Shown: piece after piece, positions 1-64,000 of the stretch
Layout of the letters: each line of letters opens with the position of its first letter
Numbering within the stretch: the stretch's first letter is position 1
Assembly: GCA_964442005.1 (NCBI GenBank)
Contig: CAYTWG010000004.1
Coordinates: 1,694-65,693 of the forward strand
Origin: an uncultured Bacteroides sp.
GTDB lineage: Bacteria > Bacteroidota > Bacteroidia > Bacteroidales > Muribaculaceae
Length of the DNA: 64,000 nucleotides
Direction of reading: 5' to 3'
Translations under genes and position numbers: made by a program
Notes under the pieces: model-generated
Database searches by the model: none
What the model was told of the DNA's origin: nothing
The model's input: the letters and a program-made list of their open reading frames with translations, nothing else

Positions 1-269
1 AATCCCGTCCATGTCCAGTTGCCGCGACCACGGATCTGCATCCCGAGTTGACTGTCGGGCGACCCCGTCGGTCTGATCCCCTCGACTCCCATGTTGTCGA
101 TATAATAGGTCGCTTTGACATACTCCTCCTTTGACACGACCGGCGCATTGTTTTCGGTAGTGATAAACATGACAGGCAACGTGCCTGAATAAGTGACCGC
201 TGATGCCGCTCCGGACCCTGCCGAAAGTAGAGCTGCAACAACAACGGCGCTGACTGAAAATCTCGCCAT
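1..269 (-). CDS. secreted protein, N-terminal fragment (CotH-family-like); gene continues past the window start
   Basis: My own minus-strand translation from the ATG at 269 gives MARFSVSAVVVAALLSAGSGAASA (signal peptide) ...LPVMFITTENN...QIRGRGNWTW, open to position 1. The pattern resembles CotH-family N-termini (recalled, not searched). Confidence 0.4.
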   Translation of the reverse strand, partial: MARFSVSAVVVAALLSAGSGAASAVTYSGTLPVMFITTENNAPVVSKEEYVKATYYIDNMGVEGIRPTGSPDSQLGMQIRGRGNWTWTG

Positions 270-365
270 AGTTAAATTTCTTATGTTAAGTATGATATAA
301 TCTTTATTTAATTGCAAATTGTAAGACCACGTGTCGCCACGTAAGGACACCCTTCCGCCCAAAGG

Positions 366-2306
366 TTAAAGAGTGTCGATCTCGGCAAGCCACATAGCCG
401 CTGATGCGTCAGAGGGCATGCGCAAGTCGCCGCGTGGCGACAGACACACATTTCCCACCTTCGGTCCGTCAGGCATGCATGAACGCTTAAACTGCTGATT
501 GAAGAATCGGCGGAAGAACGTGCGCAGCCAGTGCAATATCGTCTTGTCGTTATAGACTCCCTCAAACGCTATCCGTGCCAGCTGATAAATCTTACGCGGC
601 GAACGCCCGTGACGCAACAGGTGATATATGAAGAAATCATGCAGTTCGTAAGGACCTACAAGATCCTCGGTTTTCTGCGTTATATTGTCTTTCTCGTCGG
701 CGGGAATCAACTCAGGGCTTATGGGAGTGTCAATGATGTCCTCGAGAGCCTCACGCTCGGTATCAGAAGTAGCTCTCATGGCAAACCATCGGACGAGATA
801 CCTGACGAGAGTCTTGGGCACACCGGCATTGACCCCGTACATCGACATGTGGTCGCCGTTATAGGTCGCCCATCCGAGAGCGAGTTCCGACAGGTCACCG
901 GTACCGATGACCATGCCACCCTTCTCGTTGGCGATATCCATCAGTATCTGTGTGCGTTCACGTGCCTGACTATTTTCGTATGTGACATCACGCACGGCAG
1001 GGTCGTGACCTATATCTTTAAAATGTTGATTGACGGCGTCGGCAATAGGCACCTCCATGATTGATACGCCGAGTGACTCCATCAGCGTCAGGGCGTTGTT
1101 ATGGGTACGTCCCGTGGTACCGAATCCGGGCATCGTCACACCGATTATTCCCTTACGGTCAAGACCGAGGCGGTCAAAAGCGTTGACCGTGACAAGAAGC
1201 GCGAGCGTTGAGTCAAGACCACCGGAGATACCGATGACAGCTGTCTTGCAACGGGTGAACGACAATCGCTGTGCGAGTCCGGCTGACTGAATGTTTACGA
1301 CCTCGCCGGCACGACGGTCGATATCGCTGTCGTTTGACGGCACAAAGGGCGTACGGCGTATCTTACGCATCAGCTTGTCGTCACGTCCGACTGTCGATGT
1401 CGCCTGCGCCGGGACCATACGGTAGATCTGTCGCGCCGTTTCAGCGGCAGCACAATCGGCAAAAGAACTCATATACCCCCGGTCATGATCTATCGATTCA
1501 ATGTCTATATCAGCTATTTCATAACGGTTACCACTCGTCCAGCGCTCGCTACGGCACAGTATAGAGCCTGTCTCGGCTATGATTGCCTTCCCGTCAAACA
1601 CGAGATCGGTCGACGATTCGCCGAAACCGGCGCTTGAATAGACATAGGCACATGAGCAACGAGCCGACTGATGAGCTATCAGATGGCACAGATGGTCATA
1701 CTTCCCTACGACATCGTCTGAAGCCGACAGATTAACTATCACCTGAGCGCCGGCAAGAGACGCACGGCATGAGGGGGGTATCGCAGTCCACAGATCTTCG
1801 CAAATCTCAATCCCGATTCTGACACCCGCCGGAGTCTCTATAAGCTGACTCACACTCACCGGTGCCACTCCCGCGTCGCCAAGATCCACTACCGTGTCAA
1901 GCCCGGCGCCGCTCTGCCACCAGCGTTTTTCATAAAACTCGCCATAACACGGCACATAACTCTTGGGCACCACGGCAAGCGCTTTGCCATGCTGAAGGGC
2001 GACACCGCAGTTATACAGTGTGCCGTGTATCCCTATCGGCATCCCCACTACAATAATCATGTCGAGCGACGCCGTCTCACGCGCAATCTGTCCGAGACCA
2101 CGCATTGCGCCCTCCATGAGCGTCGTTGTCTGAAACAGGTCAGCACAGGTGTAACCCGTGACCGACATTTCAGGAAACATGGCAAGTTCGACCCCTTTAT
2201 CGCTTAACTCATGCGCAAGCGAAACTATATTGACAGCATTGGCACGGCAGTCGGCAACACTGACCGCCGGAAGAGCCGCAGCTACTCTGAAAAATCCGTC
2301 TATCAT
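366..2306 (-). CDS. nadE: glutamine-dependent NAD+ synthetase
   Basis: 646-aa ORF. The N-terminal carbon-nitrogen hydrolase half (FPEMSVTGY, EICEDLW) is fused to an NAD synthetase half with a PP-loop (GISGGLDST). Confidence 0.9.
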   Translation of the reverse strand: MIDGFFRVAAALPAVSVADCRANAVNIVSLAHELSDKGVELAMFPEMSVTGYTCADLFQTTTLMEGAMRGLGQIARETASLDMIIVVGMPIGIHGTLYNCGVALQHGKALAVVPKSYVPCYGEFYEKRWWQSGAGLDTVVDLGDAGVAPVSVSQLIETPAGVRIGIEICEDLWTAIPPSCRASLAGAQVIVNLSASDDVVGKYDHLCHLIAHQSARCSCAYVYSSAGFGESSTDLVFDGKAIIAETGSILCRSERWTSGNRYEIADIDIESIDHDRGYMSSFADCAAAETARQIYRMVPAQATSTVGRDDKLMRKIRRTPFVPSNDSDIDRRAGEVVNIQSAGLAQRLSFTRCKTAVIGISGGLDSTLALLVTVNAFDRLGLDRKGIIGVTMPGFGTTGRTHNNALTLMESLGVSIMEVPIADAVNQHFKDIGHDPAVRDVTYENSQARERTQILMDIANEKGGMVIGTGDLSELALGWATYNGDHMSMYGVNAGVPKTLVRYLVRWFAMRATSDTEREALEDIIDTPISPELIPADEKDNITQKTEDLVGPYELHDFFIYHLLRHGRSPRKIYQLARIAFEGVYNDKTILHWLRTFFRRFFNQQFKRSCMPDGPKVGNVCLSPRGDLRMPSDASAAMWLAEIDTL

Positions 2307-2573
2307 ATCTCCTTATATATAATTATGTTGACCGCGACCCTCTCAAGAGTCACAGATATGTTGCGAAATTATAAAATTTTAATCAATTAATGAATTACAG
2401 CCTTAAAAAATTTGGTTAGTACGGGAAAAATTGCTTACTTTGCACTCTGTTTTGTGGCTCATCCTTTAAAGCGGCTAAAAATGATGCGTTTAGCCGTGAT
2501 ATGAGACTGAGATGGTGACACATTACAAGCGAAACAAAAATAACAAAACGAAACAAGATAAATTTAAACAGCC

Positions 2574-2831
2574 ATGTCAAAGATTTGTCAAATTACGGGC
2601 AAGAAGGCGATCACCGGTAACAATGTATCGCACTCTAAACGTCGTACCAAACGTCGTTTCAATGTAAACCTCTTCAACAAGAAATTCTACTGGGTTGAAC
2701 AGGACACTTGGATCACACTCACCATCTCGGCAGCAGGACTCCGCACTATTAACAAAATGGGTCTTGACGCAGCTATCAAGCTCGCTGCAAGCAAGGGTTA
2801 TTTAACTGAAATCAAATATTTAGAATTCTAA
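2574..2831 (+). CDS. rpmB: 50S ribosomal protein L28
   Basis: 85 aa, [11 protein letters not shown]...[13 protein letters not shown], typical L28. It is followed 4 nt later by L33. Confidence 0.95.
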
Positions 2832-2835
2832 GAAG

Positions 2836-3024
2836 ATGGCAAAGAAAGCTAAAGGTAATCGTGTGCAGGTAATCCTCGAATGCACTGAACACAAGGCAAG
2901 CGGTATGCCCGGTACTTCTCGTTATATCACTACTAAAAACCGCAAGAACACTACCGAGAGACTGGAGCTTAAGAAATACAACCCCATTCTCAAAAAAGTA
3001 ACCGTACACAAAGAAATCAAATAA
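2836..3024 (+). CDS. rpmG: 50S ribosomal protein L33
   Basis: 62 aa, [20 protein letters not shown]...[19 protein letters not shown], typical L33. Confidence 0.95.
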
Positions 3025-3036
3025 TTGACTTAAGAT

Positions 3037-3186
3037 ATGGCAAAGAAAACCGTAGCATCACTTCAGAAAGGTGAAGGACGTACCTACAGCAAGGTCATCA
3101 AGATGGTGAAATCGCCCAAGACCGGTGCTTATGTCTTCAAAGAAGAAATGGTTCCCAACGACGCTGTAAAAGACGCGTTGAAGTAA
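3037..3186 (+). CDS. DUF4295-family small protein
   Basis: Not in the ORF track (49 aa). My own translation gives MAKKTVASLQKGEGRTYSKVIKMVKSPKTGAYVFKEEMVPNDAVKDALK. Position after rpmB-rpmG is the conserved Bacteroidota arrangement. Confidence 0.75.
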   Translation: MAKKTVASLQKGEGRTYSKVIKMVKSPKTGAYVFKEEMVPNDAVKDALK

Positions 3187-3219
3187 TTGTAAATATTCGA
3201 CATTCTCTTTAGATACAAG

Positions 3220-3267
3220 GCGAGAAAGCTCCCGGCGTTGTCAAGGCAATCCCGGTAGCTTTCTCGC
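3220..3267 (+). terminator. hairpin after the rpmB-rpmG-DUF4295 operon
   Basis: 11-bp stem GCGAGAAAGCT (3220-3230) / AGCTTTCTCGC (3257-3267), about 35 nt after the stop codon. Confidence 0.5.
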
Positions 3268-3317
3268 TCTATGATTATACCCTCCGTAAAAACAACCATC
3301 GACAATCCCACGGCAAA

Positions 3318-4529
3318 ATGAACATCCGAGACATCAAGATTGACGACTTCAACTATCCCCTCCCCGACGAACGCATCGCACGTCACCCCCTCGCCGAGCG
3401 CGACATGTGCCGCCTCCTCGTGCGCGACAGCGACGGCACCCTCAGCGACCATCATTTTATTGATCTCCCGGCACTCCTGCCGACCGACTCGATGCTTGTC
3501 TACAACAACACGCGCGTCATCAACGCTCGCCTTAGATTCCGCAAAAATCTTACCGGGGCTCTGATTGAAATCTTCTGCCTTGAACCAGTCGAACCGCGAG
3601 ACTACGCGCTCAACTTCGTATCGACCGAACGATGCTCATGGACATGTTTCATCGGCAACTCAAAGCGCTGGAAACAGGGCGCACTGGAATTACCGCTGAC
3701 CGTCAACGGACACGACATCACCCTCTCGGCTACCCGCACGGCAGCGACCGAGGGCAACGCCTCGATAGTGCAATTTGCCTGGAACGATCCATCGGTGACA
3801 TTCTCAGAGATAATATCAGCAGCCGGTGAGATACCCATTCCTCCATATCTAAACCGCGCGACTGAAGAAAGCGACTCGACCGACTATCAGACCGTCTACT
3901 CCCATATCGACGGCTCAGTGGCAGCCCCTACGGCAGGACTGCATTTCACGCCACGCGTCCTTGAAGCGATCTCCCAACGGGGAATCCCGCGTCATGAACT
4001 GACACTGCACGTCGGAGCCGGCACCTTTCAGCCGGTAAAATCCGACAGCATAGGCGAACACACGATGCACAGCGAGTTTATTGCCGTCGACCGAGACCTG
4101 ATTGCTGAACTCGCGGCAACCGACCGTCGTATCATCGCCGTAGGAACCACATCAGTGCGCACCCTCGAAAGCCTTTATCACATAGGGTGTCTCATATCCG
4201 AAGGAAATTGGGACGGCGAGGTGCCGCAATGGTACCCCTACTCTGACACACACCCGCAGCTCTCACGCAGCGACGCGCTCACGGCTCTCGCCACATGGCT
4301 CGACAGCCACGGCATGAAAACACTTATCGGCGCCACGCGCATTATCATAGCGCCCGGTTACAAATACCGCGTCGTGTCAGGAATGGTGACCAACTTCCAT
4401 CAGCCGCAGTCGACTCTGCTATTGCTCGTTTCAGCATTTACCGGCGGCGACTGGCTCCCCATGTACCGCCATGCACTCGATGCCGACTACCGCTTCCTCA
4501 GCTACGGCGACGCCTCCCTCCTCCTCTGA
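3318..4529 (+). CDS. S-adenosylmethionine:tRNA ribosyltransferase-isomerase-like protein (long QueA paralogue)
   Basis: 403 aa with QueA hallmarks: PIPPYL, YQTVY, APTAGLHFT, LHVGAGTFQPV, HTMHSE, AVGTTSVRTLES, NFHQPQSTLLLLVSAF, YRFLSYGDASLL. Confidence 0.8.
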   Translation: MNIRDIKIDDFNYPLPDERIARHPLAERDMCRLLVRDSDGTLSDHHFIDLPALLPTDSMLVYNNTRVINARLRFRKNLTGALIEIFCLEPVEPRDYALNFVSTERCSWTCFIGNSKRWKQGALELPLTVNGHDITLSATRTAATEGNASIVQFAWNDPSVTFSEIISAAGEIPIPPYLNRATEESDSTDYQTVYSHIDGSVAAPTAGLHFTPRVLEAISQRGIPRHELTLHVGAGTFQPVKSDSIGEHTMHSEFIAVDRDLIAELAATDRRIIAVGTTSVRTLESLYHIGCLISEGNWDGEVPQWYPYSDTHPQLSRSDALTALATWLDSHGMKTLIGATRIIIAPGYKYRVVSGMVTNFHQPQSTLLLLVSAFTGGDWLPMYRHALDADYRFLSYGDASLLL

Positions 4530-4556
4530 CACTTTATCGGAATTTAACACCGATCG

Positions 4557-5144
4557 TCAGCGCTTGACTTTGTCGGGATGGGCTGCGATGAAAGCTTTCC
4601 ACGATGAGGAGCCTTTAGAGGGGATTGGGCGCGACGACTCATAGAAATGACAGAGCGCTGCGCCGAGTGCATCGGTGGCGTCGAGCTGCGGCAGCAGATC
4701 CTCATCAGGGATGTTGAGAATACGCCGCAACATGCCCTGCACCTGCTCCTTTGACGCTCCGCCATTGCCGGTAATAGCCATTTTTATCTTTCGCGGCTCA
4801 TACTCGGTGATAGGGACATCGCGTGACAGCGCCGCCGCCATCGCAACCCCCTGTGCCCTACCGAGTTTCAGCATCGATTGCACGTTTTTACCGAAAAACG
4901 GAGCCTCGATAGCCATCTCGTCAGGCAGATACTGCTCCACCAGTCCCTGCACACGCTCAAATATGCGTCGCAGTCTCAGGTAGTGACTCTCAAACTTGCT
5001 GAGCGTTATCACCCCCATGGCTATCATCGACGGATTCTTGCCTTTAATGCCGAGAATACCGTAACCCATTACATTAGTTCCGGGGTCGATTCCGATTATG
5101 ATTTTGTCCCACTCTCTGCCGGGACGTCCCGTATCCATGCTCAC
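4557..5144 (-). CDS. ruvC: crossover junction endodeoxyribonuclease RuvC
   Basis: [16 protein letters not shown] ... [23 protein letters not shown] ... [12 protein letters not shown], the RuvC fold and catalytic acidic motifs. Confidence 0.9.
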
Positions 5145-5446
5145 CCTACAATCTCCATGTATGTTGAAAAAGAGAGCACCCGGTCACCCATACGTGCCGC
5201 AATATCATCTTTCAGTATCGCTGCCGTCTCGTCATGCCATCGGGTCGCCTCGCTCAGATCGGGTGCAAGCAACTGCACGGCATAGTTGACTGTCTCGGGA
5301 TCTATCTCCGACATTATACGCAATATTTTAATGTCGTCAAACACACCGCATGCGTGAGCCGCCTTAACATAGACATCCTTTACCCAGTCATTAAAACTGT
5401 CGATTGCCGGGCGATGCACGATAAATGTAGTATTAAGTATATACAT
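5141..5446 (-). CDS. DUF4286-family protein
   Basis: 101 aa. Its stop overlaps the ruvC start by 4 nt (stop at 5141, ruvC start at 5144). The ruvC-adjacent position and size are typical of DUF4286 (recalled). Confidence 0.65.
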
Positions 5447-5455
5447 ATTAAGCGA

Positions 5456-5935
5456 TTACATTCCGTATAAATTCACGTTATTTATATAATATATCGAGAG
5501 CGGGATGCCGATGATCAGGCTTATAAGCGCCCATCTGAAAGCACTGCGCGAGCGGCTACGCGCCTCATCGCGTCTACCCGTCATCCACAGTTTATTCACT
5601 GACGAGGCTTTGATAATAGCGACTATGCCAAATGGCCAGATAAAGAGCAGAGAGAGGATTGCAAGCCACATATAACTGGACGGACATTTATCTTCCATCC
5701 CATAAACCGTTCGTGCATCATGTCCATAAGTCGACTCATACCGTTCCTTGTCAAACTTAGGTGGCACCGGAGGCATAAAAAGTTCGGTGACAAGTTCCTC
5801 TACCTCTCCTGCCTTAACCCATGCATCCATTCCCTTGCACCAGACAAGATCATCCTTGGTAATTCCTAACGATCGCAGCTGTCTTATTGAGTAAGGACCC
5901 TTGGGGGTATTGTTTTCAGCTATATAGTATCCCAT
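5456..5935 (-). CDS. GYF_2 (DUF4339)-CD225/dispanin fusion membrane protein
   Basis: The N-terminus MGYYIAENNTPKGPYSIRQL...VWCKGMDAWVKA is GYF_2-like. The C-terminus has two TM segments with a CPSSYMWLAILSLLF...IIKASSV CD225-like pattern. Confidence 0.6.
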   Translation of the reverse strand: MGYYIAENNTPKGPYSIRQLRSLGITKDDLVWCKGMDAWVKAGEVEELVTELFMPPVPPKFDKERYESTYGHDARTVYGMEDKCPSSYMWLAILSLLFIWPFGIVAIIKASSVNKLWMTGRRDEARSRSRSAFRWALISLIIGIPLSIYYINNVNLYGM

Positions 5936-5960
5936 AATCTGATTGTATTTATGATTTCTA

Positions 5961-6755
5961 TTATTTAATGCCGGCTCTCATCGCCCTTTCTTCCCGACGC
6001 CGGCGCATAAACCGTCCGAGGAAACGGACATGCCGTCCTACGGTGGCACAGATTCCGTAATAGTAACACATTATCCTGAAACGCTCCATGAGTGACTTGT
6101 AGCGGTTACGTGTCGTGGTACCCTCGTCAAGATAATCGGCTACGACAGCTGGGACATAGACATTATGACGCGAGTGTTGCAGACATCTGATACACCACTC
6201 GTAGTCAGCTGAAAACCGATACCGCAAGTTAAAGAGCGGAACAATGCGCCTTAACACGAAAAACGCCTGATGACACACCACCATCCCCTCGGCAAAACTC
6301 CCGAGCGAAAGCACTTCGGGGGCTTTAAGATGTCGGTCGCCGAGACGATGCCGGTCGGCACCGGTGACGATCTCGGTCTGTCCGTAGACTATCCCCGGCT
6401 TGTCGTTGCGATCTATCGCGTCAGCTATGAGCTGCAACGTGTCGGGAGAATGGAAAGTGTCGCCCGCATTAAGAAACACCACATACTCTCCCCGTGCCAT
6501 CCCGAGCCCGCGGTTCATGGCGTCATAGATACCCGAGTCGCGCTCACTGTGAACCCTCATTTCCTCTATACCTGACTCGCCGATAAGTTCCAGCGTATTG
6601 TCAGTCGACGCACCGTCAACCACGATATACTCATATCGGCGGCACGTCTGCTCCCTGACGCTTTTCAGCGTAGGCGCGATTGTATCGGCGGCATTATATG
6701 TCACCGTTATGACTGAAAAAAGCTTATTGTTATCGGGCTCTGCTGCGTGACTCAT
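5961..6755 (-). CDS. family 2 glycosyltransferase
   Basis: FSVITVTYNAADTI...YIVVDGASTDNT...DSGIYDAMNRG...VVFLNAGD, GT2 (DXD-type) motifs. Confidence 0.85.
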   Translation of the reverse strand: MSHAAEPDNNKLFSVITVTYNAADTIAPTLKSVREQTCRRYEYIVVDGASTDNTLELIGESGIEEMRVHSERDSGIYDAMNRGLGMARGEYVVFLNAGDTFHSPDTLQLIADAIDRNDKPGIVYGQTEIVTGADRHRLGDRHLKAPEVLSLGSFAEGMVVCHQAFFVLRRIVPLFNLRYRFSADYEWCIRCLQHSRHNVYVPAVVADYLDEGTTTRNRYKSLMERFRIMCYYYGICATVGRHVRFLGRFMRRRREERAMRAGIK

Positions 6756-6872
6756 GTGACATTCAAAATATTTTTCAAATATACTAATTTTTTCGCAGAA
6801 TCATTGCCCCGCGCAGATCTTTTCTACTCAGCCCCTGACTGGCTTGTTAACTGGGCTTGTTAACAAACAAAG

Positions 6873-6908
6873 CATCCCGGAACAGTCACTGCTGACTCTT
6901 CCGGGATG
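6873..6908 (-). terminator. hairpin downstream of the ferredoxin gene
   Basis: 10-bp stem CATCCCGGAA / TTCCGGGATG. On the minus strand it is followed by CTTTGTTTGTT. Confidence 0.45.
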
Positions 6909-6965
6909 TCATTGTATCGTTCTATTGGCCGGGGATTCAAAACCCGCCGCCTGAAGCCGGGGGAA

Positions 6966-7136
6966 TTATTCTCCGGGGTGGATTGCTCCGCTGGGGCAAA
7001 CTTCAGCACAAGAACCGCACTCGATGCAAGTGTCGGGATCGATGTGATAGATATCGCCTTCAGAGATAGCTTCAACGGGGCAAACGGGAAGACAAGTTCC
7101 GCAAGCTACACAGTTATCATTGATTACGTAAGCCAT
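6966..7136 (-). CDS. 2x[4Fe-4S] ferredoxin
   Basis: Not in the ORF track (56 aa). My own translation gives MAYVINDNCVACGTCLPVCPVEAISEGDIYHIDPDTCIECGSCAEVCPSGAIHPGE, with two CxxCxxCxxxCP motifs. Confidence 0.85.
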   Translation of the reverse strand: MAYVINDNCVACGTCLPVCPVEAISEGDIYHIDPDTCIECGSCAEVCPSGAIHPGE

Positions 7137-7186
7137 GGTTGTAAATGTTTAGATAAAAATTATACAATATTGTTGTTTATATTGTG

Positions 7187-7194
7187 CAAAAATA
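7187..7194 (-). promoter_or_regulatory. -7 box TATTTTTG for the ferredoxin gene
   Basis: The plus strand reads CAAAAATA, matching the Bacteroides TAnnTTTG consensus about 50 nt upstream of the start at 7136. Confidence 0.4.
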
Positions 7195-7253
7195 AGGCTT
7201 TTCTCAGAATTAACGAGTAAAAAGAGTCTATTTTTTCCAATGCTGCCGATTAT

Positions 7254-7838
7254 TTAGAATCCGTCTAAATTATCACGCAACGTAATGCAGCAATTGTCAA
7301 GCGAGTCGACTATTGCAAGCGACATGACGTCATAGCCTTCGGATCGCAACTGGTCGCCGCCGCCCTGAAAACCTTTCTCGATAATAAATCCCATTGCCTC
7401 TATCGTCGTGCCGCTCTGACAGCAGAGATCAATAATGCCACGCGCGGCGTTGCCATAGGCAAGAAAGTCATCGATAAAGACGATATGGTCATCGTGAGAC
7501 AGAAATTCAGAGGAGATACACACGGTGTACCACCGGTCTTTCGTAAACGAATGTACCTCTGCAACATAAAAGTCATCCATGGTTTTCGGCACTTTTTTCT
7601 TGACAAATACCACAGGCAACTGCATGACATATCCCAGCATAATGGCGGGAGCAATACCGCTCGCTTCAATGGTGACAATCTTGTTGATGTTACGACCCTC
7701 GAGCCGACTGGCAAATTCTTTGGCAACCTCCATCATCAGGTTGGGGTCGAGCTGATGATTGAGAAAGCTGTCTACTTTCAGGATGCCTCCGCGGAGCGAA
7801 CGACCGTCCTCCAGTATGCGTTTACGAAGTTTTTCCAT
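7254..7838 (-). CDS. xpt: xanthine phosphoribosyltransferase
   Basis: 194 aa with [12 protein letters not shown]....[16 protein letters not shown] and the PRPP motif [13 protein letters not shown]. Confidence 0.85.
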
Positions 7839-7869
7839 ATTATCAATTATTAAGGTATTACTATTGGAC

Positions 7870-10224
7870 TCACTCTCGGTAATATACTCGCTTGACGCGC
7901 GGCGACACCGACGTCAGCACCTCGTAAGGTATCGTGTCAAGACGGTCGGCGACCTCGGTGACAGGCACCCGGCTACCGAATATCTCGACTTCGGCGCCGC
8001 AACAGTCATGACCGACATCGGTAACATCTATCATGCAGATGTCCATGCAGATGTTGCCTACCGTCGGACAGGCAACTCCGTCGACAATAAAGCTCGCACG
8101 TCCGTTGCCCATGTGCCGGTCTATACCGTCGGCATATCCGATAGGAAGCGTAGCGATTACCGACGGGCGCGTAAGCACGCCTCGACGGGCATATCCTATC
8201 GTGTCACCCGGTTCCCGGTGATGGACGGCGCTGACTCTCGTGACAAGCCGTGATACCGGTTTGAGGCATCCGTTGTCCAGCCCGCTTACCGGTGAAACGC
8301 CATAAAGACCTATCCCGAGACGCACCATGTCATACTGATGAGAAGGATAGCGCATTATACCTGCCGTATTCAGGATGTGACGCCGCACCTTGTATCCCAG
8401 ACTGTCAATTATATACGAACTCATACGCTCGAAATTATCAAGTTGACGGCGGGTATAATCGTCCTGGTCAAGACAGTCGGCGGTAGAGAGATGTGAAAAT
8501 ATAGACGCCACTCTGAATGTAGGATATTTTTTCAATGCTTCGACAAGGACAGGCAACTCATCCTCAGTAAATCCGAAACGGTGCATACCCGTATCGAGCT
8601 TGATATGAATCGGGTAATTCGTCGTGCCGGCAGGTGCAAACCGGTCGAGCAGTTCAAGTTCTCCGGTCGAGAACACGGTAGGCTCCAGATGACGCTGATA
8701 CATCGTGCGGCAGTTGCTGCTGATGGGATTAAGCACCATCACCGGCATCGTGATACCCTGCTCGCGGAGTTTCAATCCCTCCTCGACAACGGCTACGGCA
8801 AGATAGTCAGCCCCCTGACACTGGAGTGTCTTTGCAACCTCTACGGCGCCGGCGCCATAAGCATCGGCTTTTATCATTGCGACAAGTCCGGTCTCGGGAC
8901 GTATCAGTGACCTATAATAATTATAATTACTGATCAGCGCGTCAAGACTGACCTCGAGATATGACTCGTGCCTGGTATATTCAAGAAGAGTGCGCAGAGG
9001 TCGGAAACTTGACGGAGGCGTACCTTTCAGCAGTATCGCCATACTGTCGAAGCCACAGTCGCCCAATGCCTCGCACACCTGGTCGACCGTGTCGTAACAG
9101 CTCACTTTAATCATTTTATCAAACGACGGAGCATATTTCTTAATCTCCCGACCGACACCTATAAGAGTGTCAACATTGCGCGATATCAACAGTTGTTCAA
9201 GAGCGGCATACACCTCCGCCTGACGGTGTCCGTCGGTCATCAGGTCACCGGCTATCAGCGACAACTGATGTCCCGGTGTCAGACGCCGAGCCACGATGTC
9301 AAGCGCCGTGGCTATCCCGTCGATATCGTTGGTATAGTAATCGTAAGCGACAATGCTTCCGTCCACGCCCTCGTTGATGTCGATACGTGTCAGCACCTCA
9401 TCGAGATCAGATAAACGTGACTCGATAACCGCGTCATCGTACCCCAATTCAGTCATTACCGCCCTTACAAGGCCCTTGTTGCCTCCGTCGACAGCAACGA
9501 GACGCGCCGACCGGCACACATCGGCAAGCGTATCGCGTATCAGCTCCGATCCGCCCGGATATATCACAACCGGACAATCACGGAACAGAACTGCTTTTTC
9601 TCGGCATTTCTCCTCTATAGAGACGAAGTCACGATGATGTTCCGACGTAATCGATGTAAACACGCCTATCGTCGGACGCACTATCGGCTCAAGACGCTCC
9701 ATCTCTCCGGGACGCGATATTCCGGCTTCAAAGATGCCGAGAGTAGTATCACTGTCGAGCTGCCACAACGATAACGGAACCCCGATCTGCGAGTTCCAGC
9801 TACGGGGAGACTTTGCTATCACATGCTCCGGAGAAGTGGCTGCCGCAAGCAGTTCCTTTACGACCGTCTTGCCACGGCTACCGGTAATACCCACGACAGT
9901 ACAGTCAACTTTACCGCGTATGACGGCTGCGCTGCGCTGGAGCGCTCCGATCACCGACGGCGTGACAACAAAATTGGCGTCACTGTCTGCGAGTGCCGCC
10001 GGAATGTCATCATCGATAACAAAATTACGGACTCCGGCGCGATACAGATCCCGCAGATAACGGTGCCCGTCATTGCTCGTCGTACGCAATGCAAAAAACA
10101 CTGTTTCGGCACTGTCGACAAGCGACCGGCTATCGGTCAGCGGACGGCTGACTGTTGACCGGGAACCGCCACCGATAAAACGGTAGCCTTCCTGCGAAGC
10201 AAACTGTTTAAGATTCAGTTCCAT
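7870..10224 (-). CDS. bifunctional UDP-MurNAc-tripeptide:D-Ala-D-Ala ligase (MurF-like) / alanine racemase
   Basis: 784 aa. The N-terminal Mur ligase part has GITGSRGKT. The C-terminal alanine racemase part has [17 protein letters not shown] (PLP lysine) and ...GYADG. Confidence 0.85.
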
Positions 10225-11063
10225 TTTTCAGCAATAGGTCGATGTTGTGACTGAAGATACTCTTTACGACATTTACGTGCCAACTCTCGTGTTGCGGGAG
10301 TAAAATACGTATCTGAAAACTTTTCATATATATAGTCGACCGCCGTCTCCGACGGATGCTTCATGTCAGAGGCATAGAAACGGTAATCGCGCAGATCATC
10401 CATCATAATCTCGTAAGCGGGGAAATACTCGGCTCCTGCCTCGCGACACAGGCGGTCGACAGCAAGCAGAAGACTTGCCTTGCTGAGCTGATTCTCGTGC
10501 AGTCCGTCGGCAACATGCCTTATAGGACTCACTGTGAATATTACACGATGTTGACGGGTGTATGGAGCCCACGTTCTGACAATATCGTCGACAGTGACCA
10601 TCTCCCGTCTGAATATGGAAGGGGGCAACTTATGGCAGTTGCCAACGACTTCGCCGCTCTCGACCAGACGGTAGACACGTGCCGTCCCCAACGTTATAAT
10701 CCATGTGTCAGCCACTTGTAACGCCTCGGTCAGCCCCGACAGCACGGTGTTGACCCGTCCGAGCAGCCTGTCGGGGTCACTGTCCTGAAAAATATTGGGA
10801 AAATCAAGACAATGATAAGTCTCGCCCGAGCAGTAAAGGTCATCGCGTGTGTACATTCTATCGGCTGACGCCCTTGCAATCACCGAGGCAATCGACATCG
10901 GATTGTATAGCGCCCCCATAGGATTGAGCGTCACATCAAAACCGTCGTGCAGCATCAGCTCACCTACATTTGTCGTAAAACACGACCCGAGCATCACGAT
11001 TTTATCTCCGTGTCCGAGCGGCTTGGCTCCTTTGATTGGTTCTATCTCTGTACGGAACATCAT
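10215..11063 (-). CDS. GSCFA-family protein
   Basis: Eponymous motif MLGSCFTTNVG near the N-terminus. 282 aa. Confidence 0.75.
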   Translation of the reverse strand: MMFRTEIEPIKGAKPLGHGDKIVMLGSCFTTNVGELMLHDGFDVTLNPMGALYNPMSIASVIARASADRMYTRDDLYCSGETYHCLDFPNIFQDSDPDRLLGRVNTVLSGLTEALQVADTWIITLGTARVYRLVESGEVVGNCHKLPPSIFRREMVTVDDIVRTWAPYTRQHRVIFTVSPIRHVADGLHENQLSKASLLLAVDRLCREAGAEYFPAYEIMMDDLRDYRFYASDMKHPSETAVDYIYEKFSDTYFTPATRELARKCRKEYLQSQHRPIAEKWN

Positions 11064-11072
11064 AACTCGACA

Positions 11073-13037
11073 TCAATACATCTGGTAATCAATCGACAGC
11101 ACCTGAAACTCAGTGCGGCGGTTAATCTGATCGGCAATCTCGCGGTCCTCCTCGCCGAGGGTCTCTATATACTCGGGAGTCAGTACCGTTCCCTCCTCAA
11201 ACTGAGGATACTCCCTTGCCAGTTTCTTCGTGATCGTTTTCGGGCGCGACTTACCGTAGCCCTGCGCCTGAAGACGATCGGGACTGATTCCTACCGATAT
11301 AAGATAGTCTATCACTGATGCGGCGCGGCGATGCGACAGGTCTATATTGTACTCGTCGCTACCCTTGCGGTCAGTATGTGAAGCCATCTCGATAGTTATG
11401 TTGGGGTTGTCACGCATTATCTGAGCCATCTCGTCAAGAGCCGTTTTTGACTCGGGTCGCAGGGTGGCGCGGTCAAAATCATAAAAAATATTGTCAACAA
11501 CTACCGGTTTATTGATCGACGCAAGAATGAAATCGACGTTATATTCAGCATCTTCCTCTGCATCATCAGCTGTAAACTGCTGTCGGGCATTGAGATATCC
11601 CTTGGCACCGGCAAGCATCACATAGCTGACACCTCTCTGGAGCGGGAAACGGAACGTACCGTCATCACGAGCCACCTCTTTCTGATTGGAACCGTCATTA
11701 CCGACAATACGTATCACCGCACCCGGTACCGGCTCCTCATCCTTGTCGAGCACCCAGCCGGTAATCCATATCTTAAGGTCAGGCAACTCAAATGAATAAA
11801 TATGATCATAGCCACGGGCATCCCCTCGGTTAGAGCTGAAATAACCGCTCTCTCCCTCGCCGAATGTTATACCGAAGTCATCGGCTGAGGAATTCATCGG
11901 CTGTCCCATATTCTCCACACGCCAACCGCCGGATGGTGTCAGCGTGGCACGGAAAAGGTCGAGACCGCCATATCCCGGATGTCCGTCCGACGCAAAGTAC
12001 AGTAAGCTGTCAGTGCGCACGTATGGAAACATTTCGTCGCCGGGCGTATTGATAAACTCGCCGAGATTTTCAAGCGAACCGGCGCGCTCCTTGAGATTTA
12101 TGCGCCAGATATCCTTGCCGCCCGAGCCGCCAGGCATATCCGACGTAAAATATAGCCACGTGCCGTCGGGCGACACGGCAGGATGTCCGTAACTCGACAA
12201 CGTGTCGGCGGTGATCTCCAGTTTTACAGCTGCGCTCCACTTGGCATCGGAACGCTGAGACGTGTATATCTCGACACCGGTAGGAGCATTGGGCTCGCGG
12301 CGCGCTTTGGTCAGATACATGGTCGTTCCGTCGGGCGAGAACGACACTATCCCTTCGTCGAGCTCGGTATTCAGTTCACCTTCCACCGCCTCGGGGCGCT
12401 GCCACTCTCCTCGCTCGTTTTTACGTGCGACCCACACGTCGCCCTTCTTCATTCCGGTGATCTCGCTGCGGTGATCGCCCGAGACCTTCTCATTGGTTGT
12501 CGTAAAATACAACTGATCAAACGAGTTGTCAAAATACATCGGTGAGAAGTCGGCACGACGTGAGTTAAACAGCTTGGCGTTGCGCACGACATAGCGTGTC
12601 GGAGTGCCACGCGTCTCGAGAGCGAGCCGACAACCGGCTATACCGGTCTGTGCCTCACGCGAACTTGGGTTAAGCTTCAGAAATTCTTCATAGGAAGTGA
12701 TCGCCGCAGCATATTTACCGTCAGCATGCTGTGCCTGAGCAAGATGCAACAGCGCGGTTGAATCGGGGTAATTATAGCGTATGGCATTCTGATATGCAGC
12801 TGCGGCACGCGCATTCATGTTCAGCCTTGAATAACATTCGCCCATAAGAAAAGCCACCTCGCCGCGCTGCTGACGCTCCTCGCGCTTGGTGAGCTTGTTG
12901 TAGACTTTGCGATAAGTCTTTGATGCATCGAAATACTCTCCCCGCTCATACTGTTCGTTTGCTGTCGAGAGCTTCGCACCGCCGCAACCGGTGAGAATGA
13001 CGGCTATGACGGCGAGCAGAATCGTATTTTTTTTCAT
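11073..13037 (-). CDS. OmpA-family lipoprotein with TPR and TolB-like (PD40) repeats
   Basis: Start trimmed to MKKNTILLAVIAVILTGC (lipobox). TPR-like N-terminus, repeated SPDG..(M/L)YF PD40-like motifs, and a C-terminal OmpA domain (NIFYDFDRATLRPES...GHTD..GSDEYN..LS.RRA). Confidence 0.8.
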   Translation of the reverse strand: MKKNTILLAVIAVILTGCGGAKLSTANEQYERGEYFDASKTYRKVYNKLTKREERQQRGEVAFLMGECYSRLNMNARAAAAYQNAIRYNYPDSTALLHLAQAQHADGKYAAAITSYEEFLKLNPSSREAQTGIAGCRLALETRGTPTRYVVRNAKLFNSRRADFSPMYFDNSFDQLYFTTTNEKVSGDHRSEITGMKKGDVWVARKNERGEWQRPEAVEGELNTELDEGIVSFSPDGTTMYLTKARREPNAPTGVEIYTSQRSDAKWSAAVKLEITADTLSSYGHPAVSPDGTWLYFTSDMPGGSGGKDIWRINLKERAGSLENLGEFINTPGDEMFPYVRTDSLLYFASDGHPGYGGLDLFRATLTPSGGWRVENMGQPMNSSADDFGITFGEGESGYFSSNRGDARGYDHIYSFELPDLKIWITGWVLDKDEEPVPGAVIRIVGNDGSNQKEVARDDGTFRFPLQRGVSYVMLAGAKGYLNARQQFTADDAEEDAEYNVDFILASINKPVVVDNIFYDFDRATLRPESKTALDEMAQIMRDNPNITIEMASHTDRKGSDEYNIDLSHRRAASVIDYLISVGISPDRLQAQGYGKSRPKTITKKLAREYPQFEEGTVLTPEYIETLGEEDREIADQINRRTEFQVLSIDYQMY

Positions 13038-13075
13038 ACAGAGGTTCATATTTCTATAACGCACAAATTTACTAA

Positions 13076-13819
13076 TTATTTTTCATCGAGCATTACAACC
13101 GACAGAGTTCTTCCCGAGTTTATGCCCAGTTTACGTGCTGAGAAATAAACCGAAGGGGCACAACGCGAACATGGCGATGTGTCGCATATATTTCTTGACG
13201 GTATTCCGGCGGCTTCAAGCGACAGCCGGCAGGCACGTCGCAGGTCGACATGATATTTTCCCGTTACGCCGAGATATTCGTCGCTCACGACTCCCTGTCC
13301 ATGCCATTTCGCTTCAAACTGTGAAGCGACTTCATAGCCAACTTCAAAACATCCGGTGCATATCGACGGACCCGTCACGGCACGTATCTCGTCAGCGACG
13401 GCACCCATCTGCACCATCCGACCGACCGCACTGACCACAATCTCCCCGACCGTTCCTCTCCATCCCGAGTGGACGGCAGCTACGACACGGTTAACAGGGT
13501 CAGCAAGCAATATAGGCACACAATCGGCTGTATTGACAGCGATAGCGACGCCGGGGAGAGCTGTCACCAGCGCATCAACCCCGGAAAAATCATCTTGGAG
13601 ATTTCCTGACGTGACCTCCGCGACAACTGTCGAATGGGTCTGACGCGGGATTATCAGCCGCTCTGACGAGATGCCCAGGACGTGACAAAGCCGCTCCCGG
13701 CATGACGCGACGTGGGCGGCATTATCGCCCGTGTAATGACAGGCGTTGAAATCGCTGTAAGGATTGTCGGGTTCAGGGCTGCCGCGTCGGGTCGACAACG
13801 CGGTGACCCCTTCACCCAT
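13076..13819 (-). CDS. pgeF: peptidoglycan editing factor PgeF / YfiH-family (laccase-domain) protein
   Basis: QTHSTVV, ADCVPILL and HSGWRGT motifs. The start was moved to the ATG at 13819 because the longer ORF overlaps the obg 3' end with an implausible N-terminus. Confidence 0.8.
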   Translation of the reverse strand: MGEGVTALSTRRGSPEPDNPYSDFNACHYTGDNAAHVASCRERLCHVLGISSERLIIPRQTHSTVVAEVTSGNLQDDFSGVDALVTALPGVAIAVNTADCVPILLADPVNRVVAAVHSGWRGTVGEIVVSAVGRMVQMGAVADEIRAVTGPSICTGCFEVGYEVASQFEAKWHGQGVVSDEYLGVTGKYHVDLRRACRLSLEAAGIPSRNICDTSPCSRCAPSVYFSARKLGINSGRTLSVVMLDEK

Positions 13820-13844
13820 ATCATAGAAATCAGCTTCGATACTG

Positions 13845-15026
13845 TCAGTCGATATTTTCGGCTTCGATATCTTCGTCCCAGTCATAGTCCTCGTCAAGCA
13901 TATCGTCATCAAAGGTCTCATCCTCGTCCTCGGGCATCGGCTCGTTTTCGAAGATGAACTCATCCTCCTCGCGCACACGATGATGACCGTCAAGCGGTCT
14001 GTGAGTGATCGGATTAGGCTCGATGCGGTTGCTCTCGTCGGTGATGGCGCGCCACAGCGTGTCTTTCAGCAAAGTCAGACCTTGACCCGTCACCGATGAA
14101 ATGAACACGTGAGGGATACCTTCGGGAAGTTGTGCGGCAATCTCCTCCATCAGCTCGTCGTCAAGCATGTCACTCTTGGAGATGGCAAGCACGCGGGGCT
14201 TGTCCATCAGCTGAGGATTGAACTGCGCGAGCTCGTTGAGCAGCACCTCATACTCCTTGCGTATATCGGCGGCATCGGCAGGAACAAGGAACAACAGGAC
14301 GGCATTTCGCTCTATGTGGCGCAAGAAGCGGAGTCCGAGTCCCTTTCCCTCGCTGGCACCCTCGATGATTCCGGGAATATCAGCCATGACAAACGACCTG
14401 TTGTCACGATATGACACGATTCCGAGCTGCGGCTCCATCGTTGTGAACGGATAGTCGGCGATCTTGGGACGTGCAGCCGACACTGCTGAAAGCAGCGTTG
14501 ATTTTCCCGCATTGGGAAATCCCACGAGACCGACATCGGCAAGAAGCTTCAACTCAAGGATGACACTCTTCTCTATGGCTGGCTCGCCGGGCTGGGCGAA
14601 ACGGGGCGTACGGTTGGTCGCCGACTTGAAATGCCAGTTGCCGAGACCGCCGCGACCGCCGCGCAACAGTTTTATCTCTTGTCCGTCATCGGTTACTTCA
14701 CACAGATACTCACCGGTCTCGGCATCGAAAACGACAGTTCCGCACGGCACGTCGACAATCACGTCGTCACCGTCCTTACCGAAGCTACGACCGCCCGAAC
14801 CGCTCTGCCCGTTACCGGCAAACAGATGTCGGCGGTATTTCAACGGTAAAAGTGTCCACATGTTTTGGTTTCCGCGGAGTATGATGTGTCCTCCGCGACC
14901 TCCGTCACCTCCGTCGGGTCCCCCTTTGGGAACATACTTGGCGCGATAAAAATGGCGCGACCCGGCACCTCCCTTGCCCGAGCGGCAAAGGATTTTCACG
15001 TAGTCAATAAAATTTGAATCAGCCAT
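13845..15026 (-). CDS. obg: GTPase Obg/CgtA
   Basis: [20 protein letters not shown]..., Gly-rich Obg fold, GFPNAGKST (G1) and DIPGIIEGA. Acidic C-terminal tail. Start taken at MADSNFIDY. Confidence 0.9.
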
Positions 15027-15066
15027 ATAATCAGTTTTTTCAGTTTTCAACAATTAATCGCTGCGT

Positions 15067-16119
15067 CTACTCCGTCAGATTACGGTGATAGCGCATAAGT
15101 TCCTCGGCATGACGGAAATCCGCGGGAGATCCCACGTCGATCCACGTGCCGTTGATCGGGAAGTAAGTCACCTTGTCGCCGCCGTCGATCGCTTGCTGCA
15201 CGAGATCGGTAGCGTCAGTGCGGACGTCGCGTTTCAGCGTTGCGAGAAGCCTGTTGGAAAATATATAGATACCCGCATTGGCAAAGTACGTATATGTAGG
15301 CTTCTCCTCGATAGCCGTGACCTCTTCACCCTCGGTGGCAAGGATAGCGTAAGGCACCGATACCACGTAGGGGATGACCGCTACCGTCACATCGGCATGC
15401 GACTCGACATGGTGGAGATACATCTCTTCATAAGAAACAGTTGTAAGCAGGTCTGAGTTCATTACGAGCGTATTTCCTGTCGCCGGTAATGCCACGAGCG
15501 ACACGGCTCCTATTGTCCCGAGTGGCATTTCCTCGCGCACGGTCTTGACATTGACCCCCGCCACCGGCTTGCTGAAATGCTCGTCAATCATCTCGGCGAG
15601 ATAACGTGTCGTGACTGTTATGTCGTCAATTCCGACGTCGGCAAGCGCCTCTATGTTATAGTCGATTATCGGCTTCCCGTCGACATGCAGCAACGGTTTG
15701 GGGGTCTTGTCGGTCAACGGGCGCAGACGTTCTCCGCGACCGCCCGCCATGAGGATAGCGCTCAGCGGCAGTGCCGAACGCCGTTTACGCAGATTCAGCA
15801 CATGGTGGATTGACCCGTCGCTGTTTAGCACAGGCAGGAGCGTCACCCCGTCACGACGGCAACTGCGTATGAATTTGACAGCATCCTCGCCGTGATTGAC
15901 CGCACGGAAATTGCGGTGCAGCACCTCGCTGACGGGATCGTTCACCGTCACTCCGCGCAACAGTCCGCGGCGTATGTCGCCGTCCGTCACCGTGCCGGTC
16001 ATGACCCCGCGGTCATCCACCACAAGCAGCGTCATCACCTTTCCCGACAGGTCGTTGAGTCGTGCCAACGCCTCCCCTACGGTGATACTGTCATTTACTA
16101 TATTCTCTTCCATAAGCAT
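15067..16119 (-). CDS. CBS-domain nucleotidyltransferase (PtmE-like sugar-1-phosphate nucleotidyltransferase)
   Basis: Tandem N-terminal CBS-like domains (LLVVDDRGVMTGTVTDGDIRR) followed by ILMAGGRGERLRPLTDKTPKPLL, the NTP-transferase signature. Confidence 0.75.
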   Translation of the reverse strand: MLMEENIVNDSITVGEALARLNDLSGKVMTLLVVDDRGVMTGTVTDGDIRRGLLRGVTVNDPVSEVLHRNFRAVNHGEDAVKFIRSCRRDGVTLLPVLNSDGSIHHVLNLRKRRSALPLSAILMAGGRGERLRPLTDKTPKPLLHVDGKPIIDYNIEALADVGIDDITVTTRYLAEMIDEHFSKPVAGVNVKTVREEMPLGTIGAVSLVALPATGNTLVMNSDLLTTVSYEEMYLHHVESHADVTVAVIPYVVSVPYAILATEGEEVTAIEEKPTYTYFANAGIYIFSNRLLATLKRDVRTDATDLVQQAIDGGDKVTYFPINGTWIDVGSPADFRHAEELMRYHRNLTE

Positions 16120-16126
16120 AGTCGGC

Positions 16127-16819
16127 TCATTGTTGTTTTTTAATAATCGCCTCGGCTACAAGCCAGTCAAGCTCCGTGTCAAGATCCACGCTCGCCTCGC
16201 GCGACATCACCACCGGGACGCGGCGTGAGAACGCGCCGAGAGGCATCGCCCTGACCGCGCGGGGATTTATCACATAGACCGCCCCGTTATATTGCCAGGC
16301 GGGAGGTGCGTCCTGACGACGCGTATATAGTCCGTCCCCCTTCGATACATGCAGATAACCGGTCGTCGGGTCGGTCTCGAAACAGTCATAGTAGGGATTG
16401 GCGCGCGACTCGGCGACACTGACCACCATGTCCACGTCATCATTGTACAGCGCGAGCGCACGTGCGACGTCATCAGTCGTGCGCAATGGTGACGTAGGTT
16501 GCAGCAACACCACGCAGTCATATTTTATTCCCTCCCGGTCAGCCCAGTCCATGGCATCGAGTATCACCTCGCGCGACCCTGCCGTGTCGGTGGCGAGCTC
16601 GGCGGGACGACGGTAGGTCACCGGTAGCCCTGTCTGACGGGCACAGTCGGCAATCTCGTCGTCGTCAGTCGACAGGATGATGTGACCGTCGTCATCCGAC
16701 AGCTGCCGTGCCACCTCTATCGAGTAATATATCAGCGGTTTGCCGTTAAACGGCTTGATATTCTTACGCGGTATTCCTTTACTGCCGCCACGCGCGGGAA
16801 TGATATATAAGGGAGTCAT
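16127..16819 (-). CDS. neuA: acylneuraminate (nonulosonate) cytidylyltransferase
   Basis: IIPARGGSKGIPRKNIKPFNGKPLI and LLQPTSPLR, CMP-NeuAc synthetase family motifs. Confidence 0.85.
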   Translation of the reverse strand: MTPLYIIPARGGSKGIPRKNIKPFNGKPLIYYSIEVARQLSDDDGHIILSTDDDEIADCARQTGLPVTYRRPAELATDTAGSREVILDAMDWADREGIKYDCVVLLQPTSPLRTTDDVARALALYNDDVDMVVSVAESRANPYYDCFETDPTTGYLHVSKGDGLYTRRQDAPPAWQYNGAVYVINPRAVRAMPLGAFSRRVPVVMSREASVDLDTELDWLVAEAIIKKQQ

Positions 16820-17988
16820 TGTCTCAACGGATTTATGTCATGGAATTTCTTGTGACGGAGAGTCTCTATCGGCGTTTCGGCTATGGCATCGGTTATCAGT
16901 CTCAGTGTGTCGTGACGGAAATAGGGATTGTCGGTCGATGCGGCAATCCGGCGCCACTCTTCCGACAGCGCTTTGCCTATTGCTTCCGCTATTTCATCAG
17001 CGCTGTCACCACAATGTATCACCGACCCGGCGGCAAGTCTGCCGCTCTGACGGACACCGATATCGACCGTAGGTATTCCTGCCGACGGTACCTCGACAAT
17101 ACCGCTCGACGAGTTGCCGACAACAGCGCCGACATGACGCAGCGCCGACAGATAGCGTCTCTTGCCCAACGACGGTACTGCCTTTACCCGGTCAGGGTGT
17201 GCGGCGGCATAACGCTCGATCATCGGGATTATCACCGCTCCGCGGGCGTCGTTATTGGGATAGGTGATTATGACACGGCTGGATGGAAACCGGTCAAGGG
17301 CTTCGAGCAGTGCGCCGAAACGGGTCTCGACCGGAGCCTGATCAAGGGTTGCGGGATGAAACGTGACAAGCAGCGTGTCAGCATCGACCTTAAAGCCTAT
17401 CGACTCCTCAAGTTCCCGGCTCGTCATGACCGGCTCGTTCATGGCATTATAAACGCCTATCGCGCCTGTGTTTATCACCCGGTGCGGCTCCTCGCCCATA
17501 GCTATTACCCGCTGCCGGTACTCCTCGGTGGCGGTCAGGTGCAGTGATGACATTTTAGTGATTGCATGGCGTATGCTGTCATCTACGGCGCCCTCTGTTA
17601 TCTCTCCGCCGGCGATATGGACGATGGGAATGCACATCACCGTTGCCGCCGACGCGACTGCAAGCATTTCGTACCGGTCTCCGAGAATGACCACGACATC
17701 GGGCGACAGATGCTCTAACACATCGGCTAACCCTTTCATGCACTCCCCCATGGCTCGCACGCGGTCGGCGGGACTGTCGCCTGAGAGCGGCATCGGGACA
17801 CGCGCCGTGACTTCAATCCCGTCGGCGACAATCTCATTGACCGTCATCCCGTAGCGCTCATCCAGGTGCATGTTGGTGGCGACGACCTGTAACTCCACGT
17901 CGTCGCGCGACTCAAGCGAGCGGGCTATGCCGCTAAGCAGCCCCCACTCGGCTCTGGTTCCGGTCACTATGCAAACCTTTCTTCTCAT
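16816..17988 (-). CDS. neuC: UDP-N-acetylglucosamine 2-epimerase (hydrolysing), NeuC/LegG-like
   Basis: KVCIVTGTRAEWGLL...VATNMHL...GDRYEMLA...IAGGE.TEGA.D. Start trimmed to MRRKVCIV (ATG at 17988). Overlaps the neuA start by 4 nt. Confidence 0.85.
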   Translation of the reverse strand: MRRKVCIVTGTRAEWGLLSGIARSLESRDDVELQVVATNMHLDERYGMTVNEIVADGIEVTARVPMPLSGDSPADRVRAMGECMKGLADVLEHLSPDVVVILGDRYEMLAVASAATVMCIPIVHIAGGEITEGAVDDSIRHAITKMSSLHLTATEEYRQRVIAMGEEPHRVINTGAIGVYNAMNEPVMTSRELEESIGFKVDADTLLVTFHPATLDQAPVETRFGALLEALDRFPSSRVIITYPNNDARGAVIIPMIERYAAAHPDRVKAVPSLGKRRYLSALRHVGAVVGNSSSGIVEVPSAGIPTVDIGVRQSGRLAAGSVIHCGDSADEIAEAIGKALSEEWRRIAASTDNPYFRHDTLRLITDAIAETPIETLRHKKFHDINPLRQ

Positions 17989-18011
17989 AATCCGGTCAAA
18001 AAATGCTACTG

Positions 18012-18019
18012 CAAATTTA
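18012..18019 (-). promoter_or_regulatory. -7 box TAAATTTG for the neuC-neuA-nucleotidyltransferase(-obg) transcript
   Basis: The plus strand reads CAAATTTA, 24 nt upstream of the ATG at 17988 and immediately after the upstream gene's terminator. Confidence 0.4.
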
Positions 18020-18070
18020 ACACTTTTAATTAATAACACCAACAGATTCTCCTGACGCCGTCACATAAAA

Positions 18071-18100
18071 AATATACCCGGCACGGAAGCCGGGTATATT
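18071..18100 (-). terminator. rho-independent terminator of the GLUG/T9SS gene
   Basis: The minus strand reads AATATACCCGG-cttccgtg-CCGGGTATATT followed by TTTTT. Confidence 0.65.
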
Positions 18101-18132
18101 CATCAGGTATATGTGTTCTGTTATTCTGTCGT

Positions 18133-20289
18133 TCAACGGATGTATTCCTTAGTGACCTTGCTGCCGCGGCGCACGATGTAAATACCGTTTTCGGGATTGG
18201 CTACTCTGATACCCTGGAGATTGTAGTAAACAGGAGCGGCTTCAACTGCTTCGTCAGCGACGATTCCTTCTACTGATCCTACCTCGCCGTTCTGCCACTT
18301 CAGTACAGGCATGTCATTGACAAGCTTGGTGCTGAACGCATCCCAGCCGGTTACTATAGCCTGAAGTGATGCTGTTGTCTCTCCGAACCCGAGTTTCTCA
18401 CCCTTGAGTTCAAGTCCGTCCCAGTTATAGACGTTTTCTTCAAGGAAACCGCCTCCGGCGCAGATAAATCCTGATTCGATTTCACCTGATACCTCGGGAT
18501 TCCATGCGACCACATTCTTCAGATTCACGAAATTGGAGTTGCGGATTGTTGCGATACCGCTTGCCTGACCCGAACCGGTAACACTGCCCGAGCAGTAAGC
18601 ATTGGCGAGCGTCAGGTCGGCGTCGATACGTCCTACGAGACCGCCGCAATGGCTGCCGGTGTCGTCGGTCACTGTTGCCGATGAGTAGCAGTTGGTGATT
18701 GTAAGAGCACCGAGATTGGAGCCTACAAGACCACCTGATGCAGCCCCGCGGATATAACCGGTAACATAGCAGTTGTCGATTGTTGCTTCATTGACTGCGC
18801 CGGCAATACCGCCCACACAGAACCATTTCACGTTGAGATTCACGTCCTCAAGACCGAGATTTCTGACTTCACCGCTCAGCGAGCCGAACAGCGATGCATT
18901 ACCTGCCTCTACCGTGAGATTCTTGATCACGTGATACTGACCGTCAAAGTGGATCTTCTTACCGAAATCGTTCTCGGTCAAGGGCACTGTGTAACCGACA
19001 TTGCTCATGTCGATGTCGTTCTCAAGAAGGATATAATTGTCACCTACATTGAGATAGTTACGCATGTCGATAAGTTCCTGAGGATTGGTGATGCGGATAG
19101 GATTGGTTTCCGAGCCGGGCATTTCAGCTGCCGAGAGCGGCTTGAAGTTCACCATGGCGGCTGCGCTGCAGTTCAGCGTAGGCTTGACACCGCCCGTTGT
19201 GCTGGCATAGAGGTAGATGTTTACCGAGCCGTCCTCGATAGGTTCACAGGTGATGGTTGCATATCCGTTTGATGCCTCGTAATCAGGATTGTGCCACTTG
19301 GCGGCAATCTGTCCGTTCTCGTTGAAGACGGCGATATCCATCGTGTACAGTCCGGTCGCGGGATCCTCGGGCGCGAGATAGTTCTTTACGAAGTAGCGAC
19401 GTCCTTCGACCACGAATGTATCGAAACCGTTTGTTTTAGCACGGGCATTGGCACGGCACACGTTCTGGAACGAGTAATCGGCTGCACCGTTGATAAATGT
19501 TCCTACGACGTCCCATTTGCCGCCTTCGGTCGATGCAAAGTAGAAACCGTCGGAAGCTGCATGCATTCTGATTTCGTCGATCGTCGAGTATTTAGGCTGG
19601 CAGATACAATGCTGTGTCGGTGACCCCATGTAGACACCTGCGGTTTTCTCGCTTACCATGTTGGCATGGTCAACATCGCCGTCGCCGAAACAGGTGACGA
19701 TACGGATACACTGCGCGAACTTCGATTGCGGTCCGATGTAGAACGTAGCGCCTGTGGTCATGTCACCTATCACGCGACCTACCACGTCTATACGTCCGAT
19801 TCCTGAATATTCCGTTCCGTCGAGCATTACCGAATAGTCATCGGGCACTCCGAGGTCAAAATGTTTTATCTTTCCGGTCGAGGGCTGATAGATCGACCAT
19901 TTGGTACTGCTGTCGGGGGCTTTCGTAAAGTTATGTCCGATCAAGAAGTTGCCGGCATCGTCCATCGACAGTGCTGTACCATAGATACCGCCGTCGTCAA
20001 GCGCCGGAAGTTTGTAGAGGTCTTTGAATCCGTCCTTGGTGATCTCGGCGATGCTCATCGTTTTCATGTTGATGGTGTAGAGCTTGCCGTCACGACCGTG
20101 GGCAAAGCGTGTACATGACTTGCCTTTGATCTCATTGGCTGATGACCAGTTGGGAGCTTCTGAATCCCATTCAGCGGTGTACTCGTCAGTTACGTAGCGC
20201 CAAATCTCGGTAAGCGTACCCTGGGCGCTTACACTGAACGCGGGTGCTATGACCGCTGCAAGTGCAAGAGAGAGTAATTGTTTTTTCAT
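18133..20289 (-). CDS. secreted GLUG-motif repeat protein with T9SS C-terminal sorting domain
   Basis: Start trimmed to MKKQLLSLALAAVIAPAFSVSAQG. GLUG-like repeats (VGGIAGAV..., SGGLVGSN..., CGGLVGRI...). The C-terminus YYNLQGIRVANPENGIYIVRRGSKVTKEYIR is T9SS CTD-like. Confidence 0.7.
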   Translation of the reverse strand: MKKQLLSLALAAVIAPAFSVSAQGTLTEIWRYVTDEYTAEWDSEAPNWSSANEIKGKSCTRFAHGRDGKLYTINMKTMSIAEITKDGFKDLYKLPALDDGGIYGTALSMDDAGNFLIGHNFTKAPDSSTKWSIYQPSTGKIKHFDLGVPDDYSVMLDGTEYSGIGRIDVVGRVIGDMTTGATFYIGPQSKFAQCIRIVTCFGDGDVDHANMVSEKTAGVYMGSPTQHCICQPKYSTIDEIRMHAASDGFYFASTEGGKWDVVGTFINGAADYSFQNVCRANARAKTNGFDTFVVEGRRYFVKNYLAPEDPATGLYTMDIAVFNENGQIAAKWHNPDYEASNGYATITCEPIEDGSVNIYLYASTTGGVKPTLNCSAAAMVNFKPLSAAEMPGSETNPIRITNPQELIDMRNYLNVGDNYILLENDIDMSNVGYTVPLTENDFGKKIHFDGQYHVIKNLTVEAGNASLFGSLSGEVRNLGLEDVNLNVKWFCVGGIAGAVNEATIDNCYVTGYIRGAASGGLVGSNLGALTITNCYSSATVTDDTGSHCGGLVGRIDADLTLANAYCSGSVTGSGQASGIATIRNSNFVNLKNVVAWNPEVSGEIESGFICAGGGFLEENVYNWDGLELKGEKLGFGETTASLQAIVTGWDAFSTKLVNDMPVLKWQNGEVGSVEGIVADEAVEAAPVYYNLQGIRVANPENGIYIVRRGSKVTKEYIR

Positions 20290-20338
20290 GCGTAATGATT
20301 TATTAATTAAATAATAGTAGTTTTCTAAGATTATTTCA

Positions 20339-20346
20339 CAAAGATA
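20339..20346 (-). promoter_or_regulatory. -7 box TATCTTTG for the GLUG/T9SS gene
   Basis: The plus strand reads CAAAGATA, about 50 nt upstream of the ATG at 20289. Confidence 0.4.
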
Positions 20347-20420
20347 GCGCTTAATTTTAAATATCGGCAAAAACTTCTCACATTTTTATAATCAGACCGC
20401 CGATTTTTTATTTTTTTCCT

Positions 20421-20428
20421 TAACTTTG
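20421..20428 (+). promoter_or_regulatory. -7 box TAACTTTG upstream of riboswitch copy A
   Basis: Matches TAnnTTTG, about 35 nt before the conserved riboswitch core. Confidence 0.45.
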
Positions 20429-20454
20429 CACCCGTAAAAATATTTAACCATTTT

Positions 20455-20581
20455 ATCAATAATCCGGGAAACGCGTGTGAATCGCGTACTGTCGCGCAAC
20501 TGTGAATGAGACATCGCCGCCCGTCATGTCTCAAAGTCAGGAACCGGGAGGTAAACAGTCCTCAAGCATTGTCACTTTCGC
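20455..20581 (+). promoter_or_regulatory. cobalamin (B12) riboswitch, copy A
   Basis: Core GGGAAACGCGTGTGAATCGCGTACTGTCGCGCAACTGTGA matches the GGGAA..GGTG.AA..CC...C.G..CGC.ACTGT pattern. B12-box-like AGTCAGGAACCGGG. The 42-nt core is identical to copy B. Boundaries are approximate. Confidence 0.8.
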
Positions 20582-20764
20582 ATGAAAAAGTTACTGCTGT
20601 CAGCCCATTACATAAATACCGCCATGCCGCAGTCGGGCGATGCCTCTTTCCAGGGCATCAGCCGGAATGATGCGTCATCTCCTTGCTGCCACAGTCTCCC
20701 TTGCGGAAGTTGCTGTCAACAGATTGCGGTTATTTATATATCACCTAAAACAATACAACAATGA
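20582..20764 (+). pseudogene. btuB 5' remnant / 60-codon leader ORF
   Basis: The first 25 nt (ATGAAAAAGTTACTGCTGTCAGCCC, MKKLLLSA) are identical to the btuB start at 35049. The rest has no TonB-receptor features. Its stop overlaps the next start (ATGA at 20761-20764). Confidence 0.45.
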
Positions 20765-21543
20765 AACAGATTAAATCATTATCATTTCTGATGATTGCCG
20801 CAGCAATGGGAGCTGCCGTCACTTCGTGTCATTCTCATGACGACTCTGACAACCTGCTCGTGATTTGCCCCGTATCGTCTGACCTGAAATTCAACGACAT
20901 GGGCTATTGGGACTACTGCTACGACAGCGACTACGACAACGCTCTCGTGTTTCAAGGTCTCAAATACAGTCACTCGGCTATCGTGACCGAGTGGGGTGGC
21001 GTAAAATATTACTCTTGGAAAGGATTCTGCCCTACAATCTCGACCGACAACACCGACCATTCAACCGACTGGGTGACATATCAGTGGGGCTCCATAGCCG
21101 GCGGAGCTATCAATTCCGGCGACCCCTACATTCTCGGATGCTGGGATGTCAACGAGTCGACCGAGGCGATCCCCGAGCACCCCGCTTGCGCCATCACGTC
21201 CTCATCCGCAGGTTTCTCGCCCGTGGAAGTTTTTGTGACCAACTCAGCTTACGCTTATTACACAATGCTTAACGGCAACGATTTCTGCCGCAAATTCACA
21301 GCCGACGACCGCCTCACGCTCTACATCCACGGTCTTTTTGACGGCAGAAAGACCGGAACCGTCACCGTCGACCTCGCCAAGGGCACCGACATCCTCCGCA
21401 CATGGGAGCCCGTCGACCTCACACCCCTCGGCACCGTTAACGAAATATACTTCCAGATGACATCGACCGACAGCGGACAGTGGGGCATGAACACCCCCGC
21501 CTATTTCTGTCTCGACAGGCTCACCATCATCGACAACAAATAA
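20761..21543 (+). CDS. lipoprotein, DUF4465-like (B12-locus associated family, by recall)
   Basis: Signal peptide plus lipobox (AAVTSC), 260 aa, ending ...PAYFCLDRLTI. It sits under a cobalamin riboswitch. Confidence 0.65.
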   Translation: MKQIKSLSFLMIAAAMGAAVTSCHSHDDSDNLLVICPVSSDLKFNDMGYWDYCYDSDYDNALVFQGLKYSHSAIVTEWGGVKYYSWKGFCPTISTDNTDHSTDWVTYQWGSIAGGAINSGDPYILGCWDVNESTEAIPEHPACAITSSSAGFSPVEVFVTNSAYAYYTMLNGNDFCRKFTADDRLTLYIHGLFDGRKTGTVTVDLAKGTDILRTWEPVDLTPLGTVNEIYFQMTSTDSGQWGMNTPAYFCLDRLTIIDNK

Positions 21544-21569
21544 AATTATCCCCAAGGGTTTTTAACGTG

Positions 21570-21615
21570 ACCGTGCCCCGGCGCTGACATCTGCGTTCAG
21601 CTTCCGGGGCACGGT
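21570..21615 (+). terminator. bidirectional hairpin between the DUF4465-like gene and crp/fnr
   Basis: 12-bp GC-rich stem ACCGTGCCCCGG / CCGGGGCACGGT, followed by TGTATTTT. Confidence 0.6.
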
Positions 21616-21658
21616 TGTATTTTGTCCGATGCCGCGTCCGCGCGGCGTTAACGCCGGT

Positions 21659-22381
21659 TCATTCAGCCGACGTCTGAAGTATCGCAAGCAAGTCAGGACG
21701 CGACTTGACCCTGATTTCATTTTGGTCGTAGTCTATGATGCCGCGCGACTTCATCGACTCCAGTGTCGCAAGAAACGACGTGCGCTGCACTCCGAACAAT
21801 GCGTACAAATCACGCTGACGGCACGTCAGGGCGATATCCTTTCCGCTCCGCTGTGTCAGCGCTATGATCCAGTAAGCGATACGTTCCTCCAGATTCCCTG
21901 TCGTAAGTGCCATGATACCGTCGATACCCTTCTGTGCGTTCATCGACAGTGTGTTCAGGAAATTAAACAGAAAGATACGGTCAAGATTCAGGATACGCAG
22001 GTAATCGCTCTTCTCGATTTGCAGGATACCCGTCGGTTCAAGTGCCGTGACCGTGCAAGGATACTGCGTCGTGCGACCGAAAAGAAACTCCGGAGCGATA
22101 ACGTCAGGCGCGTCAAGCGTCTGCGACACCGTGAAACGCCCGTTGTGATTACTTATCGAACTGCGCGCGCTACCTGAGATTATAAACTTGATGTGAGTGC
22201 AGGGATCACCCTCGGTGACGATCGTCTCCCCGCTCAGATATTTCAGAAAATGAAATTTCGTATTACCTATGATTTCCGATATTCGCTCATAGCTGGCGCC
22301 GTGAAACAGAGGCAGACCAGTGAGCATTTCATACATGCTGTCCATACGTTGTTCGTTCTTTTTACTATAAACAACACTCAT
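21659..22381 (-). CDS. Crp/Fnr-family transcriptional regulator
   Basis: Cyclic-nucleotide-binding-like N-terminus (LPLFHGASYERISEI...GETIVTEGDPC...) and a C-terminal HTH (RDLYALFGVQRTSFLATLESMKSRGII). Confidence 0.85.
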   Translation of the reverse strand: MSVVYSKKNEQRMDSMYEMLTGLPLFHGASYERISEIIGNTKFHFLKYLSGETIVTEGDPCTHIKFIISGSARSSISNHNGRFTVSQTLDAPDVIAPEFLFGRTTQYPCTVTALEPTGILQIEKSDYLRILNLDRIFLFNFLNTLSMNAQKGIDGIMALTTGNLEERIAYWIIALTQRSGKDIALTCRQRDLYALFGVQRTSFLATLESMKSRGIIDYDQNEIRVKSRPDLLAILQTSAE

Positions 22382-22423
22382 AATCGGAAAAAGTTAAATT
22401 TAATTATAGATTATTATTTCAAG

Positions 22424-22431
22424 CAAAGATA
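22424..22431 (-). promoter_or_regulatory. -7 box TATCTTTG for crp/fnr
   Basis: The plus strand reads CAAAGATA, about 43 nt upstream of the ATG at 22381. Confidence 0.4.
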
Positions 22432-22652
22432 CACACTTTTTATTAAAAATAACTTAATTCCTCCCATTTTACACGCTCCCCCCGCCATCCAAGAGCCATT
22501 CCCATCCCTCTGTGCGCGCCACAAGCGCCAACAATCGGAGAGCCGTCTCCACAACCCCTACATATAAAAATAAAAATCTTGCCCCCACACCGTTTTTCCC
22601 TTAATCGCCCATTTTTCCCTCCGTAAATTTGGAAAATCCTGATTTAAAGTAT

Positions 22653-22660
22653 TATATTTG
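22653..22660 (+). promoter_or_regulatory. -7 box TATATTTG (with TTTG at 22628-22631) for the AT-rich islet
   Basis: TAnnTTTG plus an upstream TTTG at 21-nt spacing, about 63 nt before the ATG at 22723. Confidence 0.45.
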
Positions 22661-22722
22661 CAAAAACGACCACCTTATACCCTCCCGCCATGAAATAAAA
22701 ACCGGTAACACTTATATAAATT

Positions 22723-23430
22723 ATGAAACAAGTCCATTTTATATTCATACTGCTGTTGTGTTGTCTGTCATCGTGCTGGTTGCTTTCTGATGTGAAAAGA
22801 TATCGCCTTAACGAAGAAGATCTAAAGTGGGTCTCTTTCTGTGATGTCAACGATACGATTATTTTCAAGAGTGATCATGATCATGCTCTTGACTCTTTCG
22901 TTGTGACCAGAGTCTATATTAATAACCTGCCGGATTCCATACAACCGACTAATACTTCTCTTTCTTCTAACTTTTTGTTTAGAGAAGCTTATGCCGAAGC
23001 ATCTATACACATGGCGATGTTAAAAAACGGTGAGTTAGTGGATACTGATGATGTGTTTGAGAAAAACAGATATCATGAGTGCTTTACTATAAGTTTCTGT
23101 TTACGAATATTGGATAGTCCGCATGACTTGCATTATACTTTTTTGGTAGGAGATATGCATATTCACTCGATTTCTGAAAAAACCATACAGGAATTAACTG
23201 TAGATGATTACCCCGGTTACCGGGATGATATTGTCATCCGCTTAGATGATGGTGAACCATATACTTTCAAGGAGGAACGTATTCAAAAATACTACACAGA
23301 TATATCTAATTTATACTGGAGCAGAGACTCCGGGCTAATATCTTATACGTTGGACGACGGAACCGTATACCAACGCTACAAACACATTAAGGCTGACAAC
23401 CAAAGCCATAAATGTCACCGCATCAAATAA
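22723..23430 (+). CDS. hypothetical lipoprotein (AT-rich islet gene 1)
   Basis: 235-aa ORF with lipobox LLLCCLSSC. No recognisable family. Very low GC. Confidence 0.6.
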   Translation: MKQVHFIFILLLCCLSSCWLLSDVKRYRLNEEDLKWVSFCDVNDTIIFKSDHDHALDSFVVTRVYINNLPDSIQPTNTSLSSNFLFREAYAEASIHMAMLKNGELVDTDDVFEKNRYHECFTISFCLRILDSPHDLHYTFLVGDMHIHSISEKTIQELTVDDYPGYRDDIVIRLDDGEPYTFKEERIQKYYTDISNLYWSRDSGLISYTLDDGTVYQRYKHIKADNQSHKCHRIK

Positions 23431-23450
23431 TTACAAATTTAAAACAGGAA

Positions 23451-23549
23451 CAATACCCTCTCACTTTATTAAACTAATGAACAAATGGACAAGCCCTGGA
23501 AAATAATAACCACTATCGCCACGTTAATCGTTCTTGTCGTCAGTTCAAA
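23451..23549. repeat. 99-bp direct repeat, copy 1
   Basis: CAATACCCTCTCACTTTATTAAACTAATGAACAAATGGACAAGCC...GTCGTCAGTTCAAA is identical to 24086-24184. It covers 34 nt of leader plus the first 65 nt of the ORF. Confidence 0.95.
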
Positions 23550-24075
23550 TATATGCAGCGGCAGAGTACGTATTATTCAAAATGACGCATATATGTCATT
23601 GTTTTATTCCTCTTATTTAGTGGAAACAATTCTTAATGAGGAAAACGGAGACAGTCTACTGGAGTATCTGATAGAAAATAATTTTTATATCCGGTATCCT
23701 ATAAAAATACCTATGACGGGGGATAAGGAAATAATGCCAATTATAGTTAAAGAAGATTCTGCACATATGAAAGCGATTTACAATCATCGTCGCCCTTTTG
23801 CCGATTCAGTTTTCCAGATTAATCCGGAGATAACCAACAGAATTGAGCACAATTTTATCGATCGACTCAACCGGCTTGAGACCATATATATCACCCCGCC
23901 GAATTATGAGTGTGGGGACATCTATTATTTACCTACCAATACAAGGCCCCTTATGAAAGATATTAGTGCACGTGACACTATCAAATATCCCGTTATGAAG
24001 GACTACTTCAGATATTGGATTGACAGTATCCGTCAGATGCCGTCCCGGAAGATAACACCTAGGCTAATATATTAA
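23485..24075 (+). CDS. hypothetical membrane-anchored protein (AT-rich islet gene 2)
   Basis: 196 aa with an N-terminal TM/signal anchor KIITTIATLIVLVVSS. No recognisable family. Confidence 0.6.
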   Translation: MDKPWKIITTIATLIVLVVSSNICSGRVRIIQNDAYMSLFYSSYLVETILNEENGDSLLEYLIENNFYIRYPIKIPMTGDKEIMPIIVKEDSAHMKAIYNHRRPFADSVFQINPEITNRIEHNFIDRLNRLETIYITPPNYECGDIYYLPTNTRPLMKDISARDTIKYPVMKDYFRYWIDSIRQMPSRKITPRLIY

Positions 24076-24085
24076 TCAGTTGAAT

Positions 24086-24184
24086 CAATACCCTCTCACT
24101 TTATTAAACTAATGAACAAATGGACAAGCCCTGGAAAATAATAACCACTATCGCCACGTTAATCGTTCTTGTCGTCAGTTCAAA
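24086..24184. repeat. 99-bp direct repeat, copy 2
   Basis: Perfect copy of 23451-23549, offset by 635 bp. Confidence 0.95.
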
Positions 24185-24188
24185 ATAG
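24120..24188 (+). pseudogene. 22-codon truncated duplicate of the islet gene 2 start
   Basis: ATGGACAAGCCCTGG... encodes MDKPWKIITTIATLIVLVVSSK, then TAG. It diverges from gene 2 exactly where the repeat ends. Confidence 0.5.
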
Positions 24189-24265
24189 GCGCAGCCTCAT
24201 ACTTAGTACACTTCTAAATTTATTTAACACTCTCCAATAGCCCCGCCCGGCATTAATCGCGTGAT

Positions 24266-24844
24266 TTACGCCTGGATACAATCTATGTGAAGGATTCCGC
24301 CCCGTTGAGCACCGTAGTAAGCCGGGATGCGAATATCGCCACGCTGTATATCGCTCAGGTAGAGGGGATGTCCTACGCACACTGTGGTCAGCGTAAACGT
24401 ATCGCCAGGCTCTATCTTTATATTATTTGAGTTGATAACGCGGAATCGCATCACGCCTATACACTCTATCTCACACGATTTATTGTTATTCCATTTCAGT
24501 AACAATCTATCGCCGGGTTTTAGATTGTTGGAATTGATGATTGTTTTGCCAAGAAAGCCCGACTCCCCGTCAGGTACTCCCCCATCCTTAATGCTTGCCA
24601 TGAATGTTTCCCAATCTTTGTACTCGTTGTAACGGGCGAGTGTATTCAATGTCGTCAACGACGGGAAACTGGTATAGTTCACGTATCCCCATATTCGCTT
24701 TATCGATGATAAGCTCAATCTTCTGCCTGTTTTTATGTATATCTGATGTGATAATTCGTTGAACTCGGCAGGTGTCGAAGGTATAAAACCGAGATTGGAG
24801 TTTGTGATATTTACCAGAACTTTTAAAGCGGCTTTCATTTCCAT
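24266..24844 (-). CDS. hypothetical protein (last gene of the kinase operon)
   Basis: 192-aa ORF starting 4 nt after the kinase stop. The N-terminus (...LSLSSIKRIWGYVNY...) looks like a helical or HTH-like module. No family recognised. Confidence 0.55.
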   Translation of the reverse strand: MEMKAALKVLVNITNSNLGFIPSTPAEFNELSHQIYIKTGRRLSLSSIKRIWGYVNYTSFPSLTTLNTLARYNEYKDWETFMASIKDGGVPDGESGFLGKTIINSNNLKPGDRLLLKWNNNKSCEIECIGVMRFRVINSNNIKIEPGDTFTLTTVCVGHPLYLSDIQRGDIRIPAYYGAQRGGILHIDCIQA

Positions 24845-24848
24845 AATT

Positions 24849-25775
24849 TTATCGTGTTGTAATCATATATGCGACCAGTGAACCGAGCGTGAGACACACG
24901 CTAAGCATGATGTAGGTTAATAATCGGGATGACAGGGCTCTTGAAAAGAGACGTTGAATTGTAGATTTGGATGTCGGCAGCTTTATCCTTGATACCGAGT
25001 CAGGACGTTTTTCGGGGCGGGGATGGGCACACCTCCGGGCGACTTCGGCAAGCTCCTCATCATCGGTTGCCGCGGCAATCTCTTCCAATACGACACCCAA
25101 CGAATAGATATCCGCCACTGCCGAAGGTGCACTCTGCCCCGCAAATTGCTCGGGCGCCATATACTTCTTCGACCCGGCGGGATTTTTAAGCACGATGAAA
25201 TCATCGCTGTCTGAAAGACTGAAATCTATAATTTTTACCGTTCGGTTACTTTTGGCAATCAATATATTGGATGGCTTGAGGTCTCGATGAAATATCTGCT
25301 TATCATGCATGTAACCAAGCGCCTGCATCAACTGTGCGGCTATGGCACGGCCTGCCGGCAGTGACAGTTGTCCCGACTCGATAAGTGTTTTCAGTGTCAT
25401 GCCATCGATATACTCCATCACTATGACTTTTCCTATGTCTCCAACGGTTTCTATGCTGAATGTACGGCGGATGTAGGGATGGTCAAGCGTGATAGCGATT
25501 TCAAATTCTTTGGCAAGGGCAAGATTATAGACCGGGTCGTTACGTAACTCCTCCTTCAATCCTTTGAGAATATATCGCTTGCCGTATCGTGTTGCACTGT
25601 ATATCTCTGTATGCCCCGACAGCGACGTGTACAACGACCTTATATTGGCAAACTGATAAGAAAACAGACCTTCAAGGTCAAGTCGAGGCTTCTCAACATC
25701 ACCGTCTAGATAGAATGAGCTGTTTTCGTCCTCGTTTGACTTAAGGGCGCTATTGTCGATATTGCGATTATCCAT
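24849..25775 (-). CDS. Hanks-type serine/threonine protein kinase, C-terminally membrane-anchored
   Basis: Catalytic loop HRDLKPSNILI, DFS (DFG-like), YMAPEQ, and a lysine in RYILKGLK. C-terminal TM segment LLTYIMLSVCLTLGSLVAYMI. Confidence 0.85.
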   Translation of the reverse strand: MDNRNIDNSALKSNEDENSSFYLDGDVEKPRLDLEGLFSYQFANIRSLYTSLSGHTEIYSATRYGKRYILKGLKEELRNDPVYNLALAKEFEIAITLDHPYIRRTFSIETVGDIGKVIVMEYIDGMTLKTLIESGQLSLPAGRAIAAQLMQALGYMHDKQIFHRDLKPSNILIAKSNRTVKIIDFSLSDSDDFIVLKNPAGSKKYMAPEQFAGQSAPSAVADIYSLGVVLEEIAAATDDEELAEVARRCAHPRPEKRPDSVSRIKLPTSKSTIQRLFSRALSSRLLTYIMLSVCLTLGSLVAYMITTR

Positions 25776-25780
25776 TGACT

Positions 25781-27445
25781 TTATTTCTGAAATTCGACGA
25801 TTTTACTGAACAGACCCCACTGTTTATGATTACGATAGACATCTTTACATCCTGCCGGAACATGGAGGACACTCCCGCTCGGAAACGGGAATGACCTGTT
25901 GTAAAATGCATTGGTAGTCGTTAACGGGGGGATGCTTGCTTTTATATATAAATCCGTGATACTCGTTCCGTCAAATGCGTAATTTCCGATATACGCCGTG
26001 CCGCTCCCGAGTGTGACAGTAGTCAGTGAGACGCAGCCCTGGAACATTGCCTCGGAAATATTGGTTAGATTATCGGGAAGAGTTATTGATGTCAATGAAG
26101 TCCCGGCAAATGCTCCGCGACTTATGGTGGTAACCGACGACGGAATTTCGAGACCGGTGATTGACGTGCCGTAAAAGGCATTCTCCCCTATTGCCGTAAT
26201 TGTCTCGGGCAGCCGGTAGTCGCCCGTTTTACCGAGAGGGAACCACAGGATTTCCGTGGCGTGATTATTAAACAGCACCCCATCGATTGATGTGTAATTC
26301 TCATTTGCCGCTGACACTTCAATGGCTTCAAGAGCTGTACAACCGCTCGATGGCGACAGGCTTTCGATACCCGCCGGTATCAGCAGATCTTTCAGAGCGG
26401 TACAGTTGGCCAATGCATCTGTCTGCAACCGGGTTGCCGATGCCGGCAACTCTATTTTTTGCAGTCTCACACAGTTGGCAAGCAGATCGGTGGTGATAAT
26501 ATCTGTCTCCGTATAACGGCTGCCGTCATACGTAGCACCCCCCTCCACTATATTCACTCCACTCAGGTTAACCTCAGTTACAGCACATTCCATATCGGGA
26601 CTGTCAGGCATACGTGGCGCTCCGAGCATGAATCGGAGAAAACGGAAATCATCGCCATTCATTTCGCCGGCTATAGTGACACATTTCAAGTCAATCGATT
26701 TATGGCGGTCAAAGAGAGATGAAAGAGTGCCGGCTTTTTGAAGCATGAGACTGTTTAGTGTAGTGAATGTGACGGGGTCTCCTTGTCTCTCCCCTATCGA
26801 GTTGCAGGCAAATGATGTAAGTGTGTATTCCGTATTGATTTCCAATCCGGTTATATTGAGGCGATGCTTGCCTTCAGTCAAGTCCTCAACCGGTAGAGCG
26901 ATGCGTCGCGCCAATCCTTGCCGGCTGTCAGTAACATCACATCCCGCACTCAGCAACGCCTCTCCGCCATCCCCGGTGATGTCTAACGAGACTATGACCC
27001 CTACCGGTCCTGACGCGAGTATTTCTATCGCCGAGACCGAGGGCAACTCGTTGGGCAACGTGGAAAATTGTATTTCGTTCGACCGGAGAGATGCAGTCGA
27101 GGTGCCCCCGGTTAAATAGCAGGCGTAGGTAGTGCCCGCTTTGAGATTCCGCAGATTCAATGTCTGAATCTCGGCTTCCGGGTCAGAGACATTATATACA
27201 TTGGTGACATCTCCCGGCTCACCGTAGTAAAAAGCAAGATGTGTCAGATTGGTCCGTCCGTTTTTATGTACCACGGCTGTTATTTGAGCCTCGGTACGCG
27301 TTATGTCCGTCACTCCCGTAATTTCAAGCACAGGTTCCCTGTTGTCAGGTTGGTTCCGGTCGGAGCAACCCGGCGTCAGGACTATTATCAGCATCGTCAC
27401 AACGAGCAAACTGATTTTATGAAACGATATTTTCTGCACGACCAT
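25781..27445 (-). CDS. BspA-type leucine-rich-repeat lipoprotein with two Ig/FN3-like N-terminal domains
   Basis: Start trimmed to MVVQKISFHKISLLVVTMLIIVLTPGC. The C-terminal half has LRR_5-like units (LP.TITAIGENAFYGTSITGLEIPSSVTTISRGAFAG...). Confidence 0.8.
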   Translation of the reverse strand: MVVQKISFHKISLLVVTMLIIVLTPGCSDRNQPDNREPVLEITGVTDITRTEAQITAVVHKNGRTNLTHLAFYYGEPGDVTNVYNVSDPEAEIQTLNLRNLKAGTTYACYLTGGTSTASLRSNEIQFSTLPNELPSVSAIEILASGPVGVIVSLDITGDGGEALLSAGCDVTDSRQGLARRIALPVEDLTEGKHRLNITGLEINTEYTLTSFACNSIGERQGDPVTFTTLNSLMLQKAGTLSSLFDRHKSIDLKCVTIAGEMNGDDFRFLRFMLGAPRMPDSPDMECAVTEVNLSGVNIVEGGATYDGSRYTETDIITTDLLANCVRLQKIELPASATRLQTDALANCTALKDLLIPAGIESLSPSSGCTALEAIEVSAANENYTSIDGVLFNNHATEILWFPLGKTGDYRLPETITAIGENAFYGTSITGLEIPSSVTTISRGAFAGTSLTSITLPDNLTNISEAMFQGCVSLTTVTLGSGTAYIGNYAFDGTSITDLYIKASIPPLTTTNAFYNRSFPFPSGSVLHVPAGCKDVYRNHKQWGLFSKIVEFQK

Positions 27446-27452
27446 GATCTCT

Positions 27453-28448
27453 CTATAATTTACCCAATTTAATTCCGACACCGATACATCCATACCAGTC
27501 TCTTCCTTTGATGCTCGCGACCGAGGCTGAGACGACCAGTCGATTGAAGGTTAGAATCGCACCGGCTTCCAGTGAGACTCCTCGACATGAATATCCTCGG
27601 TTCGTGACCCATCCTCCGCCCTCTGACGGCGCTAATTCCCATGCCAGTTTATTGTCGCCGAAACCTATTCCTTCAAATATAGCGACTCGCTGCGACAACC
27701 GGTGGGCGGCTCCTGCATTTACCATGAAGAATGACTTTCGGGCTGCCCCTGAATAGAATGGCAGCTCTCCGGCAATCAATCCCTCTTTATCACATTCTCC
27801 AATCCCCTCGCCGACTTTACCGAAATTGCTTGACAGATGTACGAAACCGCCATGACGCTTCATTATCGCTACCATGATACCGCCGGCAGCTACTGTCGAT
27901 TTTCCGCCGGCTTCTGCCATCAGAAACACTTCAGACGTTAACGGTACAGGGACTGTCCGTGGAAGGACCATTACTGTATCTACCCGCGTCATCACCACGG
28001 TATCGACAACAGTTTTCACTACCGGCACTACCGGAGTCACCGTTTCTGCTTTTGCCGTTACCGGCGAGGCGATAACGAGTTCTGCGGTAATGTGGCTACT
28101 TATACGCGATGGTAAGATATAATCACGCAGGACGCCCCATTGTGAATGTTTTATTGTGATTTTCTTTGTGCCATGGGGCACATACAGCCATATTTCGCCG
28201 ACTTTATCTTCCCGTTTCACTATACCCAACGGAGTCGAGAACACAAAATCATCCGGCGCCATGACCTTGATGAGCCCGCAGTCCTCTCCGTTCCGGTCTT
28301 GCACGGGATTGATAAATGCCGTGACATCGTTGGGAAGCACACGGAATGATGATACGGAAAATTCCTGTGCACCGACCGGCTGAATACCGGCACATACCAT
28401 CAACAAAATTAAGATCGCTTCAAAATATGTAGCTGCGGATTCTTTCAT
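27453..28448 (-). CDS. hypothetical secreted protein, N-terminal beta-sandwich-like plus C-terminal beta-barrel-like region
   Basis: Start trimmed to MKESAATYFEAILILLMVCAGIQPVGAQE (signal peptide). V/T/P-rich linker. The C-terminal about 150 aa show alternating hydrophobic and Gly-rich strands. Confidence 0.55.
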   Translation of the reverse strand: MKESAATYFEAILILLMVCAGIQPVGAQEFSVSSFRVLPNDVTAFINPVQDRNGEDCGLIKVMAPDDFVFSTPLGIVKREDKVGEIWLYVPHGTKKITIKHSQWGVLRDYILPSRISSHITAELVIASPVTAKAETVTPVVPVVKTVVDTVVMTRVDTVMVLPRTVPVPLTSEVFLMAEAGGKSTVAAGGIMVAIMKRHGGFVHLSSNFGKVGEGIGECDKEGLIAGELPFYSGAARKSFFMVNAGAAHRLSQRVAIFEGIGFGDNKLAWELAPSEGGGWVTNRGYSCRGVSLEAGAILTFNRLVVSASVASIKGRDWYGCIGVGIKLGKL

Positions 28449-28452
28449 GAAG

Positions 28453-29310
28453 TCATTCGAGATTAAAACCACTGATGTCAATCAACTCTTCATTGTCCAG
28501 GTCGATAGTAGCGGTAGGCTGCCAGGTGCGCACGTGTATCAAGGGCATTGATGGATTCCTGAAATCCCACAGAAGAAATAGATAACCGTCATCGCTGTAC
28601 TGTCCGCTTGAATACTGTTGTCGGAGTGTGACTCCATAGATACCGTCAGCGGTTGGATGCCTCATTATCTTAAAATCAGAAAAGTCCACGTTGATATCCT
28701 TACCCGAATTAAAGATTTTTTCAAGCTTTTCAAGATAGGATTGCTTGGTTCTGACAATATAATTTACCTTGACCGGGTCACCGATCATGTCGGTTGACTT
28801 GCGTGACGTGTTGACTACCTGACCCACGATGATGAGTGCATTATCACTGAATACCTGACGGATGAAATCAATATCACGGGTGGTATATGACGTGCGCAGA
28901 TGCTCGCAGTAACTCAATATCTTGTGACGGCTTATCGAGTCGGTCTCCTCAAGATGTCCGTTAAGCACCTTGATTGCCTCTGTCCGGAAAGGATGGCTGA
29001 CGTTGATGTATTGCAACTCGATATCCTTGAAGCGGGTGGCATGAGTCGGGTGCTGTAGATCCGTCTCCTCCGCTGCCGCCTTTTCCTGTACCACGGTATC
29101 TGCTTCCTCTGTCGGCTGATCAGCCGGCGACTGTTCCTCAACAGTCCCGGGAGCCGACTCTTCGGGTGTCAACGTATCGGGTGACACTTCAGCGGTTGTT
29201 TCAGCCGATAAAACAAGAGGAGGCCGCCTGTAAAGCCAGGCTGCCCATCCTCCAAGTATTATAGCAATAATAATTAATAGAATATTAAGTTTCTTTCTTC
29301 TTGATGACAT
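28453..29310 (-). CDS. hypothetical single-pass membrane protein
   Basis: Start trimmed to MSSRRKKLNILLIIIAIILGGWAAWLY (TM). Acidic/Pro-rich linker followed by a globular domain of about 190 aa. Confidence 0.55.
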   Translation of the reverse strand: MSSRRKKLNILLIIIAIILGGWAAWLYRRPPLVLSAETTAEVSPDTLTPEESAPGTVEEQSPADQPTEEADTVVQEKAAAEETDLQHPTHATRFKDIELQYINVSHPFRTEAIKVLNGHLEETDSISRHKILSYCEHLRTSYTTRDIDFIRQVFSDNALIIVGQVVNTSRKSTDMIGDPVKVNYIVRTKQSYLEKLEKIFNSGKDINVDFSDFKIMRHPTADGIYGVTLRQQYSSGQYSDDGYLFLLWDFRNPSMPLIHVRTWQPTATIDLDNEELIDISGFNLE

Positions 29311-29323
29311 CAATATTAATTGT

Positions 29324-30217
29324 TTATAGATTCCAATTTGTAATCTCGCCGCCAACTTCGATCTTGACTTGTTCGGGGTTCTTGTCTATCACGAGATTCA
29401 CAATGTGGTGAATACCCGGTTTAAACAGGAATTTGCTTTCATAAAGGAAAGACACACCGTTCATCTCTATTTCGATAAGCGGTACGCGATTCTCCAGTCG
29501 CTGCGGCACAATGATTGCCGAATAGCTCGTCGGGCTATCCTGATGCGCCAGGATAGTCTTGCGGAGTCCGCGCACATCCTTGGTGGCAACGCCCGCCGAC
29601 AAGTCTAAAGTCGCTTCCGGGCAGGTATTATGAATCGACACCTTGGCTATCGCGGGTATATCGCCCTCATAATCCTCCCCTTTGATAAGTCGGATTGTGA
29701 GCTTGCTCATGATATGTTTGAACTGAAGATTGACGGTTGAATTTGAGGCTACGACTCCACGGGCTGAAGCATAGAGATAATCTGATGCTTCATAGCCACT
29801 CGTTACGCCCCCGCTTGTAGCGCGCTGATCGGTGCTGACTTCGATGGGTAAGTCTTCTATTGAACTGATGTCTCCCACGCGAGGATAGTAGGCATACACG
29901 TTATATGTACCCCTCTCCCAGTATAGTGTGCGTGAAGATGTCCAGGTCGACCCGGTAAATGTCAGCCCTTCATTATTGACGGTATTGCCACTGATTTCAA
30001 GCGGCTTCTCAGTCTCCGACACGAAGAGTCCCACTACATCTCCCGCTTCAAAGGCGGTCTCGGTAGCACGAGATTGCGACGGATGGCTGAAATTGAAATT
30101 CATGGCGATTTTTCCCTCTGAAATGATGTCAGGCTCAAGTGTTGAATCGGCAGAGCACGATACGAGTGCTCCGGTCAGTAAGATAACGCTTGCGATTGAA
30201 TATATATTGTGTTTCAT
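29324..30217 (-). CDS. fimbrillin-family (Mfa-like) lipoprotein
   Basis: Lipobox LTGALVSC. F.AGD.VGLFV, YEASDYLYA and KHIMSKLTIRL patterns shared with the other two fimbrillin-like modules in the operon. Confidence 0.75.
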   Translation of the reverse strand: MKHNIYSIASVILLTGALVSCSADSTLEPDIISEGKIAMNFNFSHPSQSRATETAFEAGDVVGLFVSETEKPLEISGNTVNNEGLTFTGSTWTSSRTLYWERGTYNVYAYYPRVGDISSIEDLPIEVSTDQRATSGGVTSGYEASDYLYASARGVVASNSTVNLQFKHIMSKLTIRLIKGEDYEGDIPAIAKVSIHNTCPEATLDLSAGVATKDVRGLRKTILAHQDSPTSYSAIIVPQRLENRVPLIEIEMNGVSFLYESKFLFKPGIHHIVNLVIDKNPEQVKIEVGGEITNWNL

Positions 30218-30246
30218 CGTTAACTATTCTTTAATTAACCAAATTT

Positions 30247-33200
30247 TTACTTATGCGATTTAATGGCTCGTTTCTTGCTTGAGGCGAGCGGGTCCCCTTT
30301 ATGGATCACAGGCGGCATAGAGTACTCGGTAATCCTGTTGGAACCGCCGAGGTCAACGCTACGCGATGTCTCGGTAAGCACACGCTTATCGTTAGCGACA
30401 AATTCCTCAAAGTTATATTCCTCGCCGGCATAGCGCTTGATGCGCTTGACGATGCTCTCGCGGCTGATGGTGCTGTAGTAAGGGATGTCGTTGTTCATGC
30501 AGCTGTTCTGCTCTGAGCGGAATACTCCGCGGGTGTGCATGTAGCCCCCCTCGTAGATATCGACTACGTCGCTGTAACGCGGGTCAAAGATCAGGTGGCT
30601 CCATCCCACTGCATGCATTTTGCCGGTGAGTTCAAGATTGTCATACCATCCGAGTGACTTTGCAGAATTGAAAGCATCAACGTGTCCACAACAGGTGCAG
30701 CCGCAGAAATCTATGAAAGCATTGTGGTAAATATACTCGTCACCGAGCTTACCAAATCCGTGACCACCTGCCTCGTGCTGCATCACACCTCGCGAGTCAA
30801 GCGGATAGCCGTAGTCGCTCTTGGGACAGAAGGCGATTGCCGCACCTGATTCCCACATCTGGCATATTCCGCCGTAATCAGTGCTATTGGGTATTATGAT
30901 AATCAATGTCTGGTTCAGATTCTGCGGGGAAACTGTCGGTGCGGCAAGAACATAGTCAAACACCTCGTCATAGTCGCATCGCAGTCCCACGCCGCCGGTA
31001 TAGGTCGTATTAAAGCGGTTGTAGCGTATGGTGTTGATTGATCCTACACCCGACTCGGTCGACAGCGGGAACGCGGTATAGACATTGAAGTAGTCGCGAT
31101 AGGTTGTGTAGGGTTCGATGCCGAAGAAATGCTCCACACCCTCTTTGATGTCCTTGAGATAAGTTCCCTCAGAGATTTCTTTTGCGTCATAGCCGTCGCC
31201 GAGGAACACCAGATTGATGCCTCCGGTATTGCCTCTGGTTGCTTTTTGTAATGACAGGAATTCATCTTCGCCATATTCGTATCCATATTGTGTCACGTGG
31301 CACTTGTGAGTGTACTCTTTATCCTTCAGCAAAAAGACGATATCGCCTTCGCGGGTTTCAGCCGTCGGGCAAGACTTGATGGTAAGAGTTATTTCATTTT
31401 TCTTGCTGCCTGAGTTTTGCGAAAGCTCACACCAGTCAGGCTTGGAAGCAACCACCCAGTCTCCCTCGGCATCAATGACAAGTGTCTGCTTGTGCTCGGT
31501 GCCTAAGGCGCATGCTACTGACGGGCGGCATACCAACTCATGGTGAGCGGCGATTCGTTTGAAGTCACACCATCCGGGAGCGACCTGATACTGAGCGATA
31601 GCCGATTCCGGTACTTCCACCGTAAAATTATCTTTCGCGACTCCATTGAAAGCTCCCTCCTGAATATATGCCGGAAGAGCTCCCTTACATATTATCTTAC
31701 CCAAGCCGTAGCAACCCTCGAAAGCGCCTCCGACTTCAGCTTCATAACAGATACTTTCAAGTCCTTCGGGAAATATCACGCCCTCAAGACTGCTGCAATG
31801 AGAGAAAGCTCCGGCGCCGATAGAAATCACATTTTCCGGTATTTCAACCGTACCCATCAGTCGCCAGTTGTAGGCTAAACATTTTTCACCTATGGTGCGC
31901 AGTCCTTTGGGAAGCACTAACTCACCTGAAAAATCATCGTTATAGAAAGCACTGTGGCTTAATACTTCAAGATTTTTTGGCAAGCAAAGTTCCCCCTTGA
32001 AGCCATTGTTAGAAAATGCATCGGCACCGATTGCGGTAATTCCATCATGCAGGGTCAAAGTGCCCCCCATCCAACAACCATCGAAGCAGCGGCGAGGAAT
32101 GTTCGTAACTCCCTGAGGTATTTCAAGATTACCTGACAGATTCTTACATTCCCCAAAAGTTTCCACGCCTAATGATTTGAGATTCTCAGGCAGACGAAGT
32201 GATCCGTAGAAGTTTTTACAATCATAAAAACTCTGTTTCTCAATCTCTTCGAGACTTTCAGGTAAGACAAGCTCACACGTAAAACGACACTCACGGAAAG
32301 CCGCTTCGCCTATTCGCTTCAATGTCGTTGGTAAAGACAGGTTCCCGGTCAGATTCATACAACCATAAAAAGCACCTCTTTCAATAATCTCAACTCCTTC
32401 AGGAATAATCAGAGACCCGGATAAATGAGAACAACAGTAAAACGCCCTTACACCAATCCCCTTTAACTTGTCGGGCAAGACAAGAGTTATAAGCGTCAGT
32501 TTTTCTTCTAATGCGGAATTCGGAATGATATCATCCACAACTTTTACATCCTTGAGGTTCAGAGCGGCAAGATGTGGCATCTCATTTTTCATCACGGCAA
32601 AGTCTCTGGAATCTATTGTGCCTGTCAATTTAATGTTTTTTACTTCGGCAATATTCTTGCCGGCTGCTGCAATACACTCGTCAAGTGTTCCCGGTTCCGG
32701 CACGTCGATGACTATATACTCTTTGGAAGTGGCGTCGTGGCTGACGAGGTCGTTCTCCCACGGTGTGATGCTCTCGCTGATGAGCGTGAGGGTATAGTCG
32801 CCGGTAGATACTTTCTTATCTACCTTGATACCGAAGTTACTCATCTTTCCGGCTACATACTCAAAGTCCTCGTTCTTGGAAAATTTATAGGGGATGCCAC
32901 CGAGAGTAATGGTGAAAAGTGTAGTTCCCGAAGGGATAATCTGAGGCACAACGATAGCACGCCATTCGTCGCCACGCTTGGTGGGGATAATTGAATTTTT
33001 ACCTACCTCGCCGTCAGGCTTGACCTCGCCGGTTGCAAGGTTGATGACAGCATCCTGGATTGTGTTGGATACGAGCACTTGTTTCTCGAGGTCAGTCCAC
33101 TCGCCTGCCGCAAAACCACTACCTTCCACGAGAGTCACGCGGGCATTAGCCATGCGGTGGGTGAGCGGGAGTCGAATCTCGTTGGTTGTAGGCTCGACTC

Positions 33201-33690
33201 CGCCCACTTTCCCCCATAGAAAATCTGATGCCTCATATTCGCCCATCGTTCCGTCATTGTAGGTACGGGCTTGGTTGACCCGGACTGTAAATCGATAGTT
33301 ATTTACGTCATCGGGCGATCCGAATGGATAGTAACCATAGACATCAATACGTGTGTGTTTATCTTTCCAATACAAGTCGTAGGCTGAGTTCCAGCGATAT
33401 GCAGCCTCATCAAAGGTGTGGCGCACGTTGTTGCCGCGATTGCCTTTTGATTGCAATGTGCCGGGCACGGTTCCTTCATAATCTACGATATAAACGCCAA
33501 TCACGTCACCGTCGGCAAAGCCGTCATCATTGGCACGGGTGACTGACTCCTGGTTTATCTGTCCCGCGAGCGTGATAAGATTCTGTCCGTCGGCGGGTTG
33601 ACCGGACTGGTCATAGTTGATATCGGAGCAAGCTGCAAGCATCGTCGCCGCAACTATTCCGGCTGTATATAGATATCTTTTCATAATCAA
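30247..33690 (-). CDS. chimeric surface lipoprotein: fimbrillin-like N-domain + BspA-type LRR + BACON-like module + M64 (IgA-peptidase-like) metallopeptidase domain
   Basis: 1147 aa. Lipobox MLAAC. Fimbrillin pattern (DGFADGDVIGVYIV..., YEASDFLWGKV, LTHRMANARVTL). About 370 aa of LRR_5 units. DWVVASKPDWCELS...ITLTIK is BACON-like. INLVFLGDGYD...FNVYT...HEAGGHGFGKLGDEY is M64-like. Confidence 0.8.
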   Translation of the reverse strand: MIMKRYLYTAGIVAATMLAACSDINYDQSGQPADGQNLITLAGQINQESVTRANDDGFADGDVIGVYIVDYEGTVPGTLQSKGNRGNNVRHTFDEAAYRWNSAYDLYWKDKHTRIDVYGYYPFGSPDDVNNYRFTVRVNQARTYNDGTMGEYEASDFLWGKVGGVEPTTNEIRLPLTHRMANARVTLVEGSGFAAGEWTDLEKQVLVSNTIQDAVINLATGEVKPDGEVGKNSIIPTKRGDEWRAIVVPQIIPSGTTLFTITLGGIPYKFSKNEDFEYVAGKMSNFGIKVDKKVSTGDYTLTLISESITPWENDLVSHDATSKEYIVIDVPEPGTLDECIAAAGKNIAEVKNIKLTGTIDSRDFAVMKNEMPHLAALNLKDVKVVDDIIPNSALEEKLTLITLVLPDKLKGIGVRAFYCCSHLSGSLIIPEGVEIIERGAFYGCMNLTGNLSLPTTLKRIGEAAFRECRFTCELVLPESLEEIEKQSFYDCKNFYGSLRLPENLKSLGVETFGECKNLSGNLEIPQGVTNIPRRCFDGCWMGGTLTLHDGITAIGADAFSNNGFKGELCLPKNLEVLSHSAFYNDDFSGELVLPKGLRTIGEKCLAYNWRLMGTVEIPENVISIGAGAFSHCSSLEGVIFPEGLESICYEAEVGGAFEGCYGLGKIICKGALPAYIQEGAFNGVAKDNFTVEVPESAIAQYQVAPGWCDFKRIAAHHELVCRPSVACALGTEHKQTLVIDAEGDWVVASKPDWCELSQNSGSKKNEITLTIKSCPTAETREGDIVFLLKDKEYTHKCHVTQYGYEYGEDEFLSLQKATRGNTGGINLVFLGDGYDAKEISEGTYLKDIKEGVEHFFGIEPYTTYRDYFNVYTAFPLSTESGVGSINTIRYNRFNTTYTGGVGLRCDYDEVFDYVLAAPTVSPQNLNQTLIIIIPNSTDYGGICQMWESGAAIAFCPKSDYGYPLDSRGVMQHEAGGHGFGKLGDEYIYHNAFIDFCGCTCCGHVDAFNSAKSLGWYDNLELTGKMHAVGWSHLIFDPRYSDVVDIYEGGYMHTRGVFRSEQNSCMNNDIPYYSTISRESIVKRIKRYAGEEYNFEEFVANDKRVLTETSRSVDLGGSNRITEYSMPPVIHKGDPLASSKKRAIKSHK

Positions 33691-33726
33691 TACTAACTGG
33701 TTTATATTTATACTTTGTCAGATCGT

Positions 33727-34656
33727 TTAATCGGCAGTTCCACCATTATCGACACCATTATCTTCCCATGGAGTGATATTGACATTGACGCCATTGGATG
33801 TCTTGTCGAGGACAATTGTAAATTTGTGGCTTCGGGCACTCTCGAATGAGAAAGCCTTATTGAAGTTGAAGTCGCGTCCGTCAACTGTCACAGTAATGAG
33901 ATTTCCCTCACCTACTGCCTGCGGAACGATAAGTGCTTTATAAGAATTACCGTCTTTCAGTGGTATCACGGACGAAGGATTGCCTATGGGTGTCACCGCT
34001 CCGGTGGCGATATCAACGGTCGAGTTACACTTGACTCCATTGATTTTGACTGACACATTGGATGCCGCGATAGATTCTTTGGTAAATCCGTTGCCTGCCT
34101 CCAAGCTGATCTCGATACGGCTCATGACGTGGTTGGCGGGGATTACGGTTGCCGATGATGTGGGAGACACGTTGAGTGTTTTGCCGGTCATGAAGTCGGA
34201 CGCTTTGTAAGCCGCTTCGGTCGACTGATTCTCTTTCACGGCAAAGGGGTGAGCATTGACCGACTTGACATCAGCGTAGGGATAATAGATGTAAAAATCG
34301 GCATGGGTTTCCTTATTGAGCCAATAGATGGGTGAGTCGGGATTCCACTGACCATTGTAGGTGTGGCGCATATTGTTGACGTGGTTTCCGGTATTGGAAA
34401 GCGTTCCGGCTGTTGTTCCGTTATAGTTGACAACGTAAAGACCGATGCAATCACCCGTCTCAAAGCCATAGTCGGTGGCACGGGATTCCTGTATCAACGG
34501 ACTTATCCTGATTTCAATATTTTCATCCGACGGATCGGTCGGAACAACGGGAGGTGTGGGGACAGGCTCGTCAATTGATTCTTTAGAACAACTTAATAAT
34601 GTCATGGCAAGTAAAGTGCTTAACGTAATAAGCGGAGAAAATGATAATGATCTCAT
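33727..34656 (-). CDS. fimbrillin-family (Mfa-like) lipoprotein (first gene of the operon)
   Basis: Lipobox TLLSC. YGFETGDCIGLYVV, YKASDFMTGKT and NHVMSRIEISL patterns. Confidence 0.75.
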   Translation of the reverse strand: MRSLSFSPLITLSTLLAMTLLSCSKESIDEPVPTPPVVPTDPSDENIEIRISPLIQESRATDYGFETGDCIGLYVVNYNGTTAGTLSNTGNHVNNMRHTYNGQWNPDSPIYWLNKETHADFYIYYPYADVKSVNAHPFAVKENQSTEAAYKASDFMTGKTLNVSPTSSATVIPANHVMSRIEISLEAGNGFTKESIAASNVSVKINGVKCNSTVDIATGAVTPIGNPSSVIPLKDGNSYKALIVPQAVGEGNLITVTVDGRDFNFNKAFSFESARSHKFTIVLDKTSNGVNVNITPWEDNGVDNGGTAD

Positions 34657-34682
34657 AATATTGATTTTTGAATTGTTTGGTG

Positions 34683-34690
34683 CAAAAATA
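34683..34690 (-). promoter_or_regulatory. -7 box TATTTTTG for the fimbrillin-LRR-kinase operon
   Basis: The plus strand reads CAAAAATA, 27 nt upstream of the ATG at 34656. Confidence 0.4.
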
Positions 34691-34877
34691 GAACAAAAGA
34701 AAAATGCATCAAAATTTTCCGAAGTTCAAAAGAGTTCAAGTTTTTTAAACACACTACCGCCGGCAAAAAGTTGTTTACAAGTGAGCTCTGATCAAAGAGA
34801 AATCATGTATATACTTGTTTAGAACAATTTACGACTATTAAACGCAATTCTTAGAGAGGAGTATAAAAATTTTTTCT

Positions 34878-34885
34878 TACCTTTG
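34878..34885 (+). promoter_or_regulatory. -7 box TACCTTTG upstream of riboswitch copy B
   Basis: Matches TAnnTTTG, in the same relative position as the box before copy A. Confidence 0.45.
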
Positions 34886-34916
34886 CCATCATAAAAATAT
34901 TAATCAGTTAACACTA

Positions 34917-35048
34917 ACAAATAATTCGGGAAACGCGTGTGAATCGCGTACTGTCGCGCAACTGTGAACGAAACGATGTAGCCCCCCCGGGGCTGTTTCA
35001 AAGTCAGGAACCGAGGGGTAACCAGTCCTCAAGCACCGTTACTTTCGC
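34917..35048 (+). promoter_or_regulatory. cobalamin (B12) riboswitch, copy B (btuB leader)
   Basis: Same conserved core and B12-box as copy A. It directly precedes a TonB-dependent receptor, the classic context. Boundaries are approximate. Confidence 0.85.
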
Positions 35049-37082
35049 ATGAAAAAGTTACTGCTGTCAGCCCTGTATATTATTACAACCGTGCCATTTA
35101 CCGGTGCTGTCGACTCCTACGGTGACGCCGAGGCAACGTATCGTTTCTCCGACTCGATAATGGCGCTCAACGAGGTGACAGTAGTCGAGAACCGAAAGAA
35201 AGAAATCATCCGTTCTCAGTCGATTGACGCCTCTGAGATCGAGAGGCTGAGCGCCCACTCCGTTGCCGACGCGCTCCGTTACTTTTCCGGAGTACAAGTC
35301 AAGGACTTCGGAGGCATCGGAGGCATCAAGACAATCAACATCCGATCAATGGGCTCTCACCATGTGGGGGTGTTCTACGACGGCATACAGCTCGGAAACG
35401 CCCAGAACGGGCAGATCGATCTCGGACGCTACTCCCTCGACAACATCGAGGAAATATCGCTCTACAACGGACAGAAAAGCAATATATTCCAGAGCGCAAA
35501 GGACTTCGGCTCGTCGGGCACTGTCTATCTGCGCACACGCCGTCCACGATGGAAAGGCGACGAACGATCACGCCTGACCGCTCAGTTCTCGACCGGAAGC
35601 TTCGGTCTGCTGCATCCCGAGATCGTCTACGAGCACCGCCTGTCTCACAACGTCAGTCTCTCAGCATCGGCGGGATATACCGGTGCCGACGGACGATACC
35701 GGTTCCGCTACCGCCGCCTTAACCTTGACAACACCGTCGCCTACGACACCACCGCAACCCGTCACAACGGCGACATCGAAGCCTTGCGCGGAGAGCTCTC
35801 CCTCTTCGGATTCATGGAACAGGGCAGCTGGAGCAGCAAGATATACTATTACGACTCTGAACGCGGCATCCCCGGTGCCATAGTCAACAATGTCTTTCGC
35901 AACGGCGAGCGACAGTGGGACCGCAATTTCTTCGTTCAGGGCACGTTCGAATATCTTTTCTCCTCGACCTATCACCTTCGGGTCAACGGCAAGGCGGCTA
36001 TCGACTACATGCACTATCTGCGCGACGACCCCAAAGAGCTGTATATCAATAACCGATACCGTCAGCAGGAAGCATATCTATCAGCGGCAAACCTGTTCCG
36101 CATCAACTCCTGGTGGAATGTGACCGCTTCAGTCGACCTCCAGTGGAACCGCATGACCGCTGACCTCTCCAACTTCCTCTACCCCATACGACTCACTGAG
36201 ATGGTAGCCGTGGCGACATCGGTCGACCGCGGTGCGTGGAGCGCACAGGCAAGCCTGCTCGGCACATTCCTCCAGGACCGAACGGGAAACGCCTACACCC
36301 ACGGTCGCCGCACATCGTGTCGAGCCAACCTCTCCCCCGCCCTGTTCGCCTCTTGGAAACCGCTCGGCACGGCTTCATGGCACGTCACGGGATTCATCAA
36401 GCGCTCGATGCGCATGCCCACCTTCAACGACCTGTATTACACCGAAATAGGCAACAAGGAACTTGAACCTGAGTACACGATGCAATACAGTCTCGGGAGC
36501 GACATAACCGTTCCGATAAACCGGAAATTTATCCGACAACTCGACTTCCAGGGCAATTTTTACTTCAATCGGGTCACAAACAAGATAATAGCCTACCCCG
36601 CCGGACAGCAGTTCCGCTGGACGATGCTCAATCTCGGGACCGTAGACATCACCGGAGCCGAGCTGTCGGCCGAGGCTCTGTTCAACGCCGGCACGGTCGA
36701 CATCCATCTGCGTGGCAACTATACCTTTCAGCGCGCCATCGACGTGACCGACCGCGAGGACCTTTATTACCGGCATCAGATTCCTTACATACCTCGCCAC
36801 GCGTTCTCCATAGCCGGCGGTGCCGACTGGCGCGGATGGACTCTGAATTACTCGTTCATCTACACCGGACTGCGGTACAGCGCCCAGGAAAACATCCCCG
36901 ACAATCTCGAGCAGCCATGGTACACCCACGACATGTCGCTCTTCAAGACCGTGCCGCTCCGACGCGTATCACTCCGTGTAGGCGCCGAGATAAACAATCT
37001 CTTCAACCAGGACTATGAGGTCATACGCAACTACCCCATGCCCGGACGTAACTTTAAAATAACACTCAAAGTAACAATATGA
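35049..37082 (+). CDS. btuB: TonB-dependent receptor, BtuB-like corrinoid transporter
   Basis: 677 aa with a signal peptide, a plug domain (VADALRYFSGVQVKDFGGIGGIKTINIRSMGSHHVGVFYDGIQL) and a beta-barrel. It sits under a B12 riboswitch. Confidence 0.85.
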   Translation: MKKLLLSALYIITTVPFTGAVDSYGDAEATYRFSDSIMALNEVTVVENRKKEIIRSQSIDASEIERLSAHSVADALRYFSGVQVKDFGGIGGIKTINIRSMGSHHVGVFYDGIQLGNAQNGQIDLGRYSLDNIEEISLYNGQKSNIFQSAKDFGSSGTVYLRTRRPRWKGDERSRLTAQFSTGSFGLLHPEIVYEHRLSHNVSLSASAGYTGADGRYRFRYRRLNLDNTVAYDTTATRHNGDIEALRGELSLFGFMEQGSWSSKIYYYDSERGIPGAIVNNVFRNGERQWDRNFFVQGTFEYLFSSTYHLRVNGKAAIDYMHYLRDDPKELYINNRYRQQEAYLSAANLFRINSWWNVTASVDLQWNRMTADLSNFLYPIRLTEMVAVATSVDRGAWSAQASLLGTFLQDRTGNAYTHGRRTSCRANLSPALFASWKPLGTASWHVTGFIKRSMRMPTFNDLYYTEIGNKELEPEYTMQYSLGSDITVPINRKFIRQLDFQGNFYFNRVTNKIIAYPAGQQFRWTMLNLGTVDITGAELSAEALFNAGTVDIHLRGNYTFQRAIDVTDREDLYYRHQIPYIPRHAFSIAGGADWRGWTLNYSFIYTGLRYSAQENIPDNLEQPWYTHDMSLFKTVPLRRVSLRVGAEINNLFNQDYEVIRNYPMPGRNFKITLKVTI

Positions 37083-37969
37083 AATCAGTATTAAAACTTC
37101 CGACAATAATTCTCGCGTTATCAGCAACAGCCGTTTCATGCTCGTCTGATGATGACGGAGAAAACGTAGATCCCGGATACCTCACGCTCCATGCCGCCGG
37201 CGTGACAGTCATCGACTACCGTCCCGCTCCCGGACAGTTTGTCAACGAGATACCGGAGTGGGAACCAGGCGACGATCACGCTGCCATGTGCCGTAAAGCC
37301 TCCGAGATGATCAACGACGGCAGCATAGTCACCCTCGGTGCTTTCGGCGGTTCCATAACGATGAAACTCGACCGCCCGATTAAGAATCACCCCGATACCC
37401 CCGACTTCATTATACTTGGCAACGCCATTTCTACGAGCGCCGAACCGGGGCATATCTATGTATCGGAGGACGGCGAGCACTGGTATCTCTGTGTAGGCGA
37501 AGTCGGCTACTCCCCCTCCTGGATCGTAACAGTGACCTACCGCCGCCCTGCCGACGGTTTCACCGACGAGAATTATATCCCCTGGTCGCTCTCCTATCCC
37601 GACGGGACCGGCAAGACAGGTTATCTCAGCCGTGTACCTCAGTACCATCAGCAAGACTACTATCCGGCATGGGTCGACTCCGACGAAATAACATGCTCCG
37701 CAATACGCCTGCCCGACAACGGCTGGTTTGACGAAGCGACAGGACAGTATGTCCTCTCCCCCTACACAGGATATGCCGACTCCTATCCCAACGGCACTTA
37801 TGACTCGCTTATCGAGCTTGACAATGTGTGCGACAGCAACGGCGACCTTTATAATATAGGTGAAGTCCGATACATCCGCGTGGTGACCGGGGTGCTTCAG
37901 AACAACGGACCGCTCGGAGAGTGCTCTACCGAGGTCGGACAGATATACATCGTCACCGATGAAGAGTAA
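37079..37969 (+). CDS. surface lipoprotein of the B12 locus (function unknown)
   Basis: ATGA overlap with the btuB stop. Lipobox ATAVSC. 296 aa. Confidence 0.7.
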   Translation: MKSVLKLPTIILALSATAVSCSSDDDGENVDPGYLTLHAAGVTVIDYRPAPGQFVNEIPEWEPGDDHAAMCRKASEMINDGSIVTLGAFGGSITMKLDRPIKNHPDTPDFIILGNAISTSAEPGHIYVSEDGEHWYLCVGEVGYSPSWIVTVTYRRPADGFTDENYIPWSLSYPDGTGKTGYLSRVPQYHQQDYYPAWVDSDEITCSAIRLPDNGWFDEATGQYVLSPYTGYADSYPNGTYDSLIELDNVCDSNGDLYNIGEVRYIRVVTGVLQNNGPLGECSTEVGQIYIVTDEE

Positions 37970-39089
37970 ACTGTCAGCCGCCATATTGTTACTGACTGTA
38001 GCAGTCTCATCGTGCCGCGACGAAATCTACATCTCGTCATCGGCAGTCAGCGACGTTGCCGACGGTCGCATGACAGCGGTTGCCGGTTTCTATCTCCTCA
38101 ACGAGGGCAACATGGGCTCCAACCGCGCGTCGATCGACTATATGGACGAGGAGACAGGCACCTACACGCGCAATATCTATTCCGAACGCAATCCGGGCGT
38201 GGTCAAGGAGCTTGGCGACGTAGGCAATGACCTCGTCATCTACGGCTCGCGCATGTATGCGGCAATCAACTGCTCTCATAAAGTGGAAGTGATGCACGCG
38301 CGTGACGCCCGACGCATCGACAAGATCGACATCCCCAACTGCCGATACATCGCCGGTCACGGAAGGAATGTCTACGTGTCGAGCTACATCTCTCCGGTGC
38401 AGGCTGATCCTCATGCGCCACGCGGAGCCGTGTTCCGCATCGACACCCTATCGCTCGAGATCACCGGCAGGGTCGACGTCGGCTATCAGCCCGAGGAACT
38501 CGCCGTCAGCAACGGAAAACTCTATGTCGCCAACTCCGGCGGTTACCGTGCCCCCGACTATGACCGCACGGTCAGCGTCATAGACCTTGAGACCTTCACG
38601 GTCATAAAAGAGATCGACGTAGCCCCCAATCTCCACCGTGTCAAGGTCGACAGCCACGGAATGGTCTATGTCAGTTCACGCGGCAACCTCGCCGACATTC
38701 CCTCGCGTCTTTTCATCATCGATCCTCAGCTCGACCGCGTGACAGCCGAGCTCGACTGCGAGGTGACCGACATGGCTGTCAGAGGTGACTCGCTATTCAC
38801 GTTTGCTTCGACACGCAACGACATCACCGGTACCCGCGCCATTTCCTACGCTATCGTGAATCTTGCTACCGGAACCGTATGCGGGACACCGATCACCGAC
38901 GGCACCGACGCCGACATAAAGATGCCCTACTGTATCGATGTCCACCCCGTAACAGGCGAAGTGTTCATCACCGATGCCCGTAACTACGTGTCATCGGGGC
39001 GCGTACACTGCTACTCTCCCGACGGCAAACGGCTATGGACTCAGAAGACCGGTGACATTCCCTCGTCCATCGCCTTTCTCCCGAAATAA
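37959..39089 (+). CDS. btuG: BtuG-like beta-propeller surface lipoprotein (corrinoid capture)
   Basis: Lipobox AVSSC. YncE-like repeats (FYLLNEGNMGSN..., LYVANSGGY...). The position downstream of btuB matches the published Bacteroides BtuG context. Confidence 0.7.
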   Translation: MKSKLSAAILLLTVAVSSCRDEIYISSSAVSDVADGRMTAVAGFYLLNEGNMGSNRASIDYMDEETGTYTRNIYSERNPGVVKELGDVGNDLVIYGSRMYAAINCSHKVEVMHARDARRIDKIDIPNCRYIAGHGRNVYVSSYISPVQADPHAPRGAVFRIDTLSLEITGRVDVGYQPEELAVSNGKLYVANSGGYRAPDYDRTVSVIDLETFTVIKEIDVAPNLHRVKVDSHGMVYVSSRGNLADIPSRLFIIDPQLDRVTAELDCEVTDMAVRGDSLFTFASTRNDITGTRAISYAIVNLATGTVCGTPITDGTDADIKMPYCIDVHPVTGEVFITDARNYVSSGRVHCYSPDGKRLWTQKTGDIPSSIAFLPK

Positions 39090-39153
39090 CACTCAACCCT
39101 GACAACTGACACATTTAACCCTCATAAGCAGCACATTTAACCCATATAAACCA

Positions 39154-39190
39154 CAAAGACCCGGCTGAGAGCGTCTCAGCCGGGTCTTTG
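39154..39190. terminator. bidirectional terminator between btuG and the CoA-transferase gene
   Basis: 16-bp perfect stem CAAAGACCCGGCTGAG / CTCAGCCGGGTCTTTG with a 5-nt loop, flanked by A/T runs on both sides. Confidence 0.7.
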
Positions 39191-39222
39191 TTATAGAGAT
39201 AGCGTTATCGCTTATTGATAAA

Positions 39223-40719
39223 TCAATGGATAAACTTTGAGTAATCGGTATTGCGCATGTCACCTGAGTTGGCAAACTCAACATGGAACGCAAATGCAGC
39301 AGCGAGTGAGTGAGGAGTCTGACCACCCTTGCCCATCTTGAGGTAATCCCAGAGGAGTTCTTTGTACATAGGATGAGCGCAGTTGGTGATGATAGCCTCG
39401 GCGCGCTGTACGGGATCTTTTCCACGGAGGTCGGCAACACCCTGGTCGGTGATGAGGATGTCGACCGAGTGCTCGCTATGATCGGGGTGAGCGACCATGG
39501 GGACAATGTTACTGATCAGACCGCCCTTGGTCACTGACGGACAGCTGAAGATCGACAGGTATGCGTTGCGGGTGAAGTCGCCTGAACCGCCGATACCGTT
39601 CATCATGCGGGTTCCGAGCACGTGTGTCGAGTTGACGCAACCGAAGATGTCAGCCTCGAGCGCTGTGTTCATCGATATGACACCGAGACGACGTATTACC
39701 TCGGGGTTGTTGGAGATTTCGGCAGGACGCAACAAAATCTTGTCATGGAAATATTTGAGTTCGGAGAAAAGCTCTTCTTCCACGTCGTCGCTGAATGTCA
39801 TCGAGCAGGTGCTGGCAAACGTACACTTGCCTTTCTTCATAAGATCGAGCACGGCGTTCTGTACCACCTCGGTGTACATCATGAAAGGAGGAATCTCCTT
39901 GCTCTCGCCGAGATCATAGAGCACTGCATTGGCAACGTTGCCTACGCCCGACTGAAGGGGAAGGAACTCTTTGGGGATGCGTCCGAGACGATACTCCGAG
40001 AGGAGGAAGTTGACAACGTTTGAACCGATCTGCTTGCTGACCTCGTCGGGCTCGGTGAAGGGCTTCACACCGTCGAGCGCATGAGTCTTGACAATACCTA
40101 CCACCTTCTTGGGGTCGATCTTCAGCACGGGAGAACCGATACGGTCATTAGGCTTGAAGATAGGTATCTCGCTACGGAAGGGGGGATCCTGAAGAAGCAC
40201 GACATCGTGCATGCCGTAGAGAGACGTAGGAAGTGCCGAGTTAAGCTCGATAAAGATTTTGTCAGCCATAGCGGCATAGGTCGGGATGTTACCTAAGCCT
40301 GTACCGAGGATTACTTCGCCGTCGGGAGTGATATCGGCTGCCTCGATGATCGCATAGTCGATTTTCCCGTAGAAACCGTAACGGGTTTCCTGTGCCATTT
40401 CCGAGAGGTGACGGTCAAAATAGTGAGCGTCGTGACAATTGATACGTTTGCGGAGGTCAGGTGTGTTCTGATAAGGAGCGCGCATGTTAACGGCATTGTT
40501 ACGCGATAAGATTCCGTCAACATGGTCATTAGTAGAGGCGCCTGTAAGGATATTCACTTTGAACGGGCGACCTTCTTCATGTTCTTTAGCAGCCTTGATT
40601 GCAACTGCTTCAGGGATTGATTTAGGATTACCGGGAGCGGTGAAACCCGACAGACCCAGTGTGTCGCCATTCTTAATCATTTCGGCTGCTTCTTGAGCCG
40701 TCATAAAATTAAATGCCAT
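39223..40719 (-). CDS. acetyl-CoA hydrolase/transferase family protein (succinate/propionate CoA-transferase-like)
   Basis: 498 aa with MAFNFMTAQEAAEMIKNGDTLGLSGFT..., ...GIGGSGDF... and ...EHSVDILITDQGVADLRG, family hallmarks. Confidence 0.85.
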   Translation of the reverse strand: MAFNFMTAQEAAEMIKNGDTLGLSGFTAPGNPKSIPEAVAIKAAKEHEEGRPFKVNILTGASTNDHVDGILSRNNAVNMRAPYQNTPDLRKRINCHDAHYFDRHLSEMAQETRYGFYGKIDYAIIEAADITPDGEVILGTGLGNIPTYAAMADKIFIELNSALPTSLYGMHDVVLLQDPPFRSEIPIFKPNDRIGSPVLKIDPKKVVGIVKTHALDGVKPFTEPDEVSKQIGSNVVNFLLSEYRLGRIPKEFLPLQSGVGNVANAVLYDLGESKEIPPFMMYTEVVQNAVLDLMKKGKCTFASTCSMTFSDDVEEELFSELKYFHDKILLRPAEISNNPEVIRRLGVISMNTALEADIFGCVNSTHVLGTRMMNGIGGSGDFTRNAYLSIFSCPSVTKGGLISNIVPMVAHPDHSEHSVDILITDQGVADLRGKDPVQRAEAIITNCAHPMYKELLWDYLKMGKGGQTPHSLAAAFAFHVEFANSGDMRNTDYSKFIH

Positions 40720-40773
40720 ATAACTATTTCTAAAATTATCCTTAATTTTTTGCTACAATAATGATGGTTTTAC

Positions 40774-40791
40774 TAATTTTGCACAAAATTA
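40774..40791. promoter_or_regulatory. back-to-back overlapping -7 boxes (TAATTTTG on both strands)
   Basis: TAATTTTG at 40774-40781 (+, towards miaB) and CAAAATTA at 40784-40791 (= TAATTTTG on the minus strand, towards the CoA-transferase gene). Confidence 0.45.
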
Positions 40792-40910
40792 AGCAAAATT
40801 CCAGTCATAAACAAAATTTTAATTGATTTATGACTTTTTCAGACCTCACGACCGGCGTCCTCACGCAAATGTAATGCAACCGCCGTGCGCGTAACAACAT
40901 TTATACGACA

Positions 40911-42281
40911 ATGTCTAAACACTCAACCGACAATAATTCAAATAATGACAGCCGCCGGCTGTTCATCGAGACCTACGGATGCCAGATGAACGTAGCCGAC
41001 AGCGAAGTCGTCGCCTCGATCATGGAAATGGCCGGGTACGAGATGACCGACACCCCCGAGAATGCCGACGCGATATTGCTCAACACCTGTTCGATACGCG
41101 ACAACGCCGAGCAGAAGATCATCTCAAGGCTTATCTATCTCGGCTCGCTGCGCCGCAAACGTCCCCGCGGCTACCGTCTTATCATCGGCGTCATCGGCTG
41201 CATGGCTGAACGTGTGCGCCAGACTCTTATCAATGACCACGGTGTAGATATCGTTGCCGGACCCGACTCATATCTCGACCTCCCCAACCTCTTCGCCGCT
41301 GCCGAGGCGGGCGAGAAGGCAATCAACGTGGAACTGAGCACCACAGAGACCTACCGCGAGGTAATCCCCTCGCGCATCACAGGCAACCGAGTGGGCGGCT
41401 TCATCAGCATTATGCGCGGATGCAACAATTTCTGCTCTTATTGCATCGTACCTTATACCCGAGGTCGTGAACGCAGCCGCGAGCTCGACAGCATCCTTAA
41501 CGAGTTACGTGACCTCAGCGCCAAGGGATTTAAGGAAGTCACCCTGCTGGGACAGAACGTCAACAGCTACCGCTACGTCACCTCCGACGGCGAGACCGTG
41601 ACATTTGCCCGTCTCCTCGCAGCCGTTGCCGAAGCCGCGCCCCACATGAGAGTACGCTTCACCACCTCCCACCCCAAGGATATGAGTGACGAGACAATTG
41701 ATGTCATCGCCCGCTACCCCAACATCTGCAACCACATCCATCTTCCCGTCCAGTCGGGCTCTGACAAGGTGCTGAAATTGATGAACCGCAAGTACACACG
41801 CCAATGGTATCTCGACCGCATAGCGGCTATACGGCGTGCCATCCCCGACTGCGGCATCTCCACCGATCTTTTCACAGGCTTCCACGACGAGACCGAGGAA
41901 GATTTTCAGGAGACCTTGTCATTGATGCGCGAAGTAGGGTTTGACTCATCTTTCATGTTCAAATATTCCGAGCGCCCGGGCACCCTTGCATCACGCGAAA
42001 TGCCTGACAATATCCCCGAAGATGTAAAGATCGAACGCCTTAACCGCATGATAGCTTTGCAGAACGAACTGTCGGCTGAATCCAATCGACGAGACATCGG
42101 CAAAACCTTTGACGTACTTGTCGAGGGCGTATCGAAACGCAGCACGGAGCAGTGGGTCGGTCGTACTCAGCAGAACAAGACTGCAGTATTCCCGCGCGGC
42201 AATTACCACGTCGGCGACATAGTAAAAATCCGCGTCATCGATGCGTCATCGGCAACTCTCATCGGCGAACTCGCCCAATAA
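40911..42281 (+). CDS. miaB: tRNA (N6-isopentenyl-A37) methylthiotransferase MiaB
   Basis: FIETYGCQMNVADSE, the radical-SAM motif CNNFCSYCIVP, and a C-terminal TRAM domain. Confidence 0.9.
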   Translation: MSKHSTDNNSNNDSRRLFIETYGCQMNVADSEVVASIMEMAGYEMTDTPENADAILLNTCSIRDNAEQKIISRLIYLGSLRRKRPRGYRLIIGVIGCMAERVRQTLINDHGVDIVAGPDSYLDLPNLFAAAEAGEKAINVELSTTETYREVIPSRITGNRVGGFISIMRGCNNFCSYCIVPYTRGRERSRELDSILNELRDLSAKGFKEVTLLGQNVNSYRYVTSDGETVTFARLLAAVAEAAPHMRVRFTTSHPKDMSDETIDVIARYPNICNHIHLPVQSGSDKVLKLMNRKYTRQWYLDRIAAIRRAIPDCGISTDLFTGFHDETEEDFQETLSLMREVGFDSSFMFKYSERPGTLASREMPDNIPEDVKIERLNRMIALQNELSAESNRRDIGKTFDVLVEGVSKRSTEQWVGRTQQNKTAVFPRGNYHVGDIVKIRVIDASSATLIGELAQ

Positions 42282-42359
42282 TCCTCTATAAGCTATAAGA
42301 AATTCCCCCGGCAGTCATCCAAAATCACAAAAACCCGACTGCACCCTGGGATTATACAA

Positions 42360-42468
42360 TTGTCCACCCGTAGGGACGCGATGCATCGCGTTAACCGCCG
42401 CCGTGAATAAACCCACGCATAACATATTGGATAATAACGCGATACATCGCGTCCCTACTGGCGGACAA
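42360..42468. repeat. REP/MITE-like nested-palindrome element, copy a
   Basis: TTGTCCACCCGTAGGGACGCGATGCATCGCGTTAACCGCCGCC ... GATAATAACGCGATACATCGCGTCCCTACTGGCGGACAA. About 34-bp imperfect terminal inverted repeats. Confidence 0.85.
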
Positions 42469-42526
42469 TCCCATCATTTTCGACGTGGCGGGCAATCGAT
42501 ATTACGCCATGATTCCGACGTGACGG

Positions 42527-43237
42527 TTATTCCGGGACGAGGCGGAAGCGGGACATCTGTGCGATGACTTCGGGGTCAAATTCTTTTTTGAGGACGAGGA
42601 CGCGGTCTATGTCGGCTTCACAGCCTACGTTGCCCTCGTCGATGCTGCGGCGGTACCAGTAGATCGCTTCGTCGAGTTCGGCAATCGTGCGGTGGCTGTC
42701 TTCAAGACGGCGCGCCACGTCCCACATCGCCACCGGGTCACCGTTCTGTGCGCCCAGCAGTTCCACCTCCTTCATGCGCGGCATCAGCGGCGTGATGAAA
42801 CGCTCCACCGCCTCGACAAACCGCATCAGCGAGCAGTGATAGGCGCATATCGCGCAGTGCTGCGACAGTATTCGCCTGATGTTGGCGACCCCCTCGGTTG
42901 AGAACTCGCGGCAGCATCTTACCGACAGCGGCAGCGTCTCGCCGTTGCTGTTGGCAATCTCTTTTATCTCAACAGTTTCCGGCTGTTTCATTACGGGAGC
43001 GGCAGGGCGCGGTTTTGGCTGTCGTGGCACGGCACGGCGACGGCGGTCGATACGTGTGCGGTAGGTCTTGAACTCTTTAGCGACGGCAGGGTCGGAGATA
43101 TAACCGGCAACCGAATCGGCGTCGCCCGTTTCGGCAAACTGTTTCACGGCATTGATAAGGTTAACGAGTCCCTCGGCGTCGAGCGCTTCCACGGTTTTGA
43201 AATCGAGTCGGAAATTAGTCAGCTGTTTCATAGACAA
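42527..43237 (-). CDS. hypothetical protein with one Sel1-like repeat
   Basis: 236-aa ORF with a basic/Pro-rich linker (RRRRAVPRQPKPRPAAP). C-terminal GDPVAMWDVARRLED...AIYWYRRSIDEGN is Sel1-like. No family recognised. Confidence 0.55.
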   Translation of the reverse strand: MSMKQLTNFRLDFKTVEALDAEGLVNLINAVKQFAETGDADSVAGYISDPAVAKEFKTYRTRIDRRRRAVPRQPKPRPAAPVMKQPETVEIKEIANSNGETLPLSVRCCREFSTEGVANIRRILSQHCAICAYHCSLMRFVEAVERFITPLMPRMKEVELLGAQNGDPVAMWDVARRLEDSHRTIAELDEAIYWYRRSIDEGNVGCEADIDRVLVLKKEFDPEVIAQMSRFRLVPE

Positions 43238-43314
43238 TAATGATTTTTTCGCGCAAAATTACACCCGCTCCATCTCCGGTAATTGTCCATCATGTCACTT
43301 TCAATTCTCCTCCA

Positions 43315-43425
43315 GTAGGGACGCGATGCATCGCGTTAACCGCCGCTCTGCAAAGCCGCGAGCAAAAAACCGCGGCAAACCGCGCATAACGCATTGGATA
43401 ATAACGCGATACATCGCGTCCCTAC
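43315..43425. repeat. REP/MITE-like element, copy b
   Basis: GTAGGGACGCGATGCATCGCGTTAACCGCCGC ... GATAATAACGCGATACATCGCGTCCCTAC. Confidence 0.85.
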
Positions 43426-43501
43426 AGGCGGCAATCCGTTCGGCATGCGGTACGTGAGCGATACAGGTGTGACACCCGATGAAATGAACTGTTATCCTCC
43501 G

Positions 43502-43589
43502 GTAGGGACGCGATGAATCGCGTTAACTGCCGCCACGCAAAAAGCACACATAACTCAATGGGTGATAACGCGATGCATCGCGTCCCTAC
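43502..43589. repeat. REP/MITE-like element, copy c
   Basis: GTAGGGACGCGATGAATCGCGTTAACTGCCGCC ... GATAACGCGATGCATCGCGTCCCTAC. Confidence 0.85.
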
Positions 43590-43668
43590 TGCTGGCGGCA
43601 ATCCGTTCGGCATGCGGTACGTGAGCGATACAGGTGTGACACCCGATGAAATGAACTGTTATCCTCCG

Positions 43669-43702
43669 GTAGGGACGCGATGAATCGCGTTAACTGCCGC
43701 CA
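43669..43702. repeat. REP/MITE-like element, copy d (left arm only)
   Basis: GTAGGGACGCGATGAATCGCGTTAACTGCCGCCA. No right arm follows. Confidence 0.8.
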
Positions 43703-43845
43703 ATCTCGCCAATGCCCCGCGGAACCACATATAACAGCCAGTATACAAACACAATACGTAACATTACGGCGGCTAAAAAAATTGTTTATATCACTTATTT
43801 TTCAAAAAAATTTCCGAAATTATTTAATATTCTATCTAAAAATCT

Positions 43846-43853
43846 TAATTTTG
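43846..43853 (+). promoter_or_regulatory. -7 box TAATTTTG
   Basis: Matches TAnnTTTG in an AT-rich tract, about 370 nt upstream of the next CDS (44222). Confidence 0.4.
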
Positions 43854-43859
43854 TGCTTG

Positions 43860-44215
43860 TTAACTATACCGCAGAAGCCTATTCGGGTGAGTGGGACGGT
43901 TAACATGACATATGAAGCGTTTACTCGGCGCTCATTCTTGACTTTCCGAAATCTGGTAAATTTCAATCACTGTCAGGAATGTAGCAAACAGTAGATGCCT
44001 TGTGGATATATATATAATCCTATCATTAGCAAGCGTGCGAACGTGAGCTACTGGTATGTAATATATTCAGCGTGAGGCTTCTGCAGGTTTGCTCGTTCAA
44101 CAGTGATGGGCAATACCAGAGCCTCGGAAAGTGGAACGAGCAACAAGTACGGCTCTCACGCTTTCTCGTTTAATAATGCCGAAGAGGTGAGCCCGGAGGC
44201 ACAAAATCATTATCC
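43860..44215 (+). ncRNA. candidate structured RNA or long structured 5' leader (unclassified)
   Basis: No credible ORF. Long-range helix 43868-43880/44075-44088 (13 bp, one bulge). 10-bp hairpin 44089-44098/44134-44143. Alternative or pseudoknot pairing 44069-44076/44155-44162. Confidence 0.3.
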
Positions 44216-44221
44216 AATATT

Positions 44222-44773
44222 ATGTCATTTTTAAGAAAAAAATCACTGCTCATTACTTTAACTGCAGTAATTTTAGCATTGGGTCTGCAGTCATGTGGCA
44301 GCAGGAAGTATCTTGTCGTCCCTCATTCAGTCAGTACTGCTTCAGCTGTCACAGTTGACGATTTAAATCTCAAACCGGGAGATTACGAAATTCTTAAGAC
44401 AGTCTCAGAAACTGCCTCTGTACTTTGCGAGTACAAAAATAGCGAAATTAAAATAACCAGTGAGGACGGAGATTTTTCCTATACATTTGAATGGGATTCA
44501 AAATTTGGAAAATGGTCATTGAAATCATTTGCCGGAGCCGCAGCTTTCGGATATTTTAAATCCAATTATGAGGGTAAGTATTCAGGGATTCCCGATGCAG
44601 AGGAATTTGCGCGGCGAGTTGCAATGTCGCGTATAATTGCTGTGCTGAGAGATTATGATGCTGATGCCGTGATTGAACCCGTATGCGTTACACGCGTATC
44701 AAATGAAGGAAGACGATCCGTGATTTATTCTACAACCGTAACCGCAAAACTTATTCAAATTAAAGTAAAATGA
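44222..44773 (+). CDS. hypothetical lipoprotein
   Basis: 183 aa, lipobox LGLQSC, AT-rich. No family recognised. Confidence 0.65.
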   Translation: MSFLRKKSLLITLTAVILALGLQSCGSRKYLVVPHSVSTASAVTVDDLNLKPGDYEILKTVSETASVLCEYKNSEIKITSEDGDFSYTFEWDSKFGKWSLKSFAGAAAFGYFKSNYEGKYSGIPDAEEFARRVAMSRIIAVLRDYDADAVIEPVCVTRVSNEGRRSVIYSTTVTAKLIQIKVK

Positions 44774-45717
44774 AAAAATTCCATCTAATTATATCTGCAA
44801 TAGCAATCGCTATCACTATTACATCATGTAGAGCCATATATACTCCTAAGCTGGCTCCTACTACAGTAGAATTTATTTCTTCATCAGTCCCGGCTGACCG
44901 TTATGATAATCTTAACCGTGGTATAAATCTTGCCGTAGTGTCAGATGTACAGACATCCGAAATGATTGATAATAGTGAACTTAAACCAAGGCTTAAGAAA
45001 ATCTGGGATAAGGCTAAAATTACGTTCACCCCCTCATTAAAATCCTTTGTTGAAAGTTCAATGACGACGTATATGCGTCGCATGGGAATTAAAGTCAACG
45101 GAGATAATGACTCGGATTATAAGCTTAGAGTTACAGTTCAAGAGTTTAAAATTGTACGACAAGAGACAAATGGTCGAGTCACTGTTGTTCTTGCCTATAC
45201 TCTTAGCAACAACAATAATGAGCAGATTTTCAGCAAAGTTGCCCGCGGGCGCTATATTGCCAATGGCTCAATTGTTGATGCTTTCGATAGGGCTTATGAC
45301 AAGGCTCTTGCCGATATGGACTGGCAGGCAATCGCCGATGCTCTTACGACTCACAACCGTCCTGAACAGGAAGGGCAGCGTCAGGTCACCGGCGAGGGTG
45401 ATACCTCACTTGAGCATACCGTAATACGCTGGTTTATTGATTCATCTCCTAAGGGAGCTGATGTGACATGGCGCGTTATCTCTTCAACTCCCGATGTTAA
45501 AAACACAAATTCCACCTATGTAGGTACTACTCCTTATGAAACTACGGAAACATTCGACATACGCGGTCTTAAATTTGAGAACTCAGGAAATGTACAGATA
45601 GAAGTGATGTGTGAGAAACCCGGATATCTCCCGCAGAAACGTCGCTTCAATCTCCGCCAGGCATTAGAGCAACGCGAAATCTCAGCAAAATTCAATCTTG
45701 TAAAAGAGGATGAATAA
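44770..45717 (+). CDS. hypothetical lipoprotein with C-terminal PEGA-like domain
   Basis: ATGA overlap with the upstream gene. Lipobox ITITSC. The C-terminus IDSSPKGADVTW...YVGTTPYE...KPGYLPQ is a PEGA-like pattern. Confidence 0.65.
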   Translation: MKKFHLIISAIAIAITITSCRAIYTPKLAPTTVEFISSSVPADRYDNLNRGINLAVVSDVQTSEMIDNSELKPRLKKIWDKAKITFTPSLKSFVESSMTTYMRRMGIKVNGDNDSDYKLRVTVQEFKIVRQETNGRVTVVLAYTLSNNNNEQIFSKVARGRYIANGSIVDAFDRAYDKALADMDWQAIADALTTHNRPEQEGQRQVTGEGDTSLEHTVIRWFIDSSPKGADVTWRVISSTPDVKNTNSTYVGTTPYETTETFDIRGLKFENSGNVQIEVMCEKPGYLPQKRRFNLRQALEQREISAKFNLVKEDE

Positions 45718-45743
45718 CAGGTATAGTAATAATATGCTTAGAT

Positions 45744-45780
45744 AAATCAGCCGCTTGACCTGATGTCAAGCGGCTGATTT
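45744..45780 (+). terminator. rho-independent terminator of the lipoprotein pair
   Basis: 16-bp perfect stem AAATCAGCCGCTTGAC / GTCAAGCGGCTGATTT with a 5-nt loop and a T-rich 3' side. Confidence 0.7.
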
Positions 45781-45814
45781 TGTATTATTGAGACATGAAC
45801 ATTATTACCCTTTT

Positions 45815-45842
45815 GTAGGGACGCGATGCATCGCGTCCCTAC
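45815..45842. repeat. REP core, minimal 28-bp perfect palindrome (copy e)
   Basis: GTAGGGACGCGATGCATCGCGTCCCTAC is its own reverse complement. A degenerate arm-like remnant (GTTAACGACCATCGCGTCCGTGC) lies about 25 nt downstream. Confidence 0.85.
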
Positions 45843-45984
45843 TCGCAAGAAAATCGTGTCTTATGTTAACGACCATCGCGTCCGTGCCGTCAGGGAAATT
45901 GCAGTGGAGTTATTATCGGGGAGTTTGGGATGAGTTTGGGATAGTTTTTAGGGGAAAAGTATTGACAACGGGGTTGAAATTTAT

Positions 45985-45992
45985 TAAATTTG
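45985..45992 (+). promoter_or_regulatory. -7 box TAAATTTG for the ftsX operon
   Basis: Matches TAnnTTTG, with TTGACA 21 nt upstream, about 97 nt before the ATG at 46089. Confidence 0.45.
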
Positions 45993-46088
45993 CAGCTTAA
46001 TTGGACGCGAAGCGCTTGTTGACTCCGTTTCCCCTCACGGAATGTCAACAATCTTACTCTGCAGTCCGCTCTCTTTACATTAATTAAT

Positions 46089-46958
46089 ATGGAGAAGAAA
46101 AAGCTATCAGGCATAACGATATTTACAAAGCAGATAACGTCGACCGTCAGTGTCACACTTGTGCTTCTCATCTTAGGCATCATAGCGGCACTCGCTATCG
46201 CCACCAAGTCAATCACCGACGAGATACGTGAGAAAGTAGGGTTTACCGTCATTCTCAAAGAGGATATCTCTGAAAATGAAATCGACAGGCTTACACAGAC
46301 GTTTGCGACAGCTGATTACGTAAGCGGGTGCGAATACACGTCGGCAGACGAAAATCTCGCACGCTGGGAGGAGGAAAACGGCGAGGATATCATGCAGGTT
46401 CTCGGTGTCAACCCGTTTTCCGGCGAATTTGACGTAAGGGTGACGAGCGACTACGCCTCGGTCGACAGCATCTCACTTATTACCGCCGGACTTGAAGCGC
46501 TCCCCACGGTCGACAAGGTCGAGATAAACCTCTCGATGATCGACGGCATAAACCGCAACATGAGAGTGCTGACGATTGCCCTGGTTCTGGTCGCCGTCGC
46601 ACTGCTGCTCATATCGTTTGTGCTCATCAACAACACGGTGAGACTCACCGTCTACTCGCGCCGGTTCATCATCCACACGATGAGACTCGTAGGAGCTACG
46701 CCGGGATTCATACGGCGTCCGTTTATCAAAGTCAACATTCTGCACGGAATCATAGCCGCCGTTGTCGCGTCGCTGCTGCTTGCCGCCCTGCTCGGCTACG
46801 CCCGTTCGATCGATCCCGCCGTAGGAATAGCGGTACCCTGGAGCGCGATAACATGGGTGTTTGCCGCCCTGCTCGGCGCCGGAATAGTGATCTGTTCAAT
46901 AGCGGCACTGTTTGCCACCAACAAGTATCTCTATCTCGACTACGACGACATGTTCTGA
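46089..46958 (+). CDS. ftsX: cell division protein FtsX-like permease
   Basis: 289 aa with an N-terminal TM, a periplasmic loop (FTVILKEDISENEI...) and three C-terminal TM segments. It has the conserved ftsX-DUF3098-uppP neighbourhood. Confidence 0.8.
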   Translation: MEKKKLSGITIFTKQITSTVSVTLVLLILGIIAALAIATKSITDEIREKVGFTVILKEDISENEIDRLTQTFATADYVSGCEYTSADENLARWEEENGEDIMQVLGVNPFSGEFDVRVTSDYASVDSISLITAGLEALPTVDKVEINLSMIDGINRNMRVLTIALVLVAVALLLISFVLINNTVRLTVYSRRFIIHTMRLVGATPGFIRRPFIKVNILHGIIAAVVASLLLAALLGYARSIDPAVGIAVPWSAITWVFAALLGAGIVICSIAALFATNKYLYLDYDDMF

Positions 46959-47022
46959 CACCGCACAGACTGACAAAACGTAAAATCACATCAAAGCATA
47001 ACCCCACAGATTTTTTATCCAA

Positions 47023-47340
47023 ATGGCTAAATCACTCAAACCTGAAAATACGCCGTCAAACGGTCTCATGAAAGAAAAAGAGACTCAATTCCCGTTGCTG
47101 CGTATCAATTTTATCCTCATGGCTGCATCAGCCGCACTGATTATCATAGGATTTCTGCTCATGCTCGGCGGAAGTTCGTCGGGCAACGAGTTCAACCCCG
47201 ACATATTCAGCACACGCCGCATTGTCGTAGGTCCCACAATAGCGTTCCTCGGATTCCTTGCCATGGCTTTTGCCATCATCTATCGTCCCAAAGACAAAAA
47301 CAAAGACGACCGGAGCGACAGTTCTGATAACCAAGAATAA
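47023..47340 (+). CDS. DUF3098-family membrane protein
   Basis: 105 aa with two TM segments (INFILMAASAALIIIGFLLM, VGPTIAFLGFLAMAFAII). Conserved position between ftsX and uppP. Confidence 0.7.
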   Translation: MAKSLKPENTPSNGLMKEKETQFPLLRINFILMAASAALIIIGFLLMLGGSSSGNEFNPDIFSTRRIVVGPTIAFLGFLAMAFAIIYRPKDKNKDDRSDSSDNQE

Positions 47341-47365
47341 GTAAAACCGCAAAAAAAGACTTACA

Positions 47366-48208
47366 ATGGATTGGCTACAAGCATTGATTTTAGGTATCGT
47401 ACAGGGATTGTCGGAATATCTGCCCATAAGCAGCTCGGGACATCTTGAAATATGTAAAAGCATCCTCGGTCTCGATCTTGAGGGGGGCGAATCACTGCAA
47501 TTCAGCGTGATGCTCCACGTTGCTACGGTTCTCAGCACCATCGTGGTGCTGTGGCGCGAGTTTCTGCCACTCTGCACGTCGTTTTTCACCTTCAAGCGTG
47601 ATGACAATTTCTACTACGTGTGCAAGATATTGGTTTCATGCATCCCGGTGATGATCGTAGGACTGTTCTTCAAGAGCGCCATTGAGGAAATATTTGCGAG
47701 CGGACTCACCATCGTAGGCGTGTGCCTGCTGATAACCGCACTGCTGCTTGCATTTACATTCTTCGTGCGCACCGAACCGGCTATGAAGGAACGCAGCGAG
47801 GGCATCAAACCCACCTCACATGACATCACATGGTGGGATGCCTTCATTATAGGTTGCGCCCAGGCTGTCGCCGTGCTTCCCGGTCTGAGCCGTTCAGGCT
47901 CGACCATCGCCACCGGAATCCTCCTCGGCGACCGCCGCGACAAAATCGCGCAGTTTTCATTCTTCATGGTGATAATCCCCATCCTCGGCGAAGCGCTTCT
48001 GGACACCAAGGACATGCTCACCGCCGACAATCTCTCTGCCGCTCAGTCAGCCTCAATAGGAGCGTTGCCGCTTATCGTAGGATTTCTCAGCTCATTTATC
48101 GTTGGCTGCCTCGCCTGCAAGTGGATGATCAACATGGTGAAGAAGGGCAAGCTGATATGGTTTGCAATCTACTGTGCCGCAGTAGGTATCCTGTGTCTGT
48201 GCTGGTAA
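47366..48208 (+). CDS. uppP: undecaprenyl-diphosphate phosphatase
   Basis: [27 protein letters not shown] and [10 protein letters not shown], BacA/UppP motifs. Confidence 0.9.
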
Positions 48209-48239
48209 AAACGTAACGTACTTCACCCACTAAAGAAAA

Positions 48240-48959
48240 ATGAATATACTGGAAGGCGAAATATTTTATATCGACAAACCGCTTAAATGGACTTCGTTTG
48301 ATGTAGTCAAACGTGTGCGCGGCACTTTATCGCGGCGCATGAACGGGATGAAGCTGAAAGTAGGACACGCCGGCACGCTCGATCCTCTCGCAACAGGGGT
48401 TATGATCGTGTGCACCGGACGCGCTACCAAGCGCATCGACGAGCTGCAGGCGGGCGTTAAGGAATATATCGCCACGATAGCTCTCGGAGCGACAACCCCG
48501 TCGTTTGACCTCGAGACAGAGATTGACGCGACCTACCCCACCGACCATATCACCCGGGAGGCGGTGGAAGAGACACTGAAGCGCTTCACCGGAAGAATCG
48601 AACAGATCCCGCCGGCTTTCTCGGCTTGTAAAATCGACGGACACCGGGCTTACAAGATGGCACGCCGCGGCGAAGAAGTAAAGCTAAAGCCCAAAATTCT
48701 GGTCATTGACGAGATAGAACTTCTTGAGTATGCCCCTGATCGCATCGTTGTCAGAGTAGTGTGCAGCAAAGGAACCTATATACGCGCGCTGGCACGCGAC
48801 ATCGGAGAGGCTCTCGGTTCGGGAGGTCACCTCACGGGACTGCGACGTACCCGGGTGGGCGACGTCAGCGTCAACGACTGTCTTACGGTCGACAAGATGG
48901 TGGAGATCCTGCGCGACTGCCCTATCGAGATGCCCGACAACTCAACTGAAAATCAATAA
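48240..48959 (+). CDS. truB: tRNA pseudouridine(55) synthase
   Basis: [18 protein letters not shown] (catalytic Asp motif) and [15 protein letters not shown]. Confidence 0.9.
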
Positions 48960-48979
48960 AAACAACTTCATACAACAGA

Positions 48980-50029
48980 ATGAAACTATCACAATTCAAG
49001 TTCAAGCTACCCGAGGATCTCATAGCTCTCGAGCCCTCGGAAGAACGTGACGGGTGCCGACTCATGGTCGTCAACCGCAAAACCGGTGAAATCGAACACC
49101 GTATCTTCAAGGACATACTGAACTACTTTGACGACGGTGACATAATGGTCTTTAACGACACTATGGTATTTCCGGCTCGTCTGTACGGCAACAAGGAGAA
49201 AACCGGCGCACGCATAGAGGTATTCCTCCTGCGCGAACTCAATCCGGAACATAAACTGTGGGACGTCCTTGTCGAACCGGCACGCAAAATACGTATCGGC
49301 AACAAACTATACTTCGGTGATGACGAGTCAATGGTAGCCGAGGTGATCGACAACACTACATCAAGAGGTCGTACACTCAGGTTCCTCTACGACGGTCGCC
49401 ACGAGGAGTTCAAGGCTGCACTTTACCGCCTCGGAGAGACTCCGCTCCCCGATTACATCAAGCGCGAGCCGCGTCCCGACGATGCCGAGCACTACCAGAC
49501 AATCTATGCCCGCAACGAGGGCGCCGTAGTGGCTCCCGCTGCCGGAATACACTTCAGCCGAGAGTTGATGAAACGTCTTGAAATCAAAGGCGTAAAACAG
49601 GACTTCCTGACAATCCACAGCGGTCTCGGCAACTTCCGCGACATCGACGTCGAGGATCTCACGAAACACCGCATGGACTCTGAACAGCTTGAAGTGTCGG
49701 AACAGCTCGTTGAGAACGTCAACGCCACGAAGGATGCAGGCAAGCGGGTATGCGCTGTCGGCACATCGGTGCTCCGCGGAATAGCAAGCGCCGTCAGCAT
49801 GGGCGGACACATGAAAACCTACTCGGGATGGACCAACAAATTCATCTTCCCACCCTACGATTTTACTGTCACCGACGCTCTCGTCACCAATTTCCACATG
49901 CCCTACTCGACAATGCTCATGATGGTGACCGCGTTTGGCGGCTATGACCTTATCATGCATGCCTACGAGGTTGCGATAAAAGAGGGCTACCGATTTGGTT
50001 GCTACGGCGACGCAATGCTCATCATATAA
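48980..50029 (+). CDS. queA: S-adenosylmethionine:tRNA ribosyltransferase-isomerase (Bacteroidota-type QueA)
   Basis: 349 aa with [16 protein letters not shown]..., [44 protein letters not shown] and [12 protein letters not shown]. Confidence 0.9.
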
Positions 50030-50041
50030 TCCCGACGTAAG

Positions 50042-50560
50042 ATGATTATCGAAGAACGAACTGACCGCCACGCACGTGTCATCGACGCAGCACGTGCCAT
50101 GATGACAGCAGCCCGTACAGCTCCGAAGGCTCGCGGCGTAGACCTGATAGAGACCGCCATTATCGAAGGTGATGACATCCAACGCCTGTCGGAAGCAATG
50201 ATGGAATTGCACAACGAGACCGGTCGTCCGGTCTACCAGCGCGACTCGGCTAACATACTTAAAGCCGAATGTATCGTTATCATCGGGACTAAACTTCAAC
50301 TCATGGGACTGAACTGCGGACACTGTGGTTTCCCGACGTGCGGTGACAAACCGTCAGAAGCGCCCTGCGCCATGAATGTCACCGACGTAGGCATTGCCGT
50401 AGGGTCGGCATGCGCCACCGCCGCTGACCACCGCCTCGACTGCCGCGTGATGTTCTCGGCAGGAATGGGTGCCATGAGACTGAATCTGCTGCCCGGATGC
50501 CGTCAGGTGTTTGCAATCCCCGTAGCCGCGGCTTCAAAAAATCCGTTCTTCGACCGCTGA
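50042..50560 (+). CDS. DUF2148-family ferredoxin-domain protein
   Basis: 172 aa with a Cys cluster GLNCGHCGFPTCG...APCAMN. Starts 12 nt after queA. Confidence 0.7.
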   Translation: MIIEERTDRHARVIDAARAMMTAARTAPKARGVDLIETAIIEGDDIQRLSEAMMELHNETGRPVYQRDSANILKAECIVIIGTKLQLMGLNCGHCGFPTCGDKPSEAPCAMNVTDVGIAVGSACATAADHRLDCRVMFSAGMGAMRLNLLPGCRQVFAIPVAAASKNPFFDR

Positions 50561-50570
50561 TAACACGGCA

Positions 50571-51182
50571 TCACACCGTGGCACGGACATCGGTCACGGA
50601 AACGCCGTCGAGGTCTGACAGTCTGTCGACAAGACGTCCGGCACAGTCGGAGCGTATCGAAATAATCATCGAGCAGGAATTATCAAATTTCTGCTCGATG
50701 ATTTTTATATCGGGGTCTTTAACGCTCTTCATCACATCGTTCATGGCGAGATAGGGAAACGTGAAACTGATCTCCGTCATCTCGTGGCACTCGATGATTT
50801 CGCCGGCAGTGATGGCCTCGCGTGCCGCTTCGCGGTAAGCCACGATGAGACCAGACGTACCGAGCTTGATGCCGCCGAAGTAGCGCACGACAACAATAAC
50901 AATGTTGGTAAGATTAAACGAATTGATCTGTCCGAGAATCGGTTTACCGGCGGTACCCGACGGCTCTCCGTTGTCGTTGCTCTGAAACTCGGTGCGCGCC
51001 GCCCCTATCATGTAGGCGTAACACACGTGGCGGGCATCGAAATACTCTTTCTGATAACGCGCGATAACAGTTTTCGCCTCGGCAGCTGTCCTGACCGGCA
51101 CGGCAAAGGCAAGAAACTTGCTCATTTTCTCTTTATAGATTCCCTCGGCGGGCGATTTTAGAGTGTAGAATGTGTCAGCCAT
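50571..51182 (-). CDS. yigZ: YigZ / IMPACT-family protein
   Basis: KSKF-like (KMSKFLAF), HVCYAY, DNGEPSGTAGKPIL and VVRYFGGIKLGTSGL motifs. Confidence 0.8.
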   Translation of the reverse strand: MADTFYTLKSPAEGIYKEKMSKFLAFAVPVRTAAEAKTVIARYQKEYFDARHVCYAYMIGAARTEFQSNDNGEPSGTAGKPILGQINSFNLTNIVIVVVRYFGGIKLGTSGLIVAYREAAREAITAGEIIECHEMTEISFTFPYLAMNDVMKSVKDPDIKIIEQKFDNSCSMIISIRSDCAGRLVDRLSDLDGVSVTDVRATV

Positions 51183-51223
51183 GAACTGTAAGAAGTTAAA
51201 ACATTTATTGTTAAGTAAATTTT

Positions 51224-51274
51224 CACGGGAGCGTTGACCGTTGTGTGTGTGTGTTACCGGTCAACGCTCCCGTG
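51224..51274 (-). terminator. long hairpin after cydB
   Basis: 17-bp perfect stem CACGGGAGCGTTGACCG / CGGTCAACGCTCCCGTG with a (TG)n loop. No clear U-tract. Confidence 0.5.
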
Positions 51275-51300
51275 TGTATCAGGTCAATCGGGTTTAATCA

Positions 51301-52434
51301 TCAATAGATATGATCAGTCGATTCAAGTTCGCGGGGTGTGAGCGGAGTATTGTTCATCTTGTACCACACATAACCGATGTAGATCACGACAACAGGGATG
51401 AACGCTGACACCCATGTCATGACTTTCAGGGTAAACTCGGTCGAGGAACTGTTGTAGATCGTCAGAGAACTTGCAGGGTCGGTGACCGAGGGAAGATATG
51501 CGGTATCATTGTAACCGGCACAGCAGAAAAGAGCGAGGACGGCAAGTACGGTGCCGATGCCGCTCCACCATATTCCATTACGATAGCCGGTAGTCAGAGC
51601 TGTGCGCACGAGTCCGTAGAGCACCAGCACGACTCCGAGTGCAAACGTGGCACCTATCCACCAGAGCTGAGTCATATTGTCAATGTATTTATAAGGCACG
51701 GCGATAAAATCACCCGCATTAGTCACGCCGTAGCCGTTGGCTGTGAGTAATACGGCGACAAACGCGAGAAACAGAACCACAAACACGGCTCCGTTGATAA
51801 TCACACTGCGGCGGTAACGACGGTAGAACACATCGCCCTCACTGATACTGTTGAGGAAATAAAGTGCAGCGAGGGTGCGCGCAAGCATCAGGACAGTAAA
51901 TCCGAGAAGCAGGTTGCGCCAGTCGGCTATCGCTTCCAGTCCGTGGAGGTCGCCCCACACCGATATGACCGGAGAGCTGCTGTCGAGAAGATTACCCTTG
52001 GTTATCGTGAAGTCACCGCCAAAGAAAAGTGTTCCGACTGCTACACCGAGCAGCACACAGCCGACACAACCGTTGAAAAACAGAAATGCGTCGTAGACCT
52101 TCGTGCCGAATATATTTCCCGGTTTGCTGCGGAATTCGTAGCTGACAGCCTGAAGAATGAAACTCAGGAGAATGAGCATCCATAGCCAGTAGGCTCCGCC
52201 GAAACTTGTGGAATAAAACAGCGGGAACGAGGCGAAGAATGCACCGCCGAAGACGACAAGCGTGGTGAAAGTCAACTCCCATTTACGCCCGAGCGTGTTG
52301 ACGATTAGCGAGCGAGCCATGCTGTTGCCCGTCGAGAAGAGCATTGTCTGTCCGCCCTGAACAAAGAGCAGAAACACCAGCAACGCTCCGAGTAGTGATA
52401 TCAAAAACCACCAGTATATCTGTAATGCTTCCAT
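51301..52434 (-). CDS. cydB: cytochrome bd ubiquinol oxidase subunit II
   Basis: 377-aa polytopic membrane protein immediately downstream of cydA. The N-terminus WWFLISLLGALLVFLLFVQGGQ is typical. Confidence 0.9.
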   Translation of the reverse strand: MEALQIYWWFLISLLGALLVFLLFVQGGQTMLFSTGNSMARSLIVNTLGRKWELTFTTLVVFGGAFFASFPLFYSTSFGGAYWLWMLILLSFILQAVSYEFRSKPGNIFGTKVYDAFLFFNGCVGCVLLGVAVGTLFFGGDFTITKGNLLDSSSPVISVWGDLHGLEAIADWRNLLLGFTVLMLARTLAALYFLNSISEGDVFYRRYRRSVIINGAVFVVLFLAFVAVLLTANGYGVTNAGDFIAVPYKYIDNMTQLWWIGATFALGVVLVLYGLVRTALTTGYRNGIWWSGIGTVLAVLALFCCAGYNDTAYLPSVTDPASSLTIYNSSSTEFTLKVMTWVSAFIPVVVIYIGYVWYKMNNTPLTPRELESTDHIY

Positions 52435-52443
52435 GATGTCGGT

Positions 52444-54033
52444 TTATTTAGAGTTGTCATGATGTTGATTGTCACTGTTGAGAAGGTCTTGCTTTGAAGC
52501 CTTGTTAATCTGGCGCAGCATGATGCTGATTTCGGCGGCAAGTAGTCCGGTGAACACCACCACAAACATCCAGAACGTCACCTGTACCGAGCCTGAACTG
52601 ATTGACGAGACAGCAGCATTGGTCGGCATCAATCCTTCAATGACCCAGGGCTGACGTCCCATCTCGGCTACTACCCAACCAGCCTCGCTGCATATCCATA
52701 CGATAGGAATTGTCAGCAGTCCGGCGTACAGCACCCAGCGGTTTTCAAAAAGTTTGCGGCGCTTGTATGCCATCCAGAGTGCAGCAAGGAAGAACAACAG
52801 CAGATAGCCACCCGCCATCACCATCACTCTGAAAGCGTAGAACGTCAGAGCGACCGGCGGGACAGCATCCTCGGGACTGTCGAGATAACCGTAGCCGAAG
52901 TAGCGGAAATCGGCTTTCAGGCGCTCGGCAGCAAGTGCCATAGCTGCGGCGTCGCCTGCATCACGGGCTGCGGAATAGTCACGCAGAGCCTCATGGGCGC
53001 GTTTACCGATAGCGATGCGCTCGGCATACGACTCGGTGTGAATCGTGTCACCGTCAGCCGTAAGCTCGATACCGTCGATGAGGTCCTCGATGCCCGGTAC
53101 GAAAGCACCGGTGTCATGCTTTGCAAGGAGCGACAGACCGTTGGGAATGCCAATCTCCATGAGCATTGCCTCTTTTCCGTCATGCGGACGTTTATCGTTG
53201 TCAAGGATTCCGAATGCGACAAGATCCTGCCCCGGCTGACCGCGATAGAGACCCTCCATGGCGGCGAGCTTCATAGGCTGCACACGTGACACCTCTACGG
53301 CTGATCCGTCACCGGTCCACATCGTCAGGATTATGCCGGCAAGTCCCACCCATCCGGCTACTTTTATCGATTTGACAGCAAACTCGGTATTGCGCTTACG
53401 CAACAGCAGATAGCAGCTGACGCCGACAACAAAAACAGCACCGAGAACCCATCCGCTCAACACCGTGTGGAAGAACTTGTTGACAGCGACAGGCGAGAGC
53501 GCCACATCCGTGAAACTTACCATCACATTACGCATCTGAGCGGGGTCAAATTCCATACCGGCAGGATACTGCATCCATGCGTTGGCGACCAGAATCCATA
53601 GAGCCGACAGCACTACACCGAACGCCGTCAGCCACGTAGCTGCAAGATGAAATCCGGCGCTGACCTTTTTCCAGCCGAAGAACATTACGGCAATAAACGT
53701 CGACTCCATGAAGAAGGCAAATATTCCCTCGATGGCAAGCGGAGCGCCGAAAATATCGCCGACAAACCAGCTGTAATTACTCCAGTTAGTACCGAATTCA
53801 AATTCAAGGATTATTCCTGTTGCCACTCCGCACGCAAAGTTGATACCAAACATCAACATCCAGAACTTGGTGATACGCAGCCAACGCTCGTCGCGGGTCT
53901 TATACCAGATACTCTCCATGATGCCGAGAATCAGCGAGAGACCTATTGTCAGAGGCACAAACAGCCAGTGGACAATCGCCGTAAGGGCAAACTGCCCGCG
54001 GGACCAATCGACCACACTCATTAAATCATCCAT
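52444..54033 (-). CDS. cydA: cytochrome bd ubiquinol oxidase subunit I
   Basis: WSRGQFALTAIVHWLFVPLTIGL, a Q-loop region, and GRQPWVI near the C-terminus. Confidence 0.9.
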   Translation of the reverse strand: MDDLMSVVDWSRGQFALTAIVHWLFVPLTIGLSLILGIMESIWYKTRDERWLRITKFWMLMFGINFACGVATGIILEFEFGTNWSNYSWFVGDIFGAPLAIEGIFAFFMESTFIAVMFFGWKKVSAGFHLAATWLTAFGVVLSALWILVANAWMQYPAGMEFDPAQMRNVMVSFTDVALSPVAVNKFFHTVLSGWVLGAVFVVGVSCYLLLRKRNTEFAVKSIKVAGWVGLAGIILTMWTGDGSAVEVSRVQPMKLAAMEGLYRGQPGQDLVAFGILDNDKRPHDGKEAMLMEIGIPNGLSLLAKHDTGAFVPGIEDLIDGIELTADGDTIHTESYAERIAIGKRAHEALRDYSAARDAGDAAAMALAAERLKADFRYFGYGYLDSPEDAVPPVALTFYAFRVMVMAGGYLLLFFLAALWMAYKRRKLFENRWVLYAGLLTIPIVWICSEAGWVVAEMGRQPWVIEGLMPTNAAVSSISSGSVQVTFWMFVVVFTGLLAAEISIMLRQINKASKQDLLNSDNQHHDNSK

Positions 54034-54084
54034 AAGCTTTGTAGGTTTAAATTAATATTAGTTTTCAAGGTATTTTGCAGGTCA

Positions 54085-54321
54085 TCATCGGTTGAGCAAC
54101 TCGTTCCTGACAGCATTAGCCCTGCTCTCGTCATCATCGTAACGTGTAGCAAGCTCATCATGAAAAAAGAACAGCTTGAACACAAGAAACAATATCGCAA
54201 GCTTAATAATGATTATTGCCCACAACTGCTTGCCGACAGTCATCTGGCGGAACCCGTCGACATAGAAATCGACCACGCGCCTCAACAGCGACCTGCGCTC
54301 ATTATGCTGCACCTCTTTCAT
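54085..54321 (-). CDS. DUF4492-family small membrane protein
   Basis: 78 aa with one TM, directly upstream of cydA as in other Bacteroidales (recalled). Confidence 0.65.
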   Translation of the reverse strand: MKEVQHNERRSLLRRVVDFYVDGFRQMTVGKQLWAIIIIKLAILFLVFKLFFFHDELATRYDDDESRANAVRNELLNR

Positions 54322-54507
54322 GTCGGCAAAAATAGGAATTTATAGCGGAAAAACAAAAAGATTTTCAACTTACCTGCGCAACTTACCCATTGGGGGATGA
54401 TAAACGATTACGATAATAACCGATAAAAAGCACAATAGACCCCCACCGCAATTTCTCCGCCGGCACGTACGCGATGCCGTGGACATTGATGTGCAATTTT
54501 TTCGCCG

Positions 54508-54596
54508 GTAGGGACGCGATGCATCGCGTTATCAATCAATATGTTACATATAGTGGATTGCCGGGCGGCGGTTAACGCGATGCATCGCGTCCCTAC
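54508..54596. repeat. REP/MITE-like element, copy f (inverted orientation)
   Basis: GTAGGGACGCGATGCATCGCGTTATCAATC ... GGCGGCGGTTAACGCGATGCATCGCGTCCCTAC. Confidence 0.85.
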
Positions 54597-54696
54597 TGTC
54601 CGGTATGATAATTCTATTGGAGGGAATAAACGATTACGCGCCGCGGGGTCCATTGCTCCGCGGCGCGTTTCTGTGAGTTGTTGATTCGTCCTGTCG

Positions 54697-55335
54697 TTAT
54701 CTTACAGCGGTTTTGATGACGGTTGCGCCCTGACGCACTATGTAAACGCCGTTGGTGAGACCGTCGATGCTGTTGCCTGACGGTCTGCCGTTGAGATCAT
54801 AGACCTCGTAAGGCGCCGTGCGGTCGATACTGACGTCATTGCGGTCGGCTGTCACCTCCTCCACCCCGGAGGGATAGAGCGCCTTAACCTCGGTCGTCGA
54901 GTCGGGAAATGCGACCTCGATGTTGTCTGTCGTCGAGAAAATCGCGTTGGTGATGCTGATCGTCCCGCTGATGAAGCTGTCCGTGACACTGACTTTCAGC
55001 GTCAGCAGTGTCCCCGAGCCGGCAAATGTCTCCTGTGCCGTCGAGAAGCATACCACTCTCAGCCTGTTGCCATCCACGCGGGTCAGGAGCTGATGAGTCT
55101 CCGATGCCGGGGTCTCAAGCTCCGCGCCGGGTGTTGCGAACGACATCTCATCCGACACCGTTATATCAGCCTGAAAACCTGTGAACTCGCCGTCGACCGT
55201 GAGCATGACGGGTATCTCCACCTCGGTGCTCCCGATAGTGAGCGGGGCAATCCCAAGCATATTTTCAGCGCTCACGACCGCAGGGGCGGTAAGGAGACAC
55301 AGCGCAACGGCGAGTCGTGATATTATTTTGCTCAT
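54697..55335 (-). CDS. secreted cohesin-like module protein with T9SS C-terminal sorting domain
   Basis: Signal peptide. The cohesin-like pattern (VEIPVMLTVDGEFTGFQADITVSD...GTLLTLKVSV..GTISITNAIF) is paralogous to the N-terminus of the next gene. CTD: YEVYDLNGRP...NGVYIVRQGATVIKTAVR. Confidence 0.65.
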   Translation of the reverse strand: MSKIISRLAVALCLLTAPAVVSAENMLGIAPLTIGSTEVEIPVMLTVDGEFTGFQADITVSDEMSFATPGAELETPASETHQLLTRVDGNRLRVVCFSTAQETFAGSGTLLTLKVSVTDSFISGTISITNAIFSTTDNIEVAFPDSTTEVKALYPSGVEEVTADRNDVSIDRTAPYEVYDLNGRPSGNSIDGLTNGVYIVRQGATVIKTAVR

Positions 55336-55354
55336 AATAACTGAGTTTCAGGGA

Positions 55355-57994
55355 TTAAAGAGTGATTTTAGCTGTCTTGCCGGCGGCGGTGACGATATAG
55401 ATGCCGTGCTGCATCGGGATGGTGCAGCAGTCAGTGTCGGCTGTGAAGCAAGCCACCGTTCTGCCGGCGATATCGGTGACTGTCACCTCCGTTCCCTCGG
55501 CATTGGCTATCACGATGTTGCCGCCTGCCGCCGTCACTGTTATCTCTCCGCCGTTGAGGTCGCTGATACCTGCATATCCGGTGTTGACACCGCCCTTGAA
55601 TCCGAGAGCCGACTCCGATGCCGTTGCCGTGGCTCCGATGATATTGCTTATTGCGAGATCGGCGGCTTCGCCGTCGGCATGGATACTGACTGACATTATC
55701 GTGCCGTCACCGGTTCTGACGGGAGCGTTTGCCGCTGAGAACAGTATCACGCGCATTGTTCCGTCTCCGAGACGTGCCGTCGTCAGCGAGTGAGTGGCGG
55801 CAAGTTCGGGCGACAGCTCCACAGCGTCGATGGTGATGCCGTTGCCGGCGGCGATGTCAGCCTGGAGCGCTACAAATTCAGTAGCCGCTACGAGATGGAC
55901 GCCCACCTGTGCGTCGCCGCGGCTGTCAAGGGCGAAATTGTCGGCAATCAAGGTGTTGCAGCTGTTGAGCGGCATGCGTCGTGCCGATGTGGCACCTTCG
56001 GGATTGAATTGAAGCACCGCGTCGATGATTCCTGTCACGTCTGATATTGACACGCGGTCATCCTGATTGATGTCGGCGCAGATGAAATCGAACGTTTCAT
56101 TTTCAGCACCGATGATGTTGTTCGCGGCAGCTACGGCATCAGTCACTGTCAGCGATTTGCTTAAGTTGGCGTCGCCGAACTCATAGAGTCTGTCCGCTGC
56201 ATCATAGTCCGCCCAATGTTCCGCGCTGCGGTACTTCTCGCCCGATCCCGCCGGAATACGTATCATTATTTCTTCAGGGAAAGCATTGTCATTAATACTT
56301 ATCACCTCAGGGTTATAAATCCTTATATCGCTTAATCCGGAGCAGCCGAAGAACGTCGCATAACCAATCTCGGGAACAGATTCGGGAACAATCAGCGCCC
56401 CGGTAAAGCCCGAGCAGTCGAAGAACGCATAATCACCAATCTTGGTAACAGAACCGGGAATAGTCAGTGACCCGTTAAAACCCGAGCAACCGTGGAACAC
56501 CGCATCACCAATCTCGGTAACGGAATTGCCGATAGTCAGCGACCCGGTAAAGCCAAAGCAATTATGGAACGCCATGTAACCAATCTCGGTAACGGAATTG
56601 CCGATAGTCAACGACCCGGTAAAGCCGGTACAGTGCTGGAACGCCCTCGGACCAATCTTGGTCACGGAATTGGGGATAGAAAGCGACCCAGTAAAGCCAG
56701 TGCAGTCGCAGAACACCGCAGAACCAATCTCAGTAACAGAATTCGGGATTGTCAGTGACCCAGTAAAACCATGGCAGTCTTCGAACGCCCCATCACCAAT
56801 CTCAGTAACGGAATCAGGGATAGTCAGCGACCCGGTAAAGCCAGAGCAGCCATCGAACGCAAACGAACCAATCGTGGTAACGGAATTACCAATAGTCAGC
56901 GTCCCGGTAAAGCCGGTGCAATAGCAGAACGCCCCATCACCAATCACGGTAACGGAATCAGGGATAATCAGCGACCCGGTAAAGCCCCTGCAACCATAGA
57001 ACGCCACACCACCAATCTTGGTAACGGAATCAGGGATAGTCAGCGTCCCAGTAAAGCCGCTGCAATGACTGAACGCACCGTCGCTAATCTTGGTGACGGA
57101 ATTCGGGATATTAAGCGACCCGGTAAAACCAGAGCAGCAGGAGAACGCATTACCTCCGATCTCGGTAACGGAATTTGGGAGAGTCAGCATCCCAGTAAAA
57201 CCATGGCAGCCTTCGAACGCCGAATCACCAATCTCAGTAACGGAATTTGGGAGAGTCAGCGACCCGGTAAGCCCAAAGCAGTCGGAGAACGCACAAATAC
57301 CAATCTTGGTAACGTACTTACCGATAGTCAATGTTCCGCTGACAGATTTATTCCCAGACCTGATATTAGGATTTTGGCAAAACGCGCGAGAACCAATCGC
57401 GGTAACTTTGTAGTTTTTTCCGTTATACCTGACTTCATCGGGGATGACGAGATTGACGATATCTTCCGATGCGCCGGTTACGGTAGCCGTCAGAGTCGAT
57501 TCGTCGTAAGAATAAATCAGCGGGTCGTAGGGCTTGCTTTCAACATTTACTGTTACTAAAGGGAATGTCACTTCACTGTTGCCTGTTGATGAGAAAATTG
57601 CATCAGTGATGCTGATTGTCCCGCCGGAAAAGGTGTCTGACGCCTTGACTTTAAGATTCAGCAGTGTGCCGGAGGTTTCTAATGTGCTGTTAGAGTTTGA
57701 GAAGCATACCAGTTTCAGCGTGTTGCCGTCGATGTGAGCGCTTAATTGATGTGACTGTGATATAGTCGCGCCAAGCTCTGCACCGGGAGCTACGAATGAC
57801 AGCCCGTCGGAGAGCGTTACCGTAACCTGGAAACCGGTAAAAGCACCGTCGGCAGTGAGTTCCATAGAAATTTCATTCTCGACACCCTGCATTATCTCGG
57901 TCGCGGAAATTTTTAACGAGTTGGCGGCACTCATTGCTGAAGTGGCACATAAGATGCACACTAAAGCGACAATTCGGGATAAAAATTTACTCAT
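55355..57994 (-). CDS. cohesin-like / 14x LRR / dockerin-like / cohesin-like / T9SS-CTD surface protein
   Basis: 879 aa. N-terminal cohesin-like module, 14 units of 24 aa (GSLTIPNSVTEIGDGAF..C.GFT), two dockerin-like segments (GDANLSKSLTVTDAVAAANNII / ADINQDDRVSISDVTGIIDAVL), a second cohesin-like module, and the CTD ...HGIYIVTAAGKTAKITL. Confidence 0.7.
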   Translation of the reverse strand: MSKFLSRIVALVCILCATSAMSAANSLKISATEIMQGVENEISMELTADGAFTGFQVTVTLSDGLSFVAPGAELGATISQSHQLSAHIDGNTLKLVCFSNSNSTLETSGTLLNLKVKASDTFSGGTISITDAIFSSTGNSEVTFPLVTVNVESKPYDPLIYSYDESTLTATVTGASEDIVNLVIPDEVRYNGKNYKVTAIGSRAFCQNPNIRSGNKSVSGTLTIGKYVTKIGICAFSDCFGLTGSLTLPNSVTEIGDSAFEGCHGFTGMLTLPNSVTEIGGNAFSCCSGFTGSLNIPNSVTKISDGAFSHCSGFTGTLTIPDSVTKIGGVAFYGCRGFTGSLIIPDSVTVIGDGAFCYCTGFTGTLTIGNSVTTIGSFAFDGCSGFTGSLTIPDSVTEIGDGAFEDCHGFTGSLTIPNSVTEIGSAVFCDCTGFTGSLSIPNSVTKIGPRAFQHCTGFTGSLTIGNSVTEIGYMAFHNCFGFTGSLTIGNSVTEIGDAVFHGCSGFNGSLTIPGSVTKIGDYAFFDCSGFTGALIVPESVPEIGYATFFGCSGLSDIRIYNPEVISINDNAFPEEIMIRIPAGSGEKYRSAEHWADYDAADRLYEFGDANLSKSLTVTDAVAAANNIIGAENETFDFICADINQDDRVSISDVTGIIDAVLQFNPEGATSARRMPLNSCNTLIADNFALDSRGDAQVGVHLVAATEFVALQADIAAGNGITIDAVELSPELAATHSLTTARLGDGTMRVILFSAANAPVRTGDGTIMSVSIHADGEAADLAISNIIGATATASESALGFKGGVNTGYAGISDLNGGEITVTAAGGNIVIANAEGTEVTVTDIAGRTVACFTADTDCCTIPMQHGIYIVTAAGKTAKITL
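56330..57337. repeat. 14 tandem 72-bp coding repeats (LRR units)
   Basis: Stretches such as ACCAATCTCGGTAACGGAATTGCCGATAGTCA(G/A)CGACCCGGTAAAGCC recur exactly. The periodicity also shows in the plus-strand shadow ORFs (TNLGNGI.DSQRPGKA...). Confidence 0.85.
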
Positions 57995-58082
57995 AAAGGT
58001 CGATTTTATTGTGTTAAGACCGATTGATCTTCCGGATCACCCGGCACAAGCATTTATTTATAAGGTTAAAGTCATATAACGA

Positions 58083-58090
58083 CAAAGGTA
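58083..58090 (-). promoter_or_regulatory. -7 box TACCTTTG for the cohesin/LRR gene pair
   Basis: The plus strand reads CAAAGGTA, about 90 nt upstream of the ATG at 57994. Confidence 0.35.
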
Positions 58091-58187
58091 TCAATATTTT
58101 CCATTCCCCGCAACATCCCCCCGCATTTTTTTGCCGCATTTTTCACCCTCCCAATCGGAATTTGTGGCGTTTACCCATTACCCGCTT

Positions 58188-58289
58188 GTAGGGACGCGAT
58201 GCATCGCGTTATTATATAGATTGTTACGTGCCATGGCGCGGCGCGGACGGGTACATTGCGGCGGTTAACGCGATACATCGCGTCCGTAC
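58188..58289. repeat. REP/MITE-like element, copy g (inverted orientation, degenerate right arm)
   Basis: GTAGGGACGCGATGCATCGCGTTATTATAT ... GCGGCGGTTAACGCGATACATCGCGTCCGTAC. Confidence 0.8.
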
Positions 58290-58353
58290 AATAGACGTAC
58301 AATAGTCTGAAAAATCAAGGGGAAAACATTTTGTTTCATAAACTGAAAAGAGT

Positions 58354-58361
58354 TAACTTTG
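58354..58361 (+). promoter_or_regulatory. -7 box TAACTTTG (with TTTG at 58330-58333) for DUF4494-yggS
   Basis: TAnnTTTG plus TTTG at 20-nt spacing, about 53 nt before the ATG at 58414. Confidence 0.45.
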
Positions 58362-58413
58362 CCGTTGCTATTATTTATAAACAGAATCAAAAATTTAATA
58401 TCCTCCTACCGCT

Positions 58414-58869
58414 ATGGCAAACTGGTTTGAATGTAAAGTACGCTACGATAAAATGATGGAAAACGGTGCCCAGAAGAAAGTCAACGAGCCTTATCTCGTT
58501 GATGCTGTCTCGTTTACCGAAGCAGAGGCACGCATTATCGAAGAAATGACACCGTTTATTTCCGGAGACTTCTCAGTATCGGCTGTAAAACGCACAAAAA
58601 TCGCCGAAATATTCTGGGATGACTCAGCCGACAAATGGTATCTCGTAAAAGTCGCTTTCATCACTATTGACGAAAAAACTGCCGTCGAGAAGAAATCGGT
58701 CTCTCTCATCCTTGTAGCCGCCAATGATTTCCGCGGCGCTTTGGACAGTTTCATGGATGGCATGAAAGACACGATGGCCGACTTTGAAATTGTGTCCATT
58801 GCCGAGACTCCGATTATGGATGTCTACAGAATGAAAGTTGCCGGTGACAAGAAAACCACAGAAGAATAA
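58414..58869 (+). CDS. DUF4494-family protein
   Basis: 151 aa, MANWFECKVRYDKMMENGAQKKVNEPYLVDA.SFTEAEARI, characteristic of DUF4494 (recalled). Confidence 0.7.
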   Translation: MANWFECKVRYDKMMENGAQKKVNEPYLVDAVSFTEAEARIIEEMTPFISGDFSVSAVKRTKIAEIFWDDSADKWYLVKVAFITIDEKTAVEKKSVSLILVAANDFRGALDSFMDGMKDTMADFEIVSIAETPIMDVYRMKVAGDKKTTEE

Positions 58870-59540
58870 TGTCGACCGACATAGCTAAAAAGATTACGGC
58901 AATCACTTCGACGCTGCCTGAAGGCGTCGAGCTGGTTGCCGTTTCCAAATTCCATCCCGCCGAGGCGATAATGGAGGCTTACGGTGCCGGACAACGCATC
59001 TTCGGAGAAAGCCGCGTCCAGGAACTTCTCACCAAAATCCCGGCACTGCCTGCCGACATAAAATGGCACTTTATCGGTCATCTGCAAACCAACAAGGTGC
59101 GTCAGCTCATCGGCAAAGTCGCGCTGATCGAGAGTGTCGACTCGGAACGTCTGCTGCAACTTATCGACAATGAAAGCCACCGCGCCGGTGTGGTGACACG
59201 AGTGCTGATGCAAGTACATGTGGCTCAGGAAGAAACAAAATACGGTTTCACACCCGACGAACTGTTGAAATACTTTGCCGACCGGCGCTTCGAGTCGCTG
59301 CGCGCCACCCACCTGTGCGGCATCATGGGCATGGCGTCAAACACCGACGACCGTGAGCGGGTTACCGCCGACTTCCTTGCAATCAGACATCTCTATGACA
59401 CTATCGTAGCCTCGACACCCGACCTGCGGGGATTTGACATCGTCAGCATGGGGATGAGCGATGACCGCGACATAGCAATAGCCAGCGGCTCGACCATGGT
59501 GCGTATAGGCACAGATATCTTCGGCGCCCGCGAATACTGA
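58869..59540 (+). CDS. yggS: YggS-family pyridoxal-phosphate homeostasis protein
   Basis: VAVSKFHP (PLP lysine), GENRVQE-like FGESRVQEL, WHFIGHLQTNKV and MGMS.D. Confidence 0.85.
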   Translation: MSTDIAKKITAITSTLPEGVELVAVSKFHPAEAIMEAYGAGQRIFGESRVQELLTKIPALPADIKWHFIGHLQTNKVRQLIGKVALIESVDSERLLQLIDNESHRAGVVTRVLMQVHVAQEETKYGFTPDELLKYFADRRFESLRATHLCGIMGMASNTDDRERVTADFLAIRHLYDTIVASTPDLRGFDIVSMGMSDDRDIAIASGSTMVRIGTDIFGAREY

Positions 59541-59615
59541 ATCACAAGGGGCATCAACGGCATTTTCAAGCCCATTTTTTTTTAATATTTTTATAAATAT
59601 TATTATAAAAAGCGT

Positions 59616-59623
59616 TATCTTTG
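59616..59623 (+). promoter_or_regulatory. -7 box TATCTTTG for the MFS transporter gene
   Basis: Matches TAnnTTTG, about 84 nt upstream of the ATG at 59707. Confidence 0.4.
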
Positions 59624-59706
59624 TGAACCGAGACACGGCATCATCAGCCCGCTCTTACCTTGAAACTAATCAATCTAAAACAAATAACTAATCATTAATC
59701 CTCTCA

Positions 59707-61035
59707 ATGGCAACACAATCAGCAAAAAAAGACAACAATTTAGTTGCTATCATTACAATGTTCTTCATCTTTGCAATGATTTCGTTTGTTACAAACATGG
59801 CAGCTCCGTTCGGTAATATCTGGGGTTTCAGATACGAATGGGCAGGCATGGCAGGTAACCTTATGAACTTCACGGCTTACCTCTTCATGGGTATTCCCGC
59901 AGGTAACATGCTCATCAAGTTCGGTTACAAGAAAACCACTCTTATCGCCCTCGCAGTCGGCGCTATCGGTCTGAGCATCCAGCTCCTCTCAAGCGTAGCA
60001 GGCGGCAACATTGTCGTAATCGGCGGTGAGAATCCCACTACACTTGACCTCTTCATCTACCTTCTCGGTGCACTGGTCTGCGGTGTCTGTGTCTGCATGC
60101 TTAACACCGTTGTAAACCCCATGCTCAACCTCCTCGGCGGCGGCGGTAACAAGGGTAACCAGCTCATCCAGACCGGTGGTACACTCAACTCACTCTCAGG
60201 TACACTGACCCCTATGCTCGTAGGTATGCTCATCGGTACCCTTACCAAAGAGACCACCCTCGCATCAGTTGCTCCTCTGGTAATCACCGGTATCTGCATC
60301 TTCGTAGCAGCTCTCATCATCATTTCATTCATTAAAATCAAAGAGCCTCAGGCTAACCTCAACAAGGTAAAATACGAGCACAGCCCTCTCGCATTCCGTC
60401 ACTGCCTTCTCGGCGTGATCGCTATCTTCTTCTATGTAGGTATTGAAATCGGTATCCCCGGTGAGCTTAACGCATGGATCAGCCGTGAAAGCTTTGAAGG
60501 AGCAGCTGCCGTAGCCGGCTCACTTGCCGCTATCTACTGGCTGATGATGCTCGTAGGTCGTCTGCTTAGCTCAGTAATCAGCGGTAAAGTATCGACCCGC
60601 ACTCAGATGGTGACAGCAACAACCGTTGCAATCGTGTTCCTCCTCATCGCAATCTTCCTCCCCGAGGACATCACATTCCACTCACCCAGCATTGAATCAC
60701 TCAACATCACCAGCGGCGAAGTTCCCATGAAGTGTCTCTTCCTCTTCCTCTGCGGTCTCTGCACCTCAGTAATGTGGGGCGGTATCTACAACCTCGCTGT
60801 TGAAGGACTCGGCAAATACACAGCAAAGGCATCAGGCATCTTCATGATGATGGTAGTCGGCGGTGGTATCATGCCCTTCATCCAGGACTGGATCGGTCGT
60901 AACTTCAGTTACGTTCAGAGCTACTGGCTTGTAATCGCTATGCTCGTCTACATCCTCTACTACTCTATCATCGGATCGAAGAACGTCAACAAGGACATAC
61001 CCGTTGACGAAGCACCCGACCTCCGTGACCTCTAA
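59707..61035 (+). CDS. MFS sugar transporter (glucose/galactose or fucose permease-like)
   Basis: 442 aa with about 12 TM segments. The N-terminal region resembles FucP/GluP-family permeases (by eye). Confidence 0.7.
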   Translation: MATQSAKKDNNLVAIITMFFIFAMISFVTNMAAPFGNIWGFRYEWAGMAGNLMNFTAYLFMGIPAGNMLIKFGYKKTTLIALAVGAIGLSIQLLSSVAGGNIVVIGGENPTTLDLFIYLLGALVCGVCVCMLNTVVNPMLNLLGGGGNKGNQLIQTGGTLNSLSGTLTPMLVGMLIGTLTKETTLASVAPLVITGICIFVAALIIISFIKIKEPQANLNKVKYEHSPLAFRHCLLGVIAIFFYVGIEIGIPGELNAWISRESFEGAAAVAGSLAAIYWLMMLVGRLLSSVISGKVSTRTQMVTATTVAIVFLLIAIFLPEDITFHSPSIESLNITSGEVPMKCLFLFLCGLCTSVMWGGIYNLAVEGLGKYTAKASGIFMMMVVGGGIMPFIQDWIGRNFSYVQSYWLVIAMLVYILYYSIIGSKNVNKDIPVDEAPDLRDL

Positions 61036-61110
61036 TCAGAGGATGACGGACTCACTGACAAATCCGTTTCAACTAATTATTCACTAACCTATTATTTATC
61101 AAACTTCAGG

Positions 61111-61154
61111 CTGTTGTCCGGCGACAATTTCCACTTTTTGCCTCCGGACAACAG
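61111..61154 (+). terminator. hairpin plus T-run between the transporter gene and tkt
   Basis: 11-bp stem CTGTTGTCCGG / CCGGACAACAG, followed by TTCTGATTTTT. Confidence 0.55.
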
Positions 61155-61177
61155 TTCTGATTTTTCAAATCATTCCT

Positions 61178-63214
61178 ATGGAACTTAATTCTGAATTGCT
61201 TACGCGCGCAGCCAATAACATCAGAGTATTGGTGGCATCCATGGTCGAGAAATCAAAGTCGGGGCACCCCGGCGGAGCCATGGGAGGCGCTGATTTTGTA
61301 AACGTACTGTATTCCAACTTCCTCGTGACCGACCCCGACAATCCCACCTGGATTGCCCGCGACCGCTTCTTCCTTGATCCCGGTCACATGTCAACCATGC
61401 TCTATTCAGTGCTCGCACTGACCGGCAAGTACACCCTCGCCGAGTTACAGCAGTTCCGTCAGTGGGGCAGCGTGACACCGGGACACCCCGAAGTAGACCC
61501 CAAACGCGGTGTTGAAAACACCTCCGGTCCCCTCGGTCAGGGTCACACCATGGCTGTCGGCTGCGCTATCGCCGAACGCTTCCTCGCAGCACGTTTCGGA
61601 AAAGTGGTTGAACACAAGACTTACGCATTCATCTCTGACGGCGGCATCCAGGAGGAAATCTCACAAGGAGCCGGTCGTCTCGCAGGACACCTCGGACTCA
61701 GCAACCTCATCATGTTCTACGACTGCAACGAAGTGCAGCTCTCGACAATGGTAAAGGACGTAGACGCCGAGGACTATGCAGCAAAATACCGTGCATGGCA
61801 CTGGAACGTCATCGAAGTTGACGGCACCGATCCCCTCGCTCTCGCAGGCGCTCTCGCCAAGGCACAAGCCGAGACAGAGAAACCGACCCTCATCATCGGT
61901 AAGACTGTTATGGGACGCGGTTGCGTGACAGCCGACGGCTCTAACTTTGAAGGCAAGTGCAGCACTCACGGTCAGCCCATCAGCAAGTCGGGTGCCGACT
62001 ACGCCATGACAGTCAAGAATCTTGGCGGTGATCCCGAGAATCCCTGGGTAATCTGGGAGGACGTGAAAGCCCTCTACAAGCATCGTGACGAGGAGCTGCG
62101 CAAGATTGTCGCCGAACGTCATGCCGAAGAAAAAGCATGGGCAGAGGCAAATCCCGAACTTGCACAGGAACTCCAGAACTTCATCGACGGCAAACTTCCC
62201 AATATCGACTACAGCGCCATCGTGCAGAAAGCCAACGACGCCACCCGTAACGCATCAGCGACAGTGCTCGGTGTGCTCGCAGAGAATGTCAAGAACATGA
62301 TCGTATCGAGCGCCGACCTCGCCAACAGCGACAAGACCGACGGATTCCTCAAGAAAACCACCGCATTCAAGAAAGGTGACTTCTCGGGCGCATTCCTCCA
62401 GGCAGGTGTTGCCGAGCTTACAATGGCTTCAGTAATGAACGGTATCGCTCTCCACGGCGGTGTCATCGGCGCCTGCGGTACATTCTTCGTATTCTCCGAT
62501 TACATGAAACCCGCCGTGCGTCTTGCCGCCTTGATGGAACTCCCCGTCAAATATATCTGGACTCACGACGCCTTCCGCGTAGGTGAGGACGGTCCCACTC
62601 ACGAACCGGTTGAACAGGAAGCTCAGATACGTCTCATGGAAGAGCTGAAGAATTTCAGCGGCAAGCCGAGCGTACTGGTGCTCCGTCCCGCCGACAGCAT
62701 CGAGACAAGCGTAGCATGGGAAATGGCGATGGAGAACAACGAGACTCCTACCGCGCTCATCCTTTCACGCCAGAACATCAAGGACCTGCCCGCAGCTACC
62801 GGCAACCGCTATCAGGAAGCTCTCGGCGCACGCAATGGCGGATATGTAGTCATGGACTCTCCCTGCCCCAAGGTTGTCCTTGTAGGTAACGGATCGGAAG
62901 TTTCACTCCTCTGCGAGGTGGCAACCCTCCTCGAAGCCGGTGAAATCCCCGCCCGCGTGGTATCTGTTCCTTCAATCGGTCTTTTCGAGCAGCAGTCTAA
63001 GGAATACCGCGAAAGTGTTATCCCCAATGGCGTTCCCGTATTCGGTCTGACAGCAGGACTTCCCTCTACCCTGCGCTCACTCGTAGGCGCTCACGGTATG
63101 GTCTACGGTCTCGATCACTTCGGTGCTTCAGCACCCTATCAGGTGCTCGACGAGAAATTCGGCTTCACCGCACAGAACGTGCTTGACGCTGTCCTCAAAT
63201 TCATAGGAAAATAA
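61178..63214 (+). CDS. tkt: transketolase
   Basis: 678 aa with SGHPGGAMGGADF, GPLGQG, and the ThDP motif region GDG.Q-like ISDGGIQEE. Typical C-terminal domain. Confidence 0.95.
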   Translation: MELNSELLTRAANNIRVLVASMVEKSKSGHPGGAMGGADFVNVLYSNFLVTDPDNPTWIARDRFFLDPGHMSTMLYSVLALTGKYTLAELQQFRQWGSVTPGHPEVDPKRGVENTSGPLGQGHTMAVGCAIAERFLAARFGKVVEHKTYAFISDGGIQEEISQGAGRLAGHLGLSNLIMFYDCNEVQLSTMVKDVDAEDYAAKYRAWHWNVIEVDGTDPLALAGALAKAQAETEKPTLIIGKTVMGRGCVTADGSNFEGKCSTHGQPISKSGADYAMTVKNLGGDPENPWVIWEDVKALYKHRDEELRKIVAERHAEEKAWAEANPELAQELQNFIDGKLPNIDYSAIVQKANDATRNASATVLGVLAENVKNMIVSSADLANSDKTDGFLKKTTAFKKGDFSGAFLQAGVAELTMASVMNGIALHGGVIGACGTFFVFSDYMKPAVRLAALMELPVKYIWTHDAFRVGEDGPTHEPVEQEAQIRLMEELKNFSGKPSVLVLRPADSIETSVAWEMAMENNETPTALILSRQNIKDLPAATGNRYQEALGARNGGYVVMDSPCPKVVLVGNGSEVSLLCEVATLLEAGEIPARVVSVPSIGLFEQQSKEYRESVIPNGVPVFGLTAGLPSTLRSLVGAHGMVYGLDHFGASAPYQVLDEKFGFTAQNVLDAVLKFIGK

Positions 63215-63233
63215 ATTAACCGCTGAATAAAGA

Positions 63234-63276
63234 ATAACGGCGACCGTGGCTTACAGACAGCCACAGTCGCCGTTAT
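63234..63276 (+). terminator. rho-independent terminator after tkt
   Basis: Stem ATAACGGCGACCGTGGC / GCCACAGTCGCCGTTAT (one mismatch), followed by TTTTTT. It can also serve the convergent gene. Confidence 0.65.
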
Positions 63277-63342
63277 TTTTTATACTTATTACGCGCCATA
63301 AATAAGCGCGCCATGATGAAATGCAAGGGCCAAAATGTCGGA

Positions 63343-64000
63343 TCAGAAACGGGCGCGGATAAGGACGGGGAAATGATCGGAGGGCATGCGGGTACGGAAC
63401 TTAGCCATCTTAAGCTCGGCGGGGGCGTCACGGGTCGCCGCGTCCTCGGCGTCCTCGGGGGTGCGATAGCTATCGGTCAGAATACCGTATTTGATAACTT
63501 CAATCTCAGGACTGACAAAGAGGTGGTCAAGGCGGCTTGTGGTGTACGAATCGGGACGGAACGAATTGAACGTACCGTTAAGTTCATACACACGCGTCGT
63601 CTTGTCGTGAGAATCATCAAGCAACGGACTGGAAGTTATGAGCCTATAAGGATCGCTCGTCTGGTCTACGTTGAAGTCTCCGGTAAGAAATGTGGGCAAT
63701 CCCTGTCCAAGTTGGGTCACTCGCTCAAGGACGAGACGCGCACTCTCGGCACGGGCAGTCACACCGATATGATCCATGTGAAGATTGAAAAACATAAACT
63801 CCTTGCCTGACGGACGATGACGGAACTTCCCCCATGAACAGATACGGGGCTCGGCAGCATCCCACCCCTTTCCGGGCTGTGCCGGGGTCTCAGACAGCCA
63901 GAAGTCACCATTGTCGAGGAGTTCAAACAAGTCGGTACGGTAGAAAATCGCCGAGTGCTCGCCAGCCGTCTTGCCGTCATTACGCCCTACTCCGATACAA
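63343..64000 (-). CDS. endonuclease/exonuclease/phosphatase (EEP) family protein, C-terminal part; gene continues past the window end
   Basis: The frame stays open upstream of the track's Met (…GVGRNDGKTAGEHSAIFYRTDLFELLD…). FFNLHMDH, TGDFN and SDHFPV are EEP motifs. Confidence 0.8.
   Translation of the reverse strand, partial: CIGVGRNDGKTAGEHSAIFYRTDLFELLDNGDFWLSETPAQPGKGWDAAEPRICSWGKFRHRPSGKEFMFFNLHMDHIGVTARAESARLVLERVTQLGQGLPTFLTGDFNVDQTSDPYRLITSSPLLDDSHDKTTRVYELNGTFNSFRPDSYTTSRLDHLFVSPEIEVIKYGILTDSYRTPEDAEDAATRDAPAELKMAKFRTRMPSDHFPVLIRARF

Follow-up and report, generated by a model that had tools for sequence, protein, structure and literature searches.

Why should an uncultured Muribaculaceae bacterium encode fimbrillin-like surface lipoproteins together with a Hanks-type Ser/Thr kinase, and what would the kinase control? 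Eight ORFs, designated g1 to g8 in reading order, lie between positions 24266 and 34656 on the minus strand of the window, the 64-kb stretch of DNA that was analyzed; the features are collected in Table 1. A sequence-only reading of this DNA had described eight tightly packed genes behind a single TAnnTTTG box, and the ORFs, the gaps between them, and one upstream promoter were all confirmed at the same positions. After trimming of the starts of g4 (to M16, start at 29310), g5 (to M12, 28448), and g6 (to M17, 27445), the gaps from g1 to g8 are 36, 29, 13, 4, 7, 5, and 4 nt. The -33/-7 consensus applied here is that of Bacteroides sigma-A promoters; TTTG-N17-23-TAnnTTTG matches seven times in the window, against 0.74 matches expected, and one of the seven belongs to the eight-gene block. 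Internal promoters or terminators splitting the block, as seen by transcript mapping, had been named as grounds for calling the association fortuitous; the same pattern scan gave no strict promoter inside the eight genes, and a search of the locus for intrinsic terminators and invertible-promoter repeats gave neither. From their sequence, the eight genes appear to form a single self-contained operon.

Table 1. Positions of genes and sequence elements at the locus
Feature	Coordinates	Strand	Basis or remark
Tandem direct repeat TTGAACtcttTTGAAC, TTGAAC-N4-TTGAAC, 10-bp period	34724..34739	-	Ends 33 nt upstream of -7 box
-33-like TTTG promoter element	34710..34713	-	19 nt upstream of -7 box
-7 box TAnnTTTG (tatttttg)	34683..34690	-	Sole strict bipartite promoter match in 24266-34750
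g1, fimbrillin-like lipoprotein, 309 aa	33727..34656	-	Mfa_like_1 3e-61 over full profile (Pfam)
g2, lipoprotein, 1147 aa	30247..33690	-	Pfam Mfa_like_1, LRR_5, BACON, Peptidase_M64
HEAGGH, aa 972-977 of g2	30760..30777	-	M64 zinc motif HEXXH lengthened by one residue (HExxxH)
g3, second fimbrillin-like lipoprotein, 297 aa	29324..30217	-	Mfa_like_1 5e-60 (Pfam)
g4, bitopic inner-membrane protein, 285 aa	28453..29310	-	TM by hydrophobicity; Cds6_C (Pfam)
g5, signal peptide, periplasmic domain, outer-membrane barrel	27453..28448	-	AlphaFold, Foldseek
g6, FN3/Ig-like and BspA-type LRR lipoprotein, 554 aa	25781..27445	-	LRR_5 4e-34 (Pfam), lipobox TPGC
g7, Hanks-type Ser/Thr kinase, 308 aa, tail-anchored	24849..25775	-	Pkinase 3e-32 (Pfam)
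g8, basic cytoplasmic protein, 192 aa, pI 8.9	24266..24844	-	No family match; AlphaFold

Four of the products are probably surface lipoproteins: the fimbrillin-like g1 and g3, the fimbrillin-LRR-BACON-M64-like chimera g2, and the FN3-LRR protein g6. Profile searches of each ORF verified all of the domain calls made earlier, the fn3 match in g6 being faint in Pfam and clearer in g6 orthologues. Type V pili built from FimA or Mfa1 are reportedly found in Porphyromonas gingivalis and gut Bacteroidales; like their pilins, g1, g3, and the N terminus of g2 are full-length Mfa_like_1 modules, each with a lipobox (LLSC at Cys23 in g1, LVSC in g3, and a lipobox cysteine in g2) and an S/T-R↓A motif (SR↓A at residue 58 in g1 and residue 49 in g3), the site where Arg-specific proteases cleave pilins. 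G2 resembles a type V tip subunit bearing effector domains. Unlike type V loci, however, this one yielded no P_gingi_FimA stalk or Mfa2/FimB anchor family in Pfam searches of the eight proteins, so to call it a type V pilus locus would be an overstatement, and polymerization here is putative. For the known type V pilus loci, control is through the FimS/FimR two-component system rather than a Hanks kinase.

Within g2, Mfa_like_1 (residues 51-311) is followed by LRR_5 repeats from about residue 388, BACON (744-801), and an M64-like domain from 821 to about 1100. The last of these resembles the M64 peptidases BF3526 from B. fragilis, BACOVA_00663, and the ThomasA IgA protease (PMC12402451); it aligns with 3P1V and 4DF9 along the whole peptidase domain, and GxLxDEY is shared with them, as are cysteines close to the second zinc site. 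The M64 family motif, HEXXHXXXGXXD, is present in all bacterial clusters (PMC12402451), whereas g2 has the longer HEAGGH, in a domain that shares its polypeptide with a pilin-like module, LRR, and BACON; QHEAGGHGFG(K/H) is kept in nearly all examined g2 orthologues longer than 600 aa. The proposed adhesin-protease display is therefore uncertain, since the canonical HEXXH is missing. Both g2 and g6 carry LRR_5 arrays, like the BspA-type LRR proteins of Tannerella and Bacteroidales, but differ from these in being lipoproteins tied to a module of kinase and g8. The N-terminal domain of g6 also occurs in the LRR lipoproteins whose genes, in distant loci, immediately precede g8. Elsewhere in the window, at 55355-57994, an unlinked LRR_5 protein has a DUF6383 C terminus, and its gene has no copy of the direct repeat described below.

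Two further products are predicted to sit in the envelope. G4 had been read as a single-pass membrane protein with an acidic/Pro linker and g5 as having a β-barrel-like C terminus, and hydrophobicity and AlphaFold/Foldseek, respectively, support both descriptions. In g4 an N-terminal transmembrane segment (residues 8-26) is followed by an acidic/Pro/Thr linker and a C-terminal NTF2-like domain, whose match to Cds6_C (27.1 bits) barely attains the Pfam cut-off of 27; the orthologues in loci L082 and L087 carry additional WG_beta_rep repeats. G5 consists of a signal peptide, a β-sandwich (30-127), a disordered linker, and an eight-stranded barrel (171-330; AlphaFold pLDDT, 85.7) of the Ail/OmpX type (Foldseek E values of 6e-7 for Ail and 2e-6 for OmpX); a profile search against OmpX gave an E value of 0.011.

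Of the eight products, g8 and most of the kinase, g7, are the only parts predicted to lie in the cytoplasm. The sole hydrophobic segment of g7 spans residues 285-303 of 308, in agreement with the earlier view that a C-terminal tail anchor is its only membrane element; its relatives have tails of 27 to 262 aa beyond the transmembrane segment. PknB is the nearest solved structure (1e-24). Residues K71, E90, H163, D165, K167, N170, D184, APE207-209, D222, and R257 are each at least 90% conserved among 78 sequences, and the kinase keeps its catalytic residues; the Gly-rich loop is degenerate, which we counted against the explanation favored below. G8 is predicted to form a five-helix N-terminal domain and a β C-terminal domain (AlphaFold pLDDT, 87.4). 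No family model in Pfam, NCBIfam, or PADLOC matched it. Profile searches of Pfam, NCBIfam, and the PDB yielded no significant DNA-binding domain, Foldseek found nothing below an E value of 0.001 in the PDB or BFVD, and hhalign against a small hand-entered set of XRE sequences returned a probability of 0.8%. The family has 2801 cluster representatives at 50% identity, and a helix containing K49, R50, W52, G53, and Y54 is near-invariant within it against a median identity of 30%. A kinase of the g7 type lies within 2.5 kb of g8, in either orientation, in 54 of 57 g8 genes from distant Bacteroidales, and protein P0217 is a natural fusion of g8, kinase, and transmembrane segment; g8 is thus linked to the kinase, as its obligate neighbor.

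Muribaculum intestinale and other contigs carry these eight genes in identical order but between different flanks; M. intestinale and Phocaeicola faecicola are cultured carriers. Of 80 genome loci, 31 have all eight in this order, and the flanks differ where compared; most of the remaining Muribaculaceae-type loci are truncated where the locus or contig ends, and distant loci are rearranged. Most distant loci combine the g8/kinase pair with an OmpX-type barrel like g5 and an FN3-LRR lipoprotein like g6, and the g1-g2-g3 fimbrillin/M64 triad is found in four rearranged architectures. At least six gene arrangements across Bacteroidales join surface proteins to a Hanks kinase, and many paralogues of the module exist, in places two within 10 kb (L064 and L085). 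Comparison of these loci points to a conserved core of kinase, g8, OmpX-like protein, and FN3-LRR lipoprotein, with the fimbrillin/M64 genes as a frequent accessory. The eight genes thus constitute a genuine functional unit under conservation, and, as the earlier reading implied, surface proteins and kinase are not together by accident. No description of this coupling turned up in the literature searched, in keeping with the earlier impression that it is not a described system.

What is newly found here is a conserved direct repeat whose register with the operon promoter is fixed. The window contains no second copy, even with one mismatch allowed. An exact TGAAC-N5-TGAAC lies 49 to 99 nt upstream of g1 in 18 of the 21 related loci with enough upstream sequence, including every Muribaculaceae-type cluster with at least 110 nt upstream (18/18); the remaining three, which have a different architecture, carry a variant with one or two mismatches. 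The related loci hold 44 copies, compared with 3.0 ± 1.6 in shuffles, a 14-fold excess, and the spacing to TAnnTTTG is 32 to 34 nt or 23 nt at 31 of 45 sites. The repeat precedes LRR-protein genes in L080 and L084, and in architectures lacking fimbrillin genes it adjoins g8 or g7; at 11 or more of 12 matching positions it was not found in about half of the distant loci. By these measures the operator exists, is conserved and in phase with the promoter, and travels with g8 and the kinase; the repeat is a candidate activator-binding site.

The chances seem to us roughly even that the locus is a kinase-controlled transcriptional module, in which g4, g5, g7, and g8 form a candidate regulatory set encoded by the operon itself and g8 is the candidate repeat-binding activator. 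G8 would bind TTGAAC-N4-TTGAAC head to tail, immediately upstream of the -33 element, and so activate a sigma-A-type promoter. DNA binding by g8 is inferred, as no known fold or HTH was detected in it; points in its favor as the repeat binder are its predicted cytoplasmic location, its basic character, and its near-invariant helix, which matches the conserved half-site. From an inner-membrane anchor beside g4, the kinase would phosphorylate g8 and thereby set its activity, the candidate sites being the conserved S44 and T47 in the S-x-S-T-L-K-R-L-W-G-Y helix and S95 in a disordered linker; g4, g5, or g6 may be the source of an envelope signal. As the operon ends with g7 and g8, such a circuit would be autoregulatory. 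Phosphorylation had previously been proposed to control the assembly or activity of an appendage. We found no indication of this, and favor transcriptional control because the repeat is in fixed promoter register and travels with the g8/kinase pair. A kinase-linked surface operon with a conserved repeat suggests a route of surface control in Bacteroidales that is as yet undescribed.

It is rather unlikely that control is instead post-translational, with the kinase and g8 acting on lipoprotein export, processing, anchoring, or turnover, g4 and g5 serving as a scaffold, and another regulator using the repeat. Co-conservation of g4 (inner membrane, periplasmic NTF2-like domain) with g5 (periplasmic domain, barrel) is indeed scaffold-like, and g8 lacks a detectable DNA-binding fold; however, the repeat accompanies g8 and g7 in loci without g1 to g4, g8 and the kinase domain are cytoplasmic while lipoproteins mature outside the cytoplasm, and no secretion or sorting component is recognizable in the block. 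Comparably doubtful is a real operator that serves a more general Bacteroidales transcription factor encoded elsewhere, with g8 as a kinase adaptor or substrate in some other role. A reverse metagenome scan for the operator plus -7 box found g8 or g1-g3 alongside in 12 of 120 hits, which speaks for the favored module, but for most of the 120 g8 is absent from the retrieved, often short, DNA; L142 has three such promoters with g8 not nearby. The repeat could accordingly belong to an unlinked regulator or a wider regulon, and the missing HTH in g8 fits this. Against it, the window holds a single copy, nearly all copies in 1.3 Mb of related loci lie beside module genes, and even kinase-less g8 paralogues are 47 to 75 nt from a repeat driving a divergent gene.

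That the kinase is a PD-T4-6/MADS-like anti-phage kinase merely adjoining surface-protein genes is very improbable. It does match the PADLOC PD-T4-6 and mad6 models (E values of 2e-37 to 1e-35) and NCBIfam MAD6, but the matches are confined to the generic kinase domain and the MAD6 score is 97 bits against a cut-off of 460; the other seven proteins match no defence model, and synteny with the surface proteins extends across families. Least probable of all is a chance juxtaposition of unrelated genes, because 31 genomes keep the gene order, with differing flanks where compared, the families recur in rearranged form, the g8-kinase pairing recurs and exists as a fusion, and the operator is shared.

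The favored kinase-controlled transcriptional module has partial counterparts. PknH-EmbR in Mycobacterium tuberculosis and AfsK-AfsR/SARP in Streptomyces are said to be such pairs: as there, a gene for a single-pass membrane Hanks kinase adjoins one for a cytoplasmic two-domain partner, and the presumed target is a surface-structure operon. Unlike PknH, g7 has lost the extracytoplasmic domain, and phosphorylation and DNA binding are here predicted only; unlike EmbR and SARPs, g8 lacks the OmpR/SARP winged helix as well as BTA and FHA domains, and no similarity to solved structures was detected. SARP-type activators bind tandem direct repeats, spaced by roughly one helical turn, next to or overlapping the -35 region, and the repeat described here is similarly placed, 33 or 23 nt upstream of the -7 box. 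Trans-envelope signaling in Bacteroides uses a SusC-like transducer, an anti-sigma factor, and an ECF sigma factor encoded next to the target operon. The present locus has a Hanks kinase and an orphan protein in place of a TonB-dependent transducer, anti-sigma factor, and sigma-70-family protein, but it likewise encodes outer-membrane, single-pass inner-membrane, and cytoplasmic parts beside their presumed surface targets.

The eight genes, g1 to g8 in order of transcription, occupy positions 24266-34656 of the minus strand. Over-extended starts were shortened in three ORFs (g4 to 29310, g5 to 28448, and g6 to 27445), which left intergenic gaps of 36, 29, 13, 4, 7, 5, and 4 nt; the tight packing claimed in the sequence-only reading was confirmed. 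The single TAnnTTTG box ahead of the block was confirmed as well. The strict bipartite Bacteroidetes promoter pattern, TTTG-N17-23-TAnnTTTG, was found seven times in the window (0.74 expected), once before g1 and never within the block. Comparison with the ORF list placed the strict sites of the window either on ORF starts or a short distance before them, so the pattern is useful as a promoter finder in this genome. The block is unremarkable in base composition, and a search for an intrinsic terminator after g8 gave no convincing candidate. Phase variation through an invertible promoter was considered and rejected, since inverted repeats flanking the promoter were not found.

Species-representative genomes were scanned with a profile of g8, the 192-aa protein encoded by the last gene, and the resulting 80 loci, all of them from Bacteroidales, were subjected to our own ORF and HMM analysis. 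The complete colinear cluster is present in 31 of the 80; most of the other Muribaculaceae-type loci are truncated where the locus or contig stops, and rearranged versions occur in the distant loci. On contigs with kinases 50 to 60% identical to the Hanks kinase g7, the order of all eight genes is preserved between unrelated flanks, and a kinase of the g7 type lies within 2.5 kb of 54 of the 57 g8 genes that have enough flanking sequence. The distant loci (g8 28 to 40% identical) come from rumen Bacteroidales, Phocaeicola faecicola, and Bacteroides sp. CAG:530; gene order and orientation are changed, and the same families appear again, namely g8, the kinase, a protein with the g5 barrel, and an FN3-LRR lipoprotein with the g6 N-terminal domain. 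The g1-g2-g3 triad was found again in four rearranged architectures. Co-localization across genomes, raised as a question by the sequence-only reading, is therefore well established, and the literature searched (on the combination itself, M64 in Bacteroides, Hanks kinases in Bacteroides, and Cds6) contains no description of this gene combination, which that reading had likewise not recognized as a known system.

When the sequences preceding g1 in related clusters were aligned, a tandem direct repeat with the consensus tTGAACCaatTTGAACc emerged; the copy in the window is a candidate operator. An exact TGAAC-N5-TGAAC lies 49 to 99 nt from the g1 start codon in 18 of the 21 loci whose upstream sequence extends to 110 nt or more. 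These 18 are all of the Muribaculaceae-type clusters among the 21, and the remaining three, which have a different architecture, carry the variant TTGAACCAAATTTGA(T/G)TC. Exact copies number 44 in 1.33 Mb of loci, against 3.0 ± 1.6 in dinucleotide shuffles. The spacing between repeat and -7 box, taken over 45 sites, is 32 to 34 nt in 23; in 8 others it is shorter by one helical turn, at exactly 23 nt, so that 31 of 45 are phased; such a fixed register is what would be expected of an activator site abutting or replacing the -33 element. The repeat still adjoins the module in loci without fimbrillin genes, where it is located between the LRR gene and g8 or immediately after the kinase gene, and it precedes LRR-protein genes in two loci (L080 and L084). 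Near g8 paralogues that lack a kinase, it lies 47 to 75 nt away, placed to drive the divergent gene. We conclude that the genes very probably constitute a functional unit that is conserved and has an operator of its own.

The g6-like/g8 intergenic region of two rumen Bacteroidales loci (L063 and L078) contains three tandem TTGAAC half-sites at 10-bp spacing, followed by a -7 box after 23 nt (or 13 nt). Metagenomes were also scanned in the reverse direction, starting from the repeat with a phased -7 box; among the 120 matches listed, at least 9 have a g8 homologue nearby and at least 3 further matches have g1-g2-g3 directly downstream, and most of the other listed matches are short contigs without module genes. 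One 116-kb metagenome contig (L142) contains three near-identical copies of repeat, promoter, and 5' leader within 7 kb, and g8 was not found within the 14.6 kb examined there. The listed matches without module genes, together with this contig, indicate that the repeat is not confined to g8 neighborhoods, which reflects either a wider regulon or another protein that reads the repeat.

Searches with g8 against Pfam (also member by member, with E up to 10), NCBIfam, and PADLOC gave nothing significant, and neither did PDB sequence profiles queried with the whole protein or the N-domain alone; Foldseek against PDB and BFVD returned nothing under an E value of 0.001. An exhaustive profile search collected 2,801 cluster representatives at 50% identity (E ≤ 1e-3), none of which has a name in any source database. 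In the AlphaFold model of g8 (pLDDT 87.4), five helices make up the N-domain, and a disordered linker joins it to a β C-domain; the protein is basic (pI 8.9). Conservation across 131 representatives (median identity 30%) peaks at S-x-S-T-L-K-R-L-W-G-Y in the third helix, and one Ser of the linker is also conserved. The pattern S-x-S-T-L-K-R-L-W-G-Y...P...TL..LA suggested an XRE-type helix-turn-helix, which we do not claim, as hhalign gave a probability of 0.8% against a small, hand-compiled set of 9 XRE sequences; the N-domain drew only sub-threshold matches from PDB, among them TP901-1 CI at an E value of about 1 and the Sleeping Beauty transposase helix-turn-helix at 0.6. A natural fusion of g8, kinase, and transmembrane helix (P0217, 554 aa) occurs on two contigs. 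A second fusion, of g8 with a CutC domain (P0316, 429 aa), may be a gene-calling artifact.

The claim that g7 is a Ser/Thr kinase whose only membrane element is a C-terminal tail anchor was upheld: g7 matches Pkinase at 112.6 bits (cut-off 31.7), its nearest solved relative is PknB (1e-24), and its only hydrophobic segment spans residues 285-303 of 308. The catalytic set (K71, E90, H163/D165/K167/N170, D184-F185 in a DFS motif, and A207-P208-E209) is at least 90% conserved in 78 sequences. The GxGxxG consensus of the glycine-rich loop was not found in g7, which reads SLSGHTEIYSATRYGKRY, G65 alone being conserved. The nearest relatives are Muribaculaceae kinases, among them a Muribaculum intestinale protein with 60% identity. 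Distant kinases have 27 to 262 residues past the transmembrane helix, compared with 0 to 15 in Muribaculaceae kinases (one has 42); because of these long tails in distant kinases, the tail anchor of g7 is most simply a derived state. The single-pass inner-membrane protein g4 may supply a periplasmic domain in trans for the tail-anchored kinase. The idea that the periplasmic tails of the longer kinases are the missing g4 domain was rejected, as a g4-family HMM gave no new matches and left the kinase tails unmatched. A reading of g7 as an anti-phage kinase of the PD-T4-6 or MADS type was also rejected; the matches are limited to the generic kinase domain (residues 55-265), the score against NCBIfam MAD6 is 97 bits with a cut-off of 460, and the other seven proteins have no match in PADLOC.

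Pfam supported every domain call of the sequence-only reading, leaving g5 and g8 without a family. The match of g4 to the NTF2-like Cds6_C domain falls right on the cut-off, and PDB profiles gave no match to this protein. Homologues of g4 twice as long (587 to 605 aa) were observed in Phocaeicola faecicola (L082) and Bacteroides sp. CAG:530 (L087), with WG_beta_rep repeats ahead of the NTF2-like domain. The AlphaFold model of g5 (pLDDT 85.7) comprises a signal peptide, a β-sandwich, a disordered linker, and an eight-stranded barrel whose strands span residues 171-330 with pLDDT above 90. A search with Foldseek identified Ail (6e-7) and OmpX (2e-6), with TM-scores normalized to the target of up to 0.66, and the likeness to OmpX also appeared as a hint in the profile search; the β-barrel-like C terminus recognized earlier is thus a barrel of the OmpX/Ail/OmpA type. 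Most g5 orthologues end in F, and the window protein ends in GKL. The lipoprotein g6 has a lipobox, LRR_5, and a faint fn3 match that is stronger in its orthologues.

The best-supported reading of the locus is a dedicated transcriptional circuit, and we put the full kinase-g8-operator mechanism at about an even chance of being correct. The membrane kinase g7 would control g8 through phosphorylation, and g8 would bind the phased repeat and activate the operon, its own gene and that of the kinase among the targets. The link to the envelope would be made by g4 and g5, perhaps together with the LRR lipoprotein g6. The weakest link is g8, which is without a recognizable DNA-binding fold. The sequence-only reading had suggested, as one possibility, a surface display module with its assembly or activity controlled, or reported, through cytoplasmic phosphorylation. 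That interpretation is supported in part: the coupling is real, but control is more likely exerted on transcription. The functionally nearest parallel would be PknH-EmbR or AfsK-SARP. The likeness lies in an adjoining membrane Hanks kinase and cytoplasmic partner (54 of 57, with one fusion), in direct repeats at an upstream promoter element (TTGAAC-N4-TTGAAC, with 31 of 45 sites phased at 32 to 34 or 23 nt upstream of TAnnTTTG), and in cell-surface targets. In contrast to those systems, g8 has no winged-helix (OmpR/SARP), BTA, or FHA match in Pfam, NCBIfam, PDB profiles, or Foldseek, so the claim is that the locus may work like them, not that it is a member.

A broader reading, which we consider rather unlikely, is that g6-g5-(g4)-g7-g8 is a previously unrecognized three-compartment signaling pathway of Bacteroidales. 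The surface LRR lipoprotein and the OmpX-like protein would relay an envelope or host-derived signal to the single-pass Hanks kinase, the kinase would switch a new DNA-binding family (g8, with at least 2,800 clusters and no Pfam entry), and g8-type proteins would activate promoters with phased TTGAAC repeats. LRR receptor kinases might offer a parallel in outline. If true, such a pathway would join hybrid two-component systems and ECF/anti-sigma pairs among the major means of surface regulation in these bacteria.

The surface proteins of Muribaculaceae and other Bacteroidales, which are dominant bacteria of the gut, determine how these organisms adhere, how the immune system recognizes them (through IgA, for example), and which niches they occupy. 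Two-component systems, ECF sigma factors, and invertible promoters aside, little has been established, to our knowledge, about how their pilin-like and LRR adhesin genes are regulated, and we know of few functions assigned to their Ser/Thr kinases. The locus presents a concrete, testable circuit made up of a Hanks kinase, a large unannotated partner family, and a sharply defined candidate operator in promoter register. The circuit would give a role to the orphan g8 family, so far found only in Bacteroidales, and to the Ser/Thr kinases of these bacteria; cultured carriers include Muribaculum intestinale and Phocaeicola faecicola.

The first three proteins have sequence features of type V pilins. 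Mfa_like_1 matches g1, g2, and g3 across the full profile (E values of 3e-61, 4e-53, and 5e-60, respectively); it accounts for g1 and g3 over their full length and is joined in g2 by LRR_5, BACON, and Peptidase_M64. Lipobox cysteines are present in each (LLSC, Cys23; LAAC, Cys21; and LVSC, Cys21), and an S/T-R-A motif located right where the Pfam fimbrillin domain begins (SRATD at 58, TRAND at 51, and SRATE at 49) is a candidate for the Arg/Lys-specific cleavage site that precedes the mature domain in type V pilins. Stalk (P_gingi_FimA type) and anchor (Mfa2/FimB) families are expected in type V pilus loci, whereas Pfam and NCBIfam found neither among the eight proteins, and for this reason we make no claim that these genes encode a pilus. 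A weak match of g3 to the FimD tip adhesin (E 2e-4) is far under the cut-off.

For g2, the protease display raised by the sequence-only reading is uncertain. Its Peptidase_M64 domain scores 55.1 bits (cut-off 26) and aligns over its whole length with enzymes of B. fragilis and B. ovatus, the alignment to 3P1V and 4DF9 covering chain residues 157-408, but the catalytic HEXXH of the family is replaced by HEAGGH. In the zinc-motif stretch, HEAGGHGFGKLGD, the Glu and the second His are one residue further apart than in HEXXH, and QHEAGGHGFG(K/H) is kept in nearly all g2 orthologues examined, distant ones included. The canonical HEXXHXXXGXXD, present in all bacterial clusters of M64 in a 2025 study (PMC12402451), is absent from g2. 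The motif suggests either an altered metal site or a noncatalytic binding domain, and it brings to notice an M64-like domain with a conserved HExxxH.

Coordinates of features in the window and in related loci
Feature	Position	Strand	Remarks
Tandem repeat, candidate operator, TTGAACtcttTTGAAC	34724-34739	-	Only match with at most one mismatch in 64 kb
-7 box, TAnnTTTG	34690-34683	-	TTTG 19 nt upstream
HEAGGH (HExxxH) of g2	30760-30777	-	g2 aa 972-977
Cobalamin riboswitch	20405-20563	+	Rfam 34.8 bits, just above gathering; precedes DUF4465 protein
Cobalamin riboswitch	34890-35027	+	Rfam 31.7 bits, just above gathering; precedes TonB-dependent receptor
TonB-dependent receptor	35049-37082		Followed by DUF5074 protein
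Low-GC stretch	22000-24100		39.6%, against about 50%
ORF in low-GC stretch	22723-23430	+	No Pfam match; convergent with g8
ORF in low-GC stretch	23485-24075	+	No Pfam match; convergent with g8
Strict promoter match of low-GC stretch	22628-22660		
745-aa protein	18133-20370	-	GLUG motif is the only match
Strict promoter match at 745-aa protein	20339-20371		Overlaps annotated start
Unlinked BspA-type LRR_5 protein	55355-57994	-	879 aa, DUF6383 C terminus
Repeat-promoter copies, L142	3826-3883, 6811-6868, 10501-10558	all -	Two ahead of small ORFs with signal-peptide-like starts
Triple half-sites, L063	9922-9947		
Triple half-sites, L078	9912-9937		
Long g4 homologue, L082	14349-16112		
Long g4 homologue, L087	11659-13476		

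Neither a TTGAAC repeat nor a kinase lies near the unlinked BspA-type LRR_5 protein. Two cobalamin riboswitches lie on either side of the eight-gene operon, which is therefore wedged between two B12-uptake loci; the riboswitches are unrelated to it. The low-GC stretch that follows g8 has its own strict promoter match. The strict match at the 745-aa GLUG protein overlaps the annotated start, which was thus probably over-called.
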